From: a virus | Lineage: Duplodnaviria; Caudoviricetes | Strand: one strand, 5' to 3' | IMG/VR virus record: IMGVR_UViG_2687453341_000003 | Location: 32,001 to 96,000 of that record | Length of the DNA stretch: 64,000 nt | Shown here: positions 1-64,000 of the stretch, piece by piece | Numbering within the stretch: position 1 is the stretch's first letter | How the letters are laid out: every line of letters starts with the position of its first letter | Position numbers and translations under genes: made by a program | Notes under the pieces: model-generated | Seen by the model: only the letters and a program-made list of their open reading frames with translations | Databases searched by the model: none | Told to the model about the DNA's origin: nothing

Positions 1-279
1 GAGACCGAATCGCTCGGTCGTAAAAGGTGTGCCGCGTTACGGAAAATCTGCTTAACAGTCAGGACTTTCGCTGCGCGCGTTTTTAGTCATTTTAGCTTTC
101 CGCGACCTGCACATAAGTTCTTGTTTGAACAGTCGTTAACCGCTTTCGGGTTACATCGGTGCCCCGCATCGGTCTCGAACGCATGCGACATACTACTTAG
201 CAATCACTGCGAACCGGCTGCACCGCCATGAAGCAGTTGTTACATGCAGCCGTCGAACTATCCTAGACCCACATCCGGG

Positions 280-1654
280 GTGCAAAAAGTGCGCTCCGCC
301 TATGTATTTCTCGGGAATTCACGGCTTTTCATCATGGCAAGCTTCCGCAACGTTTACACATCCCTCTTGCTCGTCATTGCCGGGTCAACGGACAGGGAAC
401 TTGCCCGCCAGGTCAACTACCTCAAGGCGGAGAACCAAATCCTTCGCAGTCGGCTTCCTGGTCGGATCAGTCTAACTGAACGCGAGAAGAACCGCCTGAT
501 TCGTTTTGCCAAAAATCTTGGTTCGGCACTCAATGAGTTGGCCACGATTGTTCACCCCGGGACCATCCATCGCTGGATTCGCGAAGCCGCAGCAAAATCC
601 AAGGCGCGCCGAAAAGGCAAAAGCGGCCGTCCCCGGACTGCAAAGGATATCGAGAAACTGATCCTTAAACTGGCCAAAGACAATTCCTGGGGCTACACCA
701 GGATCCTCGGCGAACTAAAGAAACTTGGGATCGAATCGGTAACGCGCAACACGGTCAAAAACATTCTCAAACGCAATGGCTTCGAGTCAGGCCCTAAGCG
801 AGGACCGGGCACTTGGGACGAGTTCGTCAATCGCCATGCGAAAACGCTTTGGCAATGCGACTTCTTCTCGAAGAAGATCGTTTCGAAGGCTGGCCTTCGA
901 GACATCTTTGTTTTGATCTTTATCAACGTTGAAACACGTCGCGTCTACATTTCGCCGTCGACCTACAAGCCAGATGAGCAATGGATGGTTCAGCAAGCGA
1001 CAACGTTTATCGAGTCGACAAAGGCGGGAGGTCCGAAATGCAAGATCCTGATGCTCGACAACGACGCAAAGTACTCCAAGCTGTTCATGGACGTATTTGA
1101 AAAGGGAAAAATCAAAATCCAACGAACTCCGATCCGATCCCCGAACATGGTCGCCTTTGCCGAACGATTCGTTCAAACGATCAAGCAAGAATGTCTCGAC
1201 CATTTCGTCGTTTTTGGCCACAAACACATGGACCTCCTGTGCCAAGAATTCAAAGACTACTATCACGAAGAACGGCCGCATCAGGGACTGGAGAACGAGC
1301 TTGTGATTGACGGTACGAGAACGAAGAAACGATCGAAGTCTGGAACGACACAATCCGAAGCCGTATCGATTCCGATTTCTGAGATTCGTTGCAAAGAACG
1401 GCTCGGTGGACTGCTCAAGAGCTATAGCCGCAGAGCGGCGTAGCTCAAGTCATCGTTCCACTTCCTTTGATACGTTCACTTCAGGTTTGTGCTTACTGCT
1501 GCGCACGACGCGAACATCCATCTGCACCGCAGCCATCTGTGTCCAAAAATGATCAATGTGCTATCTCAAACGTGATTCCAACTGCTCTCGATCCCTTACC
1601 TATTTCGTTCGGAAAATCACCTTGCTCGATGCAATCTAGTTTTTGCACAGGGCG
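280..1654 (+). mobile_element. Insertion sequence with DDE/rve transposase; ends approximate
   Basis: GTGCAAAAA (280-288) is the reverse complement of TTTTTGCAC (1640-1648). The portal reading frame loses portal-like character at about 1654. No target duplication seen. Confidence 0.6.
334..1443 (+). CDS. Integrase-core (rve, DDE) transposase
   Basis: HTH segment WGYTRILGELKKLG; catalytic segments WQCDFF, LDNDAKY, AFAERFVQTIKQECLD, RPHQGL; C-terminal ERLGGLLKSY. Start moved to ATG 334. Confidence 0.9.
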   Translation: MASFRNVYTSLLLVIAGSTDRELARQVNYLKAENQILRSRLPGRISLTEREKNRLIRFAKNLGSALNELATIVHPGTIHRWIREAAAKSKARRKGKSGRPRTAKDIEKLILKLAKDNSWGYTRILGELKKLGIESVTRNTVKNILKRNGFESGPKRGPGTWDEFVNRHAKTLWQCDFFSKKIVSKAGLRDIFVLIFINVETRRVYISPSTYKPDEQWMVQQATTFIESTKAGGPKCKILMLDNDAKYSKLFMDVFEKGKIKIQRTPIRSPNMVAFAERFVQTIKQECLDHFVVFGHKHMDLLCQEFKDYYHEERPHQGLENELVIDGTRTKKRSKSGTTQSEAVSIPISEIRCKERLGGLLKSYSRRAA

Positions 1655-2974
1655 CAGAGTGGTCGTATGATTGGCGAGGCGGATTTTCTGGGCATTGGCT
1701 TCTTTGGCTGGGTCGACATGCTCATGTCCGTCCCAAAACCATTGATGCTCGAACGACGAGTCGAGAGTGCGAAGCGAGTTAGGCAGATAGCCTTCGATGA
1801 GAACCGCTTCGCGCAGCCATGCGTACAGAATGCGATCCAGAATGGTGCGAGCCATTTGAGACTGCTCGACACGGATCGACTTGAAGTAGGTTTGATGGTC
1901 GAGTCGCCCAGATGCGTAGTTGTAGCCCGACGAATTTCCAGCGGCGACATTGAACGGCATGTTCAAACAACGTGCGATTTCGTTGAGAATCTCACGCTTG
2001 AACTCGGCGTACGTGGTCGCCGGTTGCTCAGCGTGCATCTGAGCCATCTTCCAACCGCCAGGCATCGTTAGGAGCGCTCGCTTCTCCAGTTCGATCGGCT
2101 CGAACGGTTCCGCGGCGTCGGCTTCGCCACCTGCGGGCGCGTCGGTGTAGAGAATCCCGGCAAAGTCAGCTGCTGTTTCTGCGGCAGCAAGCACTGCTAG
2201 AGTGAATCGACGAAGTTGTGCGAAGAGTGGCAGCGCTGGCGTAATGTCAGGAATACCACGAATCTGCCCTGGCCGATCACTGCGAAAATAGTGAAGGACC
2301 GAACTGGCGTCGATCGTGTCATAGTTCTCTGTCAATGAGAATGCGTCATCACCTGGATGTTCTCGGAGCACATCGTATGAAATCGGATTGCCATGCTCAT
2401 CAAAGCGGATGCCATCGAGATAGCGATAGCTGTCAAAGGCCAAGAGAGGCGAACTAACCTGTTCGGCCTCGACCAGCTTTAGATCAAGTTGAACCGGCGA
2501 ATCAATTCTCGGGTTACTGGTTAGCAAACCAAACGATTCACCGTCTGAAACGCGAGCAAGCCGCATCGTGCGTAGTTTCTCTGCGAGGCCAACTGCATCA
2601 GCCCAAGCAAAGAACTCCTGTTCAACAAAACGGTTGGCAAACGCATCCGCAGTCAGCATCTGCAATCGAGGTCCGGTACCAACACAGTCGTTGGCCAGAG
2701 TCAGCGAGATACCGCGAGCATAAGAATTGTTAGCGATCTCGTATCGCGAACGGTTGCGTAGCGTGCGACGCACTTCAGGGCTATTGGCCGCACTGGCCGA
2801 TAGTCCGTCAGCGGCTGCCCAGTGGCGAACGTTGTCGACCGTGGTGGTCGCAGCGTCATAGCGTCCCAGCAGTCTCATCATCGACCAGGGGTGTCGGGTC
2901 GAGCGTCCACGGACGAGCGATCGATCAACTCGATCACCGTTCTTGCTCAACATCCTTGATAACAACTTCAACAT
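1655..2974 (-). pseudogene. Lambda-family portal protein, 3'-truncated by the IS
   Basis: YDAA, LRNRSRYEIANN, RPGQIRGIP, NYASGRLD, WDGHEHVDPAKEANA motifs. After ANHTTTL the frame runs into the IS end and stops at 1553. Confidence 0.85.
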
Positions 2975-3045
2975 CCGTGAATCAATCCCTACTGTGAAAC
3001 CCGACACCCCTGCCAATAGAAACAAGCTCGATCAGGTGCGAACGA

Positions 3046-3243
3046 TTAGTCCGCACCCGGTGGCACGAGCTTGTTGAATCGAAGACCACGCTTTGGTTGA
3101 GAGGCGGCTGCCTTGGACGCTAGATACTTGTCTGCCGCGATCTGCTCGGTGAGCTTATGCTGCTCGACGCTTCCGGCATCGCCCGATGCCTTCGCGGGTG
3201 CCTTCGCACTCTCGCGAATGGAGTCCCTCAGATCGTCTGGCAT
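3046..3243 (-). CDS. Small head-completion (gpW-position) protein
   Basis: 65 aa ORF directly upstream of the portal; position and size match gpW-like genes. Confidence 0.65.
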   Translation of the reverse strand: MPDDLRDSIRESAKAPAKASGDAGSVEQHKLTEQIAADKYLASKAAASQPKRGLRFNKLVPPGAD

Positions 3244-3288
3244 TAGAAGTTCCGTCCATTGTCAAAGGTAGCTGTGTCTCTCTACCCC

Positions 3289-3323
3289 TTGAACTACTCA
3301 CGAAACATGCAAACTGGCGAAAG
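3289..3323 (-). promoter_or_regulatory. Bipartite motif TTTCGCCAGT-N12-TGAGTAGTTCAA, copy 1
   Basis: Same motif and spacing at 7951, 20973 and 24861; lies about 45 bp upstream of the gpW-like start. Confidence 0.7.
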
Positions 3324-3418
3324 CGACGGACAGAATTTGGGAAATAGTTTGATTCACAGCCTACATGACGTGAACGAGAGCCATGACTGTGGGACTTAGC
3401 GCGGTGAATGCCGCTAGA

Positions 3419-3916
3419 TTAGAGTGTCTCTGCCGTCAGCATTGGAAGAAACATCCGATCAGGTAATTTCGGTAGCGAGATAAAACCGAACTTCTCATAG
3501 AAATGCGTTGCGGTTTCCCCTTTGGAATCGACAACGATAAGGCTTGCCGCGATCTCACTTGCCACTCGGACGCATCGTGTGATTGCATCGGACAATAGTA
3601 GCGTGCCGACGCCAGGCTGATTGATGTCTCGAGCCAGTCGTCCTATGAGTATCGCGGGAATCTCGGGATAGCGGGGAAGTTTTCTTGTAACCTCATCGGG
3701 TAACTCAGCAAGGGCTACCGATGTCGCACACAGAGTGTAATAACCGATCACTCGCTTCGGCTCCATGCTCTTGACCAAGACAAAGACCGCCGACGCCTTT
3801 CGTTTCACATCTTGTTTCGCATACTTGGCTAGGTATTCGTTGAGAACTGGCACGCCACAATCAAATTGCGATCGATCGTGTTGATTGCCAAGCGGTTCAC
3901 AAACGAAGTCGCTCAT
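3419..3916 (-). CDS. GNAT acetyltransferase toxin (AtaT/TacT family)
   Basis: FDCGVPVLNEYL, GYYTL, PAILIGRLARD, GVGTLLL, FYEKFGF; overlaps a DUF1778 gene. Confidence 0.92.
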   Translation of the reverse strand: MSDFVCEPLGNQHDRSQFDCGVPVLNEYLAKYAKQDVKRKASAVFVLVKSMEPKRVIGYYTLCATSVALAELPDEVTRKLPRYPEIPAILIGRLARDINQPGVGTLLLSDAITRCVRVASEIAASLIVVDSKGETATHFYEKFGFISLPKLPDRMFLPMLTAETL

Positions 3917-4206
3917 CGACTTTCGACCTGCTTGCGATAGCTCTCCATGGCAAGCTTCAACTTCTTGTTTGGCTTCTTGGGTGCAAGAAGTGCCTCGACC
4001 AGAATTTTGCTTTGCGCTTGGTCCAAGTGCACCTTCTCATGCTCATCGATCACTTTCTTTGCAGCGACTTCAACATGAGCGAGTACAAATTCAGAAACAG
4101 TCCGACCACTGAATGCGGCAGCCCGCTCGATTAGATCTTTCTGCTCTTGAGACACTCGAGTCTCGATTCGAGCCGACTTTGAGGTACCGTTCACAGTTGC
4201 CATCAC
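3913..4206 (-). CDS. DUF1778 ribbon-helix-helix antitoxin
   Basis: KSARIETRVSQEQKDLIERAAAFSGRTVSEFV; 4-bp overlap with the toxin; AAGGAG RBS. Confidence 0.92.
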   Translation of the reverse strand: MMATVNGTSKSARIETRVSQEQKDLIERAAAFSGRTVSEFVLAHVEVAAKKVIDEHEKVHLDQAQSKILVEALLAPKKPNKKLKLAMESYRKQVESR

Positions 4207-4226
4207 TTGCTCCTTGATTCACTACT

Positions 4227-4255
4227 ACTGTACGGCATATTTCCGTACAAGTCAA
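4227..4255 (-). promoter_or_regulatory. Sigma70-type promoter of the TA operon with overlapping operator palindrome
   Basis: Minus strand reads TTGACT-N17-TACAGT; inverted repeat TGTACGG-N7-CCGTACA at 4229-4249. Confidence 0.75.
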
Positions 4256-4291
4256 TTTGAATGGGTTTCGCTTCCAAAGCGAGAAACCACA

Positions 4292-6559
4292 TCAAACCCG
4301 TCGTCGCCCCTGCATTTCCTTGAAACTCAGTCGATTTCGCTTCTCGGGAACATCTCGATCGGTACCAAAGAGCACAACGCCTTGCATGGATGCCGCAACG
4401 GCAGTGCCTACCAAACAGTCGAACCAGTGGTTGTCGGGCTGCTCGGGTCGCTGCTTCCATTCGTCAACTGATCGGCCACGCCCTTCCGTTTTGATGAAAT
4501 ATTCGGACGTGAGATGCTCGGAGAGCATACGGTGGGTTTCGGCGTTGCTACCAAAAAGCGATAAGCAGCCGCGATCGCCCATGGAGACTCGCATTCGAGC
4601 GTTGATGAATGATTTCCACCAGTTGGTGTCATAGAGCACGTGTCGGATGGCGCGCTTGCCATTTACGTTGGGCACGCGCCAGTTGAGACCGACCCGGTCT
4701 CCGGGCCGACGTCGATACTCGCTGAACGGTTGACTTGAAGCACCTACGAATCTCCCGTGGCTCGGCATGATCACGGCGGCATGTTTGGATTGCCGGCAGA
4801 ACTGATAGACCACATCAGTCGATTGGCCCCAGTTGGCGTCGATCAAGCAGCGACCGATTCGCATTGCAGCCCCATCGTCTCGTTGCCACTCGCGATCGAG
4901 TAGATTGGATGTCAGCGATTCAAGGCCGGCGTAGATCGATCCCTCGAGCCCAGTTCCCATTGCCTCGGAACTCAACGTTTGCCGAGCTTCCCGTAATGTG
5001 AAGTACGGACGCTGCTGATCGGGATAGCAACCGTAGTCAATGATATAGCCTGTGAAATCATCCTCCCAGGCAGCGACTACATAGAAGAGCAATTTCTGCT
5101 GGACGTCGATGAATGCGGTGAGGTGGTTTGCTCCGATGGAAACCAAGCCGCGATCCAAGCGGTTGATCTTGCTTGCAACCTCTGCGGGTTTGAGCATCCC
5201 ATCGCTAACCGTCTCGGCTGGCAGCGGTTGGTTCTGGTATTCAGCGAAGAACGCAGCTTCATCCTGAAGCTTGAGGTTCATAGCATGCTGGATTGCCGAA
5301 AGTTCATCGTAGTTAAATCGCTCCTGCCAAGCGACAACAGCGCCGTCATCCATAGCCGCTTGGTTCTGACGATAGAATTCGGTGGCTGCTTCACCACCAT
5401 CACCACCTCGCATCCCTTCCGCGCGGATCTCGGCATAGCGTTCCCAAAGTGTTTCGTTCTTTGGGAAGGAGTAAACCATCTTGGTTCGTTCGCCATTCCA
5501 TTCGGGATGTCGATTGCGATCGAGGATATTGTCGGCCATATCACCAGGGCGAATCACCGTGCAGGGCATGATGCCTGAGATCTTCTTCCCCGGGCCAGCC
5601 AAACCGAGCACTGCACCGGCAAGAATGCTTTCGCGATTTGCACATTGCGAAAGCGAACGCGCACTCTCATCGGTTTGCGGGTCATCGAGCACCACGAGGC
5701 TTGGACGGACCGTTCGACCATCGGGGCGCTTGAACTTCATTCCACGGATACGACCGGTTAGGCCAGCGACCTTGATAATCGCTCCGCTGGCACTGCTACC
5801 TTCGATGGTTGGCAGCACAACCTCTTTGGCGGTCCATCCGATCTGCGTGCGTTTGCCTTTATAGAGCTGACCATTCGCGCGATTTGAGATTCCATCGAGG
5901 GCTTGGATGGGAAAACAAACCTCGGGGAAGTCGGCTAAAAGCAGCTCGTTGCTGTCGAGTTCGGTTTTGATCGAATCGAGCATGTCGCAGGCGTGGCCTT
6001 CGTCGCTACCGATCAGACAGACGAAGTTCCGATGTCCGTAGAGCACTGCCCAGATGCAAGCGACTTCTGCGATCGACGATTTTCCACTGCCACGTGCCAT
6101 CGCCAAGGCAAACAATCCCCCATGGACAACAGCTTGCTCAATTTTGTTGATGACCTTGATATGGTCCGGAGACCATGCGAGATGAAACGTGAGCGGAAAG
6201 TAGGTCTCGCAAAAGTATCGGAAGTCTCGCGATGCGCGATCTTTCCGATCGGGATTGTCTACCACCGGAAGTTCACCGATATCTCGGCCGGCTAGCGCGA
6301 GCGCTGCGTTGCGTGCTCGAGCTCGCTCCTTCATCGCTTCGTACGAATCGACCCCTGAGTTTTGTTTGGGAGTATGGCGTACGACGTGCATCCAGGCGCA
6401 GTAGCGAAGGAGGTCGACCGTCTTGTTGTCACCGATACGGGCGCCGGCGCGTTGCCGATGACGATACAACTGCCGCTCGCTGATCACCTCGCCTAGCGGC
6501 GTTGAGTTGAGCAGCCGGCATAGCTCACTTGGCTTTAGTTTTCGAGGATCACTCGCCAC
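4292..6559 (-). CDS. Terminase large subunit (GpA-like) with N-terminal extension
   Basis: Walker A ARGSGKSS, VVLDDPQ, nuclease AFIDVQ, C-terminal DNHWFDCLV; upstream of the portal. Confidence 0.9.
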   Translation of the reverse strand: MASDPRKLKPSELCRLLNSTPLGEVISERQLYRHRQRAGARIGDNKTVDLLRYCAWMHVVRHTPKQNSGVDSYEAMKERARARNAALALAGRDIGELPVVDNPDRKDRASRDFRYFCETYFPLTFHLAWSPDHIKVINKIEQAVVHGGLFALAMARGSGKSSIAEVACIWAVLYGHRNFVCLIGSDEGHACDMLDSIKTELDSNELLLADFPEVCFPIQALDGISNRANGQLYKGKRTQIGWTAKEVVLPTIEGSSASGAIIKVAGLTGRIRGMKFKRPDGRTVRPSLVVLDDPQTDESARSLSQCANRESILAGAVLGLAGPGKKISGIMPCTVIRPGDMADNILDRNRHPEWNGERTKMVYSFPKNETLWERYAEIRAEGMRGGDGGEAATEFYRQNQAAMDDGAVVAWQERFNYDELSAIQHAMNLKLQDEAAFFAEYQNQPLPAETVSDGMLKPAEVASKINRLDRGLVSIGANHLTAFIDVQQKLLFYVVAAWEDDFTGYIIDYGCYPDQQRPYFTLREARQTLSSEAMGTGLEGSIYAGLESLTSNLLDREWQRDDGAAMRIGRCLIDANWGQSTDVVYQFCRQSKHAAVIMPSHGRFVGASSQPFSEYRRRPGDRVGLNWRVPNVNGKRAIRHVLYDTNWWKSFINARMRVSMGDRGCLSLFGSNAETHRMLSEHLTSEYFIKTEGRGRSVDEWKQRPEQPDNHWFDCLVGTAVAASMQGVVLFGTDRDVPEKRNRLSFKEMQGRRRV

Positions 6560-6755
6560 GGCCCATCTCCTTTGCTTGCCAAGCGCTATAGTTCACGAGG
6601 TTGATCGTGCCATCGGCGTTCGCGGGCGCACCTTCATGGAGATCGCTTCGGATCTTCTCGGCATCGATCCGTTCTCGGTAGGCAGCGGACAGAAGTTTCG
6701 CGGCTTGTTCGATCGAGAGTCTCGTCGGATCGACCGGCTGTTTGTCTTCACTCAT
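6549..6755 (-). CDS. Small HTH-like protein preceding terminase (possible small-subunit role)
   Basis: 68 aa, GGAGG RBS, overlaps the terminase start. Confidence 0.7.
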   Translation of the reverse strand: MSEDKQPVDPTRLSIEQAAKLLSAAYRERIDAEKIRSDLHEGAPANADGTINLVNYSAWQAKEMGRGE

Positions 6756-7030
6756 CGCATTCCTCCGTGACTTGGTAGTTCAAAACGTGGGGCCACTGTT
6801 TGCGCCGTGTCGCGTTTCCCCATCCACTTCGCCTGGTTATGCGAAGCATGTTTGAACGCGACGGTGGCGTAATGTTGGGGCACCGGTGGCTTCTCGAAGA
6901 ACATGCGAAATTGCTGGAAAAACATGATGCAATTCGCTGGATGATTCCTCTCCCGCAAGGCTTCATGTGTGTTGTCGCGACGCGAAGAACGCGACGAAAC
7001 ACAAACCTTGCACCCCAGAGGAACATCACC

Positions 7031-7888
7031 ATGAACGCAAACGAAATTTTCTTTGGTCTGGAATTTGAGACGACGCTTCCGAACAGTGACACCACACCAA
7101 TCGGCCCCTACCACAACGGATACCAAGTCCCTTGGTTGCCAAACGGATGGAAAGCGGAACGCGATGGTAGCATCCGCCCTGAGAGCCCATGCCGCAAAGG
7201 ATGCGAGTTCGTAAGCCCCAAGCTGAAAGGTTACGATGGCCTCAAGGAAATCGAGGAAGCGATCGACCAAATCAACGCTCGTGGGGGACGAGTCAATTCG
7301 AGCTGTGGTCTCCATCTTTCGATAGATTGGCGTGGCGACGCAGCGGCACTCGCACGACTGATCTCCCTGGTTGGCAACCACGAGAAAGCGATTTTCGCGA
7401 GTACTGGGACTCGCCGCCGCGAACAAACGATCTACACCAAGCAGATCAAGCAATACGGCGACAAAGACGCTGCGAAGAATCGATGTGAAGCGGATCGCTA
7501 CCACCTGCTGAACCTTACCCACCTCGCTGCCGGTAGAAACCGTATCGAATTTCGGGCTTTCGCAGGAACTCTCAACAAGACCAAGGTGGTCGGATACCTG
7601 ATGATGGTTTTGGGATTGGTAGAGCTGGCCCTGAACACCAAACGCTGCAGCGATTGGGACTACATCAAGAAGGAAGGAACCAAAAGCTGCTGGGATAGAC
7701 CAGGCGCCGGCCTTGGGGAAACGGAGATCAACCGATTGTTCTACCGCCTCGGTTGGACCAAGGGTTGGTACAAGGGCGCTCTTCGCGACAAGGTTTACGG
7801 GGAGATCACAGGGGAAACCAAACCGGATTGGAAGGCGATCAAGACCAAGCTGATCGAGCTTGCCCGCAAGTACGACCGCGCGGCCTAG
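7031..7888 (+). CDS. Putative amidoligase (COOH-NH2 ligase type 2)
   Basis: FGLEFET, WKAERDGSI, CEFVSPKL, VNSSCGLHLSI, IEFRAFAGTL. Start placed at ATG 7031. Confidence 0.88.
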   Translation: MNANEIFFGLEFETTLPNSDTTPIGPYHNGYQVPWLPNGWKAERDGSIRPESPCRKGCEFVSPKLKGYDGLKEIEEAIDQINARGGRVNSSCGLHLSIDWRGDAAALARLISLVGNHEKAIFASTGTRRREQTIYTKQIKQYGDKDAAKNRCEADRYHLLNLTHLAAGRNRIEFRAFAGTLNKTKVVGYLMMVLGLVELALNTKRCSDWDYIKKEGTKSCWDRPGAGLGETEINRLFYRLGWTKGWYKGALRDKVYGEITGETKPDWKAIKTKLIELARKYDRAA

Positions 7889-7902
7889 GACTAATCCAGA
7901 CG

Positions 7903-7931
7903 AAACGCCGGGAAAACAATCCCGGCGTTTT
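7903..7931 (+). terminator. Intrinsic terminator-like hairpin
   Basis: AAACGCCGGGA-loop-TCCCGGCGTTTT just after the amidoligase stop. Confidence 0.65.
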
Positions 7932-7950
7932 GACGTTTTCTGGCCCACCA

Positions 7951-7984
7951 TTTCGCCAGTATGGCGTCGGCTTGAGTAGTTCAA
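7951..7984 (+). promoter_or_regulatory. Bipartite motif, copy 2
   Basis: TTTCGCCAGT-ATGGCGTCGGCT-TGAGTAGTTCAA. Confidence 0.65.
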
Positions 7985-8029
7985 AGATAGTGGGCAATCG
8001 TCTTCGGCGTCGTCGCATATCGCGTTTTG

Positions 8030-8043
8030 TGCGACATGTCGCA
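8030..8043. promoter_or_regulatory. Operator-like palindrome TGCGACATGTCGCA
   Basis: Perfect 14-bp palindrome; core CGACATGTCG recurs at 21741 and 21859. Confidence 0.55.
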
Positions 8044-8170
8044 GATCAGAGAAACCTGTGAGATTTGCCATTAATCCTCGCATGTTCGGCTTGAGGTTAT
8101 CTAAACCGCATGGCTCCATGGTGTCATCGCGTAAGCGATTCGAAACCGAGTTCCCAACGGAGACACAAAC

Positions 8171-8428
8171 ATGACCAACGCAAGCAACCCACACGCAGCG
8201 ACCGACGCGACCCTTCGCCAAATCTTCAAGGCGATGGACGCCCACCAAGCCCAAGAGATCCGCGAAGCCTACTACAAGGCGATCGAGGGACTGATGACCT
8301 TGGCTGAAACCCTCGAAGTCGCCGACGCACAACAAACCCCCAGCGCCGGCCCGCTTCTCACCGAACACTTCCACGCGGTCCAAGCGTTGGACGCCATGAA
8401 GAACAGCCGCCTCGGCAAGATCCTCTAA
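8171..8428 (+). CDS. Hypothetical protein
   Basis: 85 aa, GGAG RBS, helical composition. Confidence 0.8.
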   Translation: MTNASNPHAATDATLRQIFKAMDAHQAQEIREAYYKAIEGLMTLAETLEVADAQQTPSAGPLLTEHFHAVQALDAMKNSRLGKIL

Positions 8429-8458
8429 ACCCAAGAACATAACGAAGGAGAAATCAAC

Positions 8459-8716
8459 ATGAAGCTCGACACCTTGATCGAAATCCTGAACGACTACCGC
8501 GAAGAGTTCGGAGGCGACGCGGAAGTGCGATTGATGACCCAGCAAAATTGGCCCTTTGAGAACCGTATCTGCGGTGTAACGAGCGGGCGCGACATGAACG
8601 AATCGGATGAGGACGATGACCAAGATGTCGCTGACGACCAAACGGTCTACATCGTCGAAGGGGGGCAAATCTGCTACGGCAGCAAGAGGGCTTGGGAAAA
8701 CTACAAGGATAGCTGA
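8459..8716 (+). CDS. Hypothetical acidic protein
   Basis: 85 aa, AAGGAG RBS, very acidic. Confidence 0.85.
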   Translation: MKLDTLIEILNDYREEFGGDAEVRLMTQQNWPFENRICGVTSGRDMNESDEDDDQDVADDQTVYIVEGGQICYGSKRAWENYKDS

Positions 8717-8722
8717 ACGCAA

Positions 8723-8962
8723 ATGTATATCGGACAACTTCATTTGGTAACCGACCTCGAAGACGGAGATCGGGCCTATCCAGAGGCGAACGTCTCGTAC
8801 GAAATCGAATCGATTGACGACTCTTCGCTCAATACGACCGTCGCGTATGTCGAGCGACGAGGGAATCGGCTGATTGCAAGAGGATACAACGGACGGGATT
8901 ACGCCGTCTCGGGCGTCGATGGTTACGAACTTTACGCGGTTCGAAAGCCGCCACAGCGATGA
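8723..8962 (+). CDS. Hypothetical protein
   Basis: 79 aa, 6 bp after the previous stop, followed by a terminator. Confidence 0.7.
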   Translation: MYIGQLHLVTDLEDGDRAYPEANVSYEIESIDDSSLNTTVAYVERRGNRLIARGYNGRDYAVSGVDGYELYAVRKPPQR

Positions 8963-8983
8963 TGATTGCCCGCTTCGCGACAT

Positions 8984-9017
8984 CGCCCCACGTTTGCGAC
9001 GTGAGGGCGTTCTTTTC
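8984..9017 (+). terminator. Intrinsic terminator-like hairpin
   Basis: CGCCC-CACGT-loop-ACGTG-A-GGGCG followed by TTCTTTT. Confidence 0.6.
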
Positions 9018-9208
9018 TCGATTGGCGTCATTTCCCCCAGATGCAATGCGATGCGACTGTGGCCAAACGGTTGCGACTGTGGGGCTCGGAAACATTCTTC
9101 AAAAAAGCATCGAACTACTTTTTGAATTGCCTTGCTGTTTATCAAAGTGCATGGCTCATGTGTGTATACGCCCCAACGAATTGATAACCCAAACGAAGAG
9201 ATGCATAG

Positions 9209-9523
9209 ATGACTCAACACGACCTCGACCTGACGATTACCAAGATCAGCCACCGAACCCCTGGAGCAGGAGGTTCTTGGGTCCAAGGGAAGATCAACAA
9301 CGAATACCGATTCGATGCCCTGGTCTTCTCGGAACACGCGGAATGCGAATCGTACGAATTGGGAAGGAGCAAGATTTCGAAGCTTTGGATCCAACGCCTT
9401 TCCGATCGCGCGGTGATGTTCAACTTCGACCGCGGGTTGGATGTCGCTGCGGTCAACACCGAGGTTCAGGTGGTGGTTGATTTTCTTTGCGAAGGACTCT
9501 CCGACTTGGTCTTTGGTTCCTAA
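9209..9523 (+). CDS. Hypothetical phage protein
   Basis: 104 aa; SKISKLWI and NFDRG segments resemble small phage/ICE proteins. Confidence 0.8.
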   Translation: MTQHDLDLTITKISHRTPGAGGSWVQGKINNEYRFDALVFSEHAECESYELGRSKISKLWIQRLSDRAVMFNFDRGLDVAAVNTEVQVVVDFLCEGLSDLVFGS

Positions 9524-9592
9524 GCCGAAACGCGGAAGCGATCCGCGTCGCCGATCGGTGGTTCGATCGGCCTGAAGACGGCAGCCAACCAC
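9524..9592 (+). ncRNA. Type II hammerhead ribozyme
   Basis: GCC-GAAA-stem III (CGCGGA/TCCGCG)-GTC site-stem I (GCCGATCG/CGATCGGC)-CTGAAGA-C-GGC. Loop I GTGGTT pairs with downstream AACCAC. Confidence 0.85.
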
Positions 9593-9607
9593 GAACATGA
9601 ACAAGAG

Positions 9608-10201
9608 GTGATCAAGATGAAGAAGGCAGACGTAAAGATCGGCGGCAAGTATTACGCGAATGTTTCCGGCAACCGTTGTGAAATCCGAATTGATGCTGAG
9701 AAACCGCGTGGCGGATGGGATGCCACGAATCTGGCCACAGGCAAGAAGATTCTTATCAAAAGCGCACAGCGTCTTCATGGGGAGGTGACGACGCGAGCCG
9801 GCCAAGCCAAGGTGACCACCGAGGGAAATGTCACCGTGGTCGAGAATGAGCCGGCAACTGTCGAATCGTTCGGGGAGTCCGCGACCAAGGTGGCCGTTCT
9901 TAAGAAGCCTCGTAAAACCAAACCTGCTGCAAACGAATCGGCGGCGGCCGAAACAGCGGCGACTGGGAAAAAACGAATGAGCTGCATCGAAGCGGCATTG
10001 AAGGTCCTCTCCGAATCCACAGAACCCATGAACACGCAACAGATGATTGCTGCCATGGAAGCGAAGGGGTACTGGTCGAGCCCGGGTGGAAAAACTCCCC
10101 ACGCGACCCTCTACAGCGTGATCCTTCGCGACTTGGCCAAAGGCGATTCGAGCCGGTTTGTAAAAGCCGAGCGCGGACGCTTTACAGTCTCCACCAAATA
10201 A
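9608..10201 (+). CDS. Protein with C-terminal HARE-HTH (winged helix) domain
   Basis: SCIEAALKVL...PMNTQQMI...GKTPHATLYSVILRDL...FVKAERGRF. Confidence 0.8.
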   Translation: MIKMKKADVKIGGKYYANVSGNRCEIRIDAEKPRGGWDATNLATGKKILIKSAQRLHGEVTTRAGQAKVTTEGNVTVVENEPATVESFGESATKVAVLKKPRKTKPAANESAAAETAATGKKRMSCIEAALKVLSESTEPMNTQQMIAAMEAKGYWSSPGGKTPHATLYSVILRDLAKGDSSRFVKAERGRFTVSTK

Positions 10202-10219
10202 GCCGAAGGCGATGCAATC

Positions 10220-10771
10220 ATGCGAATTCGATTGAAGAGTGGCGACCGCATACGGTTGGTCTCGATGCCTGATGATCCCGATCCAATCCCGGTCGGGATG
10301 CTTGGAACCGTCACCGAGGTTCATGAGCATCGAGACTGGATGCAGGTTGAGGTGGATTGGGACAACGGCCGCTCCCTGATGCTGACCCTTCCCGATGACT
10401 GTATTGAGATCATCGATTCCCAGAACTCCGAATCCTGTAGGGACCACACCATGTCGACGCGAGCAACGATTGCCCATTCCGATAGCGATGGGAGCTACCA
10501 CGCTACCTACCTGCATTTCGATGGATATCCGGAACATGCAGGGGTGATTCTCAACCAATGGTACAACTCCATCGAGAAGGCCTCGGCGTTGATCGCCGGA
10601 GGAGAACTGCGAAGTTTGAACTCGAGCGATGGGGCACCCGAGTATTTCTCTCGGGCACAACCCCCAAAGCATCTCTGCGACCGGATGTCGCTCATGACGT
10701 TTGCACGCGGCTGCGATGCGAACTACCTTTACGTCTTCGAAGACGGGCATTGGCACTGCCACAAGCTTTAG
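10220..10771 (+). CDS. DUF4314-like domain fused to a YxHxDGYP-type phage domain
   Basis: GDRIRLVSMPDDPDPIPVGMLGTV and VDWDNGRSLML, then MSTRATIA...YLHFDGYP from the internal ATG at 10451. Confidence 0.75.
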   Translation: MRIRLKSGDRIRLVSMPDDPDPIPVGMLGTVTEVHEHRDWMQVEVDWDNGRSLMLTLPDDCIEIIDSQNSESCRDHTMSTRATIAHSDSDGSYHATYLHFDGYPEHAGVILNQWYNSIEKASALIAGGELRSLNSSDGAPEYFSRAQPPKHLCDRMSLMTFARGCDANYLYVFEDGHWHCHKL

Positions 10772-10774
10772 CTC

Positions 10775-12166
10775 TTACTTGGCGTCCGCAGCACGCATCG
10801 GAATCGGAGACTCGCCGGTCCGCTCCAAGATCGCCGGCTTGCCAGTGAATCGCTGGTAGCGATCAACGATGACGTCGGCGTAGAGGCAATCGAGTTCCAT
10901 CAAAAAGGCATTGCGACCGCATTGCTCGGCGCCGATCAAGGTCGAGCCGCTACCACCGAAGAGATCAAGCACATTCTCGCCAGGGAGCGACGAATACTGC
11001 ATGGCTCGTATCGCAAGCTCCACAGGCTTTTCGGTGAGGTGGATCATTGATTGCGGATTGACCTTCTTTACTTGCCACAGATCGGTTGCATTGTTGGGCC
11101 CGTAGTACTTATGCCCCGCCCCTTCCTTCCATCCGTAGAACGCCCATTCATGCGCGCCCATGAAGTCTTTGCGTGTCAAAACAGGATGCTGCTTGTCCCA
11201 AATGATCGATTGGGAGAAATACAAACCATGCTTAGCAAGGAACGGAGGGTAGTTGCCACAGTTGGCGTAGCCTCCCCAGATGTAGAAGCACCGGCCAGGC
11301 AACAGAACGCGTGCGATATTCCCAAACCACGCATCGAGCAATCGATCGAACTCGTTGTCGCTAACAAAGTCGTTCGCGAGGGGGCGATCCTTAGGCCGGA
11401 GCTTCTTATGCGTTGCAGCGTGCTTTGGTTTCCCCGTCTCATGATCGACACCAAAGGAAGCAGCGTTCCCTTGCCCTTGCTTAAGTTTCCCCGACGCAGC
11501 GTCGTTGGTGAACGAGGATAGGCCGGCCGCGATCGCGTTGTTCGATCGTGGTTCCACTTTGACATTGTACGGAGGGTCAGTGTTGCAAAGATGAATCGCA
11601 TTGCCGGCCAATAAGCGATCTAGATCCGCAGGACTCGAAGAATCCCCACAGAGCAAACGATGATTTCCGAGGATCCAAAGATCCCCTGGCTTAGTGATCG
11701 CAGCATCTGGAGGTTCCGGGATTTCGTCCGGGTCGGTCAAGCCTTCGTTGACTCCGGTATCCATCAGCTTCGCAAGTTCCTCCGCGTTAAACCCAAGCAG
11801 CCCGAGGTCGTAGTTTGCTTCCTGCAATGCCGACAATTCGATCGGCAACAGATCGTAATTCCATTCCGCGATCTCAGCGGTCTTGTTATCTGCGATGCGG
11901 TAGGCTCGGACTTGCTCAGGCGACAGGTGCGCCGCTACAACAACGGGCACTCGCTCGAGTCCGAGCTTCTGCGCGGCTTTCAATCTTGTATGCCCGACGA
12001 TGATGACACTATCACTATCGACAACGATTGGCTGTGAGAAGCCATACTCCTTAATCGAAGCAGCGACGGCGTCAACGGCTTTATCGTTGTTGCGGGGGTT
12101 GTTTTCGTAGGGACGAACGCGATCGAGGGTCCACATTTCAATCTGCAATGCATTGATGGTTGACAT
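10775..12166 (-). CDS. ParB-N domain plus N6/N4 DNA methyltransferase
   Basis: PYENNPR, IIVGHTRLKAA, HRLLCGDS, catalytic DPPY, HLTEKPVEL, SAM motif VLDLFGGSGST. Confidence 0.93.
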   Translation of the reverse strand: MSTINALQIEMWTLDRVRPYENNPRNNDKAVDAVAASIKEYGFSQPIVVDSDSVIIVGHTRLKAAQKLGLERVPVVVAAHLSPEQVRAYRIADNKTAEIAEWNYDLLPIELSALQEANYDLGLLGFNAEELAKLMDTGVNEGLTDPDEIPEPPDAAITKPGDLWILGNHRLLCGDSSSPADLDRLLAGNAIHLCNTDPPYNVKVEPRSNNAIAAGLSSFTNDAASGKLKQGQGNAASFGVDHETGKPKHAATHKKLRPKDRPLANDFVSDNEFDRLLDAWFGNIARVLLPGRCFYIWGGYANCGNYPPFLAKHGLYFSQSIIWDKQHPVLTRKDFMGAHEWAFYGWKEGAGHKYYGPNNATDLWQVKKVNPQSMIHLTEKPVELAIRAMQYSSLPGENVLDLFGGSGSTLIGAEQCGRNAFLMELDCLYADVIVDRYQRFTGKPAILERTGESPIPMRAADAK

Positions 12167-12224
12167 ACTGGTATCCTTCCGTGATGGACTCGTGTTGGAA
12201 ATAGATCTCTAATCTTTGGTGGAA

Positions 12225-12455
12225 TTACTTGGCGTTGATGGGCTCGGGCTTCGCTTTCAACGCGTTGACGTTCACGTTTCTCGACGCCTTGCTTCGTACT
12301 TTTCGAAGCGCACGTTTCAACGCTTCATCCCAGGTTGTTGGCTGGGGCTCTGATGGCTTCGAATCCACCTCGCCCGCTTCGCGTTTTGCAATCGAGCGTC
12401 TGGCTGCTGCATTGAATCGCTTCAATTTCCGGCGCATAGATGTGCCGAAATCCAT
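12225..12455 (-). CDS. Small basic hypothetical protein
   Basis: AAGGAG RBS before ATG 12455. Confidence 0.55.
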   Translation of the reverse strand: MDFGTSMRRKLKRFNAAARRSIAKREAGEVDSKPSEPQPTTWDEALKRALRKVRSKASRNVNVNALKAKPEPINAK

Positions 12456-12536
12456 GAAAATCTCCTTGTAAAAATGGGGCGGAAGTCGCCCGGACCCAAA
12501 AAACAAACTCTGTCTAGTAAGGCTCCTGTTCCCGCG

Positions 12537-12570
12537 GCCCTAGAACGCGTTTTAGGGCGGGGTAGGACCC
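12537..12570 (-). other. Candidate cos/packaging site
   Basis: GGGTCCT (lambda cosQ heptamer) at 12570-12564, followed by the near-perfect dyad GCCCTAAAACGCGTTCTAGGGC; upstream of the MTase-terminase genes. Confidence 0.45.
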
Positions 12571-12742
12571 ATTACTATTCGTTGCACCGAAGCTGCTGAG
12601 TGCCACTTTGGCAGACGCAACGTGGGGGCCACTGTTGGCCCACTGACGCGTTCTCCGGTTGGTTTGGCGTTCCATACGAATGCGGTGCTTCGGTTGCGAC
12701 GTGCGCTAACGTGTGCGATTCGTTGCGATTGCGCTTGGTTAC

Positions 12743-13213
12743 TCATGAGTAGTCTCGGATGATATTGCCTGCTGCCTTCCAGAGTTCGTTTGCATTCGTT
12801 GGCGTCCAGTTGCGAACGTTCTCGGCACCACCACCGGCGCCATGCCCCATTTCCCAATAGGTCACATCGGGATTGATTCCGAATGCGGCTGATGCGTCGG
12901 CAGGAATCGTTTCCTCATCGCCGTTTGGCTTGTTACTAGCGCCAAAGGAGAAGTCCATGCAGCGCCGGCCAGCAAACGCTGCAACTTCGTCAAAGGGTTG
13001 CACGTCGATCAAAAGCACATGGGTGTCAGGGCACTCGGAGTGCCCGCATGGAAACTCCACACGGAAGCTTGGCGTCCAACCAACGAGGTCAAACGGCTCA
13101 TAGTCCCACTTCCATTTCGCTTGATCGAAGAAGCACGCCCATTGCGCTTCCAAACGGGAACGGAACTGGACGCCGTTGTAGAAGGTGGACCGAGACTCAA
13201 ATGCGTGATTCAT
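12743..13213 (-). CDS. Phage protein, PD-(D/E)XK nuclease-like
   Basis: YNGVQFRSRLEAQWACFFD...WDYEP motif; catalytic residues look degenerate (WTPSF, LIDVQP). Confidence 0.7.
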   Translation of the reverse strand: MNHAFESRSTFYNGVQFRSRLEAQWACFFDQAKWKWDYEPFDLVGWTPSFRVEFPCGHSECPDTHVLLIDVQPFDEVAAFAGRRCMDFSFGASNKPNGDEETIPADASAAFGINPDVTYWEMGHGAGGGAENVRNWTPTNANELWKAAGNIIRDYS

Positions 13214-13269
13214 ATCGCGGGTACCTTTCGATTTTGGGGTGACTGAGAAATGTGGTTTGAGGCATTCCC

Positions 13270-13607
13270 GGACGTCCGGACGTTTAGGACGTGTTTCCCT
13301 ATACGATCTACATACGGGAAAATACACATACGTTTACCCGTCCAATAACTAACTCCTGACAAACGTCCGGAACGTCCGGAACGTCCTAAACCGCCAATGA
13401 AAATGCTGGGTAAAACGTTAGGACGTTTCGAAATCTTTATGTCCGGGAAATGTCCTAAACGTCCGGAAGTGGACACTGAGCCTCGCATGTGGGAGCAGCG
13501 AAAGTGATCGAACGCCGAACTGCTATCAGCGATTGTGATACTGATCATGAAAACAGCTCCATTTCCCGGACGTTCCCGGACGTTTGATTTTCAACGTCCG
13601 GAAGTCC
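13270..13607. repeat. Iteron-like ACGTCC/GGACGT repeats; candidate replication origin
   Basis: About a dozen copies in both orientations, often 8-10 bp apart (for example 13363, 13372, 13381), at the 3' end of the primase gene. Confidence 0.7.
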
Positions 13608-16214
13608 TAAGCGGTCATTGTGGGCCGACTCAACGAAGACCTGGTACTGGTTGTATTGGCCGTTGAACGAGCGCTTGAATACCGCGAAGGTGCCGTCATC
13701 AAGCTTGAAACGCTCGCCAACGAATCGCCCTGCCAGCTTGCCCATGCGTGTGGTCTGAGAGCGAGGAGTCCCGTCACCGAGTTCGGATTGCAGCACAAAG
13801 TGCTTGTTTGCGAGGTCGGTTAACTCAGACGAAGACCAGATCCCCTGTGGATGATGCGCAAGCGCCGTAACGAGCTCTTCGAACTCGCGGCGCGTCTCAT
13901 CCATTTCACTGGCGGCATCTTCGGCATTGGTCATGAAGTCCGGTTCACCATTGGCTTCAAGAATTCCACCGATGATGTTGCCCCAGCCCTTCTTGTTGAA
14001 TCGAGTTTGGATCTTGGCTAGAGGCATGCCACTGGCTTTCCAGCGTTCGACCATGTTTACCAGCTCACCGAGCAGTTGCAGCCGATGCGTTTGAACGTAT
14101 GCCTCGGGATCATCCATCGAGAATGAACGCCTAGATGGGTCGCCCTCGTATTCCAGGTTGATAACAACGCAGCGAGTGATAAGGTCGCGACTCACATCAG
14201 GCGAGTTGGCGGTGATGCAGAATAGATGCGAGTTCTCAGCGCGAATCTCTTGCGAGAATCCTAGCAGACGAAAGGACAGAATCGGATCGGTGATGGATCG
14301 CTCGAGGCAGGCGGAGTCGATCTTTGGATTGCGGCCGCGTGCCTTCGCGTTGTCGATGATGATAGTCGTTACACCACGTCTGACAATCGTTCCCAGTCGC
14401 TTCTCGAACTCTTCGTCGTTCGCGTTATAGGATGCAGTCTCCACATGATGGCCATCCCGGAGGATTGCCAGAATCTGTGCAAGAACCGATTTGCCTAGCT
14501 CGGGTTGATTCCCGTTGAACAGTACAGCAGGCTTAGAACCGATGAAGCGTGAGACTAGCAGCCCCGTTAGCAGGATACCTATGTAATTAGTGCGATCGGC
14601 CGGCTTCCGCCAACAGAAGTCTCGCAGCAATGCGTCGAGATGCTTGGTCCCCTCAACGGGCTCGATGTTAGGACCAGCATAAAAGAAACCAGTCTGGGGA
14701 TCGAAACCAGGACTGACCAATCGCCAATCCTCTGTGTAGATCGGATTGTGGCTAAACAGCCGGATGGCTGGAAGGCGTTCTCTTTGCCCCACATTGTTGA
14801 GCCAGGTGTTCGCATACGAGGATGGGAGCGGCTTGTACTCACCCCCATCGTCATTCACGAAATAGAACTCGACATGCTGGTTGAGTAGACCTGTCAATTC
14901 CGCCGAGGAGAGAACCGGCGAGATCGATTGCTCCCTCACCACGACCATTTGTTCCACCCGATTGAAACAGGAGCCGGTGGCAAGTAGTCGGTCGGTGATC
15001 TGGTCCATGGTCGTGGCAACAGGCGTTGATCGCGAGTCGATCGTAATGGTTCGTCGTTCTTCGGACTCATCTGCCTGCTGGCCATCCGTTGGCGCAGCTA
15101 CTGTAGGACTTTCCTTTGGCAAACGCTTTTGCAAGCGATCGCACAACGTAGCCCGCACATCGTACTCGCCACTTTCCCAGGTTAAGTCGAAGTAGCGGCG
15201 ACCTTGCTCTGCGAACTTACCCACCGATTGCAGTCGATGCCAAACCTCATCCTTCTCGATCCCGTTTCGAATCGCATAGCAGCAGACTGCGAAGTCAGCC
15301 TCGGAACGTGCACCATCGGGAGCGATCGCACAAGCCGCAATCAACTCCGAGAGCTTGTCCGATTTTCCAGCCGATAGTTTGCGAACAGATGGCAAGGGCA
15401 TCGCCTCGATCTGCCGCCGGCGCTTGGTAGATTCGCTCGTCTTTGCAAACTTCTGAAATGCCTCGAGGGAATACCGCCTGGTTCCATCACATTCGATTAA
15501 TTCTGCTTTGCCCGGTGCGCGACCATTACGTTGATCTTTGCGATTCAATGTGCCAGGAAGCCGGAGCAACCGAGTGAGGTCCGTTGTATGATCGGCGCTG
15601 ATGGCAGACGCGATGCCAGTTAAAAGGTCTTGGGCCTGAAGTGCTTTCGGGCTTGTTTTGGTCAAATGATGGCGTTGATCCACAAAAACACGATCATTAC
15701 CATCCAGCATGTATCGTCTCGGCTTCTTTCGCCCATCGCTGCCGAGAGCCCATTCCGTTTCAATGGGAGGCGGATCGCCCGCGTCGTCGATTAGGAATGG
15801 GCGATCCAGCAGCCAGTAAAGATGCACACCGTTCCCACTGCTAACGATCGCCGTAGGTGTAGGCATCGACTGCGATGCGCATCGTTCAAGGGACTGTGCA
15901 ACGGTGCATCCATCAATATCGGCCCACAGGCATCGAATAACGCGAATCTGCCAAGCGAGGTCGAATCGCCCTTTGTTTCCTACTCGGGGGCAGACTCCGA
16001 AAAACAAGTTCGTGCGCTCCGACTCGGAACTTGCTTCCAATCGAGCCAGTGTTTGTTCAAGAGTCGTCGCCTTGGCGGGCCGATAGCAAACATTGCGATA
16101 ATCGACGCGGCTACGTTTTCGTCCACTTTCATTCCAAGTCTCCACGGGACGAAAGAGGATGAGATCGGACGGATCATACAATGTTGTCAATAAGGTGATC
16201 GCTGGATGAGTCAA
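13545..16214 (-). CDS. RepB-type primase with C-terminal P-loop helicase-like domain
   Basis: LFFGVCPR, LWADID, VSSGNGVHLYWLL, DLTRLLRLPGTLN; GNQPELGKS, IIIDN. Confidence 0.85.
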   Translation of the reverse strand: MTHPAITLLTTLYDPSDLILFRPVETWNESGRKRSRVDYRNVCYRPAKATTLEQTLARLEASSESERTNLFFGVCPRVGNKGRFDLAWQIRVIRCLWADIDGCTVAQSLERCASQSMPTPTAIVSSGNGVHLYWLLDRPFLIDDAGDPPPIETEWALGSDGRKKPRRYMLDGNDRVFVDQRHHLTKTSPKALQAQDLLTGIASAISADHTTDLTRLLRLPGTLNRKDQRNGRAPGKAELIECDGTRRYSLEAFQKFAKTSESTKRRRQIEAMPLPSVRKLSAGKSDKLSELIAACAIAPDGARSEADFAVCCYAIRNGIEKDEVWHRLQSVGKFAEQGRRYFDLTWESGEYDVRATLCDRLQKRLPKESPTVAAPTDGQQADESEERRTITIDSRSTPVATTMDQITDRLLATGSCFNRVEQMVVVREQSISPVLSSAELTGLLNQHVEFYFVNDDGGEYKPLPSSYANTWLNNVGQRERLPAIRLFSHNPIYTEDWRLVSPGFDPQTGFFYAGPNIEPVEGTKHLDALLRDFCWRKPADRTNYIGILLTGLLVSRFIGSKPAVLFNGNQPELGKSVLAQILAILRDGHHVETASYNANDEEFEKRLGTIVRRGVTTIIIDNAKARGRNPKIDSACLERSITDPILSFRLLGFSQEIRAENSHLFCITANSPDVSRDLITRCVVINLEYEGDPSRRSFSMDDPEAYVQTHRLQLLGELVNMVERWKASGMPLAKIQTRFNKKGWGNIIGGILEANGEPDFMTNAEDAASEMDETRREFEELVTALAHHPQGIWSSSELTDLANKHFVLQSELGDGTPRSQTTRMGKLAGRFVGERFKLDDGTFAVFKRSFNGQYNQYQVFVESAHNDRLGLPDVENQTSGNVREMELFS

Positions 16215-16480
16215 GCTGCGCCACCCTTATTTGCTTGGTCGCTGGCTGGTACCCTTACTCCCATCGATTTCAAGACTCGCAACCCATGGTCCGTTTCACA
16301 AAACCGAACCACAGGCTCGTTCTCATCTGATAGTGATGCAAGCTGAGCCCAGCTAACGCTTTTCCATTTGCGACAGCGGTATGCACGAATGGCAATCCCA
16401 GAATCATCGAAACGAACAACAAGGTTTAGACTTGGGAAATGCCGGACGATTGGGCGACTGAAACGGGTGAGTTGCGACAT
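16211..16480 (-). CDS. Hypothetical protein
   Basis: 89 aa; ATGA-coupled to the primase gene. Confidence 0.7.
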   Translation of the reverse strand: MSQLTRFSRPIVRHFPSLNLVVRFDDSGIAIRAYRCRKWKSVSWAQLASLSDENEPVVRFCETDHGLRVLKSMGVRVPASDQANKGGAA

Positions 16481-16482
16481 GG

Positions 16483-16866
16483 CTAGGCGATCTCCATGCT
16501 GGGAGAAAGCGATTGCGACGTCTCATCGCTGAGTTGAACCCTGATTGTGCCGCTCTTCTGCGCTTCGTGCTTGATCGAGAGTAACCAGACAACTTGCGAG
16601 TCATCCCAGAAAGCGCCGGCATGTTGTAACGCATCGAGTACAGATTTTTGTACGTTATCTGCGTCGCGCCGACGATCATCCGGCGGGGTTATGTCGATAC
16701 GAATCGCTAGCGGTCCCATCAAAGGTTTGATACCAGCGGCGATCGCCATTCGTCGAACCTGATGACGATAGGTCCTCGCATCCTTTGAAAGCACGGGACG
16801 TCCTTGGTAGTAGCTGAAGTAATGATTTATCGACGGTGGGTAAGGGAGTGTGAGCTCGGTAACCAT
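16483..16866 (-). CDS. rusA: RusA-family Holliday junction resolvase
   Basis: LPYPPSINHY, PPDDRRRDADNVQKSVLDAL, DDSQV. Confidence 0.92.
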   Translation of the reverse strand: MVTELTLPYPPSINHYFSYYQGRPVLSKDARTYRHQVRRMAIAAGIKPLMGPLAIRIDITPPDDRRRDADNVQKSVLDALQHAGAFWDDSQVVWLLSIKHEAQKSGTIRVQLSDETSQSLSPSMEIA

Positions 16867-16890
16867 CCCTGCTTCCTTTTGCTGAAATAG

Positions 16891-16952
16891 AAAAAGCTGG
16901 AACGGAGCGAATGGCCGATTAGCAACGACTCATTCGCTTTGCCCGTCCCAGC
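16891..16952 (-). terminator. Long hairpin plus U-tract
   Basis: Minus strand GCTGGGACGG..AGCGAATG / CATTCGCT-CCGTTCCAGC-TTTTT. Confidence 0.55.
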
Positions 16953-16982
16953 CGCACCCGTGCGAACTCAAGCCGCTTGTGA

Positions 16983-17447
16983 TCAGAACGGTATATCCCC
17001 TGATGATGGGACTTCACCGCTTGATGCCGCAGCAAGACGAATGCGTCGATTGAAGTAGACGTTGGTGTAGTCACCACGAGTCCGCTTCGTGACTTCCAAG
17101 GTCACATCGAGCAGTTCTTCGAGTCGCCCAGACAATTCGCTGAATTTGGAAAGTTCGATCCCCAGCGTTTTTAGGTCTCCCTTTACATAGGGAATCGACG
17201 CTTGGGTGATGACCGAGTTCTTGAAGATGTGGCGGCCGGCCTGGGAGCCAGACATCACTTCCAAATCGAACTTAATCATCGGATCGCCCTTCTGACTTGA
17301 CTCAAGCTTCACCGACTCGATGCGAGCTTGATACTTGCCATCGGGGACTTCGTCGTACTCCGGTGCCTCCGCAGTTTCGAACTCTTCATCGAACGACGAC
17401 AAATCGACCGAGGGATTGTTGGGTTCGTATTCTTCGTAATCGCTCAT
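16983..17447 (-). CDS. DUF669-like phage ssDNA-binding protein
   Basis: VPDGKYQARI, SQKGDPMIK, acidic DIPF C-terminus; follows an AAA_24 gene. Confidence 0.8.
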   Translation of the reverse strand: MSDYEEYEPNNPSVDLSSFDEEFETAEAPEYDEVPDGKYQARIESVKLESSQKGDPMIKFDLEVMSGSQAGRHIFKNSVITQASIPYVKGDLKTLGIELSKFSELSGRLEELLDVTLEVTKRTRGDYTNVYFNRRIRLAAASSGEVPSSGDIPF

Positions 17448-19300
17448 TACTTAACAGCCTTTCCTGCTGGGGTGCTGCCCGGATTGGAAGAAGACGCAGC
17501 AGAGCCTTTGCCGGGCGCAGGGCTCTGTGCGGTTGAATTTGATGTGTTGCCGCTGAATGCCGAATTGAAAGCGGCATAGCTCAGTGGCAGCATTTCTGGC
17601 AAGCGACCCGTGCGATCGCCGGCTTCGTAAGTGGGATGCGGCTTGGTTCGGAGCACGCGATCGACAACAAGATTGCCTGCAGCGTCCTTACGCGAGACCG
17701 AGTCACCGTAGAGGATGATGTCGACTAGGCCCAACACAACGTTGCGAGCCCGATCAGGCAAGCTTGGGGTCGTTTTGGTGTATTCCCCGGTTCGCGTTTC
17801 AATTGTCTTGTCGACGGCATGCGAAATGAGAATCAAGCCGTATGGCAAACTAGCCAAACGCGTCAGTACTCGATGCCATTCGTTCTTGACCAGAGCCCAG
17901 CCTTTGCCGTGGCCCATGTCCCCTTCGTACTCGATGCCATGTTTGGCACAGACATAGTCCGAGCACATCTTGAAGGCGTTGTCGACCGTGTCGATCACCA
18001 ACGTCTTGAAGTTGTGATCACCCTTGGCGATGAGTTTGCAAGCTTCCAGGAATGTTTCCCACGAATAGGTTGGCACCTTGAACACTTCCAAGTGATTAAG
18101 ACCTGGCTCGCATTCGAAGAACATCGCCTCCGGGAATTGGGAAGCAAAACTCGAGTTATGAACGACGAAGTCGTTGGCTACGAAGTTATGAGTGTCCGGA
18201 ATTGTGAGATCGTAGATTCGACCGGTGCCCAATGGAACAATACTCTTGATGCGATCAAAAAGTATGTTCCCCTGACGATCTAACTGTGTTGAAGCGGCGC
18301 GAATGGAGTATAAGCCTTGGCGAAGTTGCTCAGCCGCGATTTGCTTCTCGCCAAATACACCGATGTCGTCCAGAAATCGCAAGATGTCTTCTTTGGCGGC
18401 GATGTACAGCTCTGCGCCGTACAGCTCACCATCGATAAATCGATCTCGCATGAGACTGACGATTCCAAATCGCAGTAGCAGATGCTGAACCTGTCTCACC
18501 ATTCGAATTGACTTCGAACTGTATGAGACCTTTTTCTTTTCGACCGAACCATCACAGCTAAACAAGCGATTCAAAAAGAGTGCCATTCGCTCTCGTTGAA
18601 GACCGAATACAAAATCGGGAATGAATTTATCGCCAGATCGCAAGCCGTCGATGCCATGTTCTCGAATGAATCGCAAGACATTATTGCGACCAATACGCCC
18701 ACCCTTCACTCGCACCTGTGGGATGCCTTGATCATTGACGAACTCAAGGAATTCATCGCCAATCGATTCAACGGCCTGCTTGAAATCTTCGCGAACTTCT
18801 TCGTCAACCTTCGTAAATACTGGACTCGTACCGCCGAGGCTCCCATCAGCTAAGAGGTAAGCCAGGACTTTGAGAAATTCGGGTTCTGTCCGGACTGTAC
18901 CGAACAGTGACGAATACTCAGCGACGACACCGATTTTGTCATTCTCTTTCAATACGCTTAGCGGTGCCCATCCTTCGCGGGTTAAGAAGGGATGCTCAGC
19001 AGTCGCATCGATAGTGCGGCCTGACTGCGTCGTGATCCGAAACAACATGGCTTCGCCGTTGTCGATGTAGTCGGTTGGATCAGCTGACTTGATGATGCCG
19101 GCCATCCCCATCGATAAGACTGTGCCTTCCTTGCTGGTCACAAGGTCTGCCAAGGTAACTGGCTGCCCAGAAGTTGGGTCATATAGGACTGTATTGCCAG
19201 CGAGACACTTGCCTAGTTTTGGAACGCCATAGAGCAAGATCGACTGCTTTGCCAAGTCGGTGGTCGGCCTGGTCTTGGCTGTTGGTAGAGTCAGTGTCAT
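17447..19300 (-). CDS. AAA_24 (Sak4-like) ATPase containing an intein
   Basis: LLYGVPKLGK|intein|SSFASQF, TLVIDTVD, LILISHA; predicted spliced product 266 aa. Confidence 0.88.
   Translation of the reverse strand: MTLTLPTAKTRPTTDLAKQSILLYGVPKLGKCLAGNTVLYDPTSGQPVTLADLVTSKEGTVLSMGMAGIIKSADPTDYIDNGEAMLFRITTQSGRTIDATAEHPFLTREGWAPLSVLKENDKIGVVAEYSSLFGTVRTEPEFLKVLAYLLADGSLGGTSPVFTKVDEEVREDFKQAVESIGDEFLEFVNDQGIPQVRVKGGRIGRNNVLRFIREHGIDGLRSGDKFIPDFVFGLQRERMALFLNRLFSCDGSVEKKKVSYSSKSIRMVRQVQHLLLRFGIVSLMRDRFIDGELYGAELYIAAKEDILRFLDDIGVFGEKQIAAEQLRQGLYSIRAASTQLDRQGNILFDRIKSIVPLGTGRIYDLTIPDTHNFVANDFVVHNSSFASQFPEAMFFECEPGLNHLEVFKVPTYSWETFLEACKLIAKGDHNFKTLVIDTVDNAFKMCSDYVCAKHGIEYEGDMGHGKGWALVKNEWHRVLTRLASLPYGLILISHAVDKTIETRTGEYTKTTPSLPDRARNVVLGLVDIILYGDSVSRKDAAGNLVVDRVLRTKPHPTYEAGDRTGRLPEMLPLSYAAFNSAFSGNTSNSTAQSPAPGKGSAASSSNPGSTPAGKAVK
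18155..19207 (-). mobile_element. Intein (351 aa) with LAGLIDADG homing endonuclease
   Basis: Starts CLAGNT; block B ATAEHPFL; LAYLLADG and LNRLFSCDG; ends YDLTIPDTHNFVANDFVVHN followed by Ser. Confidence 0.95.
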
Positions 19301-19320
19301 AAATGAGAATTCCTTTCAAA

Positions 19321-20367
19321 TCAGAACGGGGGTGCTTCAGAATCAACACGAGATAGCTCTTCGTTAGGGAGAGCGATCTCGTACAGGTTGTCAGCGACGT
19401 TTGGATTGAATCCCGACTGGCAATACGCTAAGTACTCGCAGGGTCGTTGGTACGAGAAACAGTTCGAGGTATTCAGCAGCCATTTGCCACGTCGGCGGGC
19501 ATCGAGGTATTGCTGCGTGATCTCCCAGACCTCGTCTTGCAACATGGCGAGACGGTCTTCGGAGAGATAAATGAACTCGCGATGGAAGGCCTCGGGACGG
19601 GAATACCATTCCGTTAGCCGGACTTGGAACTCATCGTCGGTCTCAGGCATCTGCCGCTTGGCGGTTGACTTGCCGCTCTTGTTCTTGGCTGCCAATTCGG
19701 CTTTGCGAGCCTCGTACTCTTCCTGCGTTTCGCCTTTCCCTTGCTTGAGCCGACTCTTGAGCAACACGTTGTAGATGACGCCCACGATCGGATAGCCCAA
19801 CTCTCGTAGGTAATGGCAGTACAAGGCGATTTGAGTGTCGGTCCACAGTTTATCGAGATAGCTCGAATCAACCGTGGATGCCGTTTTATGCTCAATCAGG
19901 TACAAACCATCGTGGCAATGAACGATGCCATCAACCTTGCCAGCGATACGGAATGTTTGACTTTGCCGACCCGTATCAGGGTTGCGGATCTCGCCGACGA
20001 ACTCCTTTTCCACTTCGACAATCTCGAACTCTTCGATTGCATAGCGTTCGGCGTAGCCACGGATCATCGCCGTTGCTAGATGCCACTGAACCATCTGGTT
20101 CGAATCAGCGAGGCGATCTTCAAAAGCATCATCAATGTACGTGAGCACATCGCGTAGCCGCGATTCCGCATTTTGCGACCGATACCAAAGCTCGATCGCC
20201 GTATGGATAACGCTCCCGAACGACAACGCCTCTGCACGCTCACGCGGTCGCAATTTATCGAGATAGCGGTTCTTATACTTTCTTGGACAATTGCGAAACG
20301 TATTCAGCGCTGAATAGGTCAGTAGCGTCTTGTCGTTCGCAGCGGATGGCGCAATAACTTGAGACAT
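19321..20367 (-). CDS. PD-(D/E)XK (RecB/Cas4-like) exonuclease
   Basis: TYSALNTFRNCPRKY, FGSVIH, VEKEF, AGKVDGI, LIEHKT, QIALY, C-terminal C..CEY...C. Confidence 0.9.
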   Translation of the reverse strand: MSQVIAPSAANDKTLLTYSALNTFRNCPRKYKNRYLDKLRPRERAEALSFGSVIHTAIELWYRSQNAESRLRDVLTYIDDAFEDRLADSNQMVQWHLATAMIRGYAERYAIEEFEIVEVEKEFVGEIRNPDTGRQSQTFRIAGKVDGIVHCHDGLYLIEHKTASTVDSSYLDKLWTDTQIALYCHYLRELGYPIVGVIYNVLLKSRLKQGKGETQEEYEARKAELAAKNKSGKSTAKRQMPETDDEFQVRLTEWYSRPEAFHREFIYLSEDRLAMLQDEVWEITQQYLDARRRGKWLLNTSNCFSYQRPCEYLAYCQSGFNPNVADNLYEIALPNEELSRVDSEAPPF

Positions 20368-20390
20368 GGTTTTTCCGTTACAGAATCGGG

Positions 20391-20630
20391 CTAATTGAAT
20401 TGGGAATCGGTGTTAGTCACTTCGTATATGCATGGCTCTTCAATGATGATTCCATTCAGTCGCTTCACGCCACGCTCAAGAGCCAGCTGCGCTTCGCTAA
20501 CTTTCAGTGATGCGTTGATTCGCGCACAGTCTCGGCAGATGCGGTTTCCAGCGCCGCTTGATCGAAACTCTTGATTGCACTTGAGGCAGCGTCGTTCTCC
20601 GGGATCGGTTGGTCGTAATGGCTTGTTCAC
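20391..20630 (-). CDS. Small Zn-finger protein
   Basis: RRCLKCNQEFRSSGAGNRICRDC. Confidence 0.75.
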   Translation of the reverse strand: MNKPLRPTDPGERRCLKCNQEFRSSGAGNRICRDCARINASLKVSEAQLALERGVKRLNGIIIEEPCIYEVTNTDSQFN

Positions 20631-20678
20631 GGTGTCACTTTCAAGAGGCAGGGATGAGGACGCGAATCAACCAGGCAG

Positions 20679-20939
20679 CTAGAGCAGCTCGAGTTCCTCG
20701 ACCTCGAAGTTGCGTTCCTGGTCGGAAGTGACCAAGTAATGCTTGAAGTCGATCTTGGTAACGAAGCGGCTTGGCTCAACCAGTTGGTCTCTCAGTCCCG
20801 AACACGCTTCGTTGAACTCCCTGGATGCTGCTTCGAAATGCTCAACAGCACGCAGGTACCGTCCGACTGCACGGGAAACGTTGACACGGGTCTCGACATT
20901 GGTTGTGGATGCTGACATGGATCTCTTCATTGCAGTCAC
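20679..20939 (-). CDS. Hypothetical protein
   Basis: 86 aa; first gene after a motif copy; start uncertain. Confidence 0.7.
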   Translation of the reverse strand: MTAMKRSMSASTTNVETRVNVSRAVGRYLRAVEHFEAASREFNEACSGLRDQLVEPSRFVTKIDFKHYLVTSDQERNFEVEELELL

Positions 20940-20972
20940 TTGGGAATGGTGGGTTGATTTGCCCTCTACCTC

Positions 20973-21007
20973 TTGAACTACTCAGCAAAGTGGCAAACTG
21001 GCGAAAG
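20973..21007 (-). promoter_or_regulatory. Bipartite motif, copy 3
   Basis: Nearly identical to the 3280-3323 copy, including flanking CTCTACC and GCAAACTGGCGAAAG. Confidence 0.7.
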
Positions 21008-21021
21008 ACTTTCAAAACTTT

Positions 21022-21615
21022 TCAGGCGATGTACTCGCGGAGTCCTTCTGCCTCGAATTGATCGGCGATCTGCCGGATCCAGCATCGAAGGGTCGACCTT
21101 GGGACGCCCATGAGTTCCGCCACCCGAGGTAGGGAGTGTGTTTTTCGCAATTCAAGCATCTGTTGCCATTGTTCAGGCAGTCGAGAAATCGCGATGGCAA
21201 GATCGGAAGCCAAGTCTTTCAATTCGTTGACCGGCTTGCGGTCGATTTGCAACCTGGCGTCACAGATCGACTCATCGAGCGTGTACTGCAAATCGATGGG
21301 ACTCTCACCGGGAATGGGTACAGGCACATTCAATGACTGGATTTGACTCTGGCCTTTGAACAGAGACGCACCGTCCCTGATCAGTGTGCTGGTTTGTCGT
21401 TCAACGACGGTGGTAACAAAAACGTTTCGGTGAGCGATCTGCGGGTCAAATGAGGGCATTGCCTCTATGACCTTTGTCAGAAGAGCGTGCTCGATCGATT
21501 CTAGATCCTGCTCTGAAAAGCCAGCCCTCTTCACGATCTGCATTGCTTTGCGGCGAATGATGCCGCGGGTGAACTTGTCGTTGATAACATCAAATGACTG
21601 GGACATGCGTGCCAT
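21022..21615 (-). CDS. ECF/sigma-70-like factor
   Basis: Region 2-like DLESIEHALL..FDPQIAHRNVFVTTVV; region 4 AISRLPE..SLPRVAELMGVPRSTL. Confidence 0.75.
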   Translation of the reverse strand: MARMSQSFDVINDKFTRGIIRRKAMQIVKRAGFSEQDLESIEHALLTKVIEAMPSFDPQIAHRNVFVTTVVERQTSTLIRDGASLFKGQSQIQSLNVPVPIPGESPIDLQYTLDESICDARLQIDRKPVNELKDLASDLAIAISRLPEQWQQMLELRKTHSLPRVAELMGVPRSTLRCWIRQIADQFEAEGLREYIA

Positions 21616-21740
21616 TCCTTGGCCGGCACACCAGCACAGCGTCCTAGCGACAGACCGTCCCGAAGGGCTTGGAAGCGGTGCTGATCTGCTGCGGCAAGGG
21701 AGACTTGTCGAAGCGTCGTTGGCCTGTCGCTCATGACTGA

Positions 21741-21871
21741 CGACATGTCGCTGCTAAGCCGAAGAATCTCGAAAGTTGCTTGGCAGGTAATGAATTGGAC
21801 AGCGAAATCGCGAGGCTTTCGAAGATAGGAAAATCCAAGAAATCTGCGAACGACTCAGCGACATGTCGCTG
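21741..21871. promoter_or_regulatory. Two operator-like palindromes upstream of the sigma gene
   Basis: CGACATGTCG at 21741-21750 and CAGCGACATGTCGCTG at 21856-21871. Confidence 0.55.
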
Positions 21872-21883
21872 CGACAAGCCAGG

Positions 21884-22936
21884 TCAGGGTTCTGGATCGA
21901 GAGCAAAAAGAGTCTGCCAACCGCAGCGATCGGGCATCCAACGAATCGGATCGTCGGAAATGCCGAAGAACTCACAAAGCGTTTCGCTAAGCCGTTCTTT
22001 ACGTTTCTGGTTTTGACGGCTGGCACCAGGTGATGTCCAAGTCAACGTGCCATAGCTTTTCGCAAACGCTCGCAACAATTCCCATTGAACATTCGAGCGT
22101 TTGTTGCCAGCCCGGGAGAACCCCATCTCGGTAAAGTGGTAGCGACCAACCACACCATTGGCTGTAATGGAAACAGTATCAATATCCAGAAACCGAATTT
22201 TGATTGCTGACCAGGAACAATTTGGTGGAGTTGGGAATCCTGGCGCGGTGATTTTGGCTGATTGCTTCGGCAGAAACTGCTGTAGAAAGGACGTGATGCT
22301 CTCCAGAACCGGTTGGGTAAACGCAATCGCGTTCGATTCCGTAGGCTGAGTTACCTCGGCAAGAGATAGCAACAAACCGCGCCGTTCATGCAACAGACGA
22401 CCACAAAGAGAGTCGATCGGTTTGGTTCGTAGACGCAACACTACAAACGGCTGATTCGTTTGGTCGCCTATGGTAGTTAGAGTGTCCAACAATGGCCCTG
22501 ACGCTAAGAACAGAGGGAACGCGAATCCCATTTGTGGATGCGCAGTCCCCCAATGCCAAACTGACCTCGTGCACGCAGAGGTTGCCGAGCGATGAAAACC
22601 ACTTTGACAGCAGAGTGAATCGGCCACTCGCACCCAATCGATTCCAAAGACTGTAACTTCAGCACGGTCAATGGATCGGCTACGATGCGAGTCCTCATCG
22701 TAGATCAAATATCGATAAGGCTCATCTTCTGCAACTTTGAGCCATCGGCTCCTATCTCCCTGCCATGGAACCGCGCTGGCAACCTCCTGAGTGGGAACGA
22801 GCCAGCGTCTGGCTTGTTCGAAATCAGTATCTAAGAGGATCCGCCAGTGTGCGAGAGACGTTCGCTGCTCAGGCACCGCGGCTGCTGTGAGCCAAAGACG
22901 CTCCACCCAGCTTGAATGGCACAATGATTTTGCCAT
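21884..22936 (-). CDS. Hypothetical protein with C-terminal winged-helix-like region
   Basis: 350 aa ORF, overlapping the upstream gene. Confidence 0.75.
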   Translation of the reverse strand: MAKSLCHSSWVERLWLTAAAVPEQRTSLAHWRILLDTDFEQARRWLVPTQEVASAVPWQGDRSRWLKVAEDEPYRYLIYDEDSHRSRSIDRAEVTVFGIDWVRVADSLCCQSGFHRSATSACTRSVWHWGTAHPQMGFAFPLFLASGPLLDTLTTIGDQTNQPFVVLRLRTKPIDSLCGRLLHERRGLLLSLAEVTQPTESNAIAFTQPVLESITSFLQQFLPKQSAKITAPGFPTPPNCSWSAIKIRFLDIDTVSITANGVVGRYHFTEMGFSRAGNKRSNVQWELLRAFAKSYGTLTWTSPGASRQNQKRKERLSETLCEFFGISDDPIRWMPDRCGWQTLFALDPEP

Positions 22937-24083
22937 TGGTAAATCCTCGATCGTTCAGAAACAACTCGATAATGTCCGCATCACCATCGCGGGTGTAGAC
23001 GGCGATATTCGGCGGCTTAATCGTTACCGATCGAGTTCTTCTTCCATCGATGAACCGCAATTCAATCCTGGCTTCTACGATTCGAACATCGATATCCAGA
23101 CCCTCGTAGTACGCGATCCGTTCATCGAGGATATCAATCAAGTTATCTCGCTTCATTGTGACCAGTTCCGGCTTCGCGCCCGCGATGAAGAGGGTCACTG
23201 ACGTCAGTGTTGCTGAAAGTAGTTCAGGTACGTTGACCACGGACAACGCAGCCTCGCTATTCTGTCGCAGTGGTTCGGTCGTCCAGATGTCACCTGGCGG
23301 GAACAAATTTTCGTCACCGAAGAAGAATCTGCCAAATGAGGAACGATACATCTCCTTCTGAATCGCAGTTACAGCATTGATTTTCAACTCACCGGTTAGT
23401 CGATTGAACTGCAGCAAATCTTCATGCAATGGCTGAAAACTCAAGATGTCGCGTACTCCATCGACTAAGACATCTTGTAATTGCCAAGGCCTACCATGGC
23501 TAACCGTGAGATCGAGGGAATCGCCGCTCAGCAGCATCGCCGCATGGGTACCACGGCCGCACTTTTTTGATTCAAAGTACGATCCAACGGCACTCTCAAA
23601 AGCAACGCGGCATCGTTCCAGTGGCTCTTGCAAGCTTGGTACAAAATCACTGTTTGCTTGAAAGTACGAGTACGTTCGCCGAGTCGCTAACGACTGCAGG
23701 CGATGAATCGTCTCGACATGGTCACGATGCCGAAGGATTGCTTCAACCGCTACATCGGCAGGCATGATTCTTTCGTCACGATGAAAGGCTTCGGCTAACT
23801 CGTCGATCTGATGGAGCAGGGTTTCCATCATTGATTCGCGAGCCAACTCATTGACCATGTGTACCGCACGCATCAATTCGGCGGGTGTCTGACCGTCGGG
23901 AGCTCTAAGTATCTGGCCCAAGAGCTCGAACTGTGAATCGGTTAGCTTGCTTCCTAGTGGAAGCTCTAGGCCTCGTGAGGCGATATATTCTTTGTGGGGC
24001 GAGAGAAACTTCAATAACCGATCGTTTTGGACGGATTTCAGCACTCGCAAGTTGGTAAATCGTTGGTACTTGGCTGTGGTCAT
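22869..24083 (-). CDS. Hypothetical protein
   Basis: 404 aa ORF with globular composition. Confidence 0.8.
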   Translation of the reverse strand: MTTAKYQRFTNLRVLKSVQNDRLLKFLSPHKEYIASRGLELPLGSKLTDSQFELLGQILRAPDGQTPAELMRAVHMVNELARESMMETLLHQIDELAEAFHRDERIMPADVAVEAILRHRDHVETIHRLQSLATRRTYSYFQANSDFVPSLQEPLERCRVAFESAVGSYFESKKCGRGTHAAMLLSGDSLDLTVSHGRPWQLQDVLVDGVRDILSFQPLHEDLLQFNRLTGELKINAVTAIQKEMYRSSFGRFFFGDENLFPPGDIWTTEPLRQNSEAALSVVNVPELLSATLTSVTLFIAGAKPELVTMKRDNLIDILDERIAYYEGLDIDVRIVEARIELRFIDGRRTRSVTIKPPNIAVYTRDGDADIIELFLNDRGFTNGKIIVPFKLGGASLAHSSRGA

Positions 24084-24305
24084 GTGATGCTCGAAAAAAA
24101 TTAGTAGATCATGCGTACTTCCATGGGAAAAATAGGATTCCAGTGACTCCGACTAACTGGCAAGATGCCGATTGAGGAAGGGTCGACGGCGGTTCCACCA
24201 CCGTGCGCTCCTGTAGCTTGCGTCCATTCGCTTCATCCTTGGCCATGCTCCTGATGCCTTCCTAGCGATCGACCCTTTGCTCAATCTGCAATTGCTAGCA
24301 TTGCA

Positions 24306-24734
24306 TTACGATGTGACACGACTGGTCAGCATCTTCCAAAAACTTTCCATTTCTTCCGGAGTCGCATCCTCGCAATTTATCCTCAAGAGACTCTGTCCAC
24401 CTTTGGGTTCCACCTTTACACGCAATCCAGAACTCGACTCGGAAGAGTAGACCCAATTCTCTGAATCGCAGAGAGAGAACGTTTCAGGCAGTCTAAACGC
24501 GGGGCATTTCTCCGTGAGCAAGTCATCGACATCGCAACCTAGGAAATCGGCGATGTCATAGACCACATCTCGGCCAACCTCGCTAAATTCGCCGCGTTCG
24601 ATTCTTCTCCAATCTTCCTGCAAGTTGGACTCGCGAACGCAATCTTCTAGCCGGTACCTTGCGATCTCGCGGAACTTTCGCACCTTAGCGCGATCGAGTT
24701 TAGGTGCATTGTCAGTTGTTGAGGCTTGAGCCAT
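24306..24734 (-). CDS. XRE-like HTH regulator
   Basis: WRRIERGE...YDIADFLGCDVDDL; GGAG RBS before ATG 24734. Confidence 0.65.
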   Translation of the reverse strand: MAQASTTDNAPKLDRAKVRKFREIARYRLEDCVRESNLQEDWRRIERGEFSEVGRDVVYDIADFLGCDVDDLLTEKCPAFRLPETFSLCDSENWVYSSESSSGLRVKVEPKGGQSLLRINCEDATPEEMESFWKMLTSRVTS

Positions 24735-24860
24735 TTCGGAACTCTCCAAGTGAATGGTGACGGGAACAAAAACGCTAATCTTCGACACCGCTTTGACTCC
24801 TCTGGTCACAGCTCTTTGGAAAATCGAAAAATCGCCGTTTTCAAGAATTTTGGCGCTCAT

Positions 24861-24894
24861 CGTTGCCAGTTCCTTCTCGTGCTGAGTAGTTCAA
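24861..24894 (+). promoter_or_regulatory. Bipartite motif, copy 4
   Basis: TTGCCAGT-N12-TGAGTAGTTCAAG upstream of the recombinase operon. Confidence 0.65.
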
Positions 24895-24945
24895 GGAGTA
24901 GGGGCTTGTGTTAAACGGAGTCTATGTAGCCGAATCGGAACCTTG

Positions 24946-25116
24946 ATGAGCAAACTGACCGAACTATCGACATTGAGCGTCGAGACTAGACGCCTTGAGC
25001 TTGCGAAGGTGCTTGCTGCAGGCTTGATCCGCACTCTGTTGAAGAAGGTATCCAACGCAACGGAAGAGGACAAAGAAACCCGACAATCTCCCGACGATGG
25101 GCTTGAAGATTCTTGA
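24946..25116 (+). CDS. Small 56-aa ORF upstream of DUF2924 (not in ORF track)
   Basis: Hand translation MSKLTELSTLSVETRRLELAKVLAAGLIRTLLKK... Confidence 0.5.
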   Translation: MSKLTELSTLSVETRRLELAKVLAAGLIRTLLKKVSNATEEDKETRQSPDDGLEDS

Positions 25117-25190
25117 GAACTACCGCTCAGTGTGTCCACACGGGTTAACTACCGTCTTAGTTCTCAACCATTTACCAAGTCGAGGTAAGA

Positions 25191-25679
25191 ATGAACATCG
25201 ATCGGGAAGTCGCACTCATGAAGCTCATGAGCGTGGGTGAGCTTCGCAAGAAATATTGCGAAGTCTTCAAAGAGCCAACCAATGCGCGAAATAAGGTTTG
25301 GCTCATCAAACGGATCGCTTGGCGTATGCAGGCGAATATCGAAGGAGATCTCTCCGAACGAGCGAGGCGTCGGGCCATGGAGATTGCAAACGACGCGGAC
25401 ATACGCATGATGCCACCACGCGAACGGAAGCCGCGTGAGTTTGTCCAGCAGCCGAATACGGTTGTCGTGAATGTTGATTCCAAGCCGACTCGTAGTCTGT
25501 CGGTAGGCCAGTCCCTCCAGCGGATTTACAAAGGGCAGAACATTGTTGTGGTCGTCCGAGGCGATGGCTTCGAATGGCAAGGGCAGAAGTACAAGTCTCT
25601 TACCGCCGTTGCCAAGGCCGTGACTGGTAAACACTGGAACGGCTTCAACTTCTTTCGCGTTGATGGGGGCAAAGCCTAA
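25191..25679 (+). CDS. DUF2924 protein
   Basis: WLIKRIAWRMQANIEGDLSERA, YKSLTAVAKAVTGKHWNGFNFF. Confidence 0.9.
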   Translation: MNIDREVALMKLMSVGELRKKYCEVFKEPTNARNKVWLIKRIAWRMQANIEGDLSERARRRAMEIANDADIRMMPPRERKPREFVQQPNTVVVNVDSKPTRSLSVGQSLQRIYKGQNIVVVVRGDGFEWQGQKYKSLTAVAKAVTGKHWNGFNFFRVDGGKA

Positions 25680-27238
25680 TGTCGAACAAACATTCTGCAA
25701 AACCCGAAGCGAGGAAGACCTGTCGCTGTGCCATCTACACTCGCAAATCGACCGAAGAGGGATTGGAGCAAGAGTTCAATTCCCTGGATGCGCAGCGAGA
25801 AGCTGGCGAGCTCTACGTCAAGAGCCAGAAGCATGAAGGCTGGGAATGCCTCGAGACCAAGTACGACGACGGTGGATTCACCGGTGCAAATATGGATCGC
25901 CCGGGTCTTCGACGGTTACTGGCTGACATCGCTGCCGGCAAGATCGACTGCGTTGTCGTCTATAAGGTCGACCGTCTCAGTCGAAGTCTGCTTGATTTCG
26001 CGAAAATCATCGAGGTCTTCGACCGTCATCAAGTCACGTTTGTGAGTGTAACACAGTCATTCAATACCGCCTCTTCAATGGGCCGATTGACGCTCAATGT
26101 TCTTTTGTCATTTGCTCAATTCGAACGCGATATGATCAGCGAGCGAACACGCGACAAGATGCGGGCAGCTCGGCGCAAGGGGCGTTGGATTGGAGGCAAG
26201 CCGATCCTTGGCTACAACGTTGTCAACACGAAGCTGGTCGTTGATCCTCTCGAATCGCTACAAGTTCAAGAGATCTTCAAATTGTACTTAGAAATGAAAT
26301 CGACTCTGCAGGTTGCACGGGTGTTGAACCAACGTGGTTGGCGAATCAAAGAGTGGACCACCAAGAAGGGTAGGACGATCGGTGGCGGTGAGTTCAACAA
26401 GAACAAGGTCACAGCCATCCTGACCAACGCGACTTACATCGGTATGATCGAGTACGAGGGCCAGCTCCATCCTGGCCTCCAAGATGCCATCATCAAGCGA
26501 GATTTATTCGACCGAGTCCAGGAGATCCTAAAGCTGAACAGCCGCATGAAGAAAGACCTCATGCGATGCAAGCACAATGCTTTGCTGCAGGGACTACTTC
26601 GCTGCGCTGCCTGCAATTGTGGGATGAGCCATTCGTACACAAAGAAAGGCTCGACTCTTTATCGCTACTACATTTGTCACAAAGCGCAAAAGCAAGGCTG
26701 GGCAAGTTGCCCATCACCATCGCTTCCAGCTGCTGAGATCGAAAATTTCGTGATTGACCAAATACGAAGCGTTGGTCAAGACCCTGGCGTTGTTCGCGAT
26801 ACGTTGGCCCAGAGTCGCGTCCAAACTCAGACGACCGTAGAACGACTCAAGAAAGAAAAGAACGCGTTGGAACGGGCAATCCTTGGCCACTATGAGCGAC
26901 TGAACCAAGCGATCGCGGACGGTGCCAACGAGTCGGCGGTTGCCGATATCCAAGACCAGATTCGCGAGAAGGAACAACGGGTATCCGAGGTCGTTGACGA
27001 GATGACCTCCGTATCCAGCCTGATGATCGATGAGTCGGACGTCCGCGAGTCGCTCGGTCGGTTCCAAGAAGTCTGGGCAGCGTTGTCTCCTGCCGAGAAA
27101 GCCAAAGCCATCCGCCAGATCGTCGATTCGATTCAGTACGACGGTCATAGCAAAGAGCTGTCCATCTCCTACCACCCGATCGGGATCAGAACATTCAGTC
27201 AAGAACAGCAAAGTAAAGTGGGAGCAGGCACATGCTAA
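25679..27238 (+). CDS. Large serine recombinase
   Basis: CAIYTRKST, YDDGGFTG, VVVYKVDRLSRS, Zn ribbon CAACNC and YYIC, coiled coil. Confidence 0.95.
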   Translation: MSNKHSAKPEARKTCRCAIYTRKSTEEGLEQEFNSLDAQREAGELYVKSQKHEGWECLETKYDDGGFTGANMDRPGLRRLLADIAAGKIDCVVVYKVDRLSRSLLDFAKIIEVFDRHQVTFVSVTQSFNTASSMGRLTLNVLLSFAQFERDMISERTRDKMRAARRKGRWIGGKPILGYNVVNTKLVVDPLESLQVQEIFKLYLEMKSTLQVARVLNQRGWRIKEWTTKKGRTIGGGEFNKNKVTAILTNATYIGMIEYEGQLHPGLQDAIIKRDLFDRVQEILKLNSRMKKDLMRCKHNALLQGLLRCAACNCGMSHSYTKKGSTLYRYYICHKAQKQGWASCPSPSLPAAEIENFVIDQIRSVGQDPGVVRDTLAQSRVQTQTTVERLKKEKNALERAILGHYERLNQAIADGANESAVADIQDQIREKEQRVSEVVDEMTSVSSLMIDESDVRESLGRFQEVWAALSPAEKAKAIRQIVDSIQYDGHSKELSISYHPIGIRTFSQEQQSKVGAGTC

Positions 27239-27633
27239 CCGCCACGCACAAATTGGAGTTCAAGTCCGGCAAGCGAACCGCCAAGACGATTGCGGAAGCC
27301 GGAACGCAGCCAGAGCAACCCACGCCAGGCCGATTGCCTCGCATCACCAAAATGATGGCCCTCGCCGTCCGCCTCGATCACTTGATCAAGAGCGGGCAAG
27401 TTACCGACCAAGCCGAGCTCGCACGAGTTGGCCATGTCAGTCGTGCTCGGCTTACCCAGATCATGGATTTGAACTTGCTTGCACCAGACATTCAGGAAGA
27501 GATCTTGTTTTTTGGAGGTTCTGTGACCACTTTTGCGGTTCCAATTGAACGCTCAGCGAGAAACATCGCCAAAATGACTGATTGGAGCTTACAACGGCGA
27601 TCCTGGAGAAAAAGCAGGGCTACCAAGTACTGA
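27232..27633 (+). CDS. Recombinase-associated small HTH protein
   Basis: AELARVGHVSRARLTQIMDLNLLAPDIQEEIL. Confidence 0.85.
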   Translation: MLTATHKLEFKSGKRTAKTIAEAGTQPEQPTPGRLPRITKMMALAVRLDHLIKSGQVTDQAELARVGHVSRARLTQIMDLNLLAPDIQEEILFFGGSVTTFAVPIERSARNIAKMTDWSLQRRSWRKSRATKY

Positions 27634-27772
27634 TGACCAGCTCGGTGGATTTACAAGCTTCGCTTTGCTAGCTTTGACTTGGTGGTCGGCCGAAGGACCA
27701 AACTTGTCACCGCATTGAAAAAAATGTATTCCCTGAAGTGCGATTCCCCGTAGCTATGTTGCAAGGAGATAA

Positions 27773-28597
27773 ATGATGAGCGTGAACTCCAAAATCGAGT
27801 GGACAGACACTACGTGGAATCCAGTGCGCGGTTGCACGAAGATAAGCGCTGGCTGCAAGCACTGTTATGCGGAAACTTTTGCAGAACGCTTTCGCGGAGT
27901 CCCCGGCAATCCGTTTGAGTTCGGGTTCGACCTTCGCCTCGTACCACACAAATTGCCAGAGCCTTTTCATTGGACGAAGCCACAGATGGTCTTCGTGAAT
28001 TCGATGAGCGATCTGTTTCATGAAGATGTCCCAGACGACTATATAGTCCAAGTTGCTCAAGTGATGGCAACGGCCAACTGGCATATCTACCAAGTGTTGA
28101 CCAAACGAGCTGAACGCTTGCGAGATTTGTTGAAAACCAAGCTGAGCTTCGCAGCCAAACTGGAACACATTTGGTGGGGCACAAGCGTCGAAAACAAGAA
28201 GTCGGGCGTACCAAGAATTCAGCAATTGCGTGATGCAAAAGCAGAGATGAATTTCCTTTCCATTGAGCCGCTACTTGAAGACTTGGGCCCGCTCAATCTC
28301 AAAGGCATGCAGTGGGTAATTGTGGGTGGCGAGAGCGGGAACGGAGCTAGGCCAATGCGAGTCGAGTGGGTCACTTCGATCCGAGCGCAATGCGAGAAAC
28401 AGAACATTCCGTTCTTTTTCAAGCAGTGGGGAGGCGTAAGAAAGTCTCGACATGGGCGTGAGCTGGATGGCAGAACCTATGATGAATACCCGACAGTGAT
28501 ACGTCAGCCATTCCCACAGCTAGCAGTTCGTCGTGAATTAGAGGCAAGCTTAAACTTGCCACGAGACACTCGCTTGACGGTCGCAGCAATCGCCTAA
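27773..28597 (+). CDS. DUF5131 (phage Gp37/Gp68) three-Cys protein
   Basis: SKIEWTDTTWNPVRGCTKISAGCKHCYAE, FVNSMSDLFHE, WVIVGGESG, FFFKQWGG. Confidence 0.93.
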   Translation: MMSVNSKIEWTDTTWNPVRGCTKISAGCKHCYAETFAERFRGVPGNPFEFGFDLRLVPHKLPEPFHWTKPQMVFVNSMSDLFHEDVPDDYIVQVAQVMATANWHIYQVLTKRAERLRDLLKTKLSFAAKLEHIWWGTSVENKKSGVPRIQQLRDAKAEMNFLSIEPLLEDLGPLNLKGMQWVIVGGESGNGARPMRVEWVTSIRAQCEKQNIPFFFKQWGGVRKSRHGRELDGRTYDEYPTVIRQPFPQLAVRRELEASLNLPRDTRLTVAAIA

Positions 28598-29484
28598 GGG
28601 CGAAGAATGTCTTGTGCCATCCGAACGGCAGTCGGTGCGCCTTTTTCATTGCCCACGGCAAAACAAAGCAGGTAGATGGGTGTGCCACGAGAATTGAACA
28701 GCAACAAGGGGTTCTTGGCTACGCTCTCAAAAACCGAGCTCAGTCGCTCTAGAAAGTAGGCTTCAATATCCGCAAAGTCAGCGGTCTTTGTTTCGAGTTC
28801 CTCATCTCCGAATAGAGATGGCTGAACGGACTTCTTGTAGAACCTGTGTCGCCACGCATCTTCACCGAAAGTTCTCGTAAGGGCATTGGCCCAGTTTTCT
28901 GGTGGTGGCTTTCGGTTGACAAGTAAACGGTTTACTGCCTGGCCGATTGGAAAAAGAATCCACAGGTCGATTGCCTTGGTTGCCGCAATCGCCTCGATCG
29001 TTGACCAATTGACCTGCATACCGTATGGATCCAGGAACACAACCGCGCGATGACTCTGCCAGTTTGTTTGTCGGCACCAGTTCGTTAGAACCGTGTTGGC
29101 GTCCCCGTGTTCGATGAGTACGTTGCTCGCACGGCCGGGATAAAGAGCCTTTAACTTTTCCAGCTCAGCGATGCGTTTCTTGCTATGCTCGATGAACAGA
29201 TAACGATCGAATCCCGGCTCGACTTCCAGAGCAATTCGCGAACTTCCCTTTTGTAGTTCTACGAAATCAGGATCGGATTCGACATCAAGCAAAGGAGTTT
29301 CGCTGATGCCCGCGATGTTTGAGTCCAGTCGATCGCCGGTTCCAGCAAAAGCGTCGACGAAGTAGGTGGTGAAGTATCTGGCTCGCACGTTGGTACGCAT
29401 AATCGTCGTGTACGCGGTGAGATACTTGCGGACACGCTCAAGCTTTTCAACAGTCCATTCTCCACCAAATATATGCTCACTCAT
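28594..29484 (-). CDS. tcmP: Three-Cys-motif partner protein (methyltransferase-like)
   Basis: FGGEWTVEKL, FVDAFAGTG, GDAN, VFLDPYGMQV; convergent with DUF5131. Confidence 0.88.
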   Translation of the reverse strand: MSEHIFGGEWTVEKLERVRKYLTAYTTIMRTNVRARYFTTYFVDAFAGTGDRLDSNIAGISETPLLDVESDPDFVELQKGSSRIALEVEPGFDRYLFIEHSKKRIAELEKLKALYPGRASNVLIEHGDANTVLTNWCRQTNWQSHRAVVFLDPYGMQVNWSTIEAIAATKAIDLWILFPIGQAVNRLLVNRKPPPENWANALTRTFGEDAWRHRFYKKSVQPSLFGDEELETKTADFADIEAYFLERLSSVFESVAKNPLLLFNSRGTPIYLLCFAVGNEKGAPTAVRMAQDILRP

Positions 29485-29499
29485 AAATCTTCCTCCTTG

Positions 29500-29598
29500 G
29501 TAAAGCGTCGTAATCCAGCTCTTTATTCGCTACGCGATCAGCTTCCTCCGCTGTTCAAGAAATTCGTCGTAGTTCAGCTCTTGGCCAGCGAGGAAACT
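29500..29598 (-). pseudogene. Possible C-terminal remnant of a DUF262/GmrSD-like gene
   Basis: Translates SFLAGQELNYDEFLEQRRKLIA*RIKSWITTL with an internal TAG; family assignment from recalled resemblance only. Confidence 0.45.
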
Positions 29599-29757
29599 GA
29601 ATGTTCCGAATTTCGATTGTGGTTGCGTTTAGCATCGTAACTACTTACGGAGATTCGGGCGATTACAATATCCATAATAGGTGCAAGCATCGTATTGCCA
29701 AGTTGAAGACTTTGCTAGACTATGAAGACTAGCCCGATGGCTCTTGGACCCAATCGC

Positions 29758-29958
29758 ATGAAAAATCTGAGCGAATACGTGAAAACTGCAGAGGCGGCCC
29801 AGATACTTGGTGTCGCACAAAACACGCTCCGAAAATGGGCTGAGCAGGGAGATATCCCTGTGCACCGGAATCCAGCAAACGGATACAGGCTCTTCAAACG
29901 CGAGGACTTGATGCGATTCTTGAAGAAGATCGACCAGTCATCGAAGTCCGGGAGCTGA
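29758..29958 (+). CDS. MerR/excisionase-type HTH protein
   Basis: KTAEAAQILGVAQNTLRKW, NPANGYRLF. Confidence 0.85.
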   Translation: MKNLSEYVKTAEAAQILGVAQNTLRKWAEQGDIPVHRNPANGYRLFKREDLMRFLKKIDQSSKSGS

Positions 29959-29964
29959 AGCAGC

Positions 29965-32763
29965 ATGTCAAACGAATCCGCAACGCGACAACAGATCATC
30001 GACCACCGGCTAAAGGAAGCCGGTTGGGACGTTCTTGATCGCACGCAGGTTGTGGAAGAATTCACCATCGAAAAAGCCTCAGAGATGCAAGTGAAGGAGG
30101 AAGCTGCTTCCTTTGGCAATCGAGAGTTCAGCGACTACGTCCTTCTCGGAAAAAACGGCAAACCTTTGGCGGTAGTCGAAGCGAAGCGAACATCGAAGGA
30201 TGCTGAACTCGGGCGTGAACAGGCAAAACAGTATTGCATTAATATTCAGGCGCGTATTGGCGGAGAACTACCCTTCTGCTTCTACACCAATGGTCACGAG
30301 ATCTACTTTTGGAATATCGGAGAAGGGCCACCACAGCGGGTCCATGGATTTCCAACGCGGCAGGATCTGGAGAGACTTTTATATATTCGGAAGAACAAAA
30401 AGCCACTCGTTGATGAGCTGATAAACACGGACATTGCTGGACGCGACTACCAGATCCAAGCCATCCGAACAGTGATGGAAGGCATTGCTAAGAGCCGCCG
30501 TCAATTCCTGCTGGTAATGGCAACGGGAACAGGAAAAACCCGTACCTGTATTGCTCTGGTCGATGCTCTGATGCGTGCGGGGTACGTTCAGCGAGTTCTC
30601 TTTTTGGTGGACCGCATTGCCCTTCGCGGTCAGGCCCTCGATGCGTTCAAGGAACATATACCTGACGAACCCCGCTGGCCGGAGCCCGGTGAAAAGTCAA
30701 TCACCACGGATCGCCGAATCTATGTTGCCACTTACCCAACGATGCTTAACATTGTGCGGGATGAAGAGAACTCTCTGTCGCCGCATTTCTTCGATCTTGT
30801 GATCGTCGATGAAAGCCATCGGTCTATTTACAACACCTACGGTGAAGTCCTCGATTATTTTCATTCAATCACGCTGGGGCTGACTGCCACGCCACGCGAC
30901 GTCATAGATCACAACACCTTTGCCGTATTCCACTGCGAGGACGGACTTCCCAGCTTCGCCTTCTCCTACGATGAAGCCATCAATCACGTCCCCCCATACC
31001 TATGCGACTTCCGAGTCCTGAAGATCAAAACCAAATTCCAGGACGAGGGCATCAGCAAACGCACAATCAGCCTCGAGGACCAAAAGCGTCTCATCCTCGA
31101 GGGTAAGGACATCGAGGAAATCGTTTACGAAGGCACCGACCTCGAAAAGAAGGTCACGAACCACGCTACTAACGCCCTCATCGTAAAGGAGTTCATGGAG
31201 GAATCCATCAAGGACACCAACGGAGTTCTTCCTGGAAAGACGATTTTCTTTTGTATGTCGGTCGCCCACGCGCGACGCATCGAGCGCATCTTCGATTCAC
31301 TCTATCCGGAATACAAAGGCGAACTCGCCAAGGTCTTGGTTTCCGACGATCCTCGCGTCTACGGCAAGGGCGGATTGCTGGACCAGTTCACTCGGAGCGA
31401 TATGCCCCGTGTGGCGATCAGCGTCGACATGCTCGATACCGGCATCGACGTTCGTGAAATCGTCAACCTCGTCTTCGCGAAGCCGGTGTTCTCGTACACA
31501 AAGTTCTGGCAGATGATTGGTCGTGGTACGAGACTTCTGGAGTCCAATAAGATCAAGGCTTGGTGTCCTGAGAAGGATGTCTTCCAGATTATTGATTGCT
31601 GGGACAATTTTGATTACTTCCAACTCTCTCCGAAGGGTAAAGAACCCAAGCCGCAGGTTCCGCTACCGGTTCGACTGGTTGGCGCTCGCATCGACAAGAT
31701 TGAAGCCGCTCAGGCTCTTGGCAATTCGTCCGTAGCGGACAAAGAGATCGCTGCCCTTCGCGGCCAAATTGCAGTTCTCCCCGGCAATTCGGTCGCCATC
31801 ATGGAATCGAAGGCCAATCTCGCGAAATGCGGCGCTGATGCTTTCTGGCAGCCATTGACGGCGGATGGCATCGCGTTCCTTCGCCATGTGATTCAGCCGC
31901 TATTCCGCGCTTTGTCGCAGGTCGATTTCAAAGCGATGCGATTCGAGAAAGACGTGCTCGAAGCATCTCTCGCGCATCTCAAGGGCGAAAAGGAGAAATA
32001 CGCCTCCCTGACCGAGAGTCTTACCACTCAGATCAGTGAATTGCCGCTTTCCGTCAATGTTGTTGCGCAGGAAGCAGGGCTAATTCAAAAGGCTCAAACA
32101 AATCACTACTGGGCCACAATCACCGATCAAGGATTTGATGATCTTGTAAAGCGGCTAGGTCCACTGATGCACTATCGCGATGGACGCGGCCCAAGCGACG
32201 GCCCCGCAAACTTCAACTTTGCCGATGTGTTAACAGCCAAGGAATACATCGAATTCGGTCCGGAACACGAGTCGCTTAGCATTGCCCAATATCGCAAGCT
32301 AGTCGAAGAAAAGGTCAACGAACTGACCGCTAGTAATAGCATTCTGCAAAAGATTCGGGATGGACTGACTGTCACCGAAGAAGAGGCCGAAGAGTTGGCG
32401 ACACAGCTTCACGACGAACACCCGCACATCACGCTTCAACTGCTCCGAAGAGTCTACCAACATCAGCGAGCTTCATTCATTCGCTTCATCCGTCACATCC
32501 TCGGAATCGAAATCCTCGAGAGTTTCCCAGATACTGTTTCCAAGTCGATCGATCAGTTCATCACCCAACATCCCGCACTCAATAGCCATCAGCTTCAGTT
32601 CTTGAGGCTGCTGCGTGATTTCCTGATTGAACGCGGTGGCATCGAGAAGCGAGACCTGATCCAAGCCCCGTTTACCGTCATTCATCCCAGCGGAATCCGC
32701 GGCATCTTCCCCCCAAATGAAATCAACGAAATTCTGGCCCTTACCGAAAGTCTGGTCGCCTAA
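29965..32763 (+). CDS. hsdR: Type I restriction subunit R (EcoAI/EcoEI-like)
   Basis: SDYVL..VVEAKR, RDYQ, MATGTGKT, DESH, GLTATP, QMIGRGTR. Confidence 0.95.
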   Translation: MSNESATRQQIIDHRLKEAGWDVLDRTQVVEEFTIEKASEMQVKEEAASFGNREFSDYVLLGKNGKPLAVVEAKRTSKDAELGREQAKQYCINIQARIGGELPFCFYTNGHEIYFWNIGEGPPQRVHGFPTRQDLERLLYIRKNKKPLVDELINTDIAGRDYQIQAIRTVMEGIAKSRRQFLLVMATGTGKTRTCIALVDALMRAGYVQRVLFLVDRIALRGQALDAFKEHIPDEPRWPEPGEKSITTDRRIYVATYPTMLNIVRDEENSLSPHFFDLVIVDESHRSIYNTYGEVLDYFHSITLGLTATPRDVIDHNTFAVFHCEDGLPSFAFSYDEAINHVPPYLCDFRVLKIKTKFQDEGISKRTISLEDQKRLILEGKDIEEIVYEGTDLEKKVTNHATNALIVKEFMEESIKDTNGVLPGKTIFFCMSVAHARRIERIFDSLYPEYKGELAKVLVSDDPRVYGKGGLLDQFTRSDMPRVAISVDMLDTGIDVREIVNLVFAKPVFSYTKFWQMIGRGTRLLESNKIKAWCPEKDVFQIIDCWDNFDYFQLSPKGKEPKPQVPLPVRLVGARIDKIEAAQALGNSSVADKEIAALRGQIAVLPGNSVAIMESKANLAKCGADAFWQPLTADGIAFLRHVIQPLFRALSQVDFKAMRFEKDVLEASLAHLKGEKEKYASLTESLTTQISELPLSVNVVAQEAGLIQKAQTNHYWATITDQGFDDLVKRLGPLMHYRDGRGPSDGPANFNFADVLTAKEYIEFGPEHESLSIAQYRKLVEEKVNELTASNSILQKIRDGLTVTEEEAEELATQLHDEHPHITLQLLRRVYQHQRASFIRFIRHILGIEILESFPDTVSKSIDQFITQHPALNSHQLQFLRLLRDFLIERGGIEKRDLIQAPFTVIHPSGIRGIFPPNEINEILALTESLVA

Positions 32764-32766
32764 CTT

Positions 32767-34431
32767 ATGCTCCAACTAAACGCTAAACTCCGTGCACTGA
32801 TCGCCAAGTTGTGGGACCGCTTCTGGTCCGGAGGCATTTCAAATCCGCTCTCTGCGATTGAACAGATCACCTATCTGCTTTTCATGAGGCAGATCGATGA
32901 CCTCGATCTTAAGCGCGAGCAAGATGCAGAGTTCACCGGAGACAGCTACACCTCGCGATTCTCAGGGGAGTACTTCCTGCCGAATGATCGTTCCCGCATT
33001 GAGGAGATGGAAAAGCCCAGAGTAGGAGAAACTGCTTCCCAGAAGAAAACTCGAGAAGCCGAAGCAAAAAGCGAACGTAAGCGACTTGCCATCGATAAGG
33101 GCACTCTCCGTTGGAGCCACTTCCGGCAAATGAAAGCCGACGAGATGTTGCCGCACGTGCAGCAAAAGGTCTTCCCGTTCATTAAAGAGCTGAACGGCGA
33201 CGGAAGTAATTTCGCGAAGCACATGGCAAACGCGGTATTCATCATTCCCAGTGCCAACCTATTGCAAGGGGCGGTGCAGATCATCGAAGAGATCTTCGTT
33301 GAAATCGAACGCGATGCGAAGGAAGAAGGGCATCTTTTTCAGGACATTCAGGGTGATGTCTATGAGATGCTGCTAAACGAGATCAGTAGCGCTGGTAAGA
33401 ACGGCCAGTTTCGCACGCCTCGGCACATCATCAAACTAATTAGCGAGTTGGCGAATCCCCAGCTCGGTCACCGCATCTGCGATCCCGCCTGCGGCACAGC
33501 GGGCTTTTTGCTGGATGCCTATCAATACATTGTTACCCAACTCGCGCAGAAGAAGTCCAAGAAGCAGCAGTTCCAACCCGACGAAGATGGCTTCATTCGT
33601 ACGAGTGTCAGCGGCCAGCTTGACCAGAACAATAAGGACATCCTGGAACAAGGTCTCTTTGGCTTCGATTTCGACAGCACTATGGTTCGACTGGCCCTGA
33701 TGAATCTAATGATGCATGGCATCGACAATCCGCATGTCGACTACCAGGACACGCTCAGCAAGAGCTTTACGGAAGAAGCTAAGTACGACATCGTGATGGC
33801 CAATCCGCCATTCACTGGCAGCATCGACAAAGGTGACATCAATGAGAGTCTAACGCTCAAGACCACCAAAACAGAGTTGCTTTTTACCGAACGTATCTTC
33901 ACATTGCTTAGAACAGGAGGTACAGCAGGCATTATCGTGCCGCAAGGCGTACTATTTGGCGCAGCCAACGCGTTCGTCGAGGCGAGAAAAAAGCTTGTAG
34001 AGGAGGCGGAACTTAAGGCGGTCATTTCGCTTCCCAGTGGCGTCTTCAAGCCCTATGCCGGTGTTGCCACAGCGATTCTGGTGTTCACTCGCGGCGGCAA
34101 GACGCAAAATACTTGGTTCTACAACCTAACGAACGACGGGATGACGCTCGATGATCGTCGCCAACGCGTTGTTGGGAGTGAACTTCCTGATGTTGTCGCC
34201 CAGTGGAATGCTCGCAACCCGAATGAACCGGGAGATCGGAAGTCGAATTGCTTCTTTGTTCCGGTGGAGGAGATTCGCGAAAAGTTGTATGACCTGTCGT
34301 TCAATCGCTACGGCAAGGTTGAGCACGACGAGACAGAACACGAGGATCCCAAATCCATCCTCCAGACGCTGGCGACCCTAGAAGACAAGATTCGGGCGGG
34401 AATCGTGGAATTGCAGGAGATTCTCGGATGA
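32767..34431 (+). CDS. hsdM: Type I methyltransferase subunit M
   Basis: GQFRTPRHII, DPACGTAGFL, NPPF. Confidence 0.95.
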   Translation: MLQLNAKLRALIAKLWDRFWSGGISNPLSAIEQITYLLFMRQIDDLDLKREQDAEFTGDSYTSRFSGEYFLPNDRSRIEEMEKPRVGETASQKKTREAEAKSERKRLAIDKGTLRWSHFRQMKADEMLPHVQQKVFPFIKELNGDGSNFAKHMANAVFIIPSANLLQGAVQIIEEIFVEIERDAKEEGHLFQDIQGDVYEMLLNEISSAGKNGQFRTPRHIIKLISELANPQLGHRICDPACGTAGFLLDAYQYIVTQLAQKKSKKQQFQPDEDGFIRTSVSGQLDQNNKDILEQGLFGFDFDSTMVRLALMNLMMHGIDNPHVDYQDTLSKSFTEEAKYDIVMANPPFTGSIDKGDINESLTLKTTKTELLFTERIFTLLRTGGTAGIIVPQGVLFGAANAFVEARKKLVEEAELKAVISLPSGVFKPYAGVATAILVFTRGGKTQNTWFYNLTNDGMTLDDRRQRVVGSELPDVVAQWNARNPNEPGDRKSNCFFVPVEEIREKLYDLSFNRYGKVEHDETEHEDPKSILQTLATLEDKIRAGIVELQEILG

Positions 34432-36008
34432 GCAACCTTGTCCCTCCTTCCCGAGACAATTGGTCTGAAGAACCGCTTGGCGATCTATGTGAGATTGTCA
34501 TAGGTCGAACCCCGCGTCGGAACAACGCAGCATACTGGAACGGCTCGCTTCCATGGGTTTCAATTGCCGATTTGAACCAGGGCCGACTTCTTCGCAAGAC
34601 GAAGGAATCGATTACGCCTCTCGGGGCCACAGAGTCACGAAGTCGCTTGATTCCCACAGGCACCGTGCTACTGAGCTTCAAGCTCTCCATCGGCAAAGTG
34701 TCGATCACTGACATTGACGTATTTACCAATGAAGCAATTGCCGCGCTACCGATTCGTGATTCCAGTAGGCTCAATCGAGACTATCTGTTTTGGTGCTTGA
34801 AGAGCATACGCCTTGATGAGGAAGTAGACGCTGCGGCAAAAGGGAAAACACTCAATTCAAAGAAACTGGAACGTATAGCCATTCCCATTCCGCCGTTGGA
34901 CGAGCAACGGCGGATTGCGGCGGTGTTGGACAAGGCCGATGCCCTCCGCCGCCAGCGCCAGGAATCACTGCAACTCACCGAGAAGCTCCTGCAATCCGTC
35001 TTCGTGGAGATGTTCGGAACCGAGAATTCCCCGCAATGCCCACGAGTGAAGCTTGCGGACCACCTCGAGTTCATTACGACTGGTGGCCGTGGCTGGGCCA
35101 AGTATTATTCCAATGAGGGTGCCCGATTCATTCGTTCCTTGGATGTGCGGATGAATGAGATCGATAGCTCGCAGATGGTTTGCGTAAACGCACCCAAAAA
35201 TGCGGAAGCGGAACGCACTCGTACACGCGATGGCGACGTACTGTTGACGATGACTGGTTCACTCATCGGTCGAGTGGCTCCGGTTACTGCCCAACATTCG
35301 GGCGGATACATCAGCCAACACGTGGCGATCTTGCGAGCAAAGGGCTTTCAGCCGGAGTTTCTCTCATGGGCGATTTCCACAGAAGAAGGTCAACGCCAAA
35401 TCCAGAAGCATCAGACTGGACAAACGAAGCCGGGATTAAATTTCGAGCAAGTTAGACGGCTACTCGTTCCTCGCCCGCCAATCGAGGATGAGAAGAAGTT
35501 CTGCGATTTGATCCGTCGTCGGCGCATTATTCTCGCTGATCAACGCGCATCATTGGCTCAATGCGAAAGCTTATTCGCCGCAACTCAACAGCGCGCCTTT
35601 CGTGGCGAACTGGATCTGAGTCGACTCACACTCGAGGCATTGCCAGCGACTGAAATTGCCCCTGAATTGCCGGGGCATCACCATAACGATGGAGTTTACA
35701 ATCGACCCGGTTTTTTTATCGCACCACCTGAAATAGAAGCAAAGCTTAAAACGATGGAGGAGCAACTTTCATGGGGGCCGGGAGATTCGATCCCATGGAG
35801 TGAAGACTATTTCAAGTATCGAACGCTAAGCCAACTTCTTGTCCCTCCATTCTCATTCGACGACGTTTGGCAGAAAACGATCTACGACATGGAAGAGGCT
35901 GATTACGAAACGGTCAAAGATAGAATTTTCAAGTATCTTGCGTCAGGACTCCTGGTGCAGGAGTTCGACGAGGAGCGGCGAGAGATTGTATTCAGGCCCC
36001 GGACATGA
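34428..36008 (+). CDS. hsdS: Type I specificity subunit S with about 125-aa C-terminal extension
   Basis: Two TRDs, IPIPPLDEQRRIA, VPRPPIEDE, AFRGEL, then an extra domain. Confidence 0.92.
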   Translation: MSNLVPPSRDNWSEEPLGDLCEIVIGRTPRRNNAAYWNGSLPWVSIADLNQGRLLRKTKESITPLGATESRSRLIPTGTVLLSFKLSIGKVSITDIDVFTNEAIAALPIRDSSRLNRDYLFWCLKSIRLDEEVDAAAKGKTLNSKKLERIAIPIPPLDEQRRIAAVLDKADALRRQRQESLQLTEKLLQSVFVEMFGTENSPQCPRVKLADHLEFITTGGRGWAKYYSNEGARFIRSLDVRMNEIDSSQMVCVNAPKNAEAERTRTRDGDVLLTMTGSLIGRVAPVTAQHSGGYISQHVAILRAKGFQPEFLSWAISTEEGQRQIQKHQTGQTKPGLNFEQVRRLLVPRPPIEDEKKFCDLIRRRRIILADQRASLAQCESLFAATQQRAFRGELDLSRLTLEALPATEIAPELPGHHHNDGVYNRPGFFIAPPEIEAKLKTMEEQLSWGPGDSIPWSEDYFKYRTLSQLLVPPFSFDDVWQKTIYDMEEADYETVKDRIFKYLASGLLVQEFDEERREIVFRPRT

Positions 36009-37822
36009 AACTCATTCGCCTCAAACTCGATGTCCCCTTCCGCAGCCTTCCTCCAGGTTTCGAGATTAACTTCCTGCGCGAATGGGACTTCGACCGCAGC
36101 TTCGAATTCCATCCCTACTGCTTCGCCGGTCGCAATGGCAGCGGCAAGTCGAATGTCCTCGAAGCACTAGCTTCCATTTTTTACCACATTGAGTGCATTC
36201 ATCTCGAAAATCGCCCAGTGGGATTTGAATACGACGAGGAATCGAATCCGAAAGGCTTCACCGCCAAAGTCAGTACACCGGATGCGTTTGAACTGGAATA
36301 CTTCATCGGGATAAGGCTTGGATCGCTCGATGGTCTCTCATCGGAGCAGGCGAGACAATTCGATTTGTCGGGAAAGCAAAAATTTCACGTTCTTATGACG
36401 AAACGGGTTGGTCAACCGCCCATCATGCGTTGCGTGAACTTTGGCTTCCTTAATGACAAGAACGGGGAGGTACCTCGAAAAAGAGTGAAGTGGCTACTAC
36501 CATCGCATGTGGTAGGGTTCTCGTCGGGAAGGAACGAGGTTTTGAGCCTTCCATTCCTAAAGATGCGGTTTATTCACTTTGACGAATATCGCTCCAAACT
36601 ATTACAAGGTTCTGACTACTCTACTCCTGAGGGACGATTAGTTTTCCTTGACGAACAGTTCAGCCAAGCGATTCTGATCTGCCACTTTCTGTTTCCCAGC
36701 GATCCCGTAATTCGCGTATTTGAAGAGAAGATTGGACTCAAGGGAATTCAGCGGTTCCGACTCATCATCCGTCGACATCACCGTCTTCAACGAGCGGAAG
36801 AACATCTCAAGACGCTGACGAAAGATGATCTGAAGGACTCCTCGAAGACCACAATCGAATTAACCTCGAAACTTTCTGGCTATTACGACGAGAACAACGC
36901 CCTGCAGCCAGGTCTCATCGACAAGCTCATCAAATGCTCGACCGCCCATTACGAGGACTACTCTGCGTATTCGGACGATGAAAGCTACGACCTATATCTG
37001 GATTACTGGATCGACGATGAGACCAAGAAGGCATTTCGGTACTACTTTGGGGAAGCGTCCGGTGAATCACGCGAAGTTGACACAGCCAAGTCTGCTCTGA
37101 ACTTGTTCCAGGCTTTTCAGACCCTGCTAACGCTCAATCACTATTCGGTTGACGAAAAGACGAAGCTTGAGTTGTACCAATCTCGCAGTCTTTATGTGAA
37201 CGAGACGATCTCGACGCCGGCGTCTCATGACCGAATCACTCGCTTTAAAGAAGGTGAGCTGATCAAAGACGGCGTTCGTGAGCCTCTCTATGTCAAAGCC
37301 CTTTCCGACGGCGAACACCAGTTCCTGCACACGATTGGCCTATGTCTGCTCTACCGCCACGAGTCTGCACTCTTTCTGCTCGACGAGCCAGAAACCCACC
37401 TCAATCCCGACTGGCGAGCGTCGTATGTCTCTACTCTGCGAGCCGCCCTCGAAGCCGACGCAGCCACGAAGAACGTGATGCGGGAAGTTCTGCTGACATC
37501 GCACTCACCGTTTATTGTCTCAGACTGCCGAAAAGAAAACGTGCGTGTTTTCACCAAAGATCCGAAGACCCAAAAGGTGAGCTGGCAACCGCCTGACTTT
37601 GAAACGTTCGGTGCATCTGCGAATGCAATCACGATTAAGGTGTTCGGCCAAATCGAAACGATCGGTGATTATGCAATGTCGATCCTGAATGCCTTACGGC
37701 ACCGGCTAGACGCTGGGGAAGATCCCGAATTACTCATCAAAGAGGCAGATAGAGCACTCGGTGACTCGGTAGAGAAAGTCCTCTTCGTGAACCAAGCCTT
37801 AAAGAAGAAAGAGGGCAAATAG
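36005..37822 (+). CDS. Restriction-system-associated ABC/AAA ATPase
   Basis: GRNGSGKSN, LSDGEHQ, LLDEPETHLNP, TSHSP. Confidence 0.9.
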   Translation: MKLIRLKLDVPFRSLPPGFEINFLREWDFDRSFEFHPYCFAGRNGSGKSNVLEALASIFYHIECIHLENRPVGFEYDEESNPKGFTAKVSTPDAFELEYFIGIRLGSLDGLSSEQARQFDLSGKQKFHVLMTKRVGQPPIMRCVNFGFLNDKNGEVPRKRVKWLLPSHVVGFSSGRNEVLSLPFLKMRFIHFDEYRSKLLQGSDYSTPEGRLVFLDEQFSQAILICHFLFPSDPVIRVFEEKIGLKGIQRFRLIIRRHHRLQRAEEHLKTLTKDDLKDSSKTTIELTSKLSGYYDENNALQPGLIDKLIKCSTAHYEDYSAYSDDESYDLYLDYWIDDETKKAFRYYFGEASGESREVDTAKSALNLFQAFQTLLTLNHYSVDEKTKLELYQSRSLYVNETISTPASHDRITRFKEGELIKDGVREPLYVKALSDGEHQFLHTIGLCLLYRHESALFLLDEPETHLNPDWRASYVSTLRAALEADAATKNVMREVLLTSHSPFIVSDCRKENVRVFTKDPKTQKVSWQPPDFETFGASANAITIKVFGQIETIGDYAMSILNALRHRLDAGEDPELLIKEADRALGDSVEKVLFVNQALKKKEGK

Positions 37823-37826
37823 TCTT

Positions 37827-38900
37827 ATGCTCTTTAACTATCGCTATGTAACGCACGACATCGAGAAATTCCAAACATGGCTCCATCACCTGGTCAAGTC
37901 TGTGTGGTGCCGTAACGGAGGCGTTTATTCGCTCAGTCTTCTTCATCCAGATTTGAAAGCTGTCATCGAAGAAATCGCAAACGACGACAGCATAACCAAA
38001 GATCACCTTGACGGACCAATCAAGACGATCGACGCAATCTTTCAGAGTCAATTGACCCAGGCTCAACGAGCTCAAATGAGCCAGTGGTACGATCACAACA
38101 ACGATATCGAAACGCTCTGCGGAAACGATCCCAGTAAGTCGCCAGGAACGTATGCGGATGTCAGAGCAATCAATGCGGATTTAGAAACGGTGCTGAAGGC
38201 ATTTTGCAAATGCCTATTTTCAGACGTGATTCACCTGAAAGCGGTCTCTAGTCGAACCGCTGCGATCGAGCATCACTATGATGCCTTTGTCACGGAAAAC
38301 GACGAAGGCAAGTGCCCCTATTGTGGCTACAACGACATCAAGGGACTAAATAATACGAAGAAGGAAGCGTACGATCACTTTTTACCCAAGGGAACGTATC
38401 CATTCAACTCCGTGAATTTCAAGAACCTGGCATTAATGTGCCACGAGTGCAACTCAAGCTACAAACTACAAAAGGACCCGCTTCGTCATATCGACCCAAT
38501 CCGAAAAGCCGCAGGCGGCACTCGCCGCAAGGCGTTTTACAGCTTTGCGAACGTGGCTCCCACCATCACGATTAGCATGACGATTGCGTCGTCGGATGTT
38601 AACAAATTGAGCCCGTCGGAGATTGCGTTGACCGTCGATGCTGCCGGCCGAGATGAAGAACTGGAGTCATGGATGGATGTTTACGGTATCGAAGAACGCT
38701 ATAAGGCTAAGCTTTGCGCTAAGAATGACGGCAAGTACTGGCTTGTGCAGGCGATTGAAGAATGCGCTAATGGCGGAACGACACCTCAGAAGATCGTCGA
38801 GAAGATTGAACAAAACGCCAATTCGAATCCGTGGGCCGAAATAAACTTTCTCAAGTTCCCATTCCTTCAAGCTTGCAAAGACTCAGGCCTTCTGCGGTGA
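37827..38900 (+). CDS. HNH endonuclease (PtuB-like partner)
   Basis: CPYCG, DHFLPKGTYP, NLALMCHECN. Confidence 0.88.
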   Translation: MLFNYRYVTHDIEKFQTWLHHLVKSVWCRNGGVYSLSLLHPDLKAVIEEIANDDSITKDHLDGPIKTIDAIFQSQLTQAQRAQMSQWYDHNNDIETLCGNDPSKSPGTYADVRAINADLETVLKAFCKCLFSDVIHLKAVSSRTAAIEHHYDAFVTENDEGKCPYCGYNDIKGLNNTKKEAYDHFLPKGTYPFNSVNFKNLALMCHECNSSYKLQKDPLRHIDPIRKAAGGTRRKAFYSFANVAPTITISMTIASSDVNKLSPSEIALTVDAAGRDEELESWMDVYGIEERYKAKLCAKNDGKYWLVQAIEECANGGTTPQKIVEKIEQNANSNPWAEINFLKFPFLQACKDSGLLR

Positions 38901-39112
38901 CCTCCTAGCTCCTGGCGGCGGCCATACAAGTGATCGACGCGGCGATGGATCGGAATGATCACCATGTGATTCCCAGGAGATACAGATGCGAGTGAAAAGC
39001 TCCAGCATATACGGTTGGAGTCGAAGGAAAAATGAACCCTTGAGCCACTAACTGCCTTTCTACTTAGAACACAATGGATAGAGAAAATGCAAAAAGCGAA
39101 AGGCATTGATCG

Positions 39113-39649
39113 ATGAAAACCAAATACAACAAGACCTTCGGCCCAAGTGACACCGACTTCGATATGAATGCCTGCGTGGGTTATGACCCAAATTCATGGG
39201 GAACCAATGCGTCGGGCTTTCAATTGAGCGCAAACAAGCTCGTGGATTTTGCGAGAACTAGTGAATCGGATATTGATATCTTGATTTACCCGATCGCCTT
39301 TCTTTTCCGCCATACGATTGAGCTATTACTTAAGAAGGCCACTCAAACTACGGGTACTTCGAGAGTCATTGAAAAGGGACATAATCTACTTGATCGGTGG
39401 GATGCAATCGCACCTCAAGCGGAGGAGCGATTCAAGGGCAATCCCTCTTATATCGACTTCAAGGGACTACGAGAGGTCATCAAAGACTTCGAAAATGTCG
39501 ATAGTGGGTCATTTGATTTTCGTTATCCATTTACCACAAGTGGCAATCGAACGCTCGACGGCGTCACCAACGTCAACATAAACGTCTTGGCACAACGTGC
39601 CAACAATGCAATCGAGCAACTCACATTGATCATCGATGCTTATCCGTAG
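39113..39649 (+). CDS. Hypothetical, HEPN-like fold
   Basis: YPIAFLFRHTIELLLK, GHNL, FRYP segments. Confidence 0.6.
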   Translation: MKTKYNKTFGPSDTDFDMNACVGYDPNSWGTNASGFQLSANKLVDFARTSESDIDILIYPIAFLFRHTIELLLKKATQTTGTSRVIEKGHNLLDRWDAIAPQAEERFKGNPSYIDFKGLREVIKDFENVDSGSFDFRYPFTTSGNRTLDGVTNVNINVLAQRANNAIEQLTLIIDAYP

Positions 39650-39730
39650 GTGCCTGGATTCTGGTAGCCCGGAATAGGATCACAAGATTTTATTTAAAAC
39701 TGACTAGTTGCGAACGGATACTCCAATCGA

Positions 39731-40516
39731 ATGGACGAAGATGCAATCCATGAGCCGATAGCTTTACTTCACTCGCTTGTACCCGAAGTCCATCGCCGTA
39801 TTGCGGGCGGGATTATCGATCGCTTTCCTCGTGGCGGCAACTTCTATAGTTTCATCCGGCGATACCACAGCGTTATTGGAAAGGATCTGCGGAATCAGAG
39901 GGGCATCGAAGATTGCAAAGACGTTCTTTCTGAACTTGAGTTTGCGGCACTGACAGCAAATTTTTTTGCATCCCTTCAGTACCAAGTCTCAACTCCTACA
40001 GGCAAGAAAATTGACTTCCTTGCGGAGTTCGAGCAGACAGGGCATGTAGGCATAGAAGTCAAGCGAATCAGAGAGATTCCAGAGCCGACCTCTTACAACG
40101 AAGAAGATCAAATTCACGAGATCAACTACTCTCAGAAGGAGTCATTTAAGTTCACTGGTAACATCATGGCTGCGATGCATCAATTGATGCCAGATGTTCC
40201 GAATGTGATTTACGTGAAGATCGAAAGCACCGTCCACGAATTTTATGACGCTGCCGTCGCATTGAACGCCATCGTCCAACGAGTCCGCAACAAGGATATC
40301 GACTTCCTTCGAAAGCACAAATTCGATTCTACCGCACAGTTTCTCGACCATTATCAGCGTATGAACCTTCTGGTTGTCCGGTCAAAGTGGGGGCAAAGCA
40401 TTTCGTCCACCGGGACAGACTTTAACTCCAATCGAATTTGGAGAAACGAAGAAGCCGCAATTGGTCTTCCTGAAAACGTGGTGGACATCTTTCGTCGGGG
40501 GGAAAATTGGGGATAA
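39731..40516 (+). CDS. Hypothetical, restriction-endonuclease-like (PD-(D/E)XK)
   Basis: ELEFAA...KKIDFL...GIEVKRI. Confidence 0.6.
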   Translation: MDEDAIHEPIALLHSLVPEVHRRIAGGIIDRFPRGGNFYSFIRRYHSVIGKDLRNQRGIEDCKDVLSELEFAALTANFFASLQYQVSTPTGKKIDFLAEFEQTGHVGIEVKRIREIPEPTSYNEEDQIHEINYSQKESFKFTGNIMAAMHQLMPDVPNVIYVKIESTVHEFYDAAVALNAIVQRVRNKDIDFLRKHKFDSTAQFLDHYQRMNLLVVRSKWGQSISSTGTDFNSNRIWRNEEAAIGLPENVVDIFRRGENWG

Positions 40517-40769
40517 ATTCACCTCCGCAACTCGTTCCTGCGGGCGTCTCCATTTGCGAGAGAGTTCTCGCGGTTCAGATCTAGATCGGAAAACAAGTCG
40601 TGGGCACCTCCTTCGACTGTTAAACAGAACTACTCTGTCAAACAGAGAATCTGAGAGTTGCAGACGAATTTGCGCGGTCCGGTCGCGGAAATGCGATTTT
40701 CGGGCGAAATGAGAGCGCTCTCTGTTTGGCGGCCAGCGGGACGAGAAACCCGAAAACCCCCAGAAAACA

Positions 40770-42709
40770 ATCGGGTAGGAGGCGGGATTACTCCCGCCGT
40801 CCTCCCACACCACCGTACGTACGGTTCCGTATACGGCGGTTCAGGTCTAACGACGATTCAGCTCAGTGCCTTTCTGGACGAGGCTTATCAGCCCAAGTTG
40901 CGTGAGGTGGCGAGTAGGCAGGGCCTGATTCATGTGGCTAGCGCCAGCATTCCACCAGGGGCCATGACCATTGCCAGCACAGACCCACGCTCGCACGCGG
41001 TCAATGCCAAGGCGAGTCAGTTCGCGGGCTCGTTTGGGCGGACGCTTCCATTGGCGCCAGTAGATGGCGCGTAACTTCCTGCGTAACCAGCTATCAAGTT
41101 CCTCGAACGTTTTCTTCACTTCACTCTTCCGGTAGTACGACACCCAACCGATCAGGACCGGCTGCAACTGAGCAAGCACCGTACGCACATTGCGACCTCG
41201 TGCCTTGCGGAGTTCCTCGCGTAGGCGACCCTTGAAGCGTTTGACCGATTCAGGAGACACCTTAAACTTCGGTTGGTGATGGTGCGTGAACGTATAGCCC
41301 AGGAACTTGCGGTTCCAGGGGCGGTCCACGGCACTCTTGGCTCGATTCACTGTCAGTCGCAGTTTCTCGCTCAGGAAGCGTTCGACACCATTAAGCACTC
41401 GCTCACCGGCGCGGTGACTGCGAACGTAAATGTTACAGTCATCAGCGTAGCGAACGAATTTGTGGCCTCGGCGTTCCAGCTCCTTGTCCAGCTCATCGAG
41501 CAGGACGTTGGACAGAAGCGGTGATAAGGGACCGCCTTGCGGCGTTCCCTCGCTGCGTGGACTCACGATGCCGCCTTCCATGATGCCAGCTTGCAGATAC
41601 AAGCGGATCAGTTTCAGGATGCGTTTGTCTTGGATCTGACGTGCAAGGCGACTCATCAGGATGTCGTGATTGACGCGATCGAAGAACTTTTCCAAGTCCA
41701 TGTCGACAACCCAGCGATGCCCTGAAGCAATGTGTTCCTTGGCACGATCCAACGCCTGATGCGTACTCCGGCCTGGGCGAAACCCAAAGCTAGAATCCGA
41801 AAACATTGGATCGTAGAGCCTCGTGAGCACTTGCAGTAAAGCTTGCTGGATCAAGCGATCTAGCACTGTCGGTATGCCCAGCATGCGCATCCCTTTGCCA
41901 CCGGGTTTAGGTATTTCTACCTTTCGCACAGGGCTCGGACGATACGTTCCGCTGAACAGTTCTTCCCGGTGGCGTTCCCAATGCTCTCGGCAGTAGCCTG
42001 GCAGTTCATCGACGGTCACCCCATCAACGCCTGCGGCTCCTTTATTACCGACAACACGGCTCAACGCCTGCAACATATTGCTGCGGCTTAGCACCTCCTC
42101 CATCGTGACGGTGACTGAATGTTCAGTGTTCTCATTGCATGCCGGAAGTGTTTGACGCGCGTACGAATTACCCTCAGCGGTTCCGCCGCATACTCTTGTT
42201 CGCCGCTCAGGCTTCTCAGCCGTCATCTCTGCGTCTACCTCACATCACGAATACTTTGCACCAAACGGTTAAACTTGTTCGGCCCTTCGTCAGCTAAAGC
42301 CTCCGACTACTATGGCCTCTGCTGACTTCTACGGTGACATCGTAACCTCTTGCGAGGCAACTAGCTTTGCAGCATCCCCGTAGATCTCTCAGGGTAAGAC
42401 GCGTAACTTTCCTCTCGTATATTCGCCGCATATACGCCGACTCGGTCCGAATGACATTGGGCTTTGAATCTTCGTGCCTTCTCGCCCACCGGGTCGTCGC
42501 CTCGTATACGGTTCGTGTACCTCGAACCGAGAGTTTGCCTGCTGCTTCCTTCAGATTCAGAGTTGCCCCTGACACCCTTGCAGTCGACTAGGAGTTCCTG
42601 TCATCAAGGCCTCCATCGGGACTTGCACCCGACAAGTTACTTCCTGGTTCACTTTCGCTTGCCAGTTGCGAGCGTCAGTCAATGACGCTCCGCGTCATGC
42701 CTGACGCAC
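40770..42709 (-). mobile_element. Group II intron, bacterial class C
   Basis: 5' GTGCG at 42709. Domain V/VI GAACCGCCGTATACGGAACCGTACGTACGGTGGTGTGGGAGG...CCTACCCGAT ends at 40770. Inserted 3 nt after a terminator U-tract. Confidence 0.93.
40847..42226 (-). CDS. ltrA: Group II intron reverse transcriptase/maturase (no endonuclease domain)
   Basis: NKGAAGVDG, RMLGIPTVLDR, GTPQGGPLSPLLSN, RYADD, FLGY, maturase domain. Confidence 0.96.
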   Translation of the reverse strand: MTAEKPERRTRVCGGTAEGNSYARQTLPACNENTEHSVTVTMEEVLSRSNMLQALSRVVGNKGAAGVDGVTVDELPGYCREHWERHREELFSGTYRPSPVRKVEIPKPGGKGMRMLGIPTVLDRLIQQALLQVLTRLYDPMFSDSSFGFRPGRSTHQALDRAKEHIASGHRWVVDMDLEKFFDRVNHDILMSRLARQIQDKRILKLIRLYLQAGIMEGGIVSPRSEGTPQGGPLSPLLSNVLLDELDKELERRGHKFVRYADDCNIYVRSHRAGERVLNGVERFLSEKLRLTVNRAKSAVDRPWNRKFLGYTFTHHHQPKFKVSPESVKRFKGRLREELRKARGRNVRTVLAQLQPVLIGWVSYYRKSEVKKTFEELDSWLRRKLRAIYWRQWKRPPKRARELTRLGIDRVRAWVCAGNGHGPWWNAGASHMNQALPTRHLTQLGLISLVQKGTELNRR

Positions 42710-42712
42710 ACG

Positions 42713-42742
42713 AAAAAAGCCGAGGGATTTAATCCTCGGCTT
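42713..42742 (-). terminator. Intrinsic terminator downstream of the tRNA fragment (intron target)
   Basis: GCCGAGG-N8-CCTCGGC-TTTTTT on the minus strand. Confidence 0.85.
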
Positions 42743-42783
42743 CTCTGTTAAATCGAACCCTCGGAAATTCCGAGGATTTGAAA

Positions 42784-42832
42784 GGCTCCCCCGGGTGGGC
42801 TCGAACCACCGACACGCGGATTAACAGTCCGC
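42784..42832 (-). pseudogene. 3' part of tRNA-Asn(GTT); probable att site
   Basis: Anticodon arm GCGGA-CTGTTAA-TCCGC, T arm GGTGG-TTCGAGC-CCACC, 3' acceptor CGGGGGAGCC; no matching 5' acceptor strand. Confidence 0.8.
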
Positions 42833-43142
42833 CTTGGGAGCTCTACTTGTTGAGTCGAGTTGAGTTGGTGAATCGTATCGGATTTCAATGAAATCGCAAC
42901 CTCGCGGAGTGCTCGGGTATCGATCGAGCGAATACTATCCCGCAGCAGCCAGCGGACCATGGGACCAGGCCTGTCCGCATGCCGGCGTGGGTCCCATTTC
43001 GGCCGGCCACGCCGGCGACCCCTACGGGAACAACCGCCTATTATGACACACTTGCTTGCTCGCAGGCTCGCGGCGAGTTTGTAGCGACGAATTCGGTACT
43101 CCGGATGGGTGGTTGACTAGGTAAATCGCTAGTCTTCCGCCC

Positions 43143-43343
43143 ATGGCTACCAAGCAACAACTCCAGCAGCGACTCGACGACATCGACGCGATTCTCGCGT
43201 CAGGTTCGACCTCCCTCCAGGTCGACGGTGTGACAGTTTCCTTCGACCACGCCGCGCTGAAAAACGAGCGAGCCAGGATCGAGGGGGAGCTTGGAAAAAA
43301 AACGCGGAAGCCAGTCGCCTACCGAGTGAATCTAGGGGGCTGA
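43143..43343 (+). CDS. gpW-like head-tail joining protein
   Basis: 66 aa, helix-hairpin-helix pattern (IDAILASG..VDGVTVSF), directly before the portal. Confidence 0.75.
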   Translation: MATKQQLQQRLDDIDAILASGSTSLQVDGVTVSFDHAALKNERARIEGELGKKTRKPVAYRVNLGG

Positions 43344-43344
43344 C

Positions 43345-44841
43345 ATGACATTCGATCCCACGTTTCAGTTCTCTGTTGGAGCAACGGAATACTCGAGCGC
43401 GACCGCACCAGGATCTTCCTCCGGATACGACGCTCTCGAACCGAAGGGCCGAAGAAAAGCGCCGCCGGCAACAGTCGTTCGCGAAGACGCCATCGTAAAG
43501 GGCGGAAAGCGAACGAGGCTGCAGGCGAATGCAAACGACATCGCTCGCAACTTCTCCATTGCGGCTTGGGCTGTCCGTCGACATCTCGATTACGTCTCGC
43601 GTTTTACATTCCACGCCCGGTGTAAAGATCGCGGATTGAATCGAGATGTCGAGCAGCTCATCAAGAACCAGTCGCAGGCGAAGAAATGCGATCGCGGTGG
43701 ACGCATGAATCGGGAACGAATGTTCCGTATGGCGGAAGCCAGGCGAGTGCTCGACGGAGACGTCGGATTCATCCTCCTGAACGACCGTCGGATGCAGACC
43801 ATCGAGTCGGATTTGATTCGACAACCCGAGAAGCTGCTCGGTCCACACGAATGGGTTGATGGCATCGAGGCCGATTATGCCGGCGAACCCAAGCAATACT
43901 CTATCTGGGGACGAAGCCGGGGAGGCGTCGGGTATCAATGGCGTCGAAATGTACCGGCCAAAAACTTCATTCACTACGGATTCTTTGAACGATGTGCGAG
44001 CGACCAGTATCGTGGGATTTCCCCAATAGTTTCGAGTCTCAATAACTATCGCGATGTCTACGAGAAGATTGATTACGCGTTGGTGAAGTCGAAGCTCCAG
44101 CAACTCTTCGCGCTCGCGTTGATGCGAGACAAAGATGCAACTTCCCTTGATGGTGCGATGCCGGGAGCAAATGGATCGACGGATGACGAAGATGACGACG
44201 ACAGCAACAACGAGGCACAGCCTCGGACCATCGATTTGACCCACGGTCCAACCGTGCTCGATCTCGACGACGGTGAAAAAGTCGAAGTGATTGAGAGCAA
44301 GAATCCATCGAATGAGTTTCAGAACTTCACGCGACTCGTGATCATGATCGCGTTGAAAGCCCTGGACATCCCGTATTCATTCTTCGACGAGTCCCACACG
44401 AACTACAGCGGATCTCGTACGGGATGGCTTCACTACGAGCGATCGACCCTCGCAAATCGCGATGACCAAGTCGAGATGCGAACCCGATGGACCGATTTTC
44501 AGCTCCAAGGTGCGGTGCTGAATGGTGAGCTCGTGTTGCCATCCCGTATGAGCGTTGAAGACGTCATTTATGAATGGGTCCCACTCGGGATGCCATGGTG
44601 GAAGCCGTCCGAAGAAATCGTAGGGGACCTGAAAGCGATTGCTAGTGGTCTCGATTCCCCAATCAACATCACCAAGAGTCGTGGCACGGGTGACATCTTC
44701 GACAACATCGACGACTTATGCGAAGTGATCGCCTACGCGAACAAGAAGGGTGAAGAGGTTCTTGGTCACGCCCTCCGCCTGAACTTCGATCCCGGTCCAT
44801 TCCCAGCAGCTGTAACCACGGCCAATCAGGATTCCAAATAA
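43345..44841 (+). CDS. Lambda-family portal protein
   Basis: GYDA, DIARN, QYRGISP, TNYSGSR, MPWWKPSEE. Confidence 0.9.
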   Translation: MTFDPTFQFSVGATEYSSATAPGSSSGYDALEPKGRRKAPPATVVREDAIVKGGKRTRLQANANDIARNFSIAAWAVRRHLDYVSRFTFHARCKDRGLNRDVEQLIKNQSQAKKCDRGGRMNRERMFRMAEARRVLDGDVGFILLNDRRMQTIESDLIRQPEKLLGPHEWVDGIEADYAGEPKQYSIWGRSRGGVGYQWRRNVPAKNFIHYGFFERCASDQYRGISPIVSSLNNYRDVYEKIDYALVKSKLQQLFALALMRDKDATSLDGAMPGANGSTDDEDDDDSNNEAQPRTIDLTHGPTVLDLDDGEKVEVIESKNPSNEFQNFTRLVIMIALKALDIPYSFFDESHTNYSGSRTGWLHYERSTLANRDDQVEMRTRWTDFQLQGAVLNGELVLPSRMSVEDVIYEWVPLGMPWWKPSEEIVGDLKAIASGLDSPINITKSRGTGDIFDNIDDLCEVIAYANKKGEEVLGHALRLNFDPGPFPAAVTTANQDSK

Positions 44842-44842
44842 C

Positions 44843-46204
44843 ATGGATGTGCAACTTGCCGTACCACGTGAAGCTATTCCCCACTTTGCATGCTGGGTGG
44901 GCGCGTGGGCGATGTACGAGCCACACTTCAATGCTTTGTATGAGCAGATGCAACGTACCAATTTTACGGTGCACTTTGCTGACCTCGAAGGGCATCGCAA
45001 AGAAGCATTGGAGAGGATTGAGAATTACGAGCCCAACGTTGTGGATGGAATCGCCATCGTGTCCATCGAAGGGCCGATGATGAAACATCAGGCGAGCATG
45101 AGTGACAACGTTTCGACTGTCATCACGCGACGTTCAATCATCTCTCTGGCAAACGATCCGACCGTCCAGGGAATCATGGTGAAGCTCTGCACGCCAGGCG
45201 GGACAGTCCAGGGAACACCAGAACTCGGTGAATCAATTCTATTCGCTCGCGAAAAGAAGCCTGTTTGGGCTTATGGTTGCGACCTGCTGGCTTCCGCCGG
45301 CTATTGGGTCGGCAGCCAGTGTGAAAGGATCGAAACGAATGCGCTTTGCAAGGTCGGATCCATCGGTACGTTGAACGTTGCATTTGATCTATCGGAAAAG
45401 GCGTCAAAGGAAGGGATCAAAGTTCACGTACTCAGTACTGGCCAATTCAAAGGTGCATTTGTACCTGGCGCACCCATCACAGAGGCCCATTTGCTTGAAG
45501 CAAAAAGCCAAATCGAAAAGATCAACGGATTCTTCCTCGAAGCCATTCAGTCAGGACGCGGGTTTGATGCAGAAAAGGCAAAGCAGCTTGCCGACGGCCG
45601 TGTTTGGATTGGAGCCGATGCAGTTGCGCTCGGCTTATCGGACGGTGTGAGCAAGTTCGATGACTACTTCGGGCGTTTTGTAACCCACTGCAATGCTCAG
45701 TCGAACAAGTATCGACGAAGTGACAATCCGCGAATGCAGACGGGGGCTCGATCTTCTACCGTGGGCTCTTCCAATTCATCACGCAATCAACTTTCTGGCA
45801 GCCAAGGCGAAAAGATGTCCGAATCCAATCCAAACCCATCCAATGTTGATGCACGAGCCGAACTACAGGCATATACGTCGCGTTTCGGCCTCGAACTTGG
45901 TGTCGATTTCTTCCAACGAAACGTGTCACTCGCCGACGCGTCTATCGAGTACTCCACCAAGGTGACAGCACAGCACAAAACGGAGCTCGAGCGAGTCAAC
46001 AAGGAACACGCCGAAGCGATCGCTGGGTTAAACACTCAACTCGCCGCGGTCGCCAAAGAGCGTGATGAGTTCAGAGCAAAACTGGAAGCGGCCAAGATCT
46101 CGTTGGGAGAGCCAACAGCGGTCGATACCGGCAAACCGGCTCCAAACGGCGCCCCTGGCAAGTCATTCGGTTCCCTCATTCGTCCTGCAAGTCCAACCAA
46201 ATAA
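44843..46204 (+). CDS. S49 (SppA-like) head maturation protease with C-terminal scaffold-like region
   Basis: TPGGTV, LASAGYWVGS, VGSIGT, ADGRVWIG; coiled-coil tail. Confidence 0.9.
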   Translation: MDVQLAVPREAIPHFACWVGAWAMYEPHFNALYEQMQRTNFTVHFADLEGHRKEALERIENYEPNVVDGIAIVSIEGPMMKHQASMSDNVSTVITRRSIISLANDPTVQGIMVKLCTPGGTVQGTPELGESILFAREKKPVWAYGCDLLASAGYWVGSQCERIETNALCKVGSIGTLNVAFDLSEKASKEGIKVHVLSTGQFKGAFVPGAPITEAHLLEAKSQIEKINGFFLEAIQSGRGFDAEKAKQLADGRVWIGADAVALGLSDGVSKFDDYFGRFVTHCNAQSNKYRRSDNPRMQTGARSSTVGSSNSSRNQLSGSQGEKMSESNPNPSNVDARAELQAYTSRFGLELGVDFFQRNVSLADASIEYSTKVTAQHKTELERVNKEHAEAIAGLNTQLAAVAKERDEFRAKLEAAKISLGEPTAVDTGKPAPNGAPGKSFGSLIRPASPTK

Positions 46205-46266
46205 GCGGTCAACGACTTCGTTGCCTGTCGCCCATTCTCATTTTCGTCTAGGAATCCAACGCAATC

Positions 46267-47211
46267 ATGGCTGATACCCTCATTACCCTCGCGGATGTTG
46301 TCAAGATCAACGATGTATCGGTCCGTGATATGGGTGCAACGGACATCTTCAACGATGCTCCCCTCCTTGCAGCTCTTCATGCGATCACTGCATCAAACGG
46401 AACCGTCCACAGTTACCTCAAAGAAGCAACTGCCCCTGTCGTAGGTTTCCGCGCGGCGAACACGGGCTTGGATGTTACCAGTTCGACCGATACCAAAGTC
46501 GATCTCGCCCTGCACTACTTGGACGCTCGGGTCACGATGGACAAAATGCTCGCCGATTCCGGCAAGGGTCGCGACTACCATCTTGAACGGCAATCGAAGC
46601 GTAACCTACGCCAAGGCCTCTTCGTCGCTGAAAACCAAATCATTAACGGCGGTACGGCTAATGGTACGGCGTTCAATGGTTTCCTGCAGGCTCTAAATGC
46701 ACTCGCCAACCCTATGGTAGTGAATGCGGCAGGGGCTGCAGCTCGGAGTAGCGTGTACGCGATCCGCTGCACTCCCGACGAAGCGAATGTCTGCGTGATC
46801 ATGGGGAACGATGGCGAAATCAAGATTGACCCATACTTCGAGTCTCTGCAAACCGATGGGACTGGTAAGGCATTCGTTGGCTACACCGTTCCAATCGCAG
46901 GCTGGATTGGCCTCCAGGTCGGTGCGGCAAAGTCAATCGCCCGCCTCGCTAACATTCCGGCTTCTGGTACAGGTTCGGTAACCGATGTGCTTCTCCAAAG
47001 CCTGTTCGATTTGTTCCCATCGAGTGCCCCACCCACGCACTTCGTAATGAACCGTCGATCCAGGGGCCAACTCCAGGCCTCGCGTGCGACGGTGAACGTG
47101 GGAGGAAACAGCAAGTTGATCACCAAGCACGCCCCCATTCCTACCGACTGGGAAGGAATTCCAATCGTCTGTGTGGAGTCAATTGGTAACGCCGAAACGG
47201 CTGTTGCTTAA
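46267..47211 (+). CDS. Major capsid protein
   Basis: 314 aa after the protease; P.VGFRAAN, FNG, PTHFVMNRR, GIPIVCVESI. Confidence 0.8.
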   Translation: MADTLITLADVVKINDVSVRDMGATDIFNDAPLLAALHAITASNGTVHSYLKEATAPVVGFRAANTGLDVTSSTDTKVDLALHYLDARVTMDKMLADSGKGRDYHLERQSKRNLRQGLFVAENQIINGGTANGTAFNGFLQALNALANPMVVNAAGAAARSSVYAIRCTPDEANVCVIMGNDGEIKIDPYFESLQTDGTGKAFVGYTVPIAGWIGLQVGAAKSIARLANIPASGTGSVTDVLLQSLFDLFPSSAPPTHFVMNRRSRGQLQASRATVNVGGNSKLITKHAPIPTDWEGIPIVCVESIGNAETAVA

Positions 47212-47247
47212 TTCCCTGGAGCAAGCTCGATCGAGGATTGATTCGCG

Positions 47248-47622
47248 ATGACCGTTTTGGGGCGATTGATACCCGCAACCTTTCGCACCTTGCAGAGACT
47301 CAACGGCGTCGCTGTTCGCTACCACTACAACGACGAACAATTCATCCCGATCGAGCTTGCAGTCCGGACAAAACCAAAGCCGCAGCGACAAGACATCGTC
47401 GATGGGATTGGTTTCGATTCATTGCGATGGGATTGGCTGATTGCCCCTGAGTGTTTAGTTGATGGAAACGGTGCACCGATCGTTCCGACGGTAGGACACC
47501 GAATTGAGCGACTTTGCGACAAGCTCATTCACGTAGTCGTTCGCGATCCGCGTGAGAATTGCTGGCGCTGGTCGGATGATAGCCATACTTGGCGACGCGT
47601 TTACACCGAGGAGCTTTCCTGA
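47248..47622 (+). CDS. Putative head-closure/head-tail protein
   Basis: Position after the capsid; C-terminal WRWSD...RRVYT. Confidence 0.65.
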   Translation: MTVLGRLIPATFRTLQRLNGVAVRYHYNDEQFIPIELAVRTKPKPQRQDIVDGIGFDSLRWDWLIAPECLVDGNGAPIVPTVGHRIERLCDKLIHVVVRDPRENCWRWSDDSHTWRRVYTEELS

Positions 47623-48074
47623 TGTCCCATCCGCTTCTCACGCTGCGGGATGCACTCGTTGCCAAGCTCATCGCGATGAACAAGTCAGCTGAAGCAAGGT
47701 ACGTCGAGTACAAAAGCAAAAGAGAGGTGAAGGATGGAAAGTACTTGGTAGCTATCGCGAGTGAATCAGATAAGCAGTTCCGGAACGTCGACCAACGAGA
47801 CTACTTCATAGATGTTGCATACCAGAGGAGCCTTCCGGAAGCGACAAAAGAAAAGCCCGACCCTCTTGAGAACAACGCTTTTCTTGACGCGTGCGTGATT
47901 GAGGTCGCGACGGTCAAGGCGTTGTTCCAAGAGGGAGGCGAACTGCGAGGAAATGCACTGGCTGATTGCGTTGCCATTGAGATCCTCGACGGACCTTTGT
48001 ATCTGCCAAATCACCTGACTGAACACAACATTTTCACCTCTTCGTTCCGAGTCCGATTTCGGTTGGAAGGGTAA
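47622..48074 (+). CDS. Putative tail terminator
   Basis: TGATG coupling with the previous gene; position before the tube. Confidence 0.6.
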   Translation: MSHPLLTLRDALVAKLIAMNKSAEARYVEYKSKREVKDGKYLVAIASESDKQFRNVDQRDYFIDVAYQRSLPEATKEKPDPLENNAFLDACVIEVATVKALFQEGGELRGNALADCVAIEILDGPLYLPNHLTEHNIFTSSFRVRFRLEG

Positions 48075-48091
48075 TACCAAAGGATTAAACC

Positions 48092-48592
48092 ATGAGTGCA
48101 GGACGCAGACGCGCGGCATACGTCAATACGGGCACCTACTCGACACCTGTATGGGCCGAGATGTCGAGGATTAGTGGAGTGCAACGAGGTCGCTCTCGCG
48201 GCACCTCCGACCGAAAATACCGTGGCTCCCCGAACGTAAAGACGGTGACAGGTTACAAAACCAACACCTTCACCTTCAAGTACCACATTAAGGGACCAAA
48301 ATTCACTACCGATGCGGTTCTTGCGCTGCTGGAAGCTTCTTACGAAGACGAAACGCCAATGGACGTATGCTTCCTGAATCAGAAGATCGTTCAACCGACC
48401 GGCACATTCACCCCAGGCGCTAACGCAGTCGGAGTCCGGGGATTCGTAGTCGCTGTGAAAATGGACATCTCGGAGGAGGATGAAGAAGGTGTTACCTACG
48501 ATGTCGAACTTCGCGAGATTGAACACGAGGAGCCTTCCGGAACAGCTCGCGATATCGCGGCCTATTCGGTAGCGGTGACTGCGCCGGCTTAA
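48092..48592 (+). CDS. Putative tail tube protein
   Basis: YVNTGTYSTPVWAEM N-terminus, beta-rich, 166 aa. Confidence 0.7.
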   Translation: MSAGRRRAAYVNTGTYSTPVWAEMSRISGVQRGRSRGTSDRKYRGSPNVKTVTGYKTNTFTFKYHIKGPKFTTDAVLALLEASYEDETPMDVCFLNQKIVQPTGTFTPGANAVGVRGFVVAVKMDISEEDEEGVTYDVELREIEHEEPSGTARDIAAYSVAVTAPA

Positions 48593-48641
48593 ACGACAGC
48601 GACTACCAGTTGATGCTTCCACCCTTTTTGCAGGTCGATTA

Positions 48642-49004
48642 ATGTGCAAGTCCTCCGAGCCCGCCGGATATATTGGCCACTACCTGGCCCTGATTATGCG
48701 GCAGGGCTCGGACTTTGTATTGAGAATCATCCTCACGGAAGAGGACGGTGAGACACCTTTTGATGCGACCGGTTTTACCGCTCGGGCGCATATGTCGAAT
48801 GGTAAGACTCGAACTGCGATCGCCGCCAATTTTGAACCGGGCGGTGTCTTAGTTCTTTCCAAGCCGGCGAGTGAAACAACATTGTTGAAGGCGGGATCTC
48901 TGAGCGACTCACTCGGCTCGTATGAATGGGATTGCGAATTCCTGCATGGGCAAGAAGTCGTTCCAGCGTTCTACGGACCGGTTACCGTTGTGAAGGATAT
49001 CTGA
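48642..49004 (+). CDS. Ig-like virion adaptor protein
   Basis: RQGSDF, PFDATGFTARA, YEWD, FYGPVTV pattern. Confidence 0.6.
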   Translation: MCKSSEPAGYIGHYLALIMRQGSDFVLRIILTEEDGETPFDATGFTARAHMSNGKTRTAIAANFEPGGVLVLSKPASETTLLKAGSLSDSLGSYEWDCEFLHGQEVVPAFYGPVTVVKDI

Positions 49005-49006
49005 CC

Positions 49007-51139
49007 GTGAGTTCGTTCAAGTTCGCTGTTCAATCTACTCCAACGTACAACGCGGTGGTCGTGCGTGGCCCCAAGGGCGACAAGGGAGACGAAGGTGCAT
49101 CGGGCACAAGTGAAATTGGTGCGCAAACTGCCACGGACTTGACCGGTCTCCTGTACGGTAACGGTAGTACGGTTTCGTCGCTCTCTGCAGCGTCCGGTCG
49201 CGATTTTCTCGAGGTCCTGTCCCAGTCCGAAACGCAATCAGCGATCACGGCCGCTCTCGCTGCATACACTCCGACGGCGAACCTCGCACCCATCGCTACC
49301 TCGGGCAGCGCATCCGATCTCATCACCGGTACGCTCGCTAACGCTCGGCTCTCGCCCCAGGTTGTCCGCAGCGACTTCTCTTACTCGGATCCTGCGTGGA
49401 TAAGTGCGATCGCAGCATCGAAGCTAACCGGGTTCGTCGATGATGCTCGTTTGTCTGGTAATGTCGCGTTAAAAAACGGGAGCAATGTATTTTCGGCGGG
49501 TAATACGTTCCAGGCCTCGCAGGTCTTTGACGCGTCAATCGTTGTCGGTGGGGTGACGGGTCCGAGGATCCGTGCAGTGAGTGGGGTTTTCCGGTTGAAC
49601 AACAACGCGGATTCAGCGCGGGCTGGTCTCGAAATATCTGATCTTACGGCGACAGGCAACGCGTCGATCACGGGTACATTGCAGATCGGCGGAGCGGGAG
49701 CCCATTTGCTCCGTTGGAACTCTGGCGCATCGTCATTAGAAGTACGAGACTCCTCGAATTCCTTCTACAGAAAAATGCGATTCGGAGAGCTCCAAGCGAT
49801 CGCCGATCTCGGCGGTAGCTTTGCAACCCCCGCGAATGCACGCATCGGATTGCTGACCCAAATTGGGGGATACATTGCTGGGGCAATCTCTGGCAGGACC
49901 TATTCCAGTAATGCGATTCACGGGGATGTCATCATCTCGGCATCCGTGAACATGACCACGGGTCAAAACGACTACTCGGGCTTAACCGATGACCTCGCGA
50001 TTCGCGGCAACACGGGCAACGTGGAAATCAATCGAGGTCTCCTTGGGATTGGAATGGCGGGCCAATCAGCTCGCTCAGTCTCGATCCTTCCCGTAAACAC
50101 AGGCGATCGAACCGGCGTGCGAGTCTATGACTATGGGGCATTCGCGAGTGCGGTTTCGCAAACGGGATTCGATGTCGCGTACCTCGGAGGAACGCTGTCC
50201 GCCCCGGCGACTCCGGTATCAGGGCACTACCGAAACATTCTTAGCTTCAAGACTGGCGGGACCAACGGTTTGGTATCTGGGTCGCCGTCCTTTGCAATCC
50301 GCAGCACCATCGGAAGCGTGATTGGCTCGTCGCTTTGCGAAGTAAACACCTCGTTCATGGTGACTCCTACCATCACGGGCGTGACAACTGCCGTCCAAAC
50401 GATCTTTGGACAGTCAGGCCTAGTTGATTTCCCAATCGGGCAAATCCAACTCGGTACCAATGTTCGCCTTAAGAACAACGCAGGCTCGCTCCAAGCACGC
50501 AACAGCGGGGACTCCGCATTCGCGAATCTCGAAGCGGCCGTCATCACCTCGGCGTTCCAAACCCTTGCGGGCGATCCGAGCACGCTTGATATTGCTACTG
50601 GCTTAGGGCGTCTCGTTAAGAACACTCTCACAAACGAGATCGCCAAGTTCATCAACGATGCTGGCGTGATTCGAAGGATCACCACGAGCCCGCCCTGGTC
50701 GTCGATCCTCAGCAAACCAACAACGCTCGCGGGATACGGGATTACCGATGCTGTCGCTTCGAACGATGCGCGCATCACCAATGGAGCCATAACATTCCTG
50801 ATCGATGGGGGAGGCTCTGTGATCGCAGTCGGTGAAAAGTCGCTCCTCTTCCGCGTGCCTTACAACTGCACAATCACCGGCTGGGAGCTCGTCGCGAACG
50901 CATCCGGATCGATCGTAATAGACGTCTGGAAGGACTCGTACGCGAACTTCCCACCGACGAACGGGGATTCGATCGTCGCGGCCGCAAAGCCCACGCTCGC
51001 CTCCCAGGTCAAGGCTCAATCGTCGACGCTGACCGGATGGACCACCGCATTGAACGCTGGGGACTACATCAAGCTCGAAGTCGAATCAGCATCGACCGTA
51101 AATGTCGCGGTACTCACTCTCACGGTGACGAGGACATAG
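49007..51139 (+). CDS. Tail fibre protein
   Basis: Short collagen GPKGDKGDEG, G/S/T/A-rich, three related RL..SG.L..RN..DS repeats, KPTTLAGYGITDA fibre motif; GTG start at 49007. Confidence 0.8.
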   Translation: MSSFKFAVQSTPTYNAVVVRGPKGDKGDEGASGTSEIGAQTATDLTGLLYGNGSTVSSLSAASGRDFLEVLSQSETQSAITAALAAYTPTANLAPIATSGSASDLITGTLANARLSPQVVRSDFSYSDPAWISAIAASKLTGFVDDARLSGNVALKNGSNVFSAGNTFQASQVFDASIVVGGVTGPRIRAVSGVFRLNNNADSARAGLEISDLTATGNASITGTLQIGGAGAHLLRWNSGASSLEVRDSSNSFYRKMRFGELQAIADLGGSFATPANARIGLLTQIGGYIAGAISGRTYSSNAIHGDVIISASVNMTTGQNDYSGLTDDLAIRGNTGNVEINRGLLGIGMAGQSARSVSILPVNTGDRTGVRVYDYGAFASAVSQTGFDVAYLGGTLSAPATPVSGHYRNILSFKTGGTNGLVSGSPSFAIRSTIGSVIGSSLCEVNTSFMVTPTITGVTTAVQTIFGQSGLVDFPIGQIQLGTNVRLKNNAGSLQARNSGDSAFANLEAAVITSAFQTLAGDPSTLDIATGLGRLVKNTLTNEIAKFINDAGVIRRITTSPPWSSILSKPTTLAGYGITDAVASNDARITNGAITFLIDGGGSVIAVGEKSLLFRVPYNCTITGWELVANASGSIVIDVWKDSYANFPPTNGDSIVAAAKPTLASQVKAQSSTLTGWTTALNAGDYIKLEVESASTVNVAVLTLTVTRT

Positions 51140-51140
51140 C

Positions 51141-52292
51141 ATGGCAGTGGTGACTCGATGGTTTTCAACGACATCGGCAGGGGCAGGCGATGGGACATCG
51201 TGGGCTGATCGTGCTCAATTGGTGAGTGGTGCTACGTGGTCGAGTGTAATCACCGGCTTTAATTTCTCTTTAGGTGATTCGCTTGAGTGCAGAATTGGGC
51301 CAGGAACTTATGCGTACACAGCAACGTTGACCAACGCTTCATTTACAACCCCCCCTACAAGATCTAACCGAATATACATTATTGGATCAGATTCGTGGGG
51401 AATGCCGATTCAACCCAGCGGTTGGATTTCGCCAGTACCAATCTACCCGTCAACTAACTACCCGTTATTCACGTCTAGCTCCGGAGTGGGGTTGTTCGGG
51501 GTAACCTGGCTGGAAGTAGCTTTCATCAAAGCAATAGTATCGTCTAACGGAAGCATCATCGGTGCCCCAGTAGTTATGTTTTGTGATTTAGAAAACACGG
51601 CTAGCCACGCGTCTGCAAGATGCTTCTCCATAACCCGTCTTGGTATGCACTTTGTAAATAACAAACTTAAATGCTCTGGTTCAATCTACGACAGAATCAT
51701 AGACATTCAGGATTCAGGGTACGCCAACATTATAAATTGCCGACTAGAAGGAAACGCGTCTGCTTCATCCGGCGGAAGGCATGGACTGACCGCCAATTCA
51801 TGGCAACCGGCAAATAACTATAAAAACCTAACTATCGTGAACAATCCGGGTACAGCGATTCACATAAACGCAGGCAGTCCAAGTTGGTATGGAGAAGGTC
51901 TAACGAATTCCATTTTGAGCAACAACGGAAGAGGTTATTACGTTGATCCAAACGCAAGTATAGCTGGAAGTATTCCAATTACTTTATCTGGGAACATGAT
52001 AACTGGCAACGCGACTTATGGCGTTGAGCTAGGAACCAACAACGACGAAGTATGGCTCCTCAATAATCGATTTCGCAACAACGGAACTGCTGACTACAAC
52101 TCACTGCTAAACGTCCCATTCACTAGCAACTACACCGCAGCCGGGACCGATGCCGATGAGTTCGTCGATGCTCTCAATGGTGACTACCGAATCAAGCTAG
52201 GCTCCGCGTACTGGGGCAAAGGCATCGGTGCAGGCGACGAGCCCTCCAGCGGTTCTTTCATTCTTCCTTCTAACTCCGCATGGGTAGCGTAA
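51141..52292 (+). CDS. Beta-helix (pectin-lyase-like) receptor-binding/spike protein
   Basis: Asn-rich repeats (NLTIVNN, NSILSNN, NMITGN, NNRFRNN); GAGDGTSWAD and FVDALNGDYR ends. Confidence 0.7.
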   Translation: MAVVTRWFSTTSAGAGDGTSWADRAQLVSGATWSSVITGFNFSLGDSLECRIGPGTYAYTATLTNASFTTPPTRSNRIYIIGSDSWGMPIQPSGWISPVPIYPSTNYPLFTSSSGVGLFGVTWLEVAFIKAIVSSNGSIIGAPVVMFCDLENTASHASARCFSITRLGMHFVNNKLKCSGSIYDRIIDIQDSGYANIINCRLEGNASASSGGRHGLTANSWQPANNYKNLTIVNNPGTAIHINAGSPSWYGEGLTNSILSNNGRGYYVDPNASIAGSIPITLSGNMITGNATYGVELGTNNDEVWLLNNRFRNNGTADYNSLLNVPFTSNYTAAGTDADEFVDALNGDYRIKLGSAYWGKGIGAGDEPSSGSFILPSNSAWVA

Positions 52293-52699
52293 TGTTTGCA
52301 TCACCGACGATTCCTACGAATCCCGAGTCTTTGCTGATCGCGAAAGAGTTGCTCGATTCCAGCAATTCGACACTCGCTAACCTCGCCAAGTTCAGACGGG
52401 AGCAGTTCCAACGGTTCTGGTACCAATCGCGCCAACAGCTTCGGACGCGACAGGATGTTAACGAGATTCTCTCTCAAATGGACGCGGCATCGCCCGGTCA
52501 ATCTGCTCGGTTTTTTGCAAGTGCGAAGGCACTAGTGGACCTCATCGAAGCCATTTCGGGCGAACCGATGGAGCCTGAAGAATGGATGCCTCCTTATGAA
52601 TACACGATTGATCCGGAGACTTATTCACTCCGAATGACGATCCCGCCTGAACCCGAGTCCGAGCCTGAGCCCGAGCCTGAAGCTGAACCCAACGAGTAA
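52292..52699 (+). CDS. Hypothetical protein with PE-repeat tail
   Basis: TAATG coupling with the previous gene. Confidence 0.7.
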   Translation: MFASPTIPTNPESLLIAKELLDSSNSTLANLAKFRREQFQRFWYQSRQQLRTRQDVNEILSQMDAASPGQSARFFASAKALVDLIEAISGEPMEPEEWMPPYEYTIDPETYSLRMTIPPEPESEPEPEPEAEPNE

Positions 52700-52722
52700 A
52701 CGCTATACCTACCGAGGAAACC

Positions 52723-53646
52723 ATGTCAGAAGTTCGTTCCGCATTGCCTTACATTTCGCACCTTCGCGTGACCAAGCGCCCCACGATCAAGTGGGAGCCT
52801 ATCGGCTACGACGCTCAAAACGGTGAGGATCTTTACCGCCAGGGGGTCGATCTCCCCGGCATCGAGTGCGAAGTGACGCCCTACATGGGAAGCGTGAAGG
52901 GGCCAGCCGCAACGTATCGATTCCCCCTGAAGGCCTTCTTCGAGGCGAACTTGGCCAAGCTGCAAGCCAAGCCGCAGAAGAACGACCAGGACAACGCTGC
53001 GATTGCCAACTTGCAAGCTACGATCGCCAATCCGGAGACGATTTGGGCCGAGTCGATTCTGCTCGCCGGAGGCCTCCCAACGCTCACCGCATTGTGGCAA
53101 GACGTGTTTAGCGACGCGCTCGACGAGTTCACGGAGTGGAGCGAACCCGAAGTAGCGGCCGGTGGAATCCCACTCTACGTGCGCGAGATGCAATGGGACG
53201 CTCGCATCCCCTACGAGTCTGCCAAGTCGATCACCCTTAAAGTGGGCCTGTTCGATACCGAACAGGAGGAAGGCGCTCCTGCGTTGTACACGCTCAGTTT
53301 CGAGGACGCCGCGACGCGGGCCCAACGCGAGGCCTACAACGCGCAGCTCGTTCAACGCATCACGCAGCTGACGGCCGCGATCGCGGGACTTCCTGAAGGT
53401 CCAAGCGAGACGCGAACGCAAATGGAACAGGAGCTCGCTGGATACCAAGCCGAAAAGGCCCAACGCGACGCAGTCGAGAACGGACTCATGAGCGATCTAC
53501 TATCCAACGCGTCCGTGCAGCAATCGCTCCCGACGTTGCTGGTGGCGATCCTCGGTGCATTGAAAGCCGTCTACTGGCCCGACCTCGACATGTCGCTCGT
53601 GCAGACCAGGTTGGCCGAGACGCTGGGGGAATTGGCAGTCGCGTAA
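52723..53646 (+). CDS. Hypothetical protein
   Basis: 307 aa, GAGG RBS, GC3-rich codons. Confidence 0.8.
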   Translation: MSEVRSALPYISHLRVTKRPTIKWEPIGYDAQNGEDLYRQGVDLPGIECEVTPYMGSVKGPAATYRFPLKAFFEANLAKLQAKPQKNDQDNAAIANLQATIANPETIWAESILLAGGLPTLTALWQDVFSDALDEFTEWSEPEVAAGGIPLYVREMQWDARIPYESAKSITLKVGLFDTEQEEGAPALYTLSFEDAATRAQREAYNAQLVQRITQLTAAIAGLPEGPSETRTQMEQELAGYQAEKAQRDAVENGLMSDLLSNASVQQSLPTLLVAILGALKAVYWPDLDMSLVQTRLAETLGELAVA

Positions 53647-53663
53647 GTGCGGCTCGTTCATCC

Positions 53664-54098
53664 TCACTTGCACCGATACCTTCTCCAAAATCGGCCGCAG
53701 CTCCACACGCTGCGGCCGATTCGTTTTGATACAGAATTGTGTGCACGATGCGACCACCAAAAGAACTCGATTCGAGAATGAAACCTCGGTGGATCCAGTT
53801 CCTTAAATCCGGCCCAATGCCGTCGGCAGGCGCCGCACGGAATCGATATCGATTCCCACATCCGATACCACGCTTCGATATCGGCCCATGTCTGCAGTCG
53901 AAACGCGACTCGATGAAGTGGCACCCACCCAACGTCAAAAACGTGATCCTGCAGGAGCGGAGCCGGAACCGCGATCGATGGTTGAGTGGGCGCGGAGTCC
54001 AATTGCGATGGGTACAAACTGGCGAATTCACTCGGAGTGATTTCCCCACGCAACAACCGCAGCACCGGGTTTACAACCGAGAAAACTGGATCGTCCAT
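53664..54098 (-). CDS. Erv1/ALR-family FAD-linked sulfhydryl oxidase
   Basis: GWVPLH, IPCGACRRHW, PPRFHSR, FFWWSHRAHNSVSKRIGR in Erv/ALR order and spacing. Confidence 0.82.
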   Translation of the reverse strand: MDDPVFSVVNPVLRLLRGEITPSEFASLYPSQLDSAPTQPSIAVPAPLLQDHVFDVGWVPLHRVAFRLQTWADIEAWYRMWESISIPCGACRRHWAGFKELDPPRFHSRIEFFWWSHRAHNSVSKRIGRSVWSCGRFWRRYRCK

Positions 54099-55273
54099 GT
54101 GCCGAGGTCCAATGGTGCAATGACTGGATCCGGAGAGCTACCGTCCATGGTTTCTTCTACAAATCGGTAGCTAGTTTGGCAATGTCGATACGCTCGATTG
54201 AAGCCGGATCCACCGGGCGGTGTAGGAGTAATCGGTGTGCAGTCGCTATAGGGCGATGCTCCTAATGTGTCTGTGAGGAAAGCAGGGCATGTGCTGGTAA
54301 CGGTCGTGTCTGAAGAAGACCAACTGACAGGGGATGTAATCGTAGGAGCAGCATCGGACCCATAGCTCGGAATGGAACACTTTGTCCCGCATGAGTCAGT
54401 GAATGCTGAGATCGGAAGAACATCGCTGGGGAGAAAATCGAAGTCTTTACAGAAGGACTTCGCGAATGCGTAAGTGGTACCAAAGCCGGGTGTGAGCGTG
54501 TCCTCGGAAATCCACGGCATCATACCGGCATTTGCATTCACTCCACTAAACCACGGGCCTATCCCAAAACAGGCAGTGCCGTATTCGGTTGGGTCACATG
54601 GCGTGGGAACATTGAAACTGGCCGATTCCCATCCCGTCAATCCGTTCACTGTCTCGAAGTGGCACCCTGTATTGGGGCGACCATCGTTTGTCTTGTTGAG
54701 AATTCGAGTCTCGACGAAGTGGGTGCCGTAGATGGTGAATGCAATACGCACCTTGCAAATGCCACCTACGATGATTGGGTGCACGGTAACGCGGTACTGA
54801 TTTAGCGTGAAATGATAGAACCAGGCCAACGCCTTCGAAATGGTGATGAATGTCGTGTAGGTCCATTTATCGACGGGAGTGTAAGCACCTCCTGTAATTC
54901 GATCCTGCTGGGAAACGTTCCAAGTCTCCAAACGACGGTTGCGGTAATGCTTCCAGTAGCCCCATTGGTAATAGGGTCCATACCCAGCCAAAGCTGGGAG
55001 ACTGAATTGTGCAGCTCCGCAACATGTCTTGGTATTCCCCATGGTCCCGGACACGGTCCACTGCGATCGCAAGGAGTTGGTGATCGCAATCGAAACTTGC
55101 CCCCATCGGGGTACTCGGCACTTTCCAGCATGGCCACCGCATGGAACGCATCCGCCGGTACCGACGAGCTCCGCGTCGCACCACAAACATTGATGGGGAA
55201 CTTCCAACGGAGCATAGCTACCTGGTGGAGTTTCCCCGATCGGTCCCCCGATTGGTTCTAATGTTTCAGTCAT
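54071..55273 (-). CDS. Cys-rich putative tail-tip/receptor protein
   Basis: 400 aa with 17 Cys, T/G/S/P-rich, third gene after the tape measure. Confidence 0.7.
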   Translation of the reverse strand: MTETLEPIGGPIGETPPGSYAPLEVPHQCLWCDAELVGTGGCVPCGGHAGKCRVPRWGQVSIAITNSLRSQWTVSGTMGNTKTCCGAAQFSLPALAGYGPYYQWGYWKHYRNRRLETWNVSQQDRITGGAYTPVDKWTYTTFITISKALAWFYHFTLNQYRVTVHPIIVGGICKVRIAFTIYGTHFVETRILNKTNDGRPNTGCHFETVNGLTGWESASFNVPTPCDPTEYGTACFGIGPWFSGVNANAGMMPWISEDTLTPGFGTTYAFAKSFCKDFDFLPSDVLPISAFTDSCGTKCSIPSYGSDAAPTITSPVSWSSSDTTVTSTCPAFLTDTLGASPYSDCTPITPTPPGGSGFNRAYRHCQTSYRFVEETMDGSSPDPVIAPLDLGTWTIQFSRL

Positions 55274-55289
55274 CCTTTTCCTTTCCGCG

Positions 55290-56024
55290 TTACTCGATGC
55301 ACCATGGAACCGTGATGACGAATCGATTACCCAACCACATTGCGATTCCTTGGTCTCCGATCAGCTGCAGTGCGGCGCATCCGTATGAATCGACAACGAA
55401 CGCATTGGGCCCGAGCGACAGTTGTGCGTTTGTCGCGGCGGGTGGCACCTGGCGGTTCTGCGTCAGCGTGTAGGTTAGGAAGTTGCTGACACAGTTGAGA
55501 TCGCACAAAGCGAATCCGTTTCCGAGATCCGCAATCTTCCGCGCGAACCCAAACCCGGAGCTCACGGCCGCAGAGTCTTGGTAGCTGGCCGTTTTAACTC
55601 GAGGGAGAACAAACCCGGCTCCTGAGTCACACTTAATCTCGACCGTTCCGGATACCGCAACGTCGCCAAATGCGTTGGCCTCGATTGCATCTCCCACCAC
55701 AACTCCAACGTTGAAGAGTGAGCTCGCTAGTTCGTTTGCTTCGGTGATATTGATGGGTAGGTAACATGGATGCACATTCAACCATCCGTTGCGACTATTC
55801 CCCCATCCCGTTCCCTCGCCCGTATAAGTCCCCAGAATCACGGGACTACCTGGCTGCAAGGTGTAGGTGCAGTTGTTCTTGGCAACGACCGATACAAAAC
55901 GGTGGGAAGTTCGACCGCTGATCGCCCGTGCACCCGCTTGTTCACCCTGGATCGCCAGAAGGCGATTGAACGCCCTGGCGGAGACATCGTTGATCCTCGA
56001 ACCCTTCTTAAGCCGAGATTGCAT
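55290..56024 (-). CDS. Putative tail protein
   Basis: VSARAFNRL N-terminus, DAIEANAFGDVAVSG, ends PWCIE; 7 Cys. Confidence 0.7.
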   Translation of the reverse strand: MQSRLKKGSRINDVSARAFNRLLAIQGEQAGARAISGRTSHRFVSVVAKNNCTYTLQPGSPVILGTYTGEGTGWGNSRNGWLNVHPCYLPINITEANELASSLFNVGVVVGDAIEANAFGDVAVSGTVEIKCDSGAGFVLPRVKTASYQDSAAVSSGFGFARKIADLGNGFALCDLNCVSNFLTYTLTQNRQVPPAATNAQLSLGPNAFVVDSYGCAALQLIGDQGIAMWLGNRFVITVPWCIE

Positions 56025-56025
56025 T

Positions 56026-56880
56026 TCAAAGCCCCAGTAAGGTCGGTGCGAACTCGTCGTAGACACGTTCGACATATGCCCACTTCGGGCGTCTCACGCG
56101 GCTGCCGCTCACTACGTTGTGCTCGTACTTCACCCAGACGTAGTCATGCCCCTTTTTGGCAATGCCCGATATGGCTCCGATCGCATAGGACGCGATGTTC
56201 TGCGATGCCGCGAAATGGTACTCCACCTCGTTGTCTTTGTAGGGAACGTACTCACCACTCGCCCCCAAGAAGAGCAGTTCACCAGCACCGAAAGTTTGCC
56301 AGGGAACCGAATTGGTTCTGCCGGTGTAGGCTGCCATGGCCTTCATATAGTCGATAAAGGACGTTGGGCCGAACAGCGTGCTGTTCTTGTTCCACCTCTT
56401 CCGAACGCTGAGTTTGAGTGCGGGAAGAATGATCTCCACGCCTTGTGCTTCGTTCTCGTCGTTGACGTCAATGGAGCCCTGATGGTCCGGAGCTCCTGCA
56501 GGATAACGCTGGGTTGCCCGAGAGGTGAAAACCTTCACTGTCCCCCCCTGGGTATCAAACGACCACCGATAAATCGATTCGCTGATCTCGGCAGTCCGGT
56601 AATTCACATCGAAGATGAATCGCTTTGTGTCGTCATCTTCTCGCCATGAGATCTTGCCTCGATAAAGGGTCTGAACGTCGCTACTGGAACTCGGAGTCTG
56701 TACATAAAAGCCCGGTACATTGCTTCGCAAATGGTTCAAGCAATTCGGGAAGTACTGCTCGTCGTTCCTTTCGGCTGGAGTATTCGCCCAAACCTCCCAC
56801 GAGAGATTCATTTCATCATCCGCACCACGGTCCGTCGCGCTACCCGTGGCACCGCAAAGCATTTTGATTCGAAACGCCAT
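56026..56880 (-). CDS. Putative distal tail/hub protein
   Basis: Directly after the tape measure; FGAGELLFLGASG, KKGHDYVWV. Confidence 0.75.
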   Translation of the reverse strand: MAFRIKMLCGATGSATDRGADDEMNLSWEVWANTPAERNDEQYFPNCLNHLRSNVPGFYVQTPSSSSDVQTLYRGKISWREDDDTKRFIFDVNYRTAEISESIYRWSFDTQGGTVKVFTSRATQRYPAGAPDHQGSIDVNDENEAQGVEIILPALKLSVRKRWNKNSTLFGPTSFIDYMKAMAAYTGRTNSVPWQTFGAGELLFLGASGEYVPYKDNEVEYHFAASQNIASYAIGAISGIAKKGHDYVWVKYEHNVVSGSRVRRPKWAYVERVYDEFAPTLLGL

Positions 56881-56884
56881 CGAT

Positions 56885-58969
56885 CTAATCCTTCATCCCT
56901 TCGCGTTCCTCACGCTTCTTTTCTTTCGCGATCTTCACGAGTTCCCCGGTGTTCTTCGCCGTGGATTCCATCGCGGTATTCCTGCCTAATCCGGATAGCA
57001 TCGAACCGAGTGCTGAGAACGTTCCGGAATTCGGTGCACCACCCTTTACCGCACCCGTTGCTCCTGCAAGGAGTGCCTGCGGGCCTCCCGCCATTTGCTC
57101 TGCGCTCGCTTCTTTTCTCTCTCGTTCCGCATTGGCGGCATTGAGTGCGTTGTTAAGAGCTTCCTGGGCCTGCCGGGCCTTATCTCCGAGAGTATTCAAA
57201 CCTTGCTCGGCTGCCGCTTGGTTGGCCTCTTGTTGGTATTGATTCAACTCGTCTTGCAGCTTCTTCTCCGCAGCGGCTCGTTGGCCCATATTGCTAAGGT
57301 TCGCGGCGTCACGTCGTCTCATGCTGGCGTTGTAGGCCTTGTCATCTTCTCGTTGGGCTTGGGCCTGCATTTCCGAGAGGACATTTCCGATCCCTTGACC
57401 GTTGAAGCTTTCTCGAACTGTATTGAAGAGGTCTTTCTTACCGATGTACTCAAAGATGGGTTCGAGGTAGCCGAGCAAATCATAGAACCGTTGGCCAATC
57501 CAAACGATGGATTGTGCGATGCCAAACACCATCGTGCGAAAGGCAGTGCGCATCCCCCACACGATGCCATCCCAAACCGTCCCCATACCGGTAGCTGCCA
57601 TGTCCCAAAAGAACTTGATTCCATTCCACGCCTTCAAGACCGTCAAACGAACGTTGCCCATGGCGATGGCTGCCATCAGGTCCCATCGCCCTGCGAGAAT
57701 TGCTTTACCGATGGAGCCAGTCGCTTCCCATACCCCACCGAGCAACGAATCGAGAGCAGTCCAAGCGAGAGCTTGAAACCCAGCCCAAGCGATCGCGGCA
57801 GCACCTTCAATATCGCCGGATCGCATCGCGGCCACGATTCCGTTGAAAGTACTTGTAAAGATCCCCCATAGAACCATTAGTGCGTCAATCGCAGGCTGGA
57901 TAAATGCGATCAGCGGAGCCAATAGGATGGCCAACTCGGACCGAAACGAATAGGCGGCGACAGCCAGCCCCACGAGGATGCCGATGAGAATTCCCATCGG
58001 GCTCAGAACAAATGCGGCCACGGCAACCAGTGACCCGATTGCGGAGCCAATCAGCCCGACAGCGAACGATGCTCCCATGATGACAGCACCGAGCCCCATG
58101 AATGCCCCCGCAACCGAGACGACCACGAGAGCCACGGTACCAATCGTTTGGAACAACTCCCCATTCTTCTCCACGAAGTTGGTGATGACCTTCGAAAGCG
58201 TGATTCCAATCTGGGTGAATGTCTTCAGCGTTGGGAGCATTGCATTGCCAAGTGCCCGAGCAACGATCGCGGCATTATCCATCAACGTGGAGAACAACCC
58301 GGTGAGTGTCGCGGACTGCTTCTGCATCATCCCATTGAACCGACCACCGGGCCCGGAAGCGGAAGCAAAAGCCGTGGCGAGCATTCGAGAGGAGATTTGA
58401 CCTGCTTCCATTTCCTCGGAAAGCTTGGCCATAGATTTGCCAGTGATCCGCGAAATCTCCTGAAGTGGATTGAAACCGGCTTCAATCATCTGATTGACTT
58501 CCTGGCCCATCAGACGACCTTTACCCATGACTTGGCCAAATGCGAGAGCGAGGCGGGAAAAACGCTCGGCATCTCCTCCCGATACATCTCCGAGATTCCT
58601 AAGCGTTGGTAACAGGGCGTCGGCGCTCACCCCAAAATTGAGCAACGTTTGTGCACCGTCTTTGAGTTGGTCGAATGTGAATGGGGTTTCAGCCCCCAAC
58701 TGCTCGATCTCTTTGAGCTTCTTCTCAGCGAGGTTTGCATCGCCGAGGAACACCGCAAAGGATGTCTTCGTTTGCTCCATGTTGGCAGCGAGCTTGATGG
58801 GCCATGCGAGCGCAGCCCCCATCCCGGCGCCAATGACACCGCCACTCGTTGCCATCATGGTACCGAACTGTCGTAGTCGTTTCTCAGCTACTTTGAGGCC
58901 CTGCTGCATGCGGTCTCGAATACTCAAGAGGACGTGAGCTCTACCCGCTTCTATGTCTTTGGCTGCCAT
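56885..58969 (-). CDS. Tape measure protein
   Basis: IEAGRAHV, ETPF, AFGQVMGKGRLMGQEVNQ, hydrophobic core, Ala/Gln-rich helices. Confidence 0.93.
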   Translation of the reverse strand: MAAKDIEAGRAHVLLSIRDRMQQGLKVAEKRLRQFGTMMATSGGVIGAGMGAALAWPIKLAANMEQTKTSFAVFLGDANLAEKKLKEIEQLGAETPFTFDQLKDGAQTLLNFGVSADALLPTLRNLGDVSGGDAERFSRLALAFGQVMGKGRLMGQEVNQMIEAGFNPLQEISRITGKSMAKLSEEMEAGQISSRMLATAFASASGPGGRFNGMMQKQSATLTGLFSTLMDNAAIVARALGNAMLPTLKTFTQIGITLSKVITNFVEKNGELFQTIGTVALVVVSVAGAFMGLGAVIMGASFAVGLIGSAIGSLVAVAAFVLSPMGILIGILVGLAVAAYSFRSELAILLAPLIAFIQPAIDALMVLWGIFTSTFNGIVAAMRSGDIEGAAAIAWAGFQALAWTALDSLLGGVWEATGSIGKAILAGRWDLMAAIAMGNVRLTVLKAWNGIKFFWDMAATGMGTVWDGIVWGMRTAFRTMVFGIAQSIVWIGQRFYDLLGYLEPIFEYIGKKDLFNTVRESFNGQGIGNVLSEMQAQAQREDDKAYNASMRRRDAANLSNMGQRAAAEKKLQDELNQYQQEANQAAAEQGLNTLGDKARQAQEALNNALNAANAERERKEASAEQMAGGPQALLAGATGAVKGGAPNSGTFSALGSMLSGLGRNTAMESTAKNTGELVKIAKEKKREEREGMKD

Positions 58970-58981
58970 CGAATTCGATTC

Positions 58982-59545
58982 CTATCTGGTGACCCAGAGA
59001 TTTCCAATGGTGCCCGCTTTGATTTCTGCGTCCAACGCGGGCCCCATGAATGGACGAGGTTCATAACGAGCCATGTAATGGACCTTTTCAGCGTCCTTCC
59101 AACGTTCCCCTTTTCGATCACCGTACAGCCACACACCCGATATCGAACTGGTTCTCTCTCCTGTGAGCCTCGTTTTGGTGACCATCGAAGTACCGCCCTT
59201 TTCGAGCAGCTCGGGGACGGTCCTGCGGTTGGACCGCTTTAGCCTGGCACTCGGTACCACACGAGGACCGATGACAACGGATTCCCAATCCTTGCTGAGA
59301 AAGAACAGGATGTTGCGAAGGTTTGCGAACGAATCTCGCGAACGAACGCTCGGAGGTTCTCCCGGCTTCGAAACTCGCTTTCGGCGGCGAAGAATGGCCG
59401 TGCGTGCTCTCTGCCGAATGAACGCCCCGGCCTTCGACAACCGTTTATGATTCTCTGCCGTTATCGCGTTGATAACTCGAGCGCGATCGAAGAAGAGATC
59501 TTTCGCGCTCGCGTGGATATTGAACTCGGACGCTATCTTTGCCAT
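58982..59545 (-). CDS. HK97 gp10-like tail completion protein
   Basis: LSKAGAFIRQRA, SKPGEPP, SVVIGP, RPFMGPAL. Confidence 0.75.
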   Translation of the reverse strand: MAKIASEFNIHASAKDLFFDRARVINAITAENHKRLSKAGAFIRQRARTAILRRRKRVSKPGEPPSVRSRDSFANLRNILFFLSKDWESVVIGPRVVPSARLKRSNRRTVPELLEKGGTSMVTKTRLTGERTSSISGVWLYGDRKGERWKDAEKVHYMARYEPRPFMGPALDAEIKAGTIGNLWVTR

Positions 59546-59548
59546 CGG

Positions 59549-59797
59549 TCAGGCGACCTTTCCACGTCTCTTCAGACGCTCGTATTCGTGTTCGATCGCA
59601 ATGGACCCGTATTCACTGCGACGTTTCCGATACGGATTCAAATCAAACGGATGCACGGATTCCGTGCAATGAATGACCTGCAACATCGCGATCCGATCCC
59701 ACGATTCTCTTTGATACGCGAGGTACATCGTTCGCAACTCGCGAGCACTGTAAGGGCCGGGATCCACTTGAAGAATCCCAGACCATTCGAAAATCAT
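59549..59797 (-). CDS. Tail assembly chaperone, T-like part
   Basis: GILQVDPGPYSAREL, FDLNPY; in the -1 frame relative to the upstream chaperone, also ATGA-coupled. Confidence 0.65.
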   Translation of the reverse strand: MIFEWSGILQVDPGPYSARELRTMYLAYQRESWDRIAMLQVIHCTESVHPFDLNPYRKRRSEYGSIAIEHEYERLKRRGKVA

Positions 59798-60336
59798 CTT
59801 CCAGCACTGTCTAGCAAGCTTCCGGGCTTTGCCTCGAGCGCGTCGAATTCGGCGTTCATTCGCTCGATCGCTTCGCGTTCCATTCTGCTGGCCAGTTTCT
59901 GCGTCCGCTGATCGGCGATCGCTGCGGCCTGTTCCATGATCCGATTCGCCGATTCCATTGCCCGCTCGGCCACGACGGCGTAATGCTTGTGGCCGAGACG
60001 GCGGAAAAAATCGGCAAAGGAGTACTCGATCGAGGACTGCATGGATGTAAACGAATGCTCTTCCTGCGTCAGCAGATCGGAGAATTGCTCGTAGCACATC
60101 CCTTTATGCTGCCACTCATCTCGCATCATCTCGGCGACGAATTCGATCAGCGAGAGTGGTGATGAGAACAGCTTTTTAACCGTTTCGGGGTTTAGAACGT
60201 CGATTCCATCCCCTTTTAGACGTCGAGCTTTGGAAATGGTGATTCGGAAATCCCACTTTGATCCTGCAGCATCGGTCCAGGTAGTTGTTCGGAGAGAATC
60301 GGGTCGGGGTTCGACGGTGTCAATTGATTGAGACAT
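59794..60336 (-). CDS. Tail assembly chaperone, G-like
   Basis: WTDAAGSKW, ADFF; upstream of the tape measure. Confidence 0.7.
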   Translation of the reverse strand: MSQSIDTVEPRPDSLRTTTWTDAAGSKWDFRITISKARRLKGDGIDVLNPETVKKLFSSPLSLIEFVAEMMRDEWQHKGMCYEQFSDLLTQEEHSFTSMQSSIEYSFADFFRRLGHKHYAVVAERAMESANRIMEQAAAIADQRTQKLASRMEREAIERMNAEFDALEAKPGSLLDSAGR

Positions 60337-60488
60337 GCTTCGGCAATCTTGTCGTGCACAGGTAACGCGACTTCGTCCCCGTAACCCTCATGGGCCTTGA
60401 CCGTATTCCGAATGGCGATCCCGTGATCGAGCTTTGGGTCGATGGTCTTTTCAATTGAACGGAGTTGGCCGAGGGTAACGGTTTGCAT
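60216..60488 (-). CDS. Hypothetical protein
   Basis: 90 aa, first ORF of the minus-strand module; overlaps the next gene by about 120 bp. Confidence 0.4.
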   Translation of the reverse strand: MQTVTLGQLRSIEKTIDPKLDHGIAIRNTVKAHEGYGDEVALPVHDKIAEACLNQLTPSNPDPILSEQLPGPMLQDQSGISESPFPKLDV

Positions 60489-60723
60489 GATGTCGCCATG
60501 TGCGAAGTGGATGGATCTCTAAGAATAAATTCGCAAGGTTGAGCCGAAGGCATCCAACCTCGCGAATACACCACGTTGGACGAACGTGGCCAACAACGGA
60601 GGAGTCATGCCTAGACCATCTCACGAATCGCATGTGGTGTCCCCTCGGGCTGAAGACTCCGTCGTTAGAAAGTAACTCCGCAGTGCGCACCGCGATGATG
60701 CGCCGATATGGTCCGCTGCTAGG

Positions 60724-61239
60724 ATGGGACCCGTCACGCGGGCGGAAAAGCATGATGCAGCGAATGGATTCGCTCCGCCCGCGTTCTTCAAACTCGATAG
60801 GGCACACAGGATGGATGCGAAATCGGCTTTCTGGGCAGCAATCAACTACCTGGCGAAGAACCGCTTTGATCGCGAACAGCTACCACCTGGCGAAGCCGAA
60901 GTCGAGCTCACCGTATCGGGCACAGTTCGAGCAAAGGGACTTCGCAAGAAGGCCATCTCAGAATCCTTCGTTGGAAAGCTGAACATCGCGGAGGATCAAA
61001 CCTCCGCATGCTCCAGTGCTCCTAACGCGGCCCATCTGATCGCGTTATTGCTCGCCGATCATCCCAATGCTGAGCGAGCATTGCAAAACGTCGAGGCCTA
61101 CTTCGCACAGCACAAAGCCCTCAAGGCTGTTGGGGCGGAAAAGATCGCGGCTATCGACCTGGTGCTAAAGCGTCTACGCCAGGTCGCAAATGTTACTAAG
61201 TCTGGATCCATCACCTTTAAGGTTCTAACCAATGAATGA
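60724..61239 (+). CDS. Hypothetical protein (start may be 60811)
   Basis: Ordered globular composition; overlaps the next gene. Confidence 0.7.
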   Translation: MGPVTRAEKHDAANGFAPPAFFKLDRAHRMDAKSAFWAAINYLAKNRFDREQLPPGEAEVELTVSGTVRAKGLRKKAISESFVGKLNIAEDQTSACSSAPNAAHLIALLLADHPNAERALQNVEAYFAQHKALKAVGAEKIAAIDLVLKRLRQVANVTKSGSITFKVLTNE

Positions 61240-61480
61240 TGCCATCGCTTCCATTCTCAAATCTCGTCGCGCTTGGGCTCTCATTGTCGGGGTTCTCGTC
61301 GTGGTCTTCCAATCCAAAACAGGGATGACGCCTGACCAGGTCCAAGCGATCTGGCAAACGATGTTGGCCTACGCAGGGATCGAGACCATTCGGTCCTCGA
61401 AAGACGGATCTCTTCCGATTCTTGAACTGCTCCGGTCACTCTTGGATTCGAAAAAGCCGGATCCTCCAGCACTGAGTTAA
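61232..61480 (+). CDS. Holin-like membrane protein
   Basis: LKSRRAWALIVGVLVVVF plus a second hydrophobic helix, 82 aa. Confidence 0.65.
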   Translation: MNDAIASILKSRRAWALIVGVLVVVFQSKTGMTPDQVQAIWQTMLAYAGIETIRSSKDGSLPILELLRSLLDSKKPDPPALS

Positions 61481-61528
61481 GCAACTCAGCCCGAACAATT
61501 TCATCTTCGTTCCGAGCGGATCACCACG

Positions 61529-61846
61529 ATGGCCACCCTACGACGACTGCAAAAAATCCGCCTGCGACATATTGCACGCGAGAAGTGGAATCGCCATTGC
61601 GAGTCTGCCAGAGTTCCATCCGCTGCTGAATTCGAAGGAGAGTTTGGAACCGAAACCCAGCATCCTCTCATCGTCGCCGTGAAGAAGGATCCAAGAGTCG
61701 CTGGGATGGATGTCGAGACGATCTTGTTAATGCTTCAGCTCGCATGGTTGCTTTACCAAGTATGGTCACGGTGGAAGCAACCCGAACCATCCACCGTGAT
61801 CGATGCGGAGGAATGGCGAGTCATGGGAGAATCGATCGATGACTAA
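61529..61846 (+). CDS. Hypothetical membrane-associated protein
   Basis: TILLMLQLAWLLYQVW segment. Confidence 0.65.
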   Translation: MATLRRLQKIRLRHIAREKWNRHCESARVPSAAEFEGEFGTETQHPLIVAVKKDPRVAGMDVETILLMLQLAWLLYQVWSRWKQPEPSTVIDAEEWRVMGESIDD

Positions 61847-62261
61847 AGCATCACAGCCGGTCTCTCCCATCGCGATCATTGTCCCGATTGCGATCGCAAT
61901 CCTTTTTTTGCGCTCGCTACCCGAATCGTCCGCCCCAGGACCTCTCCCCACTCCCGACAACGTACCGATCGCCAAGACGATTGAGGACGAAACCGTGGAG
62001 ATGATGCGTCGAACGAGCGAGGGCTATCGCCGGGTGTTCGCCGATGCGGCCGTAGAGATTGGAACCGCGATCAAAACGGAAGAGCAGCTGCTCCGTTTCC
62101 TCGCCGAAAAAACCAAAGCGGTTCGAGAGGAGGCCAAGAGTGGCTTCGACAATGCGTTTGAAAAGGCAATGCCTTTTCAAGGTGAAATCCCGGAAGAGAA
62201 GTACGACCAGGCTCGTGCTGTACTCGAGCGCGTTTCCAAAGCCTTCCCGAGGATCAAATAA
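61839..62261 (+). CDS. N-terminally anchored helical protein
   Basis: TM IAIIVPIAIAILFL, Pro linker, helical C-terminus. Confidence 0.7.
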   Translation: MTKASQPVSPIAIIVPIAIAILFLRSLPESSAPGPLPTPDNVPIAKTIEDETVEMMRRTSEGYRRVFADAAVEIGTAIKTEEQLLRFLAEKTKAVREEAKSGFDNAFEKAMPFQGEIPEEKYDQARAVLERVSKAFPRIK

Positions 62262-62263
62262 TC

Positions 62264-63088
62264 ATGACCGTATTCACCGGCTATGCGATCCAGCGCGAGA
62301 GACGTGAGGAAATCCGATCGACGGCGATCAACCTGCCGTTCACCGTCCGTGATTACACTCCGCCCGAGGAAATCGACCCGCGTCAACTGGTACGACACGA
62401 TCTGCAGGGCAACATGGGATCGTGTGGCGGATTCGGTAGCACGAATTGCGGGGAACGCCTGTTCATCTACGCAATGGGTGAAAGCAAGTACTCGGCCGAG
62501 CGACAATTTTCGCCGTTGTTCCAATACCTCGAAGCTCAACGCTTCGATGATCTCATTGGTCGAGACGATGGATCCACAATCGCGGGACATCTCCGAGCAG
62601 CTCGCGAGGTAGGCTACTGCCCCCTCCGGCTTTGCCCTTACGTCACCCCGTATCCGCGTAACGCCAGGTCCTTAATAACGGCGGAGATGCGAAAGGCTGC
62701 GGAGCCATACCGGATTCAGTCTCACACCTGGTGTGAGTCCTACGACGATTGCTTCAACTACCTCGCATCGCGAGTCGGAACTCTGTTGTTCGGTACCTCT
62801 TGGAACGACTCGTTCTACGCGCCCAATGGACAACTCGAGCGCGTGCGTTTCACTCGCTTCGACGGTGGCCACGCATACGCAGTGCTCGGTTACTCCAAGC
62901 GAAAAGACTCGCGTGGCAGGAACTATCTCTGGCGACTCAATTCGCACCAGGACTCCTACACGGAGATATCACCTGCTGCCATCGATCAAATGTGCGCTCA
63001 CCCCTACACCGCAATCGTAGGTATGAGCGATCTCTCAACCCCACGACCTCGTAACGTCGATTTCTCGAAAGAAAGTGTGATTGGATGA
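62264..63088 (+). CDS. Papain-like (C1) cysteine peptidase
   Basis: QGNMGSCGGFG (Q and catalytic C), GGHAYAVLGY (H), RLNSH (N). Confidence 0.88.
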   Translation: MTVFTGYAIQRERREEIRSTAINLPFTVRDYTPPEEIDPRQLVRHDLQGNMGSCGGFGSTNCGERLFIYAMGESKYSAERQFSPLFQYLEAQRFDDLIGRDDGSTIAGHLRAAREVGYCPLRLCPYVTPYPRNARSLITAEMRKAAEPYRIQSHTWCESYDDCFNYLASRVGTLLFGTSWNDSFYAPNGQLERVRFTRFDGGHAYAVLGYSKRKDSRGRNYLWRLNSHQDSYTEISPAAIDQMCAHPYTAIVGMSDLSTPRPRNVDFSKESVIG

Positions 63089-63765
63089 AAACCAAACGAA
63101 TGGGATGTAGCTCGGTACTTCTTGTCTTCGCATGCTTGGCACTGGGAATGTTTCTCGGCTGCCAGACCACCGCAGATTATCCGCGAGCTCCGGAGCCACC
63201 CCCAAGTCTCCCGGCTTCAGCAAAACAAGTCAGCTTCGATGTGCGACATATGACTTTCTCCCCGCTTAGCGAGGATGGCTCGATCGACATGTCACTTGTC
63301 ACTGAAGCTCGCCTCGAGAAACCGCCCTCGTCGCCGGAACCCTCCCCATCACCAGATGGGAGCGGCAGTAAAAGCCCCCAGTCTGCATTCGACGAGCGCA
63401 TTGATGCACTGGAGCAACAAAGCGTTGAAACCGATGGACGCCTCGACGATCTCGAGGCACGCGTCGATCATCTCGAACGGCCGTCGGCGAATAAGACGAT
63501 CGATCCGGAGGCTAACTTGGTTCCGTCGGTACCGAAATGGTCCGCTGTCGGAACGGGCACGAAAACGTATCAATCGCCAAAGGTGTGCCCACCGGAGGGC
63601 TGCCCGGTTCCTGGCCCATCAACGTCGGTTTCAACCTCACTCGAGAGAGTTCTCGAGACGAGGCCGGTAAAGTCGCCACGCGTGCAGTACTCCCAATGTC
63701 CCCCCGGTGGCTGCCCGCCCAAACAATCGACGGTGAAACGGTCTCGCTTCCTGCGTTGGAAGTGA
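63085..63765 (+). CDS. Pro-rich putative lipoprotein
   Basis: Signal ending FLGC, coiled coil, CPPEGCP and CPPGGCP motifs. Confidence 0.7.
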   Translation: MKTKRMGCSSVLLVFACLALGMFLGCQTTADYPRAPEPPPSLPASAKQVSFDVRHMTFSPLSEDGSIDMSLVTEARLEKPPSSPEPSPSPDGSGSKSPQSAFDERIDALEQQSVETDGRLDDLEARVDHLERPSANKTIDPEANLVPSVPKWSAVGTGTKTYQSPKVCPPEGCPVPGPSTSVSTSLERVLETRPVKSPRVQYSQCPPGGCPPKQSTVKRSRFLRWK

Positions 63766-63814
63766 TTCGTTTCGTCTTGAATGCCCGATGTCCACGCCTC
63801 CCAAGGTCCACGCC

Positions 63815-64000
63815 ATGGATTCTGCAATGAACTATCTCAACAACGGCTTAGCAGTCGTTGTCCTCATCGCCATCGGCGTGGGAGCTTGGAAACTCGCCCA
63901 CGTAGCGGGAGGCGCCATTTCGAATGGCTGCCGCAAAACCTTCGATGAGTTGATTCTGCCCCTGAAGGATTCCGCCATCAACCACTTGAAGCGAACCGAT
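63815..64000 (+). CDS. Partial small membrane protein (runs off the window)
   Basis: Hand translation MDSAMNYLNNGLAVVVLIAIGVGAW..., open to the window end. Confidence 0.55.
   Translation, partial: MDSAMNYLNNGLAVVVLIAIGVGAWKLAHVAGGAISNGCRKTFDELILPLKDSAINHLKRTD

Follow-up and report, generated by a model that had tools for sequence, protein, structure and literature searches.

The window analysed here, a stretch of 64,000 nucleotides, contains a Planctomycete prophage, the genes of which are found on the minus strand, with the exception of a reversed cassette. The minus-strand gene set includes a replication module, ParB-MTase, terS, TerL and portal. Based on Pfam matches, the gene at 10775..12166, which is the upstream cistron of the locus, encodes a ParB_N + N6_N4 DNA methyltransferase (MTase), and the gene at 4292..6559 encodes the large terminase TerL with a GpA nuclease domain. 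A terS-like gene (6549..6755, minus strand), coding for 68 aa without a family match, has a GGAGGA Shine-Dalgarno sequence ahead of its start and overlaps the TerL start with its 3' end. Small accessory genes make up the reversed cassette, which interrupts the operon after the MTase (or HNH) gene and before terS.

Seven plus-strand genes are found in the cassette. Gene 1 (7031..7888) encodes an amidoligase (Amidoligase_2, phrog_2443), whereas genes 2 (8171..8428), 3 (8459..8716) and 4 (8723..8962), which code for 85, 85 and 79 aa, respectively, have no family match and were recognised, in phase, by the codon model. Gene 5 (9209..9523) matches DUF7678, gene 6 (9608..10201) has a C-terminal HARE-HTH domain according to Pfam, and gene 7 (10220..10771) matches DUF4314 plus phrog_1987. 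These genes are real: the Pfam matches to Amidoligase_2, DUF7678, HARE-HTH and DUF4314 have E-values of 1e-11 to 1e-15, and the sense-versus-antisense codon model picks out exactly the seven cassette genes. Gene 7 and the MTase gene are convergent, with 3 nt separating their stop codons and no terminator between them.

Several non-coding elements accompany the cassette genes on the plus strand. Gene 1 is followed by a terminator-like hairpin (7901-7932) of 13 pairs with a T-rich tail, and a promoter- or operator-like repeat that is specific to the cassette lies upstream of gene 2 (8103..8124), with another copy at 9143-9165 and a degenerate one at 6950-6972; all 13 hits of this upstream motif (13/13) are confined to the four cassettes of this genome. 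Genes 5 and 6 have a type II hammerhead ribozyme between them (9523-9590), which Rfam matches over the whole model (Hammerhead_II, RF02276; positions 1-66 of 66) with 50.8 bits, the gathering score being 37; its core has the sequence CUGAAGA. Hammerheads between prophage genes, including genes such as ardA, have been described by Perreault et al. 2011 (PMC3088659). Like those, the present one separates two small genes in the accessory block of a prophage; unlike them, it must also stay open in an antisense frame, and antisense frames are unmentioned in the passages of that paper considered here. No inverted-repeat pair flanking the cassette was present among the 9 weak inverted repeats found, and an invertible DNA segment was therefore rejected as a reading of the cassette.

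On the minus strand, the frame exactly antisense to the seven genes is open from 6755 to 10774 (1340 codons), flanked by stops at 6752 and 10775. The ORF list and frame scan place in it a bridge ORF with a GTG start (6752..10762, 1336 aa), the product of which has no Pfam match. The frame also crosses the six spacers, and stays open through the hairpin and the hammerhead. The cassette gene starts (7031, 8171, 8459, 8723, 9209, 9608 and 10220) and the long frame all have position mod 3 = 2, and each of the six spacers (282, 30, 6, 246, 84 and 18 nt) has a length of 3n. At one end, the open stretch begins immediately past the TAA of the MTase gene (10775-10777) and in the same frame as that gene; the first start codon, a GTG, is found 12 nt past this TAA, with more GTG and ATG codons two and four codons inward, all of them supplied by the opposite strand of the C-terminal His codons of gene 7. 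At the other end, the bridge TGA overlaps the ATG of the terS-like gene as ATGA. The initial annotation had noted the shared frame of the seven genes, the spacer lengths in multiples of 3, the stop-free antisense frame of about 1340 codons running through spacers, hairpin and ribozyme, and its junctions with the MTase TAA and the pre-terminase ATG; all of these were borne out by the coordinates. A read-through or recoded plus-strand polyprotein was rejected, since the plus frame is interrupted by 19 stops from 6776 to 10769, and all three stop codons are represented among them.

Solely in the exact antisense phase does each stop codon lie opposite one sense codon (TTA, CTA or TCA), and that codon can be replaced synonymously. 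The long frame shares this codon-aligned arrangement with ordinary shadow ORFs, for which statistical models of ORF length have been published (PMC3454372). In-phase TTA/CTA/TCA codons number 0/0/0, compared with 17/23/40 in the other two phases. The seven cassette genes contain CTA at 0/61, TCA at 0/37 and TTA at 0/18, and the second cassette copy (L001) at 0/92, 0/38 and 0/32, respectively, whereas in the other 13 genes of the phage CTA, TCA and TTA make up 0.16, 0.22 and 0.17 of their codon families. The phage's own genes contain 140 codons of these three kinds in 5223. The usage of GTA, ACA, GCA, CCA, GGA and CGA is alike in cassette genes and other phage genes. With genome-wide synonymous usage, 13.8 stops are expected in the coding part (P = 5e-7 for none), and for the 315 spacer codons the probability of a stop-free frame is about 1e-6; the spacers harbor no stops in the long frame (189-315 codons) versus 5 in each of the two alternative frames, and stops occur at ~3% in the other two frames of the same strand. 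Resampling with the phage's own codon usage gave 36 expected stops and a minimum of 18 in 5000 runs; the longest open run in these simulations had a median of 154, a 99th percentile of 301 and a maximum of 412 codons, against the observed 1340. In a control covering the whole 6.5-Mb genome, the four longest ORFs rejected by the codon model (2096, 1557, 1365 and 1336 aa) were the four copies of this cassette. Thus, it was confirmed that the long open frame is not due to chance.

These results bear on the simplest explanation, namely that codon bias produced the frame as an ordinary shadow ORF, or that it stems from a DNA-level process that makes 3n modules without minus-strand translation. In this genome, single genes with a biased composition do have shadow ORFs of ~1000-1200 codons on their opposite strand: one of 1206 codons lies within a Thr/Ser-rich gene of 4988 aa, and another of 978 codons lies opposite a gene with only 4 TTA/CTA/TCA codons in 1235. 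Recombination between in-phase repeats could, in turn, spread 3n modules. However, the avoidance is restricted to TTA, CTA and TCA, with no general bias against A-ending codons; spacers, hairpin and ribozyme are open in one frame only; and the long frame is three to four times the largest simulated run, crosses 7-13 or more genes with their spacers, and is kept through TerL divergence and cassette shuffling, while only ribosomes read frames. The spacer stops, the simulation and the codon-specific avoidance refute a shadow ORF as a sufficient explanation, and this whole group of explanations is considered highly improbable.

Comparison of related loci revealed that the frame is open over 1300-2514 codons in 29/29 cases, despite differing gene content and order. 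The set comprises all genome loci with TerL at least 89% identical and at least 5 kb of upstream sequence (8/8), and all IMG/VR loci with TerL at least 90% identical (21/21), which are kin and not independent samples. Among them, the frame takes at least 20 different lengths and the gene content is shuffled. In L001, 13/13 ORFs picked by eye, and 7/8 of those called automatically, are in phase; over 24 loci, the exact phase was observed for 128 of the 155 called reverse genes, and the other frames of the spacers contain about 2.5-4% stops. Where whole modules have been gained or lost, the indels (390 and 330 nt) again have 3n lengths. The feature persists through cassette shuffling and across 10-25% TerL divergence. 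At 73-83% TerL identity, only 9 of the 33 genome loci and 7 of the 23 viral loci have a frame that reaches 1000 codons, and in L061, L082 and L090, which have reverse cassettes of 6-7.6 kb, the longest frame covers only 27-32%. The complete bridge is limited to the Pirellula-type clade, and more distant relatives keep only partial long frames; it follows that either a full bridge is dispensable for the phage or decay is under way in those copies.

The two strands of the cassette differ in what selection preserves. In seven pairs, cassette genes have dN/dS of 0.11-0.19, i.e., they are under purifying selection, whereas the long frame has values of 1.11-1.60 over the genes and 0.70-1.72 in the spacers; purifying selection on the amino acid sequence of the bridge ORF itself was not seen in these pairs. 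Since the genes are constrained and the long frame is not, it is openness that is conserved, not a protein. The long ORF might nevertheless be a genuine overprinted gene with a functional, perhaps disordered, product of 1300-2500 aa. The ORF is conserved open, gene callers list 9 homologous proteins of 1327-2308 aa as hypothetical proteins, and long translated antisense genes have been reported in bacteria (PMC8850804). Among these are long antisense overlapping pairs of 957 and 1536 nt from Pseudomonas aeruginosa, which lie within one gene and have reported purifying selection at the protein level (PMC8850804). The bridge ORF resembles these as a selection-maintained long ORF antisense to annotated genes, but spans 4-7.5 kb with many genes and non-coding spacers, and has no protein-level constraint. 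Its dN/dS of 1.1-1.6 over genes and about 1 in spacers, a length and content that vary with each cassette architecture, the division into a long ORF and a relay ORF in another frame in 19/31 loci, and the lack of a Pfam match for the product all speak against an overprinted gene, which is regarded as improbable.

The junctions seen in the window recur in the related loci. Where the upstream gene was identified (11 loci), the long frame has its start codon no more than 24 nt from the stop of that gene, or the two codons overlap as ATGA (L029 and L002). At the 3' end, the frame runs directly onto the terS ATG in 12 of the 31 loci and reaches it via the relay ORF in the other 19, with no other arrangement found (0/31); the start codon of the relay, which is in another frame, is located no more than 16 nt from the stop of the long frame. 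Judging from their layout, both ends appear to be built like translational-coupling junctions. The suggestion of the initial annotation that selection keeps the frame open is supported by the codon-specific avoidance, the conserved openness and phase-locking, and the openness of spacers in one frame only; its further suggestion, that translation and not the product may be the function, is supported by the dN/dS contrast and by the coupling-type junctions at both ends.

The reading that we consider best, and slightly favour on balance, is that of a translated bridge ORF that prevents Rho polarity. A minus-strand transcript running from the MTase/HNH gene to the packaging genes would cross 4-7.5 kb antisense to the cassette, and selection would hold one frame of this antisense RNA open. 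Ribosomes ending the upstream cistron would re-initiate within a few codons, translate the entire antisense stretch and stop over the terS start codon, or a few nt from the start of the relay ORF that leads there. The peptide would be functionless, the translating ribosomes being the function: they would shield a 4-kb RNA that would otherwise be naked from Rho (and RNases), assist the polymerase, and be delivered to terS and TerL. Cassette genes and 3n spacers would be forced into one phase because only the exact antisense phase permits synonymous removal of stops. The existence of the minus-strand transcript, its translation and the avoidance of Rho polarity as the reason are inferred. Rho is encoded in the genome (Rho_RNA_bind, PF07497; 107 bits, in a frame of 471 aa). 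The RNA data at the locus are unstranded metatranscriptome contigs of low depth, which could contain DNA.

In leader peptides and uORFs governing attenuation or the access of Rho, as well as in operon translational coupling, it is translation that matters, not the product, and the known leader-type ORFs are tens of codons long and located in leaders. The bridge, as proposed, would work similarly, with ribosomes blocking Rho and stop/start overlaps passing ribosomes on; it differs in being constitutive, 1300-2500 codons long, encoded on the strand opposite a multi-gene cassette and forcing the phase of all genes in it. Phages also use antitermination to extend late transcription over long distances past terminators and Rho, with lambda N and Q, HK022 put RNA and P4 Psu modifying polymerase or inhibiting Rho. 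Antitermination at pR' is mentioned in PMC7547250. Unlike in these systems, the proposed solution here would be translation itself, and no polymerase-modifying or Rho-inhibiting antitermination factor was identified in this phage.

Some features of the operon weigh on the other side. The Shine-Dalgarno sequence of terS is strong and its own, which counts against the bridge, as would a putative promoter in the 275-nt divergent spacer, which is possible; a sigma-70 scan that included this spacer found no promoter, Planctomycete promoters being outside the model of the scan. Elsewhere in the operon, untranslated gaps of 60-300 nt lie between the cistrons, and complete ribosome cover is therefore not needed everywhere.

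A regulatory purpose would require translation of the frame for the same physical reason, namely the termination or degradation that an antisense RNA without ribosomes would undergo. Here, a translated, processive antisense transcript would silence the cassette late in infection, via transcriptional interference or antisense pairing, and active cassette promoters would conversely block late transcription, which amounts to a developmental timer. In a related version, the purpose would be the prevention of R-loops or double-stranded RNA in convergent transcription. In either case, the supply of ribosomes to terS would be secondary. The repeated upstream motif of the cassette genes (13/13 hits in four cassettes) and the convergence of MTase and gene 7 without a terminator fit this explanation, which shares its selection signatures with the bridge. 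Rho acts on untranslated and antisense RNA, and untranslated antisense RNAs are normally ended by Rho and able to form R-loops, as stated in PMC11551753. Interference alone, however, needs neither the tie of the frame to the terS start, which is found in 31/31 loci, nor that to the upstream stop, and a regulatory purpose is rated as rather unlikely. The two purposes are not mutually exclusive, and the head-on layout may serve as a timer between cassette and late gene expression.

With somewhat less confidence than an even chance would warrant, the phase-locked, 3n-modular reverse cassettes may represent a previously unrecognised architecture, in which the cassette is readable on both strands, a sequence-unconstrained ORF of 4-7.5 kb serves only as a track for ribosomes, which escort the polymerase to the terminase genes, and in-phase repeats let modules be gained, lost or swapped without breaking the track. 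If the bridge is real, a multi-kilobase ORF is held open by selection purely for the act of translation, and a common reading phase is imposed on a set of unrelated genes and their spacers; such a constraint on genome architecture was not found in the literature searched. To our knowledge, little is known about transcription-translation coupling and Rho polarity in Planctomycetes, for which the bridge would then offer a natural, genetically tractable system. It could also account for the tolerance of phages to accessory-gene ("moron") cassettes that lie reversed within operons. As for annotation, calling the bridge ORF as a hypothetical protein of 1300-2300 aa would displace all seven of the small genes that it overlaps.

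Within the minus-strand operon, a cassette of seven small plus-strand genes is reversed between the ParB-MTase gene (10775..12166, −) and a 68-aa terS-like gene (6549..6755, −). According to PHROGs and Pfam, the minus-strand order is exonuclease, Sak4-like protein, SSB, primase/polymerase, ParB-MTase, the reversed cassette, terS-like gene, large terminase (TerL; 4292..6559), acetyltransferase and portal. The initial annotation had placed all seven plus-strand genes in one frame, and the analysis confirmed this, with the long antisense frame and the MTase gene in the same phase. The six spacers are, as had been claimed, multiples of three (282, 30, 6, 246, 84 and 18 nt from gene coordinates). 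The stop-free stretch, estimated at about 1340 codons, measures 1340 codons (6755–10774; bounding stops at 6752 and 10775), and the corresponding bridge ORF is listed at 6752..10762 (−; 1336 aa). Both borders also agreed with the earlier description: the frame begins immediately after the MTase TAA, and its TGA overlaps the ATG of the terS-like gene. As proposed, it traverses a terminator-like hairpin (7901–7932) and a type II hammerhead (9523–9590; 50.8 bits, the gathering score being 37). Another putative plus-strand gene (20743–20976) turned out to be spurious, a call opposite ORFs on the minus strand, so the cassette is the sole reversed block. An invertible segment was rejected, the cassette having no flanking inverted repeats.

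The seven plus-strand genes of the cassette are real. Their Pfam matches are Amidoligase_2, DUF7678, HARE-HTH and DUF4314, and the PHROGs matches in the cassette are amidoligase and phrog_1987; a Pfam search with the product of the long ORF gave no match. Two callers, a six-frame codon model trained iteratively on this genome and a custom-made sense-versus-antisense log-odds caller with the six stop-related codons neutralised, both picked the seven genes and rejected the long ORF. K-means clustering on codon usage failed to tell genes from shadows among ORFs of 300 aa or more. Gene callers list nine bridge ORFs of related elements (P0002–P0010; 1327–2308 aa) as hypothetical proteins, which looks like a systematic annotation error in this phage family.

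The suggestion that selection keeps the frame open was borne out by codon-specific avoidance, simulation and conservation in relatives. TTA, CTA and TCA are entirely absent in phase (0/0/0), and the other two phases hold 17, 23 and 40 of them. Synonymous usage across the genome predicts 13.8 antisense stops for the 1018 coding codons (P = 5 × 10−7), and base composition gives P ~10−6 for the openness of the 315 spacer codons. In the phage's own 13 minus-strand genes, these three codons are commoner than genome-wide, making up 140 of 5223 codons (2.7%), versus zero in the cassette. The cleanest control on chance is the comparison by codon family. GTA, ACA, GCA, CCA, GGA and CGA have the same rates within their four-fold families in the cassette as in the rest of the phage. 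CTA, TCA and TTA, used at 0.16, 0.22 and 0.17 in other phage genes, are found at 0/61, 0/37 and 0/18 in the window cassette, and at 0/92, 0/38 and 0/32 in a second copy of the cassette in the same genome (L001). From the rates of the other phage genes, the probability of the zero counts in the window is arithmetically ~10−10. When synonymous codons were resampled with phage usage and spacers shuffled (5000 times), the longest run had a median of 154, a 99th percentile of 301 and a maximum of 412 codons, against the 1340 observed; the simulated sequences contained a mean of 36 and a minimum of 18 stops.

Long shadows do arise opposite single biased genes. The control set comprised every ORF of 500 aa or longer that the codon model rejected (n = 45 in 6.5 Mb). 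Its four longest members (2096, 1557, 1365 and 1336 aa) are all copies of this cassette. The next, of 1206 codons, lies in the exact antisense frame within a single 4988-aa gene, and a 978-aa shadow ORF is opposite a gene with just 4 TTA/CTA/TCA codons in 1235. None of the inspected ordinary shadow ORFs spans several genes and spacers. The 4988-aa giant gene (G000:C1:1961136-1976099) is rich in Thr, Ser, Ala and Asp, and its shadow is the longest ordinary one in the genome.

Related loci were collected by TerL-anchored scans. The scan of genome contigs yielded 80 loci (TerL 73–99% identical) in Pirellula, Stieleria, Novipirellula, Rubripirellula, Aporhodopirellula, Gemmatales and others; 46 with at least 3 kb upstream were analysed, and 34 with too little upstream sequence were dropped. 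The scan of IMG/VR also gave 80 loci, 44 being analysed (at least 6 kb upstream) and 36 dropped. On the TerL strand, an open frame of 1300–2514 codons was present in 8/8 genome loci that have a TerL identity of at least 89% and 5 kb or more of upstream DNA, and likewise in 21/21 IMG/VR loci whose TerL is at least 90% identical, these loci being kin by descent and so not independent. Thus, homologous elements keep the frame in all 29 close loci, and it ends at or near terS. More than 20 distinct frame lengths were found among the loci, and BLAST revealed the cassettes to be mosaics, with common genes present, missing or reordered; where whole modules were inserted or deleted, the lengths (390 and 330 nt) are divisible by three. 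In these loci, the stop content of the other two same-strand frames is ~3%, both within genes and in spacers. Among loci with TerL 73–83% identical, the frame is often partial and reaches 1000 codons or more in 9/33 genome loci and 7/23 viral loci; for L061, L082 and L090, the longest frame takes up 27–32% of a 6–7.6-kb cassette. The automatic delimitation of cassettes was noisy, with small false plus-strand calls inside the long frame shortening them.

In seven pairs of related cassettes, dN/dS was 0.11–0.19 for the cassette genes, whereas for the long frame it was 1.11–1.60 over the same codons and 0.70–1.72 in the spacers. Thus, the peptide is unconstrained, and the absence of stops alone is kept. 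Only in the codon-aligned antisense phase do stops complement single sense codons that have synonymous replacements, which explains the phase-locking: given a shared phase throughout, a continuous open frame comes free of cost to the cassette proteins. Such a frame requires every gene and spacer to hold phase.

At the 5′ end, the start codon of the long frame lies within 24 nt of the stop of the upstream cistron. In the window it is a GTG 12 nt past the MTase TAA, in the same frame, and in the related loci L029 and L002 there is an ATGA overlap; the bridge start codons are the complement of C-terminal His codons of the last cassette gene. The 3′ end was tested in 32 loci of the Pirellula-type clade, terS being located in 31. 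The long frame stops on the terS start itself (ATGA or ATGAGTGA) in 12 of the 31, and in the other 19 its stop is at most 16 nt from the start codon of a relay ORF of 52–119 codons, which itself stops on the terS start. A gap between long frame or relay and terS was found in 0/31 loci, and terS in turn overlaps TerL. The terS start ATGAGTGA (window 6748–6757; homologous sites in L020–L148) has a TGA no more than 8 nt from the ATG in each of the other two frames, so any arriving frame terminates there. An extra 750–1000 nt between terS and TerL was observed in L101, L127, L129, L131, L137 and L002 and is absent in the window.

Frames are read by ribosomes only; thus, the minus strand of the cassette is presumably translated, and we infer from the junctions that they would tie this proposed translation to the cistrons on either side. 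Contigs from RNA libraries of one study (X1, X2, X4 and X5) cover the region partially at a depth of 1–8, are unstranded and may include DNA carry-over; bins that they leave uncovered are uninformative, and no conclusion rests on these contigs. A 919-nt contig (7337–8255; unstranded, DNA possible) spans the stop of gene 1, the hairpin and a cassette repeat, and others, with the same reservation, span the junction of MTase and gene 7 or tile 6650–7088 in pieces. Rho, which is encoded in this genome, is established to terminate untranslated and antisense transcripts (PMC11551753). Taken with the junctions, this points to a ribosome bridge that may well carry the operon transcript past the antisense cassette; translating ribosomes would let the transcript survive 4–7.5 kb of it. 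A regulatory role, in which cassette transcription and late transcription interfere, would involve the same physics as the bridge and is a less likely reading. The antisense RNA has C over G by just 1–2.5%, a skew uninformative on rut sites, and a scan for sigma-70-type promoters, itself uninformative for Planctomycetes, found none on either strand of 6000–12500.

The full-text literature search returned nothing on antisense ORFs that extend over multiple genes and spacers, on cassettes locked in phase or on Planctomycete phages with this feature. The closest items found are models of shadow-ORF length (PMC3454372), Pseudomonas antisense genes 957 and 1536 nt long (PMC8850804) and hammerheads between prophage genes (PMC3088659). 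Antisense overlapping ORFs and ORFs translated for translation's own sake are kinds already known; new relative to the literature found are the scale and the architectural consequence of the bridge ORF.

Most cassette genes are preceded, 45–60 nt before a GGAG-type ribosome-binding site, by a ~40-nt repeat consisting of GGCTTGA, ~17 nt and a 19-nt core that includes a short palindrome. Copies are located at 8103–8124, 9143–9165 and ~6950–6972 in the window and within 12194–16127 in L001, where 7/8 share one phase. With as many as 3 mismatches allowed, the genome holds 13 matches, all of them within the four cassettes and oriented like the cassette genes. Rfam (E up to 1) matched only the hammerhead in 6500–11000, so the repeat is no known RNA family. 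The repeat may serve as a phage-specific promoter or operator and is likely a site of module exchange.

Directly upstream of the window, a diverged second copy carries MTase, HNH, cassette, terS, TerL, portal and structural genes (MTase to TerL at 9531–19970 of L001, G000:C1:1437417-1457416); thus, this segment of the prophage is doubled or duplicated in tandem. Its cassette is 6.3 kb long, with an antisense ORF of 2096 aa. All 13 hand-picked protein-like ORFs, several homologous to window genes, are in the exact antisense phase; automatic calling accepted eight, seven of them in phase. An IS-type transposase gene (window 244–1443) follows the portal gene and separates the two copies. Two further copies were observed near 5.91 and 5.99 Mb. 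In three copies (window 9523–9590, L001 16485–16552 and L002 7025–7092), the hammerhead is conserved at one site, following the DUF7678 gene and preceding the HARE-HTH gene, and the core in the window is CUGAAGA, the consensus being CUGAUGA. Outside the prophage part studied, a group II intron (window 40770–42572, −; Rfam D1–D4 and 3′ end) contains a 459-aa ORF (40847–42226) between the Rfam domains.

What the first reader, a model, noticed from the sequence alone, without database searches (positions are those of the whole stretch)
53664..56024. Prophage-encoded Erv1/ALR sulfhydryl oxidase coupled to Cys-rich tail proteins: a possible phage disulfide-formation system
Seen: the last gene of the tape-measure operon carries the Erv/ALR signature in order (GWxxLH, PCxxCxxHW, PPxxxSR, WxxxxHNxVxxRxG). 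It overlaps the 3' end of a 400-aa gene with 17 Cys, which follows a 7-Cys gene. No signal peptide is evident. Established: Erv/ALR FAD oxidases are eukaryotic and are used by large eukaryotic DNA viruses (vaccinia E10R, ASFV B119L, baculovirus Ac92) for virion disulfides; bacteria use periplasmic DsbA/B and keep the cytoplasm reducing. Inference: this tailed phage brings its own oxidase to form disulfides in tail-tip proteins during cytoplasmic assembly. I know of no characterised phage example, but cannot check the literature here.
Basis: partly seen in the sequence, partly recalled or inferred. Interest (0 to 1): 0.9.

Follow-up and report, generated by a model that had tools for sequence, protein, structure and literature searches.

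The report
Prophage Erv oxidase with cysteine-rich partner
A prophage in a planctomycete-like genome ends its tail operon with a small Erv-type flavin enzyme gene overlapping a cysteine-packed protein gene, a pairing kept in many uncultured tailed phages, so these phages probably make their own disulfide bonds inside the cell.

Summary
Observation confirmed. Window 53664-54098 (-) encodes a 144-aa protein that passes Pfam Evr1_Alr (36.6 bits, cut-off 27.6). With an alignment it folds (pLDDT 84.5) into the Erv/ALR helical bundle. It overlaps by 28 nt a 400-aa, 17-Cys gene at the end of the tape-measure operon.

The linkage is not chance. All three Erv genes of this genome follow a ~400-aa protein ranking 9th, 10th and 13th of 2863 long ORFs for Cys content. 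The pair recurs in other viral contigs. In a motif scan of IMG/VR, 12 of 12 assessable Cys-x-Cys-type Erv loci had a 21-45-Cys gene directly upstream, against 1 of 43 Cys-x-x-Cys-type loci, mostly low-GC and giant-virus-like by my labelling.

Caveats:
- One close relative keeps all 17 Cys but has a degenerate Erv partner.
- The first four Cys look like a zinc ribbon.
- The "7-Cys gene" is not conserved in Cys.
- FAD binding, oxidase activity, disulfides and tail location are all untested.

No phage Erv appears in 50,697 phage records or PHROGs. A 2026 paper says no such machinery is described in phages. This scan noted the same theme earlier on other DNA.

The parts
53664..54098 (-). Erv/ALR-type sulfhydryl oxidase gene (144 aa). 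Residues 1-56 are an N-terminal extension. Residues 58-141 are the helical flavin-domain core, with C88-x-x-C91 at the start of helix 3.
   Evidence: Pfam PF04777, 36.6 bits > 27.6. AF2 with a 98-sequence alignment: pLDDT 84.5, with ten-residue blocks 61-140 at 93-98. Foldseek ranks 1-24 in PDB are all Erv/ALR chains. Clade profile against PDB: best hit ASFV pB119L 3gwl, 2e-10.
54071..54098 (-). 28-nt overlap between the end of the 400-aa gene and the start of the Erv gene (probable translational coupling).
   Evidence: Coordinates. Relatives show the same kind of overlap or abutment. Coordinates are; start codons were chosen from P0005 and P0158. My arithmetic gives 22 nt (L004), 34 nt (L007), 25 nt (L025) and 1 nt (L017).
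54071..55273 (-). 400-aa protein with 17 Cys (4.25%). It has an N-terminal CxxC-x9-CxxC-x6-C cluster (C29-C52) and 12 scattered Cys. It is the presumed substrate or partner; a tail-module role is inferred from position.
   Evidence: It ranks 13th of 2863 ORFs of >=300 aa for Cys fraction. All 17 Cys are invariant in P0152 (89%) and P0153 (56%) and in L025 (17 of 17 aligned). No Pfam or PHROG match.
55290..56075 (-). 261-aa protein (probably 244 aa from the ATG at 56024), 7 Cys, function unknown.
   Evidence: Homologue L025:3262-3990 is 34% identical (BLASTP E 1.9e-35). Only 2 Cys are aligned. No Pfam or PHROG family.
56026..56880 (-). 284-aa protein directly after the tape measure gene, function unknown (position of a distal tail protein).
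   Evidence: Homologue L025:2370-3260 (33%, E 1.4e-30). No family match above cut-off.
56885..58969 (-). Tail length tape measure protein (694 aa, 0 Cys in its relatives), first recognisable gene of the operon.
   Evidence: PF20155 3.1e-31; phrog_9959 5.5e-42. It is 41-49% identical over about 200 aa to the tape measure proteins of IMG/VR phages L086, L105 and L070, which also carry a Cys-rich gene plus Erv.

Best explanation
The last gene of the prophage's tape-measure operon encodes a compact Erv-family flavin sulfhydryl oxidase. It has a single FAD-proximal Cys88-x-x-Cys91 pair, no conserved shuttle disulfide and no export signal. It is translated together with the overlapping upstream gene for a 400-aa, 17-Cys protein of the tail module. 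During late gene expression in the cytoplasm, the oxidase most likely takes electrons from cysteine pairs of that protein, passes them through CxxC and FAD to oxygen, and so installs structural disulfides before or during tail assembly. This is the same logic as the Erv oxidases of large eukaryotic DNA viruses. Shown here: the family and fold assignment, the operon structure, and the repeated, non-random pairing with Cys-rich genes in tailed phages. Inferred: FAD binding, oxidase activity, that the 400-aa protein is the substrate and a virion tail component, and that its Cys form disulfides.
For: (1) Identity. Pfam Evr1_Alr is above the curated cut-off. phmmer against PDB gave 15 sequences at E<=1, of which 14 are Erv/ALR. 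The clade profile gave 13 of 13 PDB matches at E<=1e-3 in Erv/ALR, best ASFV pB119L at 2e-10. The AF2 model has pLDDT 84.5, with C88/C91 at the start of helix 89-101. Foldseek ranks 1-24 in PDB are all Erv/ALR (prob 1.00, target TM 0.55-0.70, rmsd 2.4-3.2 over about 90 columns for most). BFVD top hits are sulfhydryl oxidases of large DNA viruses. W58, H62, C88, C91, H94, W115, H120 and N121 are invariant in the 7-sequence clade alignment.
(2) Linkage in this genome. All 3 PF04777 matches lie after a tape measure gene, two small genes and a ~400-aa Cys-rich gene. Those three partners rank 9th, 10th and 13th of 2863 ORFs of >=300 aa for Cys fraction (median 1.16%, 99th percentile 3.7%).
(3) Linkage elsewhere. 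Metagenome UViGs L007/L009 carry a 413-aa 17-Cys gene followed by Erv. Pirellulaceae bacterium SH501 (L010) carries a 411-aa 18-Cys gene followed by Erv. Between the three lineages, only Erv (all three) and the Cys-rich gene (two of them) are detectably shared by BLASTP. Searching from the Cys-rich side, 5 of 5 IMG/VR loci have an Erv homologue next.
(4) Independent scan. A back-translated WxxxxHNxVNxxLGK pattern hit >=120 stretches, and 80 loci were fetched. A Cys-rich ORF (>=15 Cys, >=4%) ended <=700 nt upstream on the same strand in 12 of 12 assessable CxC-type loci, 1 of 43 CxxC-type loci (mostly low-GC) and 2 of 15 loci with neither motif found. Three of three ~700-aa upstream ORFs tested are tape measure proteins of the same PHROG as the window's.
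(5) Sporadic distribution fits a mobile, phage-borne gene. PF04777 matched in 4 of 201 genomes of the family (2 over the cut-off), and the clade profile matched in 1 of 401 genomes of the phylum sample.
(6) Precedent that an Erv oxidase works in a bacterial cytoplasm: PMC3022669 (search listing only: title and start of abstract).
Against: L025 (IMG/VR): its 396-aa protein is 56% identical to the window's and keeps 17 of 17 Cys. Its overlapping 141-aa Erv homologue (27% identity, E 7e-16) reads WRELF for WxxLH, FCSC for PCxxC and KS for HN, and has no Pfam Erv match. So the Cys are kept without a canonical oxidase.
C29/C32/C42/C45 are spaced like a zinc ribbon, so some Cys are probably metal ligands (sequence; the zinc-ribbon reading is my recall).
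The window's 400-aa protein shows no significant similarity to the L004/L007 partner family (BLASTP E 0.04 and 0.018; hhalign probability 0.3%). 'Same partner' therefore rests on size, position and Cys content.
No usable structure of the 400-aa protein exists (Atlas model pLDDT 0.30), so no Cys-pair geometry could be checked.
Foldseek E-values are modest (best 1.8e-3, none <=1e-3).
The C-terminal CX16C structural disulfide of cellular Erv is absent: S116 aligns with the first Cys of AtErv1. C143 is not conserved.
No thioredoxin-like relay protein was recognised in the operon.
The tail role is positional only.
Confidence: 0.6

Rival explanations
1. The Erv-fold protein is mainly a dedicated folding or assembly chaperone, or a structural partner, of the upstream Cys-rich protein (like tail-fibre assembly proteins encoded after fibre genes). 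Flavin redox chemistry would be dispensable or lost in some lineages.
For: The L025 homologue has lost H62, H120-N121 and CxxC, yet keeps its position, its overlap and its N-terminal segment, while its partner keeps all 17 Cys. The N-terminal 56 residues are shared between the window, P0002, P0004 and L025 and could be a docking segment. The gene sits at the chaperone-like position after a fast-evolving tail gene.
Against: In the window protein and in 6 of 6 closest relatives, the CxxC and every flavin-site motif residue is invariant. This is hard to explain without catalysis. The partner is always extreme in Cys, which a generic chaperone would not require. No similarity to known assembly chaperones was found.
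Confidence: 0.13
2. The many Cys of the 400-aa protein are metal ligands (Zn or Fe-S, as recalled for the lambda gpL tail-tip protein). The Erv protein would then serve metal-centre maturation or redox control rather than structural disulfides.
For: The CxxC-x9-CxxC-x6-C cluster at residues 29-52. Other partners have poly-Cys N-termini such as CCxCC. Total Cys conservation fits ligands as well as disulfides.
Against: Twelve of the 17 Cys are scattered singly over 280 residues, not in ligand-like clusters. Partners elsewhere carry 21-45 Cys, far more than known metal sites need. The Erv family's established chemistry is dithiol oxidation (PMC3509050, Introduction passages read).
Confidence: 0.1
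3. The oxidase acts on the host rather than on the phage's own protein. For example, it might rearrange disulfides of the cysteine-rich planctomycete envelope at entry or lysis, or serve as a lysogenic-conversion gene at the operon end.
For: The gene lies at the end of an operon, a common site for accessory genes. The host appears to be a Pirellulaceae-type planctomycete (the nearest named relative of the module is L010), a group recalled to have Cys/Pro-rich envelope proteins. First-stage notes report an unusual peptidase-based lysis cassette nearby (not tested here).
Against: There is no signal peptide or membrane segment. The overlap with the Cys-rich gene is strict in every lineage. The gene is absent from nearly all related genomes, so it is not a host trait.
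Confidence: 0.07

Closest known systems
ASFV pB119L (PDB 3GWL) and other compact Erv oxidases of large eukaryotic DNA viruses (vaccinia E10R and baculovirus Ac92 are named from recall and from PMC3509050/PMC10598087 passages)
   Same: Same fold and the same single FAD-proximal CxxC. The protein is small, with no conserved shuttle disulfide and no C-terminal CX16C pair. It is virus-encoded, expressed without an export signal, and presumed to oxidise virion proteins in the cytoplasm. It is the best PDB match of the clade profile (2e-10) and has target TM 0.70, rmsd 2.4.
   Different: Identity is only 22% in the Foldseek row for 3gwl_B. The host is a bacterium and the virus is a tailed prophage. 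The gene overlaps one dedicated Cys-rich gene of a tape-measure operon. No thioredoxin-like relay partner was recognised. It has a 56-residue N-terminal extension of its own. In a weak tree it falls on the opposite side from the low-GC, giant-virus-like IMG/VR sequences (FastTree, 108 columns).
Cellular Erv1/ALR/Erv2 (PDB 2HJ3, 1OQC, 1JR8/1JRA, 4E0H)
   Same: Member of the same Pfam family, with the same helical bundle and motif residues W..LH, PCxxC..H and HN.V.
   Different: It lacks the flexible shuttle Cys pair and the CX16C structural disulfide (S116 in place of the first Cys). It is not in a mitochondrial or ER setting, and no Mia40 or PDI-type partner is evident.
Uncultured tailed phages with a Cys-x-Cys-type Erv after a 21-45-Cys tail-module gene (IMG/VR loci L051, L053, L058, L070, L074, L080, L082, L085, L086, L099, L104, L105)
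   Same: Same operon logic: tape measure protein (same PHROG, 41-49% identical to the window's), then a ~285-aa gene, then a Cys-rich gene, then an overlapping Erv. Same half of the Erv tree.
   Different: Their active site reads CxC rather than CxxC. Their partners are richer in Cys (5.2-9.1% against 4.25%). Some Erv genes are longer fusions (327 and 354 aa). The window's clade is a separate, small branch (7 rows, support 97). These phages are undescribed in the literature I searched.
Phage virion disulfides without a phage oxidase (Qbeta, Agrobacterium phage Milano, Bacteroides phage PD491P1, siphovirus NBD2 tail tube)
   Same: These phage structural proteins are stabilised by disulfides (PMC13576161, Introduction and Discussion passages read).
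   Different: [quoted passage not shown] Here the phage carries its own candidate oxidase.

Membership tests
Erv/ALR sulfhydryl oxidases (Pfam PF04777) | Sequence matches the family model above the curated cut-off | tested here: met
   36.6 bits against 27.6, E 5.9e-9, covering profile positions 4-93 of 93. Relatives score 32.2-38.9 bits.
Erv/ALR sulfhydryl oxidases (Pfam PF04777) | Helical-bundle FAD-binding fold | tested here: met
   AF2 model pLDDT 84.5, with helices at 58-67, 71-85, 89-101, 109-127 and 134-141. Foldseek ranks 1-24 in PDB are all Erv/ALR at prob 1.00. E-values are only 1.8e-3 to 7e-2.
Erv/ALR sulfhydryl oxidases (Pfam PF04777) | Active-site Cys-x-x-Cys at the start of helix 3, next to the flavin | tested here: met
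   C88-G-A-C91, immediately before and in helix 89-101. It aligns with the CxxC of AtErv1, Erv2, Erv1 and pB119L.
Erv/ALR sulfhydryl oxidases (Pfam PF04777) | Conserved flavin-site residues (W..LH on helix 1, H after CxxC, W....HN.V on helix 4) | tested here: met
   W58, H62, H94, W115, H120, N121 and V123 are present and invariant in the clade, and aligned with the same residues of pB119L and AtErv1. Which residues touch FAD is from recall.
Erv/ALR sulfhydryl oxidases (Pfam PF04777) | Binds FAD and oxidises dithiols with O2 | not testable with these tools
   Needs purified protein (flavin spectrum, oxygen consumption).
Erv/ALR sulfhydryl oxidases (Pfam PF04777) | Second, shuttle Cys pair on a flexible segment (typical of cellular members, not of many viral ones) | tested here: not met
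   C134 and C143 exist, but C143 is missing in P0002, P0155 and the others. PMC3509050 says many viral Erv enzymes lack a shuttle disulfide, so this does not exclude membership.
Erv/ALR sulfhydryl oxidases (Pfam PF04777) | Homodimer | not tested
Virus-encoded cytoplasmic disulfide pathway (poxvirus/ASFV type) | Virus-encoded Erv oxidase without an export signal | tested here: met
   Prophage context. No hydrophobic N-terminus or membrane segment.
Virus-encoded cytoplasmic disulfide pathway (poxvirus/ASFV type) | Thioredoxin-like relay proteins between oxidase and substrates | tested here: not met
   No thioredoxin or glutaredoxin family hit among the 8 + 10 neighbouring proteins scanned. The rest of the prophage was not scanned.
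Virus-encoded cytoplasmic disulfide pathway (poxvirus/ASFV type) | Disulfide-bonded virion proteins as substrates | tested here: inconclusive
   The partner is extremely Cys-rich, its Cys are invariant, and it is always adjacent. Neither virion location nor disulfides were shown.

The most novel reading that the evidence does not exclude
A widespread but undescribed group of tailed phages, many apparently of planctomycetes, runs its own two-gene cytoplasmic disulfide system. It consists of an Erv-fold flavin oxidase (CxxC or CxC type) translationally coupled to one fast-evolving, cysteine-packed tail or receptor-binding protein. This would be the first virus-encoded de novo disulfide catalyst in the prokaryotic virosphere. 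It would also be a separate branch of the Erv family that may bear on where the giant-virus and eukaryotic Erv enzymes came from.
Probability: 0.5. Interest if true: 0.85.

Novelty: new variant of a known kind. Interest (0 to 1): 0.75.

Why it matters
Textbook bacterial disulfide formation is periplasmic (DsbA/DsbB), and phage tails assemble in the reducing cytoplasm. [quoted passage not shown] A phage-borne Erv oxidase tied to a cysteine-packed tail gene would explain how some phages build disulfide-rich virion parts. It would extend a strategy known from giant eukaryotic viruses to bacterial viruses. It would also offer compact oxidases, with natural substrates, for making disulfide proteins in bacterial cytoplasm. 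The hypothesis is directly testable with two small genes.

Tried and rejected
Single-sequence AF2 gave a useless model (pLDDT 43.9); it was replaced by the run with alignment A1.

The ESM Atlas gave nothing usable for the 400-aa protein: its own model has pLDDT 0.30, there was no feature hit, and structure rows had TM <0.3.

BLASTP and hhalign did not link the window's 400-aa protein to the L004/L007 partner family. I do not claim homology. I saw by eye a similar C-terminal ending (W-T/S-I/V-x-F/I/L) and N-terminal Cys clusters.

Single-protein scans of viral contigs with P0011 and P0018 found nothing.

The listing of cluster members gave no names or accession numbers for the 10 proteins asked, so the origin of most of the 399 representatives is unknown.

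The G153 locus (L017) has a divergent Erv-like 173-aa ORF (25 bits, below the cut-off) right after a 425-aa, 16-Cys ORF. Its neighbours have no PHROG match, and only an Ig-like domain hit and the sub-cut-off Erv hit in Pfam. It is kept only as a lead.

G038 and G060 matches (22-23 bits, inside 756- and 905-aa frames) were not examined and are probably spurious.

L007:4971-5915 (314 aa, 18 Cys) looks like a spurious low-complexity ORF and was not counted.

My first neighbour filter wrongly dropped five overlapping Cys-rich ORFs. This was corrected after inspection.

RNA evidence: no RNA holder listed; read laying was not used.

The tree is FastTree on 108 columns with a midpoint root, and is used only descriptively. 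Rows left out were L104 (near-copy of L053) and representatives beyond P0060 or of 260 aa or more.

Supplementary files of papers were not consulted.
Full report
WHAT IS THERE. On the minus strand the window carries a tight operon:
- a tape measure protein, 56885-58969 (PF20155 3.1e-31; phrog_9959 5.5e-42);
- a 284-aa ORF, 56026-56880;
- a 261-aa ORF, 55290-56075, probably starting at the ATG at 56024;
- a 400-aa ORF, 54071-55273, with 17 Cys;
- overlapping it by 28 nt, a 144-aa ORF, 53664-54098.
The operon converges on a plus-strand block with a lambda-family portal, S49 protease, GP7-type capsid protein and head-tail joining protein (43345-47622). A gpA-type large terminase lies just beyond the right end of the window. 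This is a tailed prophage. The window is G000:C1:1457417-1521416 of a 6.53-Mb single-contig genome.

THE ERV GENE IS REAL. The 144-aa protein matches Pfam Evr1_Alr at 36.6 bits (cut-off 27.6, E 5.9e-9) over profile positions 4-93 of 93.
- phmmer against PDB gave 15 sequences at E<=1, of which 14 are Erv1/Erv2/ALR/pB119L (best AtErv1 2hj3, 5.9e-5).
- A profile of the seven closest sequences gave 13 of 13 PDB matches at E<=1e-3 in the family, best ASFV pB119L 3gwl at 2e-10.
- Alone the protein folded badly (pLDDT 43.9). With a 98-row alignment the model reached pLDDT 84.5, with ten-residue blocks 61-140 at 93-98 and five helices.
- Foldseek found no PDB match at E<=1e-3, but ranks 1-24 are all Erv/ALR chains at probability 1.00 (best 1.8e-3; pB119L target TM 0.70, rmsd 2.4). 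The viral library returned sulfhydryl oxidases of large DNA viruses.
- C88-x-x-C91 sits at the start of helix 3. W58, H62, H94, W115, H120, N121 and V123 are invariant in the clade.
- The CX16C structural pair of cellular Erv proteins is absent (S116 aligns with the first Cys of AtErv1). C143 is not conserved, so there is no conserved shuttle pair. A paper on mimivirus R596 says this compact form is common among viral Erv enzymes (PMC3509050, passages read).
- Neither this protein nor the 400-aa protein has a hydrophobic N-terminus or membrane segment by a crude hydropathy scan.

THE PAIRING WITH A CYS-RICH GENE IS NOT CHANCE. The genome has three PF04777 matches, all over the cut-off. The other two lie in two nearly identical prophages (L004, L005). 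There the order is tape measure protein, a 277/305-aa gene, a 106-aa gene, a 396-aa gene with 18 Cys, and an overlapping 131-136-aa Erv gene.

Among 2863 ATG-ORFs of >=300 aa in the genome, the median Cys fraction is 1.16% and the 99th percentile is 3.7%. The three Erv partners rank 9th, 10th and 13th.

The window's Erv is 52% identical to the L004 Erv over 85 residues. The two partners show no significant similarity.

Elsewhere:
- IMG/VR contigs L007/L009 (one phage; 3 differences in 11,374 positions) carry a 413-aa 17-Cys gene (41% identical to L004's) followed by an overlapping Erv.
- Pirellulaceae bacterium SH501 (L010) carries the L004-type module.
- An all-against-all BLASTP of the modules found only Erv (three lineages) and the Cys-rich gene (two lineages) shared between them.
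- Searching from the Cys-rich side, 4 of 4 loci for the L004 family and 1 of 1 for the window's family have an Erv homologue next.
- In 201 genomes of the same family, neither partner family was found outside the own genome.

A WIDER, INDEPENDENT TEST. I scanned IMG/VR for DNA that could encode WxxxxHNxVNxxLGK, a motif the window's own protein does not match. I classed each Erv frame by its active-site motif. I then asked whether an ORF of >=150 aa with >=15 Cys and >=4% Cys ends within 700 nt upstream on the same strand. "Assessable" means at least 1200 nt of upstream sequence in the locus.

| Active-site class | Loci | Assessable | With Cys-rich upstream ORF |
|---|---|---|---|
| CxC | 14 | 12 | 12 (21-45 Cys, 291-493 aa) |
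| CxxC (mostly low-GC) | 51 | 43 | 1 |
| Neither motif found | 15 | 15 | 2 |

The 15 positive loci form 14 clusters at 90% Erv identity. Calling the low-GC loci giant-virus-like is my reading from GC content and GVMAG contig names; it was not tested.

Of four large upstream ORFs (481-751 aa) scanned in positive loci, the three of ~700 aa (L086, L105, L070) are tape measure proteins of the same PHROG as the window's; the 481-aa ORF of L074 had no match. Those three are 41-49% identical to the window's over about 200 residues.

A FastTree of 135 Erv rows (108 columns, midpoint root, weak) puts three sets on one side (63 rows, support 94): the window clade (7 rows, support 97), most metagenome representatives, and all loci with Cys-rich neighbours. 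The low-GC IMG/VR sequences fall on the other side.

EVIDENCE AGAINST A SIMPLE READING.
- L025 (IMG/VR) carries the window's module: 296-, 242- and 396-aa homologues. The 396-aa protein is 56% identical, with 17 of 17 Cys aligned.
- Its overlapping 141-aa gene is a clear homologue of the window's Erv (27% identity over the full length, E 7e-16). But it reads WRELF, FCSC and KS where the window has WVPLH, PCGAC and HN, and has no Pfam Erv match. Canonical flavin chemistry is thus not needed to keep those Cys in at least one lineage.
- C29/C32/C42/C45 of the 400-aa protein are spaced like a zinc ribbon.
- Only 2 of the 7 Cys of the 261-aa protein are conserved.
- The 400-aa protein has no family, no usable model and only two close relatives among 5.8 billion proteins. 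Its tail role is therefore positional.

DISTRIBUTION AND NOVELTY. The gene is sporadic:
- PF04777 matched in 4 of 201 genomes of the family (2 over the cut-off).
- The clade profile matched in 1 of 401 genomes sampled from the phylum, the own genome only.
- The exhaustive representative search gave 399 relatives at E<=1e-3 but only 6 at <=1e-10.
- No PHROG family matched.
- tblastn of three Erv queries against 50,697 phage records found only a giant virus filed among the phages.

Literature searches found no phage Erv. The term sets were: sulfhydryl oxidase + Erv + bacteriophage; Erv1 + bacterial + prokaryot; PF04777/Evr1_Alr; sulfhydryl oxidase + phage + Planctomycet; sulfhydryl oxidase + tail fiber + phage; FAD-linked sulfhydryl oxidase + prophage.
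- PMC10598087 notes PF04777 in a few bacterial groups, including Pirellula (passages read).
- Within this scan the theme has been noted before on other DNA: 30 findings in at least 27 genomes. Those notes agree with my results, but I did not use them as evidence.

VERDICT. The best explanation is a phage-encoded Erv-type oxidase, translationally coupled to a dedicated cysteine-rich tail-module protein, that makes its disulfides in the cytoplasm (confidence about 0.6). The fold and the linkage are shown. Catalysis, the substrate and virion location are inferred. It is a new variant of a known kind: the Erv-based viral disulfide pathway, here in tailed phages of bacteria.

Noticed in passing
L004 (G000:C1:5098000-5117999) 5115-10102 and L005 (G000:C1:4133000-4152999) 9763-14752: Two further, nearly identical prophage tail modules in the same genome. 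Each has a tape measure protein, a 277/305-aa gene, a 106-aa gene, a 396-aa 18-Cys gene and an overlapping Erv gene. IMG/VR holds matching viral contigs (L006, L008).
   Followed up: yes
L025:5143-5568 (+): A degenerate Erv homologue (H62->F, CxxC->CxC, HN->KS, no Pfam hit) sits beside a partner that keeps all 17 Cys. This may be a catalytically dead or re-purposed member.
   Followed up: partly
L051, L053, L058, L070, L074, L080, L082, L085, L086, L099, L104, L105; also P0007, P0009, P0018: A large phage-type branch of Erv proteins has Cys-x-Cys instead of Cys-x-x-Cys at the active site, with an intact HNxVNxxLGK. Some are longer fusions (L086 354 aa, L070 327 aa).
   Followed up: partly
L004:8538-9728, L007:6694-7935, L086:2876-4243, L105:1567-2961, window 54071-55273: The Cys-rich partners share, by eye, an N-terminal poly-Cys cluster (for example CCxCC within the first 12 residues) and a similar C-terminal ending (W-T/S-I/V-x-F/I/L) in the stretch that overlaps the Erv start. 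This hints at remote common ancestry that BLASTP and hhalign did not detect.
   Followed up: no
L086:786-1802 (-); similar 333-342-aa ORFs after Erv in L105, L074, L070: A metallophosphoesterase-like gene (phrog_221, 5.7e-37) directly follows the Erv gene in L086. ORFs of similar size follow it in three other CxC-type phages but were not scanned.
   Followed up: no
L017 (G153:C3:225000-243000) 8614-10412 (-): A divergent Erv-like 173-aa ORF, with an N-terminal zinc-ribbon-like CxxC...CxxC and a CxC site (25 bits, below the Pfam cut-off), abuts a 425-aa 16-Cys ORF. The neighbouring large ORFs have 6-14 Cys and no PHROG match.
   Followed up: partly
window 40847-42226 (-): A group II intron reverse transcriptase/maturase (RVT_1 4.6e-43, GIIM 5.9e-20) lies just left of the portal gene.
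   Followed up: no
window 43345-44841 (+) and L026:4121-6340 (+): The portal gene lies at the left of the structural block, and the gpA-type large terminase lies about 20 kb to its right, beyond the convergent tail operon and a lysis-like block. This is an unusual order for a lambda-type packaging module. A DNA methylase, DUF5131 and HTH genes follow the terminase.
   Followed up: partly
window 48926-51139 (+): The C-terminal 125 residues of this 737-aa protein match phrog_35197 and phrog_10330 (virion structural protein). A 383-aa protein with weak beta-helix matches follows. These are candidate fibre or spike genes on the strand opposite the tape measure operon.
   Followed up: no
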